From: a virus
Taxonomy: Duplodnaviria > Heunggongvirae > Uroviricota > Caudoviricetes
Length of the DNA: 19,594 nt
Strand: one strand, 5' to 3'
Virus record (IMG/VR): IMGVR_UViG_3300017707_001811
Location: 165,573-185,166 of that record
The notes under the pieces were generated by a model that worked only from the letters and a program-made list of their open reading frames with translations, had not been told where the DNA came from and ran no database searches. Made by a program: the position numbers and the translations under genes. Each line of letters opens with the position of its first letter. Within the stretch, counting starts at the first letter, position 1. Positions 1-19,594 of the stretch are shown in pieces.

Positions 1-2
1 CA

Positions 3-1442
3 TCATCGGGAAATGGATATTCAGGGACCGCAAATCAATATCCTGCAAATTACAATAATGTATGGGGTATAGGAGCAACATCACAAAGTGATGTAAGGGC
101 AAGTTTTTCTAATTATGGTCAGATTTGTGATATATCTGCACCTGGTGTTTCAATTAGAACTGTAGACAGACCAGGAACTGCGGGATATAATACAGGTGAT
201 TATACATCAATCAGTGGAACATCATTTTCATGTCCAATATTTGCGGCTTCTGCGGCATTTTGTTTTTATAAAAATTGGGAACTAACTGATGACCAAATAT
301 TACAAATACTTTCATCTACCGCTGAAAAAGTAGGTGGATATATCTATTCTAATAACTCCAACTGGCCTTACTCAACTAGAAGTAACGAACTTGGTTATGG
401 TAGAATTAATTTAAGAGATGCTATTATTGCAACTCCAAATCCTGGAGGAACACCACCTCCACCACCTCCTCCTCCATCCTTGGTACATAATTTCTTAATT
501 AGTTCAATAAGTGTTATACCAAATTCAGTTAATACAAACTCAAATATTACGATAAATTGTAATATTGGAACACAAAACCCAACATATCCTGAAGTAACGG
601 TTATGACTCAATATAGAATATCAAACAATGCAATTTGGGGTGATTCTGATGATATTGTAATAGGGACTACTTCAAATAATTTAGGAGGAGGAACATCTAA
701 TCAAAATGATACGCTAACTTATAATGTTGGTTCATTACCTGGCAATAGATATGTGTTAGCAAAGGTTAATTATATGGGTAGTGTTACTGAAACAAATCAG
801 AATGATAATAATGCTCAATCTCAGTTTACAATTATACAAACTGTAGAACCTGGAACTGATGCTTTGGCATTCTTCGTAACACCAACTACCCCTACATTAA
901 CAACTAGTAGTCAATCTGTAAGTTTTAGATGGGGAATTAAAAATAATGGAACAACAAATATAACATCTCTAACATATAGAAGAGGATGGGTTAATTGCCC
1001 ACCACCACCATTTCCATGGTCACAACCATGTGTACAAGTATATACTTGGAGTGGAACTTTGTTACCTGGACAAACAGTTTACTTCCCATCAAGTACTGGG
1101 TATATATCAACAAACCTGTGCTTCAGTTCAACAAGTTGTGCGATACCTGCTGGTGGTAGTAACACTTATTTTTTTGAAGTAATTTCTATTAATGGTTCTA
1201 ATACTGATAACGTTATGGATAATAACTATTCACAGTGTGTTATAACAAGAACTGCAACCGCCGTTAATAATGGAAATGTATCTGATATTGATTTTGTTGA
1301 AATTAGGTCATACAATAAATTGTATGAAAATCCTATTAAGTATAATACCATTGAAGATGCTTTGATGGAAAAAGGGCTTAACTTTATATACATACATTAC
1401 TCTGATGGAACAATCGAGGTTAAAAAAATATGGCAAGACTAA
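3..1442 (+). CDS. S8 (subtilisin-family) serine protease, 5'-truncated, with poly-Pro linker, CARDB/Ig-like domains and a possible T9SS-type C-terminal domain
   Basis: Frame 3 is open from the window start, so the listed ORF 480..1442 (TTG start) is only the C-terminal part. Manual translation gives SSGNG (oxyanion-hole region), YPA..NVWGIGAT, ASFSNYG..DISAPG and the catalytic-Ser motif GTSFSCP (216-236). Eight Pro (453-476) follow, then beta-rich Thr/Asn-rich domains (VNYMGSVTETNQNDNN, CARDB-like). Confidence 0.9.
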   Translation, partial: SSGNGYSGTANQYPANYNNVWGIGATSQSDVRASFSNYGQICDISAPGVSIRTVDRPGTAGYNTGDYTSISGTSFSCPIFAASAAFCFYKNWELTDDQILQILSSTAEKVGGYIYSNNSNWPYSTRSNELGYGRINLRDAIIATPNPGGTPPPPPPPPSLVHNFLISSISVIPNSVNTNSNITINCNIGTQNPTYPEVTVMTQYRISNNAIWGDSDDIVIGTTSNNLGGGTSNQNDTLTYNVGSLPGNRYVLAKVNYMGSVTETNQNDNNAQSQFTIIQTVEPGTDALAFFVTPTTPTLTTSSQSVSFRWGIKNNGTTNITSLTYRRGWVNCPPPPFPWSQPCVQVYTWSGTLLPGQTVYFPSSTGYISTNLCFSSTSCAIPAGGSNTYFFEVISINGSNTDNVMDNNYSQCVITRTATAVNNGNVSDIDFVEIRSYNKLYENPIKYNTIEDALMEKGLNFIYIHYSDGTIEVKKIWQD

Positions 1443-1462
1443 AGTAATTTAATTATAAGTTT

Positions 1463-1489
1463 AAAAAGGTAGGGTAACCTACCTTTTTT
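1463..1489 (+). terminator. Intrinsic terminator, probably bidirectional
   Basis: Perfect inverted repeat AAAAAGGTAGG-GTAA-CCTACCTTTTT plus T, 20 nt after the S8 stop codon. Confidence 0.85.
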
Positions 1490-1501
1490 ATTTTAAAAAA
1501 G

Positions 1502-1509
1502 TATTTATA
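1502..1509 (+). promoter_or_regulatory. TATTTATA motif (candidate phage promoter or initiation element)
   Basis: TATTTAT ends 16 nt before ATG 1525, just after a terminator. The same motif precedes many unit-leading genes in the window. Confidence 0.5.
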
Positions 1510-1524
1510 AAATAAATTAAGGTT

Positions 1525-2070
1525 ATGAAAAAATATTCAGTAGAAGAACTAAAGAAAAAATTTGAAGAATTAGGATATAAATGGTATCCATTTATGTTAA
1601 TTGGTATCCGCTCAAAAGAAAATAAACCTAATGTATTTGATGATTTGATTGGGGTAGTTGAAAATGATAAAATAAATTGGTATACTGCAACAACAAATCC
1701 TGGAACACATTGGTTAAAAAATCTTTTAAATCCTAAAGGAGCCGCACTTTTAAAACATGGACAATGGGTCGATTCATGGAAAATCGGGTTACACCAAGGA
1801 AAGTACGAGGCTTTAACCCAAATTAAACCAATTACAGTTTATAGAGATGGTGATAAAGATATTATTGCGGAAGAAACTAAAATAACAGATACTGGTTTAT
1901 TTGGAATTAATATTCACAGAGCTAACTCTAGTGCTATCTCAAAACTAATTGATAAATGGTCTGCGGGATGTCAAGTTTTAAATAATCCTAAAGAATTTGC
2001 GGAATTATTGTCAAAATGTAAATCGTCAGGTCTTAAAACTTTTACATATACGTTATTGAACGAATTTTAA
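1525..2070 (+). CDS. YkuD-like L,D-transpeptidase / peptidoglycan-active Cys enzyme
   Basis: GINIH131RA...WSAGC149QV matches the H-x14-17-[ST]xGC catalytic motif of the YkuD fold. No signal peptide is evident. Confidence 0.7.
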   Translation: MKKYSVEELKKKFEELGYKWYPFMLIGIRSKENKPNVFDDLIGVVENDKINWYTATTNPGTHWLKNLLNPKGAALLKHGQWVDSWKIGLHQGKYEALTQIKPITVYRDGDKDIIAEETKITDTGLFGINIHRANSSAISKLIDKWSAGCQVLNNPKEFAELLSKCKSSGLKTFTYTLLNEF

Positions 2071-2094
2071 AAAAAATAATTTTAAAAAAAATAT

Positions 2095-2117
2095 AAGGGT
2101 CTATTGACCCTTTTTTT
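2095..2117 (+). terminator. Intrinsic terminator
   Basis: AAGGGTC-TATT-GACCCTT stem-loop running into a T-tract, downstream of stop 2070. Confidence 0.8.
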
Positions 2118-2128
2118 ATTTATAAAAA

Positions 2129-2157
2129 TTGACTAATAAAACTAACCTAATTATAAT
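2129..2157 (+). promoter_or_regulatory. Sigma70-type promoter (TTGACT-N17-TATAAT)
   Basis: TTGACT at 2129-2134, 17-nt spacer, TATAAT at 2152-2157. ATG 2164 lies 6 nt after the -10 box. Heads the 2164-6266 gene run. Confidence 0.7.
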
Positions 2158-2163
2158 TGTGAC

Positions 2164-2337
2164 ATGAGTTATTCTAATGAAGATTATATTGAAGAACTTA
2201 TGTGGTTAGCACATAATGAAAACATCGGAGATGAACTTATTAAATTAGTTGATAAGTACACAAATATTAATAAATTAAGTAGAGTTGACGCATTCACTTT
2301 GGCTAGTAAAGAACTTGGTCTAAAAATACCTGATTAA
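2164..2337 (+). CDS. Small hypothetical protein (57 aa), not in the ORF track
   Basis: Manual translation MSYSNEDYIEELMWLAHNENIGDELIKLVDKYTNINKLSRVDAFTLASKELGLKIPD*. Fills the gap between the promoter and the glnII start (stop 2 nt before ATG 2340). Confidence 0.75.
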   Translation: MSYSNEDYIEELMWLAHNENIGDELIKLVDKYTNINKLSRVDAFTLASKELGLKIPD

Positions 2338-2339
2338 TA

Positions 2340-3359
2340 ATGATATATAAATTTGAATACATTTGGTTAGATGGATATACTCCCGAACCAAACCTTAGAA
2401 GTAAAACAAAGGTAATTAACTTCACAAAAGAAGATTTTACAATAACAGACCTACCAATATGGAGTTTTGATGGCTCATCAACAAAACAAGCTGAAGGTAT
2501 TGACTCAGATTGTCTTTTGAAACCTGTTAAAATGATTAAAGACCCACAAAGAAAGAATGGGTATCTTGTATTGTGTGAAGTCTTAAATGTTGATGAAACT
2601 CCACATGAGTCAAATATGAGAGCAAAGGTTGCGGATGACCCAAATCTTTGGCTTGGTTTTGAGCAAGAGTTCTTCATTTATAAAGATGGATTACCATTAG
2701 GGCATAATGGTATAACACCAAAACCACAAGGAGAATACTATTGTGGAATTGGTTCGGAAAACATTTCAGGACGAGATATTATTGAACATCATTTGGACCT
2801 ATGTTTGGCCGCAGGACTTAATATGACAGGAATCAATGCTGAAGTGGCACTCGGTCAATGGGAATTCCAAGTTATGGGTAAAGGAGCTCTTGATGCTTGC
2901 GACCAACTAACACTTGCAAGATACATTCTTAATAGGCTTTCAGAGTCTTACAAAGTGTCAATTGAATATCACCCAAAACCACTTGGTGATACAGATTGGA
3001 ATGGGTCAGGAATGCACACAAATTTCTCAACCAAACAAATGAGAGAAGAAGGCGGAAAGGAACTATTTGATGAAATCTTCCGTGTATTTAAAACAAACCA
3101 CGACAAACATATTTCGGTTTATGGTTCAGATAATGAACAAAGACTTACAGGTAAACATGAAACTCAGTCTATTGATAAGTTTAGTTGGGGTGTGAGTGAC
3201 AGAGGTGCATCAATTCGTATTCCACAAACCACAGTTAAAAACGGATGGAGAGGTTATTTGGAAGATAGAAGACCAGCATCAAATGCTTGTCCTTATATGA
3301 TTACAAAACAAATTTCAGAATCATTAAAATTGGCTCAAAATAATTTTAGTTTTGTTTAA
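2340..3359 (+). CDS. glnII: Glutamine synthetase type II (GSII)
   Basis: EYIWLDG, WSFDGSSTKQAEG..SDC.LKP, GFEQE, PQGEYYC, GINAEV..GQWEFQV, HPKP...DWNGSGMHTNFST, RLTGKHET, DRGASIRIP and GYLEDRRPASN motifs. 339 aa is typical GSII size. Confidence 0.95.
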   Translation: MIYKFEYIWLDGYTPEPNLRSKTKVINFTKEDFTITDLPIWSFDGSSTKQAEGIDSDCLLKPVKMIKDPQRKNGYLVLCEVLNVDETPHESNMRAKVADDPNLWLGFEQEFFIYKDGLPLGHNGITPKPQGEYYCGIGSENISGRDIIEHHLDLCLAAGLNMTGINAEVALGQWEFQVMGKGALDACDQLTLARYILNRLSESYKVSIEYHPKPLGDTDWNGSGMHTNFSTKQMREEGGKELFDEIFRVFKTNHDKHISVYGSDNEQRLTGKHETQSIDKFSWGVSDRGASIRIPQTTVKNGWRGYLEDRRPASNACPYMITKQISESLKLAQNNFSFV

Positions 3360-3811
3360 TGGAGTTAATTACCACATATATATGTAAAAAAGGTGACATC
3401 GGGATTCACGATAATATGTTCGGAGGTTTATTACTTGGACTTATTGATGATGCCGCTGCTTCATACGCTTCACAAATTTGTGATACACAAAAAATAGTTA
3501 CTCTTAAAATAGATGAACTATTATTTAAAAGACCAGTAAAAGTTGGAAGTATTTTAAAAGTTTATGGTGATGTGGTTTCTTTTGGTAATACATCCGTAAC
3601 ACTTTACATTGAAGTAAGGAAACATAATGTCTATACTGGCGAACAAGATATAGTCACTCAAACCAAAATAGTATTTGTTAGAATTGATGAAGACGGAAAA
3701 CCAAGACCGATTCATCAACACGTTAAAGAGAGATATTGGGATAGAAAAGAAAAATTCGGAAAAGGATTACTCACACCTGAAGAAAAAATAAATAATGAAT
3801 CCACAAGATAA
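3359..3811 (+). CDS. Acyl-CoA thioesterase, hotdog fold (YciA-like)
   Basis: DIGIHDNMFGGLLLGLIDDAA helix motif, FKRPVKVGSIL, SFGNTSVTLYIEV, and FVRIDEDGKPRPI. Confidence 0.88.
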   Translation: MELITTYICKKGDIGIHDNMFGGLLLGLIDDAAASYASQICDTQKIVTLKIDELLFKRPVKVGSILKVYGDVVSFGNTSVTLYIEVRKHNVYTGEQDIVTQTKIVFVRIDEDGKPRPIHQHVKERYWDRKEKFGKGLLTPEEKINNESTR

Positions 3812-4088
3812 ATTATATTTAAAACTAATCAAAGAAAGGTTAATACCTAAATATGGATTAGATTTTAATAAAGTTTCATTTCAATACAGAGATAATCTAT
3901 TATCTGTTTATTATTTAGTTAGTCATGTTGAGCAAGATAAAGTTTATGAATATTATAAAGTTATAGAAAAATTTTATGAAGAGGCTAACCTATTGTGTAG
4001 AGTCGTGACTCAAAATAATTTAAACACTTTTAGAGTTTTTTGTGACGTATTTAATAATGAAAAACATAATTTATTACTATCTGTATGA
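3795..4088 (+). CDS. Hypothetical protein (97 aa)
   Basis: ORF overlapping both neighbours in the operon. No recognisable motif. Confidence 0.7.
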   Translation: MNPQDKLYLKLIKERLIPKYGLDFNKVSFQYRDNLLSVYYLVSHVEQDKVYEYYKVIEKFYEEANLLCRVVTQNNLNTFRVFCDVFNNEKHNLLLSV

Positions 4089-4453
4089 CTGAGATTTATC
4101 CATATTACGAAATTAAAAACTTTGTAAATCAATTTTGTTTGTCCAAAGAAGAATTAATGGAATCACAAGGATGGACTATTGAGTCCAGACCATGTGAAAA
4201 AACAGATAAAAAGTATGATACTTCAGTAAGAGAAATTGACGATAGATATTTTTATCTTACAACAAATGGTAAAAAAATAATTAATAAGGATTATCTTTTT
4301 GTTACTAAACTTAATAATTCTAAAACTATGAGAGTTATTAATAAAACTTTAAACAAGTATGGTTTTATAGTTAATAAAGATGGATTAATTTTAAACGTTA
4401 AAGAAAATGCTACACAGTTACTTGTTGATGAATCTTTTTTTGGTAATGATTAG
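4085..4453 (+). CDS. Hypothetical protein (122 aa)
   Basis: ATGA overlap with the upstream stop. No recognisable motif. Confidence 0.7.
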   Translation: MTEIYPYYEIKNFVNQFCLSKEELMESQGWTIESRPCEKTDKKYDTSVREIDDRYFYLTTNGKKIINKDYLFVTKLNNSKTMRVINKTLNKYGFIVNKDGLILNVKENATQLLVDESFFGND

Positions 4454-4574
4454 AATGTATTTATATTCATTTAAAGTACCAAAACCTTTATTTAAAGAAG
4501 AGTTAAATGAATATTTGAGACATATATTAAACGCAACAATTATTTGGTTAATTTTAATATTTTTATTTTTTTGA
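4446..4574 (+). CDS. Possible small membrane protein (42 aa), not in the ORF track
   Basis: MIRMYLYSFKVPKPLFKEELNEYLRHILNATIIWLILIFLFF*. Fills the gap exactly (stop 1 nt before ATG 4576) and has a hydrophobic C-terminus. Confidence 0.45.
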   Translation: MIRMYLYSFKVPKPLFKEELNEYLRHILNATIIWLILIFLFF

Positions 4575-4575
4575 T

Positions 4576-5259
4576 ATGAATGTTATAGTTTTAGGTGGAA
4601 CAGGGCTCTTAGGCTCCGAGTTCAAAAAAAATAGTGATTTTATACTTTGTGGTAGTGAAGTTGACATTAGAAGTGAAAATGAACTTTTTTTAAAGTTAGA
4701 TTCATTAAGACCAAAAATAATTCTATTAGCGGCTGCGAAAACTAATTCAGTTGAGATTGATAATAATCCTATTGATGCTATTGAAACTAATATAAAAGGT
4801 ACTGCTAATGTTGTTAAATACTGTATTAAAAATAATATTAGACTTGTATATATTTCTACTGACTATGTCTATAACCCAAAGGGAACGGAACATAGAGAAA
4901 ACGATTCTTTAAATCCTTTTAATTATTATGCTTGGACAAAATTAGGTGGAGAATGTTCAGTTAGAGGACATAAAAATTCCCTAATAATAAGGACTTCTTT
5001 TGGTTCCCAAGAGTATCCATATGAATTTGCATATACAAATAGATTGGTCAATAAAGACTATGTTGATGTGATAGCACCAATGATAAGAGATTTGACTTTA
5101 TCTAATGAAACAGGTATAATAAACGTTGGAACCGATGTAAAAACACTGTTTCAGTATGCTACTCAGAGGAATCCAAATGTTAAACCATTAAGACAATTAA
5201 TTCCCAATGATTTTACAATGGACTTAAATAAACTAAGAAGATTAAAATATATTAAATGA
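4576..5259 (+). CDS. rmlD: dTDP-4-dehydrorhamnose reductase-like (RmlD-family extended SDR), shortened
   Basis: Rossmann GGTGLLG, ETNIKGTANV, ISTDYVY and catalytic YxxxK (YAWTK). 227 aa is shorter than typical RmlD, so the substrate is uncertain. Confidence 0.8.
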   Translation: MNVIVLGGTGLLGSEFKKNSDFILCGSEVDIRSENELFLKLDSLRPKIILLAAAKTNSVEIDNNPIDAIETNIKGTANVVKYCIKNNIRLVYISTDYVYNPKGTEHRENDSLNPFNYYAWTKLGGECSVRGHKNSLIIRTSFGSQEYPYEFAYTNRLVNKDYVDVIAPMIRDLTLSNETGIINVGTDVKTLFQYATQRNPNVKPLRQLIPNDFTMDLNKLRRLKYIK

Positions 5260-6266
5260 TTAAATATGCAGATGTAATTGTAGACCTACAAGCTGGGGAT
5301 ACTGGAAAAGGGAAAGTATGTAATACCTTATCAAAGATTGATAATGAATATACTCATGTTATCCGATATAATGGAGGAGGTAATGCGGGTCACACAATTT
5401 ATAAAGACGGTAAAAAAATGGTAACGCATTTTATACCATCAGGAATTGTTAATGGTATAAAATCAATAATAGGTCCTGGATGTGTATTAAATGTAGAATC
5501 TTTAATGAAAGAAATTGAAACACTTGAAAAAGAAGGTGTTGAAATTAAAGGAAAACTTTTTATAGATAAAAGAGTTAATTTAATAACTGATGAACATCTT
5601 ATAGAAGAATTTAATGAAAGTAAAATAGGGACAACGAAAACAGGTAATGGTCCCGCATATAGGGACAAATATTTTAGAAAGGGAAAACGAGTTGAAGATA
5701 ATAGCGAGTTATTAAAAGATTATATAATTGACATCTATCAGGAATTACACGGTAACTCAGATAGTAAAATATTATTTGAAGGGGCACAAGGATTTGAACT
5801 TGATATTGATTGGGGTGATTACCCTTATGTGACATCATCACATTGTACTGTTGGAAGTGCTATTTTAAACGGAGTTCCACCACAAAAAATAAGAAAAGTT
5901 TATGGAGTTGCAAAGGCTTATAATACTTATGTTGGCTCTAAAAAATTTGAAGATAATAGTGATATATTTGATAAAATTAGAGAATTAGGTAATGAGTACG
6001 GCTCAACTACTGGTAGAGCTAGACAAATTAAATGGACAAATATTGATGACCTAGTAAAGGCATCAAATATAAATGGAGTAACTCATTTAATTATTAATAA
6101 AATAGACATACTTGAAAGTATTGGGCAATTTACAATAGTGGTTAATGGATTCCCAAGAACGTTTAATAACAAAGATTTCTTTCAAAATTTTATTGAGGAC
6201 ACAATGAAAAGATATTGTCCATTAATACAAGAAGTTATTTTTAGTTCTTATGCGGACGTAATATAA
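5256..6266 (+). CDS. purA: Adenylosuccinate synthetase, compact form (336 aa)
   Basis: DLQAGD15TGKGK, GGGNAGH46T, IGTTKTGNGPAYRDK, FEGAQG, GDYPYVTSS, EYGSTTGRAR (Asp-binding loop) and NKID (GTP-binding K-x-D). Confidence 0.9.
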   Translation: MIKYADVIVDLQAGDTGKGKVCNTLSKIDNEYTHVIRYNGGGNAGHTIYKDGKKMVTHFIPSGIVNGIKSIIGPGCVLNVESLMKEIETLEKEGVEIKGKLFIDKRVNLITDEHLIEEFNESKIGTTKTGNGPAYRDKYFRKGKRVEDNSELLKDYIIDIYQELHGNSDSKILFEGAQGFELDIDWGDYPYVTSSHCTVGSAILNGVPPQKIRKVYGVAKAYNTYVGSKKFEDNSDIFDKIRELGNEYGSTTGRARQIKWTNIDDLVKASNINGVTHLIINKIDILESIGQFTIVVNGFPRTFNNKDFFQNFIEDTMKRYCPLIQEVIFSSYADVI

Positions 6267-6843
6267 TCCTAATATATTTAGATTTTTTTTCAATAAAGGA
6301 CACTAAAAATTGAATTTCAGGTATATCAGTTGGGTCTATTAAAGTATAGTTAGACATAATATTGTCCCAAGATTCATTGTCAACATAAAAATTTAAATCA
6401 AAATTTGTATATAAAACGTTGGCAGTTTTAGGTATTGATAAATTTAAATTAGAAACATTATATTTAACACCATCAATTGTTAGAGTATGTATTGATGAAA
6501 GTTTTTTATCAATCTTTTCTAAAATATTATTTGAAGCGTAAAAATAAAATAAACCCATACTATTTTCATTATCTTCTAAATCTATTAAACTGACATAAAT
6601 TTTTTCAGGTACTGTGGAAATCCTAAAAAAAGTCCCAACTCTTTCACTAATATATGAAATTAGTTCATCACCGCTGATAAAGTAAGATGATGGCATTTTT
6701 ACTATTTTATAGTATAAAGTTATTGAATTGAAAAAGGTTGATATAAACAAATCTGAAAATTCAAATTTATATCCATTAACTTCAATTTCGTTTAAAGATG
6801 ATACCGATAATAGTTTTATTATGTTTTGTTTTGTTAATTTCAT
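6241..6843 (-). CDS. Hypothetical protein (200 aa), probable paralog of 17530..18237
   Basis: Long ORF convergent with purA (26-nt overlap). Shares EIEVNGYK/DIDVNGLK and FYFYASNNIL/FYIPNVLE segments with 17530..18237 by eye. Confidence 0.7.
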   Translation of the reverse strand: MKLTKQNIIKLLSVSSLNEIEVNGYKFEFSDLFISTFFNSITLYYKIVKMPSSYFISGDELISYISERVGTFFRISTVPEKIYVSLIDLEDNENSMGLFYFYASNNILEKIDKKLSSIHTLTIDGVKYNVSNLNLSIPKTANVLYTNFDLNFYVDNESWDNIMSNYTLIDPTDIPEIQFLVSFIEKKSKYIRIILRPHKN

Positions 6844-6923
6844 TGAATTATAATTGAATAAAATATGAGTTACAAAATTATCTTATTTAAAGTATTTTTA
6901 TTCATTTTCTATAAATACCGCTT

Positions 6924-6937
6924 TATTTATATTTATT
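6924..6937 (+). promoter_or_regulatory. Tandem overlapping TATTTAT motifs
   Basis: TATTTATATTTATT ends 3 nt before ATG 6941. A minus-strand copy (TATAAATA on +, 6910-6917) faces the divergent gene. Confidence 0.5.
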
Positions 6938-6940
6938 GAT

Positions 6941-7831
6941 ATGAGATTACTACAGGAAGAAATTAATAGAGTTAAAGAAATTATAAAAGTGATTTCTATT
7001 AATGAAAATAGTGAGAAATATTTACCATGTCAAAGATTCGGAGAACCAAAAAAAACTGTATGTAAGGCATTTAATAACTTAGGACCTTGGATTGTTGATT
7101 ATAATGGATTAGGTATGAGGAAATTAATTGATGAAAAAATTAAAAACATCCAAACAAACATACCTGAGAAAATTATTGAAAATTTTAGAGAAGGAATTGA
7201 GTTAATTAGAAAAACTGGTAAATACTCAGATTCATATATTGAGGAAAAACTCAACGACATCTCCAATAAAACACAAGTATATATAAACGGAGAGTGGAAT
7301 TATATTAATAAATTAAATACTAATTATAGAGATTTATCAGAGTTACTAACTGATGTTATTGAAAAAATTGATAAGATAGATAATGTTAGTCAGTGGTTAA
7401 ACTCAAAAAAAAGAACTGATGAAGAGGTAAAAAATTTTCTAACTAAAAGTGTTAAACCAAAATTAAAATATTGGATTAATGAGTTTTTTAAAACTTCCGA
7501 AGAGTTATTTGATTATACATATAATATAAAATATAATTCTAGCTTAGGTGAGGAAAGTGAGAATAGAATAGTTGATTTCCTTAAAGGAAATGGATTTGAA
7601 ATTTTATACCAAGGGGGTAACGGAGATTTTATCGATATGTTATTTGGGGTTGACTTGATTGTTAAAAGAGATGATTATGGTATTATCTTAATACAAGTCA
7701 AAAATAATGGACCAAAATGGGAACAACTAGGAAGATATAATGTAGATTGGGTTGCGATAGGTGACAGTAAAAAAATATACGATAAGAAAACTAAACAATT
7801 AATTGATATTACTCAATTTTATACAAAATAA
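6941..7831 (+). CDS. Leader-bearing protein with C-terminal PD-(D/E)xK nuclease-like domain
   Basis: N-terminal MRLLQEEINRVKEII..SINE leader. C-terminal GEESE helix, then IDMLFGVDLIV...LIQVK, matching restriction-endonuclease-fold motifs II and III (QxK variant). Confidence 0.6.
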   Translation: MRLLQEEINRVKEIIKVISINENSEKYLPCQRFGEPKKTVCKAFNNLGPWIVDYNGLGMRKLIDEKIKNIQTNIPEKIIENFREGIELIRKTGKYSDSYIEEKLNDISNKTQVYINGEWNYINKLNTNYRDLSELLTDVIEKIDKIDNVSQWLNSKKRTDEEVKNFLTKSVKPKLKYWINEFFKTSEELFDYTYNIKYNSSLGEESENRIVDFLKGNGFEILYQGGNGDFIDMLFGVDLIVKRDDYGIILIQVKNNGPKWEQLGRYNVDWVAIGDSKKIYDKKTKQLIDITQFYTK

Positions 7832-7833
7832 AT

Positions 7834-8013
7834 ATGAAAAAAATATTACTAATATTATCTTTTAGTGTTATGATTATGTCTTGTGACCAATCAACACATA
7901 ACTATAACTGTAAATGTGATAAAAACTGTTGTGATATTGAAAAAGACAGCATCAATACCGACCTAATGTTAGAAAGTGAATTTGAAGATGATACAATAGG
8001 GGTTAACAACTAA
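7834..8013 (+). CDS. Small Cys-rich lipoprotein (59 aa), not in the ORF track
   Basis: MKKILLILSFSVMIMS-C17-DQSTHNYNCKCDKNCCDIEKDS...: classic lipoprotein signal peptide ending in SC, then four more Cys and an acidic tail. Confidence 0.7.
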   Translation: MKKILLILSFSVMIMSCDQSTHNYNCKCDKNCCDIEKDSINTDLMLESEFEDDTIGVNN

Positions 8014-8089
8014 CAAACAACATTAAAGATATTGTGATTAATGCTAAAATTTGAAATATATTTTCAATTAACCTTTCTTTATTTTTCAT
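8003..8089 (-). CDS. Possible 28-aa hydrophobic peptide
   Basis: MKNKERLIENIFQILALITISLMLFVSC* with A-rich sequence before the ATG. Very short and could be chance. Confidence 0.25.
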   Translation of the reverse strand: MKNKERLIENIFQILALITISLMLFVSC

Positions 8090-8187
8090 TTTATATTGTT
8101 ATTAGTATGTGTAATCTAACTTTATTATAATGAAAAATATTTTTGAAATCAATACCAAGGGATGATAAAAAATCTTTTAATTTGTTA

Positions 8188-8195
8188 TATTTATT
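8188..8195 (+). promoter_or_regulatory. TATTTATT motif
   Basis: TATTTAT ends 4 nt before ATG 8199. Confidence 0.5.
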
Positions 8196-8198
8196 ATT

Positions 8199-9284
8199 AT
8201 GTCAAAAAAATTTATATTAACTGAGTCTGAAAAAAATGAAATTAAAAAACTTTATGGTTTATTAACCGAAGTTGCAAAATCGATAGTGGCCTCAACAAGT
8301 CCCGAAAGAATGCCAAATTTTATTGGTAAAGGTAATAAAAATTCAACATTTGGATTGAAAGGAGACGCTAAACAAGAAAATTTTTATTTTAAAAGTACTA
8401 TAGGAGACTTGGTTTCAAAAAGTACAGGTGATACCAAATTGTTTTTATCAGGATTTCAGCCAGCATCAGATGCTGGACAGTATGTTGACTATGTGAAGGT
8501 CGGAACATCAGAACTAACTAATAAAGGTAGTATTAGTTTTGATTTAGGTAAATTACCAGTGGAAACTGAAGTTATTGCAACACATAATGGTTTATTAGTG
8601 TTAAGAAGAATGATGGACCAACTAAACGGGTCGAAAAATGGAAAAGTAACCTTATCAATGTCCGCAGAACAAAGAGCTTCAGGACAAAAAACGTTTGACT
8701 TGAATAATATTTCTTCAAGAATTCCCCCAAATTTAGCAACAATCGCAAGTGCGTTGTCTGTATTATTAATACCTGAAGCACAAAGAGCGAATATTAAAGA
8801 TGGTTATGCTATAGACAATTTTGTTGGTAAAACGAATGAACAAATTATACAAGCAATTAATACAACATTAAAAAGAGGTTTAGTTGGTGTGTTTCTAACA
8901 CCTGAGGATAGTGCAAATATTGATAAAATAATAAGTGATAAGAAATTAGTTACAACATTAGATTTATCAGTTTTTGAATCGATGTATGGTAAAGGGACTT
9001 TAGATAAAACAGGAGGTTCCATCACTGAAGCACAAATTAATTCCGTTTGGAACTCATTTAAAAAATCATATAAAGATACTTTAATAAGTAATTTTACAGC
9101 TTATCTCGACAACGAATTTAAATACTTGGCAAACAATCTTAGTAAAATTATGGAAGGATTGAGCATTTCAACTCTATGGTATATGTATACAAAACTAAGA
9201 GACACTAGTACTTTAGGACCTAAATCAGGAGTCCAAACAAGTACCAAAACTCAAACTAGCCAGACGTATCAGATGGGTAAGTAA
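8199..9284 (+). CDS. Hypothetical protein (361 aa) with MSKKFILTESE...LLTE leader
   Basis: Long ORF with two L-T-E motifs in the first 24 residues. The remainder has no recognisable catalytic motif. Confidence 0.8.
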   Translation: MSKKFILTESEKNEIKKLYGLLTEVAKSIVASTSPERMPNFIGKGNKNSTFGLKGDAKQENFYFKSTIGDLVSKSTGDTKLFLSGFQPASDAGQYVDYVKVGTSELTNKGSISFDLGKLPVETEVIATHNGLLVLRRMMDQLNGSKNGKVTLSMSAEQRASGQKTFDLNNISSRIPPNLATIASALSVLLIPEAQRANIKDGYAIDNFVGKTNEQIIQAINTTLKRGLVGVFLTPEDSANIDKIISDKKLVTTLDLSVFESMYGKGTLDKTGGSITEAQINSVWNSFKKSYKDTLISNFTAYLDNEFKYLANNLSKIMEGLSISTLWYMYTKLRDTSTLGPKSGVQTSTKTQTSQTYQMGK

Positions 9285-9692
9285 TTATTCGTAAATTTCA
9301 ACAATTTTGTAGTCAACCCAAATATGTTCTTCAAAACTAACATATTTGACACCATCAACAATAATTAAGTCATCCATATAAGTGATAGATGTATCACCAA
9401 CAGACGGAATGAGTTCCTTGTAGATAATTAAAGAAGGCTCAACAACATAAGATGTGTCGATGTATACATCAATCACTCGCTCAGAAGTTTCAACTGAGGA
9501 AGTGTCAACCTGAAAATTAACACCCTCAAACAGATGAACTTCTTCTTCGGTCATCTGACCAAAGGTATCGTTGAATACCTTTTCATAAATCTTTCTTTCT
9601 TGTCGTTTTGTAATACGAGTTCCATCTGTAAGCTCAACAGTTTTACAAGAGTAAACCAAAAAAGACAATAAGATTAAAGAAATGTATTTCAT
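9285..9692 (-). CDS. Putative lipoprotein (135 aa)
   Basis: MKYISLILLSFLVYS-C16 lipobox-type signal and an acidic mature region. Its stop abuts the stop of the convergent gene (TAATTA). Confidence 0.7.
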   Translation of the reverse strand: MKYISLILLSFLVYSCKTVELTDGTRITKRQERKIYEKVFNDTFGQMTEEEVHLFEGVNFQVDTSSVETSERVIDVYIDTSYVVEPSLIIYKELIPSVGDTSITYMDDLIIVDGVKYVSFEEHIWVDYKIVEIYE

Positions 9693-9709
9693 GTTTTTAA
9701 TATTTACAA

Positions 9710-9740
9710 CAAATTTACGGAAACTTATTCATTCCCACAA
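9710..9740 (-). promoter_or_regulatory. Bacteroidota-type housekeeping promoter (TTG-N20-TAnnTTTG)
   Basis: Minus strand reads TTG (9740-9738), 20 nt, TAAATTTG (9717-9710), 17 nt upstream of the lipoprotein ATG. Matches the -33/-7 consensus of the Bacteroidota primary sigma factor. Confidence 0.55.
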
Positions 9741-9765
9741 GCATTTTCAAAAATTTTTTTCATAC

Positions 9766-9773
9766 TATTTATA
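9766..9773 (+). promoter_or_regulatory. TATTTATA motif upstream of the candidate small RNA
   Basis: Intergenic copy 21 nt before the first hairpin, with no ATG following. Confidence 0.4.
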
Positions 9774-9794
9774 GATAACAAAAATATTAAAAAT

Positions 9795-9865
9795 ACGGGC
9801 TTAGGACCGTTGTGGTTATGCCACATTTAACCTCGGTGAATTCGCTACTCACTGAGGTTTTTATT
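9795..9865 (+). ncRNA. Candidate structured small RNA (three consecutive hairpins, the last terminator-like)
   Basis: GC-rich island in AT-rich intergenic DNA. ACGG(G)C-TTAG-G(A)CCGT at 9795-9810; TGTGG-TTATG-CCACA at 9811-9825; 11-bp stem AACCTCGGTGA/TCACTGAGGTT at 9829-9859 (one G-U pair) followed by a T-tract. Confidence 0.5.
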
Positions 9866-9877
9866 TATAAAAAAGAC

Positions 9878-9885
9878 TATTTATT
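9878..9885 (+). promoter_or_regulatory. TATTTATT motif (second copy TATTTATA at 9862-9869)
   Basis: TATTTAT ends 6 nt before ATG 9891. Confidence 0.5.
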
Positions 9886-9890
9886 ATGAA

Positions 9891-10343
9891 ATGATGTTAA
9901 AAGAAAAAATAATAAAGATACTGAAAGAAAATTTTAGATTAAAGGATAGTTTAATTAAAGAAATGGAAAAATACGGACTATTCAATACTTTAAAATTTAC
10001 AACTATGACTTATACTAAACTATGGAGTATTGTTGGTGATGAGTATTTAAATAGGAATATAAAACAAGAATTCATACAAACTTTTTTTAAAGAATTAGGT
10101 TATGGATTCAGTTTGGGTGAAATTGACAAGGAACCAATTTTTTATGGTGAAAATGAATCAACATATAAAGAAATAGTTTATTTAGGCCCATCTAAAGTTG
10201 CAGTAATTGTTTGGGATAAAGATATATGGCAAGCAGATAACGAGTTTGGTGTAATTTATCATAATTTAAGTGATAATATTATTGATGAAATTTTTGACAT
10301 CGTTACCGAACTTTATGATAATAATAGGTATATAAAAAAATAA
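9891..10343 (+). CDS. Hypothetical protein (150 aa) with LKEKIIKILKEN leader, paralog of 17060..17518
   Basis: Leader motif, plus KYGLF/KHGLF, PIFY/PLYF, EIVYLG/EIQTFG and LSDNIIDEIF/LPDYTLDKLF shared with 17060..17518. Confidence 0.8.
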   Translation: MMLKEKIIKILKENFRLKDSLIKEMEKYGLFNTLKFTTMTYTKLWSIVGDEYLNRNIKQEFIQTFFKELGYGFSLGEIDKEPIFYGENESTYKEIVYLGPSKVAVIVWDKDIWQADNEFGVIYHNLSDNIIDEIFDIVTELYDNNRYIKK

Positions 10344-10360
10344 TTTAAAAAAAAAATATC

Positions 10361-10876
10361 ATGGAAAAATTAGCGGATAAAATATTTGGAATGATTGATA
10401 AGAATAATGATATTTTACACATAGCCAAATTTTTTGGGGGTATTAATGAATTATTAAACATAACAAAAAAATATCCATATCTAAATGCAATAATACAAAC
10501 CAAACTTGGAGGATATCTTTATTGTTCCGCCGCGGATGAGGTAGAGAATATGGTTCCTTTTGAATTACCATTTATAATGACTGAACTTGAAGATGCTGAT
10601 ATAGATGATGTTGAACATTATAATGCGAATGTTAATTTAATTATACCTGAATTGGATAAAGTTAAAGATATGCAGGTTCTATACTCTTGGCTTGAGGACT
10701 ATCTTATGGATATGGGAGCAGAAGTTGGAAGTTTTAATGATGGTAACTTAAATAAAAAAATGATTTGGATTTATGTGACAGAAATAAATGGAGTTAAGCT
10801 CGATTCAATCGCACAAATGTCCGTTAGTGACCAAGAAGTATTATCAATAATACCCGATAATTATATAAAGGATTAA
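10361..10876 (+). CDS. Hypothetical protein (171 aa)
   Basis: ORF in a co-oriented run, acidic, no recognisable motif. Confidence 0.8.
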   Translation: MEKLADKIFGMIDKNNDILHIAKFFGGINELLNITKKYPYLNAIIQTKLGGYLYCSAADEVENMVPFELPFIMTELEDADIDDVEHYNANVNLIIPELDKVKDMQVLYSWLEDYLMDMGAEVGSFNDGNLNKKMIWIYVTEINGVKLDSIAQMSVSDQEVLSIIPDNYIKD

Positions 10877-10877
10877 A

Positions 10878-11138
10878 ATGGGATTAAAAAAAATTATAAC
10901 TAGAATAATTAGAGAAAATATTAATATCTGTAATATTTTAAATGTTAATACTTCTGAAGAACTATTAGATTTATTAAATTCTATTGATATACACAAAGAT
11001 GACGTTGAGAAGGTAGATAAGATTGTTGAAAAAATGAAAAAAGATATGAAAAATTTAAGTTCTAAATACGATATTTTAGACACATATCTTCATGACATAC
11101 AAGACATTATATGTAAAAGAAAATATCCCGATTTTTAA
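10878..11138 (+). CDS. Hypothetical protein (86 aa) with LKKIITRIIREN leader
   Basis: Starts 1 nt after the upstream stop. Leader-type N-terminus and a helical composition. Confidence 0.75.
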   Translation: MGLKKIITRIIRENINICNILNVNTSEELLDLLNSIDIHKDDVEKVDKIVEKMKKDMKNLSSKYDILDTYLHDIQDIICKRKYPDF

Positions 11139-11142
11139 ATAC

Positions 11143-11475
11143 ATGATACTTAACGACAAAATAGTAAATAAAATTGTAAACTCAGATTATATTAAAGAAA
11201 TATATCCGATGCTTGACCATATTGAAACAAAAATGGATTGGGATGGAGACGAAGAATTCCCATTCTATGATTTGGAATTAAATATGTATTTAAATGACCC
11301 TAAAATCAATGAAAATAATATGTATATGAAAGGGTTTGACCCACATTATTTAGTTGATAAACATTTGATGTTTATATTTAAAATGGCAGGTCTTGATAGA
11401 CCATCGGCATACATACATCAAATTTATATTAAAGTAATAGCAAAAAATGGTGATTTGATATATCCTAGACGTTAA
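11143..11475 (+). CDS. Hypothetical protein (110 aa; start revised from 11092)
   Basis: ATG 11143 (MILNDKIVNK) lies 4 nt after the upstream stop and removes a 47-nt overlap. Confidence 0.7.
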   Translation: MILNDKIVNKIVNSDYIKEIYPMLDHIETKMDWDGDEEFPFYDLELNMYLNDPKINENNMYMKGFDPHYLVDKHLMFIFKMAGLDRPSAYIHQIYIKVIAKNGDLIYPRR

Positions 11476-11573
11476 TATAAAATATGGGGTTTTATTTTAG
11501 GATAAATTGATATCTCACTAAATTAATCTGTAATAATATTAAGTTGTGTTTTTTGAGCATACTGCTCATGTTT

Positions 11574-11891
11574 TTAAAAATAATATACGACTATATCTGA
11601 TTGAACGTCAACTGCTCTATAATGAGTACCAGTTTTATCCTCAACCCACTTAGCGATTGACGAAATGGAATCTATATTTTTCAAAGAAAAGAAAGAAGCA
11701 ATTTCTTCCATTAATTTCCTATCAATTGTACACCAATGACTCTTATTATTAAATTTAATCTGAGCATATTCATCTTTATTTGAATTAAGGAAATAACCGT
11801 TTATTCCATACTCCATATAAACAAAATCCTGATTGTCAAGATACTTAAATATTACATTTTCAATTCGAGATTCGGAGATTAGATATTTCAT
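11574..11891 (-). CDS. Hypothetical protein (105 aa) with MKYLISES leader, paralog of 18254..18574
   Basis: Shares MKYLIxES, FKYLDxQxF, EEIxxFFS and WVExK with 18254..18574. TATTTAT lies 7 nt upstream (11899-11905). Confidence 0.8.
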   Translation of the reverse strand: MKYLISESRIENVIFKYLDNQDFVYMEYGINGYFLNSNKDEYAQIKFNNKSHWCTIDRKLMEEIASFFSLKNIDSISSIAKWVEDKTGTHYRAVDVQSDIVVYYF

Positions 11892-11895
11892 TGTA

Positions 11896-12222
11896 TTAAT
11901 AAATACTTAATACGAAAAATTCAACATCCCACTCTGAACCATATTCTTCCATATTCAAACCAAACATGGAATCAATTGTTCTCCAAATTTCTCTTTTTAA
12001 ATCATGACCAATTAAGACTCCCTTATTTGGTTTAAAGTTGCCCTTTAATATTCCTTCGGGGTCAATTAGTATTTGAATGTTGGTTCTTTCAATACGTCTA
12101 TCCTCTGATGCCAACCATACCCCAACCTTTTTGAATTTAACATCAACAACATCATTAAAAGTACTTTTAAGAAATCTTTCAATCGACGAATTGATTTTAC
12201 TTTCAGTAATAAGATATTTCAT
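11896..12222 (-). CDS. Hypothetical protein (108 aa; start revised from 12363) with MKYLITES leader
   Basis: Internal ATG 12222 gives the family leader MKYLITESK, with TATTTAT 5 nt upstream. The listed upstream extension overlaps the divergent gene. Confidence 0.78.
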   Translation of the reverse strand: MKYLITESKINSSIERFLKSTFNDVVDVKFKKVGVWLASEDRRIERTNIQILIDPEGILKGNFKPNKGVLIGHDLKREIWRTIDSMFGLNMEEYGSEWDVEFFVLSIY

Positions 12223-12227
12223 ATAGG

Positions 12228-12240
12228 ATAAATATTTATA
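12228..12240. promoter_or_regulatory. Palindromic divergent TATTTAT pair (ATAAATATTTAT)
   Basis: Perfect 12-bp palindrome at 12228-12239 gives TATTTAT on both strands, between divergent units starting at 12222 (-) and 12291 (+). Confidence 0.5.
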
Positions 12241-12290
12241 GTTATTAAACTTGTGTGTAAAATTAAGAACATAAAAATAAATATTTGATA

Positions 12291-13028
12291 ATGAAAGATA
12301 ATATAACATCAAATTATATTGAGTTAAATATATTAAACAAGATTTTGAATAAAAAATTATCAAATAAATTTGACTGGTTTAAAGGTATTGAATTAACACA
12401 AGTTGGGGTTAATAACAATCAAAATTATCTGTATATGAATGGTGATATCTATCTTGATGAAGATTGGGTAGGTAATCAGTGGAGAAAATATTATGATTAT
12501 AAAGAATTACCTTTTTTTGGTGATAATAGTGATTATACATTTGGTGATTTGATAGGTTCAAGGGATGAATGGATTGATAAATTAAAAGAAATATTTATTT
12601 CAACATTTAATACCATACATGGAGGTAAACCTCCTAAATATTTATCATTTAGTTGGATTAATGTTCATCCTGTTGAAATAGACAAGGATGATTATAATTT
12701 TTTGGAAGAAAACTTTACTAAAATTTTAAAAGAAAATACAAATATTAACTCAAGAGTCAGAAGAAGAATTAATTTACTTGATGATGAGTTATTATATAGA
12801 ATGAGTGCGATTTATAGACCTGATAATATATGTAGATATGTAAGTGGTGAAGAATTATTAGAAGTAATTATAGAGGCGGTAATTGATGCTATGTATTGGA
12901 CTTATTTTAGTGATATGGATGATAATTCAGGAGAGTGGAATGAATCTTATTATTTTATGTATGATTATATGAAAGACAAATATGGTGAAAAAATAAAAGA
13001 ATATTACCACATTAATTGCGGAAATTAA
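12291..13028 (+). CDS. Hypothetical protein (245 aa; ATG start preferred over TTG 12285) with internal leader-like segment
   Basis: Contains LEENFTKILKENT at 12702-12740, resembling the family leader, which suggests two fused modules. Confidence 0.78.
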   Translation: MKDNITSNYIELNILNKILNKKLSNKFDWFKGIELTQVGVNNNQNYLYMNGDIYLDEDWVGNQWRKYYDYKELPFFGDNSDYTFGDLIGSRDEWIDKLKEIFISTFNTIHGGKPPKYLSFSWINVHPVEIDKDDYNFLEENFTKILKENTNINSRVRRRINLLDDELLYRMSAIYRPDNICRYVSGEELLEVIIEAVIDAMYWTYFSDMDDNSGEWNESYYFMYDYMKDKYGEKIKEYYHINCGN

Positions 13029-13029
13029 A

Positions 13030-14235
13030 ATGACAGAAAAATTTAAAAATAAAATAAAAAATATCGTAAATGAGTTAGGGTACTACGAAGCCAAAAAAAT
13101 TATTGGTGTCTCTTTTACTGAATTGGCTGAATTAATTGATGAAAGAATACCTTACGATTTTGCACATGAAATATTAATAGAGAATATTAATAATAAAAAT
13201 ATACCTACAGAATATAAAGAATTTAAAATTCATACTAGTTTTGATGGGGTTCTTTATTGGAGTACAAAAATAAAAACAGGACATTTTTTATCTAATATTA
13301 TAGAACATATTCATTTAGTTGCAACTCCGTTTTGGGACGGAAACGAATATACTCCAGTCGAACTTGATTGGTATGCGCTGTATAATGACGATACAAATAA
13401 AAAAATTGTTGATTTTGGTAGTGACGGTAGTTTCTTTAGAAGAATTGAAGATAGAACGTCATTTAAAAATCTTGATGATTTATTCCAATGGTATAAAGAA
13501 TTCTATTTACCTACAATATATAATATAACAATGAATGACTTCTTACCAAATATCCAACAAGTTGCCGACGATGAGTTAGATGAAAGATTCGGCCCAACTA
13601 ATTTAGAGGAACAAATAAGAAGAATACTAAAAGAAGAAGTTAATAAAAAATTCTTGAAACCAAATGAAAAAACTGAAAAACTTATTTTAGATAGGTTAAA
13701 TAATATTTTTTCAGATATGAATATATATCACGTTGAAAGTTATAAAACAAGACACGATTTTGAGTTTTGTAAAAATGGTAAGGAAATAATGAATTTAGTA
13801 TTGTTTTTTGAAGAAACTAATGACCGAAGACCAACATCTGAAAGAACATTCATAGAGTCAACTTTATTTATACCCAAAGAGTTAGTTAACGATATGTTAA
13901 CCTTTATGCCTATTAGAAAAAATTATCTTCATTACGTAATTGAAGAATGGTTCGAGGATAATTTTTTAAGTAAAATCTCAAATATGATGGGTAGAAATGA
14001 TATATCTGTGGATGAATTATCATTTAGAGATAGTGTTGATGTATGTGTACCACCAATTACTGAAAAACCTGAAGATGTTACCCAAGAGGAGATGATTAAG
14101 GTTATTATGAATAATACACTATGGCGTAAAAAAGATTTAGTTGCGTTAGAAGAAAGAGAACCTGGGTCTATAGAACGGATGTATTTACAAAAACTTCGTA
14201 ATATTGAAATGGATAGATTAAGAAGTAATAGATAA
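13030..14235 (+). CDS. Hypothetical two-module protein (401 aa) with internal TNLEEQIRRILKEE leader
   Basis: Residue 190 onward (nt 13597) reproduces the MNLQExIRxxLKEE leader of the downstream genes, with T in place of M. Confidence 0.8.
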   Translation: MTEKFKNKIKNIVNELGYYEAKKIIGVSFTELAELIDERIPYDFAHEILIENINNKNIPTEYKEFKIHTSFDGVLYWSTKIKTGHFLSNIIEHIHLVATPFWDGNEYTPVELDWYALYNDDTNKKIVDFGSDGSFFRRIEDRTSFKNLDDLFQWYKEFYLPTIYNITMNDFLPNIQQVADDELDERFGPTNLEEQIRRILKEEVNKKFLKPNEKTEKLILDRLNNIFSDMNIYHVESYKTRHDFEFCKNGKEIMNLVLFFEETNDRRPTSERTFIESTLFIPKELVNDMLTFMPIRKNYLHYVIEEWFEDNFLSKISNMMGRNDISVDELSFRDSVDVCVPPITEKPEDVTQEEMIKVIMNNTLWRKKDLVALEEREPGSIERMYLQKLRNIEMDRLRSNR

Positions 14236-14236
14236 T

Positions 14237-14806
14237 ATGAACCTACAAGAACATATAAGAAAAGTATTAAGGGAAGAACTTAATGAAGTTAGAGTTCCAA
14301 GAAGTGAAAGAGTGGAAGTATATAAAGATGATAATATAATTGTTGTTGTTCCATTAACACATAGAGCATTACAAAAATATGCTCACCAATGCCAGTGGTG
14401 TATTAATGATGATATTCATGAGTGGGAAGATTACCATAAAGGTAAACATGCGGTAATAATTCAAAGAAACCCAAAGAAACTAAAAATAGGTATAACAGGA
14501 AATCCAACGGCATCGGAAATATTTTTATTAGCCAAATGGGATAACAATCAATCAAGTTTTGAGGATGTATGCCAGATGTTAGATTATGAATTTAGGAATG
14601 ATAGAACAATGTCTGATTATTATGTAACGATTTCAAACGATATAAATAACTTCGCCACCAACATAGTCTATTATTCACCTGAAACAGGTATCTACGACCA
14701 AGAAGATAATTTCTTATGGAATTTTAATATAGAGATAAATGACATCCCGAATGTAAAACCTAAAGTCATTGAGATAATGGATGATTATTTAACTGAAGAA
14801 GAATGA
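14237..14806 (+). CDS. Hypothetical protein (189 aa) with MNLQEHIRKVLREE leader
   Basis: Leader followed by a YKDDNIIVVVPLTH..LQKYA..CQWCI segment, a type I associate with uncharacterised large-phage proteins (from memory, unverified). Confidence 0.8.
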   Translation: MNLQEHIRKVLREELNEVRVPRSERVEVYKDDNIIVVVPLTHRALQKYAHQCQWCINDDIHEWEDYHKGKHAVIIQRNPKKLKIGITGNPTASEIFLLAKWDNNQSSFEDVCQMLDYEFRNDRTMSDYYVTISNDINNFATNIVYYSPETGIYDQEDNFLWNFNIEINDIPNVKPKVIEIMDDYLTEEE

Positions 14807-14845
14807 ACCTACAAGAACAAATATCAAGAATGCAATCAATGATGG
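14803..14845 (+). repeat. 43-bp exact direct repeat, copy 1 (gene 5' end)
   Basis: ATGAACCTACAAGAACAAATATCAAGAATGCAATCAATGATGG, identical at 15843-15885. Confidence 0.95.
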
Positions 14846-15246
14846 AGGACAATAATACTAGAAGAACTGGTGTTGGGAGAACTATGGATACATTCACATT
14901 TGATGATTTATATGATGAACTTTTAGGGTCAACTTATTTTAAATTTCAAAACTATGATATTTGGTTTGGTGTTAATGGTGAAGAAATAACAGACGAATTA
15001 ACCAATAAAATATTAGATTCACTTATACCTCAAGATAGTTACAGTTCATATGAGAAGTGGAAAAATTCAAAATGGTATAACATAACAGGATTCCCATTTT
15101 CAAGTAAAGATTGGTCAATGGTTAAGAATGGAGATGAACAATTCAAATGGCACTCCACAGGACATAAAAACATGGAAGAACGAATATTCAATTCGTATTT
15201 AGAAAAATATGGGCAATTCATAGTTGTTAATTTAACTGATAATTAA
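14803..15246 (+). CDS. Hypothetical protein (147 aa) with MNLQEQISRMQSMM leader
   Basis: ATGA overlap with the upstream stop. First 43 nt identical to those of 15843..16571. Confidence 0.8.
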   Translation: MNLQEQISRMQSMMEDNNTRRTGVGRTMDTFTFDDLYDELLGSTYFKFQNYDIWFGVNGEEITDELTNKILDSLIPQDSYSSYEKWKNSKWYNITGFPFSSKDWSMVKNGDEQFKWHSTGHKNMEERIFNSYLEKYGQFIVVNLTDN

Positions 15247-15247
15247 T

Positions 15248-15841
15248 ATGAACCTACAAGAAACAATAAGAAAAGTATTAAAGGAAGAAACCAAAAGAAT
15301 TGATGATTTTTTGGACACAATAACAGATGTACACGAAATGTCCGATGAATTAAAAGAATTTGTTAAAAAATTTATTGAAGAATCTGATTGTAAAAGGATA
15401 GATTTCTCAAATTTTAAAATGCCTGTAATGGGAGTGGCGTTAGAAAGTGGGGTTTTAATTAATTCTGAAGTTATTGATTATGATTTAGAATTTTTGTTAT
15501 TTTTAATATTTCATGAAATCGCTCACCAATATCAATTTAAAAAATACGGGGCTGATATTATGTATGATTGTTATATTGGTGACATAACAGAAATAAAAGC
15601 TGCTGAGTTTATGAAAAAAACGGAAGAAGTTGCTGATGAATTCGCGGCAAGGAAAATTAGAGAACTCCAAAAAATAGGTTTGATGGGAGAATATAATCCT
15701 CCACAAATGTACAAAAGTGTCCCAATACAAAAAATAACGAAGATGATTCGTAATTACAGAAATGATATGAAAATAAAAAATATCAATTCACCAATAAAGG
15801 TTAGTGAGTATTTTTATAATGCAGTTAAAAGTGAATTATAA
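15248..15841 (+). CDS. Leader-bearing HExxH zinc metallopeptidase-like protein (ImmA/IrrE-like)
   Basis: MNLQETIRKVLKEE leader, H89-E-I-A-H93, and downstream E126-x-x-A-D-E-F-A typical of ImmA/IrrE-type zincins. Confidence 0.7.
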   Translation: MNLQETIRKVLKEETKRIDDFLDTITDVHEMSDELKEFVKKFIEESDCKRIDFSNFKMPVMGVALESGVLINSEVIDYDLEFLLFLIFHEIAHQYQFKKYGADIMYDCYIGDITEIKAAEFMKKTEEVADEFAARKIRELQKIGLMGEYNPPQMYKSVPIQKITKMIRNYRNDMKIKNINSPIKVSEYFYNAVKSEL

Positions 15842-15842
15842 T

Positions 15843-15885
15843 ATGAACCTACAAGAACAAATATCAAGAATGCAATCAATGATGG
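15843..15885 (+). repeat. 43-bp exact direct repeat, copy 2 (gene 5' end)
   Basis: Identical to 14803-14845. The sequences diverge immediately afterwards. Confidence 0.95.
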
Positions 15886-16571
15886 GATTAAACGAGGTAT
15901 CAAACCCGTATTCAATCACTTGGTTAGAACCTACAAAGGAATATTTTACACAAGAGTTAGAAGAGTTACTTGGAAATCCAATGAGGTTCAGCAAAGATGA
16001 ATTCTTTCACCCACAAAATTATGATTTAATGTATTCCATATTTCCACACACATTCAAAATAATTGCGGAACATGCAAAAGGAAGTGAAGTGGATAATGAA
16101 CAAGAAATTAAAGACATTCTATTAGATAAAGAAATATCTGATTTAATGAATGATTGGGACGATTTTAAACTAGTTCTATTAAAAGATGAACAATCACAAA
16201 TGGAAGGGTTTAATTTGTTTAATAAAGGAAGAATGGAAGAATGGGGAGATGAGAAAATAAACAGTACATTTTATATGGGAAGATTCTCAAAAGTGTTTCC
16301 AAGAATGTTTAAAGATACAACATCATCAGGATTAATTAAACAAATGAAAAATGATGATGGAGAAGTTAACCCGTACCACAAAGGCTATTTTGATAATATA
16401 GAAAATTTAAGAAACAAAAAACATAGAGAACTTCCAGCACCATTTGTAATGAAACTACCAACAGGTGGAAGAGAAGGGAATGAATATACGTTAATTGGTG
16501 GACATAAACGTTCAACAATCGCTAACCAACTAAACGTACCAATATCAGTTTGGTTTATAGAATTATCGTAG
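15843..16571 (+). CDS. Leader-bearing protein with C-terminal ParB/sulfiredoxin-like domain (242 aa; start revised from 15804)
   Basis: ATG 15843, 1 nt after the upstream stop, gives the family leader. The C-terminus LPAPFV...YTLIGGHKR..IANQLNVPISV fits the ParB/Srx P-x-V...L-I-x-G-H-x-R pattern. Confidence 0.6.
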   Translation: MNLQEQISRMQSMMGLNEVSNPYSITWLEPTKEYFTQELEELLGNPMRFSKDEFFHPQNYDLMYSIFPHTFKIIAEHAKGSEVDNEQEIKDILLDKEISDLMNDWDDFKLVLLKDEQSQMEGFNLFNKGRMEEWGDEKINSTFYMGRFSKVFPRMFKDTTSSGLIKQMKNDDGEVNPYHKGYFDNIENLRNKKHRELPAPFVMKLPTGGREGNEYTLIGGHKRSTIANQLNVPISVWFIELS

Positions 16572-17063
16572 ATGAACCTACAAAAGACAATAAGAAGAGT
16601 ATTGAAAGAAACCCTTGAATCTAGATGGAATAAAGGTAATTACAACTACCAACACGGGTTCTGTCATTATTTCGCATATAACATAATTGATAAAATTAGA
16701 GAAAGATTCCCCAACAAGAAAGTTAATTACTATCTGTTGTTAGCGAACGAAGTTGATACCGAATTTAATAATGATGTTGTACAAGAATATCTAATCCATG
16801 CTTATATTCAAATAGATGATATGTTACTTGATTCAAATGGATTCACAACAGAAGATGCTGCTTGGGAAAGATTGGAAGAATGGGAAAGAGTTCAAAGACG
16901 AATGACACCTGATGAGTATGAGATTAATATATGGGATGAAGAAACAGATGAAATACCTGAATGGTTCTTCAATAATAGTTTTTGTAACACAGGAAGAGTT
17001 AAGAAAGATATGGAAGAATTCCTAAATAACCCAATAGTTCAAAGAATATTAAGAGACAAATGA
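16572..17063 (+). CDS. Leader-bearing protein with putative Cys-His-Asp triad (papain/transglutaminase-like)
   Basis: MNLQKTIRRVLKE leader, then GFC31HYFA, IH76AYI and LLD87SNG in the order and spacing of a papain/transglutaminase-like triad. Confidence 0.55.
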   Translation: MNLQKTIRRVLKETLESRWNKGNYNYQHGFCHYFAYNIIDKIRERFPNKKVNYYLLLANEVDTEFNNDVVQEYLIHAYIQIDDMLLDSNGFTTEDAAWERLEEWERVQRRMTPDEYEINIWDEETDEIPEWFFNNSFCNTGRVKKDMEEFLNNPIVQRILRDK

Positions 17064-17518
17064 ATCTACAAGAACATATAAAGAAAGCACTAAGAGAAAA
17101 TACTAGTGATAAATTTTTATCTACAATAAAGAAACATGGTTTATTTCATTTTCTTATGGTGAGTCAAATAAACCCCATGATTCTTGGAAAATATGTAAAA
17201 TATGAAGAACTACCAAAAGAAATTATATATAGATTCTTGGATGATTTAGGTAATTCAAATAAGATAAGTGAATGGATAACAGATTATTATGATAGTCCAT
17301 TATATTTTAAAAGAGGTCAAGATGGTAGGATATATGAAATACAAACCTTTGGATATAACGGTTCCGTAACAGGGGAGTTTTTTATAGATAAAACGTATAT
17401 TAATAATTTTACATTGGATTATGATTTATTACCTGATTATACTTTAGATAAATTATTTGAAATGGCTTTACTCGGACCATTTTATCAATCAATTTATAAG
17501 GATAATGTTAAAGATTAA
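17060..17518 (+). CDS. Hypothetical protein (152 aa) with MNLQEHIKKALREN leader, paralog of 9891..10343
   Basis: Leader and shared motifs with 9891..10343. ATGA overlap with the upstream stop. Confidence 0.8.
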   Translation: MNLQEHIKKALRENTSDKFLSTIKKHGLFHFLMVSQINPMILGKYVKYEELPKEIIYRFLDDLGNSNKISEWITDYYDSPLYFKRGQDGRIYEIQTFGYNGSVTGEFFIDKTYINNFTLDYDLLPDYTLDKLFEMALLGPFYQSIYKDNVKD

Positions 17519-17529
17519 TACGGGACTGA

Positions 17530-18237
17530 TTAATCAATTAATTTAGGGATAATATTAACACTTACAAATTGCCAATTACGGTCAATAAAAGAGGGATACT
17601 TAAATAAATAATCAGACAAACAACCCCAAATCGGGTCTTCGAAATATTCAGAATAATCATATTTAAGGTCATAAATATTATGAATTATTTCCTCAGCGTC
17701 CGTAATTAATTTTGATTCACTACTATTAATCCCTTTAAATCTAAATTCATCAATAACAAGACTTATATCTAAATGAAAGGATTCAGAATCATCCCAGTAC
17801 ATATCAAAATCATTATCGACTACATACATACCTTTTATTTGATAATATCCTTTTATATTACTTATTGATTCTTTTAAATCGGTTTTATTTATACATTTCA
17901 AAAATTCATTTTCTAAAACATTTGGAATGTAAAATTGGTGTCTTTCAAAGTCATCAAATTTAACTAAGGATTCAATTTCTCGCATTGTTAAATTAGTACT
18001 TAGTAGTTTATCTAAAACAACTAATTCATCCGCAACTAAAGTAACCAAAGAGTTATAAGAGAATGGTAGATTCTTAGGGTTAGATATTTTTAAAGTTGGT
18101 ACATAAAAATCGTAAGAACGTGTGGTTAGTCTATCAAACTCACCTGACATATATAATTTCAAACCGTTAACATCAATGTCTTTAATGTATTTAGGTAAAA
18201 ATTTAATAAATCTATTTATATTATCTATTTTGGACAT
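17530..18237 (-). CDS. Hypothetical protein (235 aa), probable paralog of 6241..6843
   Basis: Long ORF. TATTTATA (18246-18253, minus strand) lies just upstream. Shared segments with 6241..6843. Confidence 0.78.
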   Translation of the reverse strand: MSKIDNINRFIKFLPKYIKDIDVNGLKLYMSGEFDRLTTRSYDFYVPTLKISNPKNLPFSYNSLVTLVADELVVLDKLLSTNLTMREIESLVKFDDFERHQFYIPNVLENEFLKCINKTDLKESISNIKGYYQIKGMYVVDNDFDMYWDDSESFHLDISLVIDEFRFKGINSSESKLITDAEEIIHNIYDLKYDYSEYFEDPIWGCLSDYLFKYPSFIDRNWQFVSVNIIPKLID

Positions 18238-18253
18238 TTTTTATATATAAATA

Positions 18254-18574
18254 TTAACCCGCACCACAATCGGAGTAAGGTTCACCAACAGTAATATCAA
18301 ATTTATTTTCAACCCAACTGGCTACCAAATATAAACATTCATCCAAAGATATTGAAAAGAAATTTGAAATCTCTTCCAATAAAGAACAACTAATATAACA
18401 ATCATTAGATTTACGATGAGTGGAAATAATTGCGTAAGATAAACGTTCCCTCCAATGAATCTCAGATGGCCAAAAAAGAATATCACCTTCATCCTCAAGA
18501 TGAAAAAAGTTTTGCATATCAAGATACTTAAATACTAATCTATCAAACTGTGATTCGTCTATTAGGTATTTCAT
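18254..18574 (-). CDS. Hypothetical protein (106 aa) with MKYLIDES leader, paralog of 11574..11891
   Basis: Leader and shared motifs with 11574..11891. ATGA overlap with the upstream stop. Confidence 0.8.
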   Translation of the reverse strand: MKYLIDESQFDRLVFKYLDMQNFFHLEDEGDILFWPSEIHWRERLSYAIISTHRKSNDCYISCSLLEEISNFFSISLDECLYLVASWVENKFDITVGEPYSDCGAG

Positions 18575-18939
18575 GATATATGAGCACTCCTTACTTCTGT
18601 AACTTTATATTCAGGGAATAAACTAACAAACACGTCTGCTAATAGGTATCTGGCATTAACCGACCAAAAAGGGTGAGGAAGCATCTCATCATATCTATCC
18701 AAAGACCTATCATAATATAATTCACCACTATGTTTATTAAATACCATTAATTTAACACCATCAGAATCGTATAATGTAATGTGAGAATCTCTTTCACTAT
18801 ATTCACCAATTAAGTTCTCAAAATGAGGAATAAGTTTATGTTTTAGTTTCTCATATATTTCAACATATTTAACATCTCTCCAAGTCCTTTCAAGCTCGGA
18901 AATAAGTTTAAGTTGTGATTCGGTGATAAGGTATTTCAT
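18571..18939 (-). CDS. Hypothetical protein (122 aa; start revised from 18954) with MKYLITES leader
   Basis: ATG 18939 gives the family leader, with TATTTATA (18944-18951, minus strand) immediately upstream. Confidence 0.8.
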   Translation of the reverse strand: MKYLITESQLKLISELERTWRDVKYVEIYEKLKHKLIPHFENLIGEYSERDSHITLYDSDGVKLMVFNKHSGELYYDRSLDRYDEMLPHPFWSVNARYLLADVFVSLFPEYKVTEVRSAHIS

Positions 18940-19013
18940 ATGATATAAATACAAACATAAGTCAAAATGGTCCCCTTAACAATTCCATAATATGTTTAAC
19001 CATTTACCTTTAA

Positions 19014-19021
19014 TATTTATA
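19014..19021 (+). promoter_or_regulatory. TATTTATA motif
   Basis: TATTTAT ends 5 nt before ATG 19026. Confidence 0.5.
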
Positions 19022-19025
19022 TGTA

Positions 19026-19594
19026 ATGGAACTATCAAGATTTCTTACAATAGTCATTCCCTGTAAGAACGAATCAAAAATTATTGATACGACTCTTTCT
19101 TTACTTAATTCCCAAAAAAATATTAATGGTGTTAAAGTTATTATTTCAGATTCTTCTGATGATGGAACGACATATAATCTTGAAACAAGAAACAGAGACC
19201 ATTTTGATTTATTAATAATCCAAGGAGGACTTCCAGGTTATGCAAGAAACAAAGGGGCTGAAAGAGTTGAAACCCCATATGTTTTATTTATGGATGCCGA
19301 TATCTTTATTCTTGACCCAAATTTATTAACTGAAGCGATTAAGTTAATGAGAAGAAATGAGTATGACTTACTAACAACAAAGGTAAGAACAACCAATGGG
19401 AAATATAACTACGTATTCAGGTTCTTTGATGTGGTACAAAAGTCAATTAAACCATTCACGCCATTTTGTCTTGGTGGGTTTATGTTATTTAAAACTGAGA
19501 CATTTAATAGACTTGGTGGATTTGATGAAGAAGCAAAAGTTGCTGAAGATTACCTGTTATCAAAACAAGTATTCAGTGATAAGTTCAAGATAAT
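19026..19594 (+). CDS. Glycosyltransferase family 2 (GT-A fold), 3'-truncated, not in the ORF track
   Basis: Manual translation MELSRFLTIVIPCKNES...VIISDSSDDGT...ARNKGA...YVLFMDADIF (DxD)...GGFMLFK..FNRLGGFDE....EDYLLS. Open to the window end. Confidence 0.9.
   Translation, partial: MELSRFLTIVIPCKNESKIIDTTLSLLNSQKNINGVKVIISDSSDDGTTYNLETRNRDHFDLLIIQGGLPGYARNKGAERVETPYVLFMDADIFILDPNLLTEAIKLMRRNEYDLLTTKVRTTNGKYNYVFRFFDVVQKSIKPFTPFCLGGFMLFKTETFNRLGGFDEEAKVAEDYLLSKQVFSDKFKI

Follow-up and report, generated by a model that had tools for sequence, protein, structure and literature searches.

Results

The window, i.e., the whole 19,594-nt stretch of DNA analyzed here, is the final 19.6 kb of a 185-kb fragment (~63% complete) from an uncultured T4-related jumbo myophage. 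Fourteen of its genes begin with short leaders, and the 14 starts at which a sequence-only reading of the window had placed them are all true ORF starts, with the peptides and coordinates given there. Six leaders form class 1 (MNLQE...; starts 14237, 14803, 15248, 15843, 16572, and 17060), with looser relatives at 6941, 9891, and 10878; four minus-strand genes carry class-2 leaders (MKYLIxES; starts 11891, 12222, 18574, and 18939); and a further type starts at 8199. Leader length ranges from 7 to 24 residues, and many tags hold two (L/I)-x-E sites.

The plus-strand gene at 6941-7831 (296 residues; no Pfam or PHROG match) starts with MRLLQEEINRVKE (6941-6979) and has an extra I-N-E at residues 20-22; a similar peptide, MRLLDSIKSLISE, starts some members of the 16572 family discussed below. 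The 361-residue protein encoded at 8199-9284 (plus strand) has a leader of 24 residues, MSKKFILTESEKNEIKKLYGLLTE (8199-8270), in which L-T-E occurs twice; leaders of this type are also found on three other proteins of the source genome and on proteins of the relative G1. Two shorter plus-strand ORFs follow, one of 150 residues (9891-10343; leader MMLKEKIIKILKE, 9891-9929), whose homologue in locus L034 has MNLQENIYRIQSMMGIITE in place of MMLKEKIIKILKE, and one of 86 residues (10878-11138; leader MGLKKIITRIIRE, 10878-10916), whose homologues carry MKRKILRKIIKE and MRLLIKKILKE. On the minus strand, the 105-residue ORF at 11574-11891 has the class-2 start MKYLISE-S (11871-11891) and belongs to a large tandem family with >30 paralogues in related contigs, the starts of which vary (MKYLITE, MKFIITE, MKFEINE); the adjacent 108-residue ORF at 11896-12222 (minus strand, ATG at 12222; leader MKYLITE-S, 12202-12222) has no homologue among the retrieved related loci.

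Two more leader copies, both without Met, are internal to fused plus-strand ORFs. The 245-residue ORF at 12291-13028 contains the leader remnant LEENFTKILKE (12702-12734), and its residues 138-245 match a 110-residue stand-alone protein in locus L033 that starts with MNLQEHIRRVIKE. The 401-residue ORF at 13030-14235, a member of repeat family D1, contains the class-1 copy TNLEEQIRRILKEE (13597-13638), and its halves each match distinct leader-bearing genes in loci L025-L030. The six class-1 genes proper, all on the plus strand, lie immediately downstream: 14237-14806 (189 residues; leader MNLQEHIRKVLREELNE, 14237-14287, with the payload starting at VRVPRSER...); 14803-15246 (147 residues; leader MNLQEQISRMQSMME, 14803-14847), the start codon of which overlaps the upstream stop (ATGA); 15248-15841 (197 residues; leader MNLQETIRKVLKE, 15248-15286), with orthologues that carry MDLQENIRRILKE, MNLQETIRRILRE, or MRHIIKKILKE; 15843-16571 (242 residues, ATG at 15843; leader MNLQEQISRMQSMMGLNE, 15843-15896); 16572-17063 (163 residues; leader MNLQKTIRRVLKE, 16572-16610, payload from TLESRWNKGNYNYQHGFC...), a homologue of which is embedded in a 507-residue fusion in G1; and 17060-17518 (152 residues; leader MNLQEHIKKALRE, 17060-17098). 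A repeat finder grouped the class-1 DNA into one family of six copies, and the first 43 nt of the 14803 and 15843 genes are identical. The last two tagged genes are again on the minus strand, at 18254-18574 (106 residues; class-2 start MKYLIDE-S, 18554-18574; repeat D2) and 18571-18939 (122 residues, ATG at 18939; leader MKYLITE-S, 18919-18939); orthologues of the latter begin MKYIITES, and in L030 it is fused downstream of a class-2 family member.

All 14 N-termini contain (I/L)-x-E, with the Glu at residues 5-22, whereas shuffles that preserve the composition of residues 2-25 of the 14 N-termini give 5.5 on average and 0 of 5000 reach 14; the N-terminal excess is thus real against shuffled controls, in AT-rich proteomes where the motif is frequent (background ~1.25% per position). 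The more specific claim that nearly all leaders end in this motif holds strictly for 12 of the 14, the exceptions being 14803 (M-M-E) and 6941 (V-K-E). It should be noted that the 14/14 count stands despite these two ends because both proteins also hold a strict (I/L)-x-E within residues 1-22 (L-Q-E at residues 3-5 in each, and the I-N-E of 6941). A longer core, h-x-[KR]-h-h-[KRS]-E, falls within residues 1-25 in 9, 16, and 23 proteins of the source genome and two relatives, compared with 0.17, 0.61, and 0.86 proteins expected from the internal rate. The tag helix is amphipathic and basic, i.e., a generic binding surface.

The leaders had been described as shared by about 14 unrelated proteins, several of them predicted enzymes. 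Leaders are present at all of these starts and most payloads show no mutual similarity, but the 11574 and 18254 ORFs are paralogues (40% identity), in whose family the conserved region continues directly from the "leader," and the 9891 and 17060 proteins are weakly related. The enzyme assignment found no support: a Pfam and PHROGs search with all 14 proteins gave zero matches, and structure searches with the one folded payload gave no clear match. AlphaFold models residues 1-20 of that protein (14237) at pLDDT values of 55-62, with a helix at residues 3-14 and coil at 15-21, while the payload blocks reach 76-97 (mostly >90); the leader is thus modeled as a low-confidence helix plus linker outside the folded payload, and the invariant Glu17 falls in the coil. 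Foldseek against the PDB (best E 0.26) and a wide VIA-align search (best Z 4.5) gave no clear match for this model, a protein atlas search gave only leads below threshold, and tblastn of the protein against cultured phages gave no match; an Rfam scan of the window likewise gave none.

To follow the tags beyond the window, we traced two payload families (14237 and 16572) through metagenomes. In the 14237 family, L/I/V-x-E stands immediately before the payload in 117 of 117 cluster representatives, across about a dozen leader architectures and also where a zinc ribbon is inserted or one of several unrelated domains is fused; for the 16572 family the count is 98 of 99 junctions, and two leaderless forms start with MADLESKWN, at the payload core. 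Because the motif is kept across architectures and the leaderless 16572 forms begin at the payload core, it is a property of the junction and not of the fold, although this rule might conceivably reflect an N-terminal motif that belongs to each payload itself. Payloads that are 87%-93% identical nevertheless carry quite different leaders, and orthologous payloads may have another leader, lack one, or be joined to other domains, as anticipated by the proposed layout of tag plus variable payload. The tags exist, are modular, and are exchanged between payloads. Tagged genes number 14 to about 40 per genome and in relatives make up as much as ~10% of all genes, one of them encoding a 769-residue nucleotidyltransferase (PolyA_pol domain).

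The contig encodes a tail sheath, a DNA polymerase, and a head-tail adaptor and is therefore viral and not cellular; the sheath, the adaptor, and the T4-type relatives also led us to drop an origin from a giant eukaryotic virus. The 185-kb fragment is colinear with a complete 296-kb relative (G001, 100% complete), the head module of which maps to the part missing from the fragment, and the lineage carries T4-type capsid, scaffold, and tail genes. Small leader-bearing genes sit within the head modules of G001 and of a second relative (G002, 96% complete), amid portal, protease, and scaffold. A gp21-type protease (Peptidase_S77), which the sequence-only reading had suggested looking for, is encoded in all seven near-complete leader-bearing relatives (G001, G002, and five more 97%-100% complete genomes with MNLQE leader DNA) but not on the 63%-complete contig, and its presence in the source genome (G000) would follow from synteny with G001. 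Searches of the contig for gp21, gp23, and an NCLDV capsid gave no match, and these negatives rest on synteny because the search controls were likewise unmatched. The relatives' protease motifs GELNHP and SSRG(L/V)GS (catalytic His and Ser) align with T4 gp21, and the N-terminus keeps GIL(V/I)E (compare LIE-9 of T4 gp21). In silico, LISE|T or LINE|A in the relatives' capsid protein aligns with LLRE|S of T4 gp24 and with the gp23 site region, so that the expected (I/L)-x-E capsid site is found as an I-x-E at the position matching the T4 maturation site, and the scaffold proteins hold 14 sites each of the same motif. Depletion of (I/L)-x-E within tagged payloads was looked for and not found (observed/expected 1.1-1.4 versus ~1.2 in other proteins). 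A complex prediction for the G002 protease with a leader-bearing N-terminus scored 0.00, a value that carries no weight either way.

Leader genes follow one another in tandem, overlapping by ATGA, or are preceded by TATTTAT at 4-6 nt from the ATG. This motif is enriched before leader genes (29/40 versus 75/341 in G001; p = 3e-10, 0.018, and 0.03 across three genomes) and precedes the genes for portal, protease, scaffold, capsid, sheath, and tube, not those for polymerase, RNR, or DnaK; it may be a late promoter. Leaders of the MNLQE class use codons that are atypical genome-wide (AAC 85% versus 25%-30%, CTA 67% versus 9%, ATA 97% versus 36%, AGG 71% versus 11%), indicating that there is constraint also at the DNA or RNA level, and the near-identical DNA of this class may reflect a second layer of gene conversion or cassette exchange at the tag. 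In the MKxLIKKILKE, MKKIIRLTESDL, and MKYLIxES classes, synonymous sites vary freely (including TCN/AGT serine) and the peptide is kept.

Discussion

We favor, with a probability of about 0.6, the reading that the leaders are capsid-targeting propeptides in the style of T4, new in sequence and serving a far larger cargo; by analogy with the three T4 internal proteins, the tags probably load proteins into the phage head. In T4, gp21 cleaves after L/I-X-E, and a 10-residue capsid-targeting sequence (CTS) is enough for packaging; gp21 removes the CTS of IPI, IPII, and IPIII, together with the short Alt and gp24 propeptides, and the internal proteins have only the leader in common (PMC9026906, PMC3012670, PMC12373910). 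In T4, this class of injected protein has proved to consist of specific inhibitors of host restriction systems (PMC12373910). In the phages studied here, the short amphipathic N-terminal helix would dock its protein on the scaffolding core as the prohead assembles, and the gp21-type prohead protease would cut after the Glu of the terminal (L/I)-x-E, freeing a payload within the head that could then exit with the DNA at infection. That tagged proteins bind the core, are cleaved and packaged, are ejected, and may act in host takeover or anti-defence is put forward as a model.

The parallels with T4 are several: a short N-terminal tag ending in (L/I)-x-E on otherwise unrelated proteins (here known from sequence), a lineage that encodes a protease of the gp21 family, a helix with hydrophobic residues at intervals ahead of the site, and variable clusters of cargo genes. 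At the level of pattern, a hydrophobic-x-E unit comes twice, as at the starts of T4 gp22 (MLKEQLIAE) and gp24 (MAKINELLRE). Tag DNA is also identical between some cargo genes (43 nt here, 30 nt in T4); since the opening 30 nt of ipII and ipIII are the same (T4 N-termini read from NC_000866), T4 shows the same tag-level DNA sharing as the MNLQE class. The likeness of the leaders to the CTS MKTYQEFIAE is at the level of pattern only, the peptides being too short for a homology test. Unlike T4, with about five tagged genes, these phages have 14 to about 40 per genome, many of them two-payload ORFs with an internal tag, and their tags, 7 to 24 residues long and often with two sites, fall into several classes.

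Against this reading we count the absence of the protease gene from the contig itself, the lack of significant similarity between the tags and the T4 CTS, a cargo far larger than that of T4 (up to ~10% of genes in relatives), the undepleted (I/L)-x-E in payloads and the commonness of a motif that shuffling alone places in 5.5 of 14 N-termini, the unbroken run of the 11574/18254 "leader" into a conserved domain, and the MNLQE codons, which suggest constraint on DNA or RNA too. Some of these points would suit a shared N-terminal helix with another job, either docking on a partner outside the core (a chaperone, a membrane, or the phage factory) or stability control, on proteins that the head protease would leave intact and that would stay out of the capsid. 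A basic amphipathic helix could serve any such partner, large enzymes expected to work in the cytoplasm are among the many tagged proteins, internal sites are not depleted, and the source genome has its own Hsp70; this Hsp70, however, has no counterpart in G001 or G002, where leaders are even more numerous. Nor does such a job account for the retention of L/I/V-x-E at the junction with all leader types and in fusions with unrelated domains, or for the position of the invariant Glu in a linker that is unstructured, and the link to a promoter motif of structural genes suits a role in head assembly. We regard this alternative as unlikely, though as the most serious competitor.

Less probable still is that what is conserved is chiefly a DNA or RNA element, either the border of a recombination cassette or the translation-initiation region of leaderless or coupled mRNAs, with the peptide as a by-product. 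The codon usage of the MNLQE class, the 43 identical nt in 14803 and 15843, and the tandem arrangement with ATGA overlaps or TATTTAT close to the ATG agree with this, but the other three classes keep the peptide while their synonymous sites vary, in-frame internal copies retain it without an ATG, the junction rule is a protein-level pattern, and the ipII/ipIII leader of T4 functions as a peptide even though its DNA is identical too. A recognition sequence for a modifying enzyme, as in RiPP leaders, would match the layout of one leader common to many payloads; we consider it highly improbable, and its radical-SAM-linked form was rejected, as a PF04055 (Radical_SAM) search found no match in G000, G001, or G002 and matched 14 of 14 control genomes.

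Beyond T4, capsid-targeting propeptides would also recall phiKZ-like giant phages (phiKZ, 201phi2-1, and SPN3US), in which propeptides of head and ejection proteins are cut by gp21-related proteases at an S/A-x-E motif, most of these propeptides being >100 residues long (PMC5694885, PMC9026906). The shared traits are the processing of many head-internal proteins after the Glu of a three-residue motif and a large capsid with dozens of protein species (both predicted here), together with paralogues that share N-termini; the differences are the short tags, the T4-like L/I-x-E motif, and the T4-type capsid, scaffold, and tail genes. Polymorphic toxin and effector systems join varied C-terminal payloads to a conserved N-terminal module for trafficking; the comparison with effector systems drawn in the sequence-only reading is apt as an analogy of architecture (constant N-terminal address, exchangeable payloads, tandem cassettes, and recombination at the module border) but does not extend to homology, to a recognized toxin domain, or to the destination, here proposed to be the phage capsid.

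More speculatively, and in our view doubtful as a whole, freshwater T4-related jumbo phages may use a multi-class N-terminal address code to load the capsid with dozens of different proteins, the products of as many as about a tenth of their genes, for co-injection, with tag recombination and protease-cut two-payload fusions reshuffling the arsenal and the classes (MNLQE/IRKILKE, MMG-type, LTESDL-type, and MKYLITES-type) each determining a different partner, amount, or position within the core of the prohead. If the tags act as in T4, they would be a sequence label for the proteins that uncultured large phages deliver with their DNA, so that candidate injected proteins could be picked from metagenomes without culturing, and the T4 packaging trick would scale from three to five proteins to dozens. 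The in-frame fusions, frequent among tagged genes and carrying two payloads with a tag between them, would then be simple natural polyproteins resolved within the capsid.

Leaders in the Window Depart Sharply from Chance

All 14 starts listed in the sequence-only reading proved to be genuine open reading frame (ORF) starts encoding the peptides it gave, and the class 1 (MNLQE) leader DNA was recovered independently as a direct repeat of six copies, with the 43 bases from the ATG being identical in genes 14803 and 15843 (genes and proteins are named by their lower coordinate). Two extra leader copies, lacking a start codon, lie inside ORFs 12291–13028 and 13030–14235; these are true in-frame fusions, as in related contigs the two halves of each ORF correspond to distinct genes with leaders of their own. 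An (I/L)-x-E motif with its Glu at residues 5–22 is present in 14 of 14 N-termini, compared with a mean of 5.5 upon shuffling of residues 2–25, and none of 5,000 shuffles reached 14. Motif position is sharply peaked, with 12 instances of Glu13 in the source contig (2.4 expected) and 28 of Glu11 in the related phage genome G002 (4.1 expected), and the first 25 residues contain the core h-x-[KR]-h-h-[KRS]-E 9, 16, and 23 times in three genomes, compared with 0.17, 0.61, and 0.86 predicted from its internal rate. The leader pattern is not a product of chance.

The core of the original observation stands, but some details needed correction. Most leaders end in (I/L)-x-E, but that of 14803 ends in M-M-E and that of 6941 in V-K-E; most payloads (the remainder of each protein) are unrelated, but 11574 and 18254 are paralogues within a large tandem family, and 9891 and 17060 are weakly related. 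The "several predicted enzymes" were not borne out, as Pfam and PHROGs reveal no recognizable enzyme among the window payloads. Ahead of the leader cluster, at 2340–6266, Pfam places a row of auxiliary metabolic genes (glutamine synthetase-like, 4HBT thioesterase, RmlD-like reductase, and adenylosuccinate synthetase), and a subtilase fragment is found at the start of the window.

Leaders Are Exchanged at a Conserved Junction

In the family of protein 14237, one payload (xRVPRSER...) is found behind many different N-termini: MNLQE..LKE, MNLQE..LREELNE, MNLQEQISRIQSMMGVISE, MKxLIKKILKE, MKKIIAYADFVAE, MKYIKCFENFQVINE, and MKRISE, as well as a leader with a zinc-ribbon insert and several unrelated fused domains. 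Quite different leaders can precede payloads that are 87%–93% identical. The three residues ahead of the payload are L/I/V-x-E in 117 of 117 representatives of this family and in 98 of 99 of the 16572 family (the sole exception being L-x-D), although the representatives are mutually related, and the weight lies with the dozen or so independent architectures rather than with the raw counts. Since unrelated upstream domains fused in the 16572 family also end in the motif (ISE, IIE, IEE, INE, LNE, or ITE), and two leaderless forms start directly at the payload core without it (MADLESKWN), the motif would belong to the junction and not to the fold. In an AlphaFold model of protein 14237 (built on 51 sequences; mean pLDDT 88.5), the leader is predicted as a low-confidence helix (residues 3–14) followed by a coil (15–21) with the invariant Glu17, and the payload blocks have pLDDT values of 76–97, mostly >90. 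A small zinc-ribbon module (C-x-C-G-W-S-W-K-L-S...D-P-x-x-C-H-K-C) is found directly behind the leader in otherwise different proteins (P0074 and P0102 of the 14237 family, and G002 75850–76332); in the 14237 family, it separates the leader from the payload, and a new L-N-E comes after it.

The MNLQE class also keeps the atypical codons AAC, CTA, ATA, and AGG (67%–97%, versus 9%–36% genome-wide). This indicates a further layer at the level of the DNA, for which exchange or conversion at the tag is the simplest explanation. In the MKxLIKKILKE, MKKIIRLTESDL, and MKYLIxES classes, synonymous sites vary freely and the peptide is kept. The same duality is seen in T4, in which the first 30 nt of ipII and ipIII are exactly identical.

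Relatives of the Source Phage Encode a gp21-Type Protease

The window is the final 19.6 kb of a 185,166-bp contig (linear, a single IMG/VR sequence, 31% G+C, 63% complete by CheckV). The contig encodes a 1059-aa tail sheath, with best matches in T4-like cyanophages and a Flavobacterium myophage, along with DNA polymerase, helicase, and head-tail adaptor. It is a tailed phage rather than a cell or a giant eukaryotic virus. Homologues of protein 14237 number in the hundreds in metagenomes, and ∼300-kb contigs carry some of them. Two of these contigs, G001 (296 kb, 100% complete) and G002 (318 kb, 96% complete), were analyzed over their whole length. The contig is colinear with G001 (contig 0–57 kb with G001 228–296 kb, and 57–185 kb with 1–100 kb; mean identity 53% across 73 genes), and the section it lacks, about 110 kb, corresponds to G001 101–228 kb, where the G001 head module lies at 162–174 kb.

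Direct searches of the contig itself gave no match to gp21 (the T4 prohead protease), gp23, or NCLDV capsid, their controls likewise being without match, but G001 and G002 both encode a Peptidase_S77 (gp21) protease and a Gp23-family capsid protein. In alignments with T4 proteins (NC_000866), the GELNHP and SSRG(L/V)GS motifs are kept in both proteases, and, in the gp23 site region, LISE|T or LINE|A of the capsid protein lines up with LLRE|S of T4 gp24, so that the expected capsid motif is indeed found in relatives. GIL(V/I)E, which resembles LIE-9 of T4 gp21 (PMC9026906), is kept at the protease N-terminus across seven genomes. A strict MNLQE-leader DNA pattern picks out 106 stretches on ∼80 IMG/VR contigs, and all five genomes tested among these (97%–100% complete) encode one Peptidase_S77 each. 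In a further genome, G003 (locus L020, 344 kb, 91% complete), Peptidase_S77 gave no match and Gp23 a weak match only; one of its proteins, starting MRYLKKYGEILNE|GRVKR, is more distantly related to the 14237 payload, and nearby genes start MKYIKLFEEY, MRIRRFNE, and similar.

Tagged Proteins Are Numerous in Relatives

The related genomes carry very many tagged genes, including one for a peptidoglycan-binding-domain protein. One gene, at G002 135696–138005 (minus strand; locus L051), directly adjoins the prohead protease gene in divergent orientation; its 769-aa product starts with the leader MKDLIKKMLKE and has a PolyA_pol (CCA-adding type) head domain. The source contig encodes a complete Fe/Mn superoxide dismutase at 7511–8218 (minus strand; locus L001; Sod_Fe_N and Sod_Fe_C, E = 1e-40), between helicase and head-tail adaptor genes; its ∼35-residue N-terminal extension, MKSLKLLSESLLNQINGEEESDLKFFLTE, has L-S-E and L-T-E sites, and it may be another tagged enzyme. 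The class 2 family (100–120 aa, MK[YF]LITESxLxxVIFKYLD...) has two members in the window, whereas each of the related phage loci L012, L018, L019, L027, L029, and L030 carries between five and nine paralogues in tandem. In G002, large paralogues of 495–923 aa (45795, 55049, 99389, 123707, and 89474), for which Pfam gave no match, have N-termini of the form (leader)-(I/L)-x-E-G-R-(L/I/V)-E-D-V-K-K-(K/R)-(Y/F)-P...D-P-S-G-N-N-K-Y.

Leaders as Possible Capsid-Targeting Sequences

The leaders probably act by a mechanism like that of the T4 capsid targeting sequence (CTS), a reading to which we assign a probability of about 0.6. The gp21-type protease of relatives, the modular leaders, and the junction motif support this part of the original capsid-targeting/propeptide interpretation; against it, internal motifs are not depleted in payloads, and the number of tagged genes in relatives is very large and extends to the PolyA_pol-domain enzyme. 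That the helix serves to bind something else is less likely and would leave both the junction rule and the link with structural genes unexplained, and an element acting purely as nucleic acid is at odds with a junction rule that holds at the protein level. A radical-SAM/RiPP-type tag was excluded, with no Radical_SAM match in the source contig, G001, or G002 and matches in 14 of 14 control genomes.

Such leaders are not known to have been described outside T-even phages, as far as a limited literature search shows. The nearest known parallel is the T4 CTS with gp21 cleavage after L/I-X-E (PMC9026906, PMC3012670), in which the internal proteins have the leader alone in common and function after injection as anti-restriction proteins (PMC12373910). 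The present leaders would work in a similar way, but the tags are new in sequence and of several classes, the putative cargo set is larger by an order of magnitude, and fusions with internal tags are common.

Leader Genes Share an Upstream Motif with Structural Genes

Within 40 nt upstream of genes, the motif (A)TATTTAT(A) shows ∼20-fold enrichment, both in the window (1502–19021) and genome-wide, as well as in G001 and G002. Genes for portal, protease, scaffold, capsid, sheath, tube, and adaptor have the motif ahead of them, and those for polymerase, RNR, and DnaK do not; we infer that it is a late promoter. Leader genes have it more often than other genes (29 of 40 versus 75 of 341 in G001, p = 3e-10; p = 0.018 in G002 and p = 0.03 in the source contig). 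In many leader genes, TATTTAT ends only 4–6 nt before the ATG, a spacing suggestive of leaderless late mRNAs.

Follow-up and report, generated by a model that had tools for sequence, protein, structure and literature searches.

Diverse internal proteins of phage T4 carry a capsid-targeting sequence with gp21 cleavage at L/I-X-E (PMC9026906, PMC3012670, PMC12373910), and the internal-protein (ip) loci of the T-even phages and their capsid-targeting sequences (CTS) are known from Repoila et al. (1994), as relayed by PMC3012670, PMC2839356, and PMC12373910, and from a review (PMC9026906). T4-type phages also contain PeSLs, which are mobile regulatory cassettes (Arbiol et al. 2010, PMC2839356; Comeau et al. 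2014, PMC4122927). In the phiKZ-like giant phages, inner-body and ejection proteins bear propeptides that serve assembly, and a gp21-related protease cuts many of the proteins inside the head after Glu; these phages belong to another lineage with the cleavage motif S/A-X-E, and neither a shared leader nor a tandem cassette array is reported in the corresponding sources (PMC9026906, PMC5694885, PMC7411985).

This study analyzed a 19,594-nt stretch of DNA (the window), which forms the end of a 185-kb jumbo phage record with 31% GC and contains an array of genes with similar 5' ends. As in the T4 ip loci, a short N-terminal leader is common to otherwise unrelated small proteins, and the genes are grouped in a small number of hypervariable loci that vary in content between related phages. 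The leader also closes at an L/I-X-E motif, a candidate site for cleavage by a prohead protease of the gp21 type. Both lineages encode gp21-like and gp23-like head proteins, which in the present case are found in the relatives. However, the leader comprises 14-18 residues here and 10 in T4 IPIII, its sequence differs, and the hosts and phages are distant, the carriers here being uncultured jumbo phages from freshwater that probably infect Bacteroidota. The array also contains fusions with internal leaders. Furthermore, in contrast to the ip loci, the array genes are translationally coupled and have no intergenic promoter or stem-loop element; therefore, exchange has only the coding leader to use as a repeat.

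Like the PeSLs, the array has a short conserved repeat that flanks ORFans in hyperplastic regions and delimits the segments that are inserted, deleted, or replaced when close relatives are compared, and the mechanism proposed for both involves no dedicated integrase but phage homologous recombination on patches shorter than 50 bp. A PeSL is an intergenic element of approximately 100 bp with a promoter and a stem-loop, whereas the array has no intergenic space or stem-loop and its repeat is translated. Integron gene cassettes carry a structured attC at each boundary; the array boundaries lack such folds. In encapsulin systems, a short terminal peptide on diverse cargo directs loading into an HK97-fold shell, but these peptides usually lie at the C-terminus, stay on the cargo without proteolytic removal, and have no link to cassette exchange.

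Gene content of the array

The wider hypervariable array, including its fused open reading frames (ORFs), spans 12291-17518 and contains six back-to-back genes on the plus strand (14237-17518), each opening with ATGAAC/TCTACAA (Table 1). Each cassette consists of an N-terminal leader of 14-18 residues and an unrelated acidic payload of 130-230 residues. The junctions 14235/14237, 15246/15248, and 15841/15843 have a 1-nt gap (TAAtATG), the gap at 16571/16572 is 0 nt, and 14806/14803 and 17063/17060 are ATGA overlaps; none carries a Shine-Dalgarno sequence.

Table 1. Genes and leaders of the array and its flank in the window
Position	Strand	Feature	Leader (position)	Payload or remark
12291-13028	+	First gene of plus-strand operon	LEENFTKILKEN, degenerate, internal (12702-12737)	Leaderless module fused to leader-bearing cassette
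13030-14235	+	Fused ORF	NLEEQIRRILKEE, internal, ATG lost (13600-13638)	Leaderless N-terminal module (13030-13599) and leader cassette
14237-14806	+	Cassette 1	Type A, MNLQEHIRKVLREELNE (14237-14287)	170-aa conserved payload (PLTH...CQWCIN...)
14803-15246	+	Cassette 2	Type B, MNLQEQISRMQSMM (14803-14845, identical to 15843-15885)	Orphan payload
15248-15841	+	Cassette 3	Type A, MNLQETIRKVLKEE (15248-15289)	Small payload with HExxH motif
15843-16571	+	Cassette 4	Type B, MNLQEQISRMQSMMGLNE (15843-15896)	224-aa payload
16572-17063	+	Cassette 5	Type A, MNLQKTIRRVLKE (16572-16610)	Payload
17060-17518	+	Cassette 6, last of array	Type A, MNLQEHIKKALRE (17060-17098)	Orphan payload
19026-19592	+	Flanking gene		Putative; glycosyltransferase-like (TIVIPCKNE motif)

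The six leaders align with one another, but pairwise comparison of the six payloads revealed no similarity (every E > 0.1), and Pfam and PHROGs searches with the six array proteins and two neighbors returned nothing usable. No match was obtained when genes 1 and 4 (tblastn) and the leader (blastn) were searched against 50,697 cultured-phage records; the nearest capsid gene among cultured phages, in the Flavobacterium phage 'immuto' group, has 42% identity. Judged from its relatives, the phage of the window is T4-like, and its host is probably a member of Bacteroidota.

For gene 1, a profile search against PDB sequences, a Foldseek search of the model, and a protein atlas provided weak leads only; the AlphaFold2 model (pLDDT 66, low confidence) had no fold match. 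The payload of cassette 3 contains an HEIAH motif that is invariant across six homologues. Its AlphaFold2 model has a pLDDT of 86, with leader residues 4-15 below 50, and its top fold matches are zincins with moderate scores, namely ArdC (Z 6.4), PprI (5.9), and Wss1 and SprT-like proteins (approximately 5.3); as modeled, the payload resembles a zinc metallopeptidase. The payload of cassette 5 is embedded in a 507-aa fusion in the relative G004. The pattern method found zero relatives of cassettes 2 and 6 in IMG/VR, and the fetched loci likewise contained none of cassette 2.

Both fused ORFs have counterparts in related contigs. Residues 8-160 of the gene at 12291 match L020 6865, and residues 138-245 match free-standing 110-aa genes with an MNLQE leader in L024 and L037. 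In the ORF at 13030, the leader HMM matches at 13600, and positions 13600-14287 are 81% identical to separate genes in L016-L021, where they open at position 8001 with MNLQEHIKRVLREE; L038 has each half of this ORF as a gene of its own, the two being adjacent. At the other flank, window positions 19203-19568 are 67% identical to L001, L027, and L030, and N-termini similar to that of the gene at 19026 adjoin arrays in L002, L025, L031, and L032. Recurring in this way beside leader arrays, the gene marks a conserved hot spot.

Identity of the leader DNA

The genes at 14237, 14803, 15248, and 15843 open with ATGAACCTACAAGAA, the gene at 16572 opens with the variant ATGAACCTACAA, and the gene at 17060 opens with ATGAATCTACAAGAACATATAA, matching 14237 at 21 of 22 nt. 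The genes at 14803 and 15843 are identical over their first 43 nt (43/45 over 45 nt) and diverge thereafter. An exact 12-mer occurs five times, and once more with one mismatch, always at array gene starts. With two or fewer mismatches, 12 matches were found against 3.5 expected, a count reached in 0 of 200 shuffles, and the 15-mer is unique to array gene starts within the 185-kb record. These results bear out the shared gene starts, the 43-nt identity followed by divergence, and the ATGA or 0-1-nt junctions given in a preliminary description of this DNA. Its claim of near-identical 5' ends is correct within the first five codons and in the case of the 14803/15843 pair, but not for the whole leaders; beyond the first 12-15 nt, the four type-A leaders share only 28-38 of 45 nt.

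Strong concerted evolution of the leaders within genomes was expected, but the effect was small, although significant (+0.02 identity, permutation p of approximately 0.003). Because this homogenization is small, the leaders are not specially kept as long identical arms. Leader identity was 0.765 within the same payload family versus 0.677 within the same contig; leaders thus mostly move with their payload. The leader and payload identities of orthologous pairs were 0.987/0.988, 0.931/0.952, and 0.756/0.748, with the leader DNA diverging at roughly the pace of the payload DNA.

Comparison of the array with related phages

Four cassettes (1, 3, 4, and 5) have relatives, and all four have different neighbors in other phages; the cassette order differs in every relative compared, with no array adjacency kept. 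The homology blocks open at the cassette's own leader and close inside the next leader. The window and L001, which are 67-70% alike elsewhere, share a block of 597 bp with 98% identity and unrelated flanks; it begins approximately 5 nt upstream of the ATG at 14237 and includes the first 17 nt of the leader that follows. This cassette 1 block, present in L001/L027 at 98% identity, has leaders at both bounds. Cassette 4 is 86-90% identical in L001/L027 and L028-L030, and its neighbors differ every time. For genes 4 and 5, the blocks begin 0-7 nt upstream of the gene's own ATG and stop 4-38 nt into the next gene; the gene-5 homology with L036, L037, and L038 begins exactly at the ATG and covers 5-38 nt of the following leader. 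The gene-3 block shared with L024 (-5 to +28) is alike. Among L016, L018, and L020 (95-97% identical), whole-cassette insertions and deletions have their ends at -15 to +43 of a leader.

Overall, 62 of 247 high-identity alignment ends (25%) were located at -20 to +50 of a leader ATG, compared with 2.8% for random positions, and the frequency was 0.45 ends per leader versus 0.084 per other gene start (approximately fivefold). These comparisons strongly suggest that cassette shuffling happens at the leaders. With the leader DNA as the place of exchange between phages, insertion, deletion, and fusion, the array works as a recombinational cassette array, the possibility raised in the preliminary description, which is supported by the absence of a conserved order in any relative and by the breakpoints mapped to leaders. 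A weak RecA/UvsX-like match was found in all five records searched. Some payload families also have leaderless members, and certain fusions retain an internal leader although their N-terminal module lacks one.

Codon usage and RNA folding of the leaders

Genome-wide, AAC accounts for 25% of Asn codons, CTA for 10% of Leu codons, and ATA for 36% of Ile codons; the six array leaders use AAC in 5/6, CTA in 6/6, and ATA in 6/6. Weighted statistics for 60 payload families from approximately 30 related contigs revealed that leader codon 2 is AAC in 78% (23% in payloads), codon 3 is CTA in 68% (8%), codon 7 is ATA in 93% (44%), and codon 12 is AGG in 74% (16%). The leader codons AAC, CTA, ATA, and AGG oppose the genome codon bias. 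The favored codons avoid U and have A or C at the third position (AAC, CTA, ATA, GTA, and TCA).

General selection on gene 5' ends was ruled out as the cause, because the bias is absent from 183 non-leader genes, which exhibit only a mild 5' bias without a preference for AAC. The phage encodes tRNAs cognate to AAC, CTA, ATA, CAA, GAA, GTA, and TTA; this candidate cause does not discriminate, since alternative tRNAs are encoded too and the genome usage is rich in AAT, TTA, and ATT. The six start regions contained no stable or shared fold (-2 to -8 kcal/mol; z of -0.7 to +2.0 versus shuffled controls), and on the same values, inverted-repeat folds of the attC kind were absent from the cassette boundaries.

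The leader as a peptide module

The leader occurs in at least two forms in the array, among them MNLQExIRKvLREE (type A) and MNLQEQISRMQSMMGLNE (type B), and in four in the relatives. The conserved leader positions form a helical hydrophobic pattern (L3, I7, V/I10, and L11) with K/R and I/V exchanges. In the cassette 3 payload family, the leader is of the MNLQE, MRHIIKKILKEET, or MKRIIRLTESDL type depending on the phage, and a second leader-type swap on one payload was observed between L016 8638 and L018 9408. Sites of the (L/I)-x-E type occur as LQE at residues 3-5, L(R/K)E at 11-13, and GLNE in type B. In the gene-1 family, such a site immediately precedes the conserved payload start in 13 of 13 distinct N-termini, the motif being short, common in an L/I/E-rich proteome, and partly the leader consensus itself. 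By these findings, the leader is also a conserved peptide module, probably serving as a targeting or propeptide signal, an aspect missed in the preliminary description. This peptide signal is likely the main reason that the leader exists.

A Peptidase_S77 (gp21) homologue above the Pfam cut-off was identified in four of five near-complete relatives; the window's own record (63% complete) yielded no gp21 homologue. Across the five genomes compared, co-occurrence of the protease with strict MNLQE leaders was not informative; G001 contains the protease and has no such leaders. In L005, a gp21-like protease gene is followed by a gp23-like capsid gene and, 1.7 kb downstream of the latter, by a gene-1 homologue; at least five contigs have their gene-1 homologue within the head module. 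In the window's record, a TATTTAT box precedes structural genes and other leader-bearing genes (types C/D and leader-like), and in the relatives it also occurs on MNLQE genes heading arrays. This box, common to structural genes, is a putative late-promoter box. By analogy with T4, a capsid-targeting propeptide may be the most likely function of the leader, an assignment that we make tentatively. A strictly N-terminal signal does not predict leaderless payloads or internal leaders in fusions.

Discussion

On balance, we favor a reading in which a hypervariable cassette array has these six genes at its core, with the leader DNA as the site of exchange and the leader peptide as a capsid-targeting signal, and we consider it reasonably probable. 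Exchange would likely proceed through ordinary phage homologous recombination on patches of 15-45 bp, the cassette linker being situated inside the coding sequence. The leader may form an amphipathic helix detached from the payload fold and end in an (L/I)-x-E site, and the leader types may be exchangeable. It would direct its payloads to the prohead and be removed there by a gp21-type protease, and the payloads would then be delivered along with the DNA.

Part of the evidence could also be explained by a leader that is only a peptide signal, with DNA similarity resulting from descent. Cassette movement would then depend on illegitimate or some other recombination, and surviving breakpoints would likewise be found near gene borders if intact genes are selected, leaving the leaders no role as homology arms. 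The divergence of orthologous leaders in step with their payloads, the tendency of leaders to accompany the payload, and the slight within-contig homogenization agree with this account, which is nevertheless rather unlikely: constraint on the peptide alone, at equilibrium, does not give consensus codons that oppose the genome bias in 60 unrelated payload families; the fivefold excess of alignment ends per leader start over other gene starts also argues against it, as do blocks that close inside the next leader and not at the stop codon. Another proposal is that the 5' nucleotides are an mRNA signal for efficiently starting or re-starting translation in coupled genes, in a host lineage largely without Shine-Dalgarno pairing, with the peptide secondary. 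The avoidance of U, the tight junctions lacking a Shine-Dalgarno sequence, and the essentially unstructured start regions fit such a signal. However, the folds equal those of shuffled controls and none is common to the starts, the non-leader genes lack the AAC preference, the helical pattern and its K/R and I/V exchanges are conserved in the peptide, the same payload can carry another leader type, and leaders are kept inside fused reading frames, where initiation is absent. Such a signal is improbable as the main explanation. The claim in the preliminary description that conservation exceeds protein-level need is in keeping with the leader codons, which codon bias fails to explain, whereas the RNA-level initiation signal that it suggested found no support: a stable or conserved fold was lacking, and other genes had no comparable 5' bias.

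A different question is what the peptide does. It may be a module for a non-capsid role, such as docking to a phage or host machine, recruiting a chaperone, or tagging proteins for regulated degradation, and the shuffling would be unchanged. The record without a protease match, the G001 genome, and the tolerance of internal and absent leaders are compatible with this role, which we regard as somewhat unlikely given that the relatives have T4-like head genes and encode a gp21-type protease, that the leader-payload junction bears (L/I)-x-E, that the gene-1 homologue occupies the head module, and that the putative late-promoter box is common to structural genes. It is also conceivable, but doubtful, that the leader is a translated recombination site held near a population-wide consensus by cassette-level selection. 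Matching the consensus would provide a cassette with more partners and spread it among co-infecting phages through integrase-free exchange inside the coding sequence, and fusions would be tolerated because protease sites allow the joined cassettes to be separated again.

Should the leader be a capsid-loading tag, as in the reading that we favor, the arrays would list the proteins injected into hosts by a large group of uncultured freshwater jumbo phages; the payloads would be prime counter-defense candidates, as the T4 internal proteins proved to be, and the tag would offer a handle for putting foreign proteins into such phages. Whatever its function, the locus represents modular exchange with the shared linker in the coding sequence and not between genes, and exchange at coding leaders leaves a measurable footprint in synonymous codons. 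The array thereby extends the picture of accessory gene shuffling in T4-like phages drawn from PeSLs and internal-protein loci.

Array extent and leader types

All that the preliminary description stated about the six gene starts was borne out, and this stretch has no plausible genes other than the six reading frames. No further copy of the 15-mer ATGAAYCTACAAGAA occurs elsewhere in the 185-kb record. Leader HMMs, built from related phage contigs (numbered with L below) and run against the whole record, identified seven clear copies (the six gene starts and an internal one) and two weaker look-alikes. Genes 1, 3, 5, and 6 carry the type A leader (MNLQExIRKvLREE), and genes 2 and 4 the type B leader, MNLQEQISRMQSMM(GLNE). 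The six payloads, every one of which is acidic, exhibited no mutual similarity and no match in Pfam or PHROGs. Because leaders survive inside upstream fusions, the true array extends over 12291–17518 and is wider than 14237–17518. The array is a real, nonchance feature.

Features of the window, its record (G000), and related contigs; positions are those of the window unless a contig is named
Position	Feature	Remarks
3–1442	Subtilisin-like protease with poly-proline linker	By look of translation (by eye only); kept in L016–L020 at 71–74% identity
2340–3359	Glutamine-synthetase-type enzyme	As for 3–1442
5256–6266	Adenylosuccinate synthetase	As for 3–1442
6941, 8199, 9891, 11891 (-), 18939 (-)	TATTTAT box upstream	Examples
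6950, 9897	Weaker leader look-alikes	
11574–12222 (-), 18254–18939 (-)	Four genes with common leader MKYLI(T/S/D)ES...	
12291–13028	Fusion	Leaderless module + 110-residue cassette
13030–14235	Fusion	Leaderless module + cassette; cassette a separate gene in L016–L021 and L038
13600	Internal leader copy	
14228–14823	Gene 1 block	98% over 597 bp with L001/L027
15248–15841	Gene 3 payload	Invariant HExxH motif
L004 8001–9290	Fusion	Gene-1 domain + zinc-ribbon peptide + further leader-bearing cassette; mini-modules
L005 6366–7967	534-residue ORF	Between gp23-like capsid gene and gene-1 homologue
L010 7590–8546; L036 87–239	Mini-modules	
G000 C1 116313–138853	23 tRNA genes	Including Leu-TAG, Ile-TAT, Asn-GTT, Gln-TTG, Glu-TTC, Val-TAC, Leu-TAA (exact cognates of favoured leader codons)

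Breakpoints at the leaders

The stretch had been read as a possible recombinational cassette array, to be checked by mapping breakpoints in related genomes, and this reading is supported by the relatives, in which alignment ends concentrate at the leaders and gene order is altered. The identity of the gene 1 block begins approximately 5 nt upstream of the start codon at 14237 and ends 17 nt inside the following leader, with unrelated flanks on both sides; a conserved glycosyltransferase-like gene near the array is only 67% identical between the window and L001/L027. Gene 4 is 89% identical to the same contigs from 2 nt before the ATG to 38 nt inside the next gene, with similar matches to L028–L030. 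The gene 5 blocks shared with L036, L037, and L038 start exactly at the ATG and end 5–38 nt inside the next leader, and the gene 3 block shared with L024 extends from 5 nt upstream of its start codon to 28 nt inside the next leader. Cassette neighbours differ in every relative: the order in L027 is x, x, gene 4, x, gene 1, x, and its gene-3 homologue lies 6 kb away with another leader. L016, L018, and L020 are 94–97% identical in the upstream flank and first shared cassettes and 83–96% further downstream; despite this high identity they differ by whole cassettes, and the overlap of their alignment blocks lies on the leader repeat (-15 to +43).

Among alignments of at least 88% identity across all nonredundant loci, 62 of 247 ends fell between -20 and +50 relative to the start codon of a type A or B leader, compared with 2.8% of random positions (maximum 6.5% in 500 trials), and ends numbered 0.45 per leader versus 0.084 per other gene start. 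Owing to the mutual likeness of leaders, alignments necessarily continue for a few bases into a leader; ends are displaced by no more than approximately 45 nt as a result but are not created in this way.

The closest described mechanism is shuffling mediated by promoter-stem-loop (PeSL) cassettes. PeSLs are intergenic, whereas the array genes abut or overlap and the repeat is translated; no stem-loop or other fold is present at the array gene starts. For T4-type recombination, homologous stretches shorter than 50 bp are reported to suffice (Singer et al. 1982, as cited in PMC2839356). A protein of approximately 335 residues matched RecA weakly in all five records searched (E 1e-4 to 1e-6); because these matches lie below the Pfam cut-off, a UvsX-like recombinase is only a lead.

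Leader codons

The preliminary description held that leader DNA is conserved beyond what the peptide needs. This was upheld for codon choice, which runs against genome bias across 60 payload families, but not in the form of long identical arms. Genome-wide, AAC accounts for 25% of Asn, CTA for 10% of Leu, and ATA for 36% of Ile codons; the six leaders use them in 5/6, 6/6, and 6/6 cases. In 149 leader genes from approximately 30 related contigs, weighted by payload family, the preferred codons were AAC at codon 2 (78%, versus 23% in the payloads of the same genes), CTA at codon 3 (68% versus 8% of Leu), ATA at codon 7 (93% versus 44%), and AGG at codon 12 (74% versus 16% of Arg). On these sequence comparisons, the atypical codons are not local to this genome. 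Third-position entropy was 0.73–0.77 bits in codons 2–14 versus 1.6–1.8 just downstream. In 183 other genes of the phage, the initial twelve codons exhibited only a mild third-position A preference and no AAC preference. The tRNA–codon match alone does not discriminate among causes. In orthologous cassettes, leader DNA diverges approximately as fast as payload DNA, and the similarity of same-type leaders is only 0.02 higher within a contig than between contigs, a significant difference (p ~0.003, permutation); thus, the leaders drift around an atypical consensus that something holds in place.

The MKYLI genes form long arrays in relatives; synonymous sites of their leader are much more variable than those of the MNLQE leader (for example, Ile5 ATC/ATT/ATA, 32/19/14).

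The leader as a peptide module

Payloads change leaders between phages. The gene-3 family carries MNLQETIRKVLKEET in the window, MRHIIKKILKEET in L027, and MKRIIRLTESDLIRFVRRIINEET in L039, and the leader of a 'DPKxGTGKKPK' payload is of type A in L016 and of type C in L018. Hydrophobic positions 3, 7, 10, and 11 are conserved and compatible with one helix face, and charged positions vary between K and R. In the gene-1 family, (L/I)-x-E immediately precedes the conserved 'RVP' payload start in 13 of 13 different N-termini, which differ in length and type. Two mobile mini-modules, a zinc-ribbon-like CGWSW...DDPY.CHKCG and a KCW(K/P)GYTQKGMKTM peptide, flank the gene-1 domain on either side and move between cassettes.

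The AlphaFold2 model of gene 3 was confident for the payload (pLDDT 86) but not for leader residues 4–15, and the payload looks like a small HExxH zincin. The best structural matches were ArdC, PprI/IrrE, and Wss1/SprT (Z 5–6.4), with ArdC, an anti-restriction protein matched in its metalloprotease domain, and PprI/IrrE at 5.9–6.4; these moderate scores indicate fold class at most.

In the whole record, 37 of 211 ORFs have a TATTTAT box 8–25 nt ahead of the ATG; many tail/baseplate genes and several leader-bearing genes are among them. Those in the window bear other leaders (types C/D and leader-like); in relatives, array-heading MNLQE genes have the box. The box possibly acts as a late promoter comparable to TATAAATA of T4, an analogy that suggests late expression; if so, some transcripts may be nearly devoid of a 5' untranslated region.

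Comparison with T4 internal proteins

The window is the terminal 19.6 kb of the record (63% complete by CheckV estimate; GC 31%), which has the gene content of a large tailed phage. Because a prohead protease of gp21 type and a capsid protein of gp23 type are encoded by near-complete relatives (290–320 kb), the group is, by gene content, distantly T4-like; the closest cultured capsid genes are 41–42% identical (Flavobacterium phage 'immuto' and a Microcystis phage). The gene-1 homologue lies inside the head module in at least five contigs. The L005 ORF, which has weak Mom, REase_MTES_1575, and zinc-finger matches, may be a mobile insertion in that module; at the same site, L006 has an extra ORF.

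A capsid-targeting sequence of 10 residues is common to the T4 internal proteins and is cut off by gp21 at L/I-X-E. These proteins have diverse mature parts and are injected; each of Ip1–3 blocks a different GmrSD restriction enzyme (PMC9026906, PMC3012670, PMC12373910). Their loci are highly plastic (PMC2839356). The array appears to match all their sequence-readable features. By this analogy, the leader could be a capsid-targeting signal, a reading to which we give slightly less than an even chance. Some contextual support comes from the gp21 and gp23 homologues of relatives, the head-module position of the gene-1 homologue, and the TATTTAT box. The array resembles the known T-even internal-protein loci and PeSL-type shuffling, here in an uncultured phage group.
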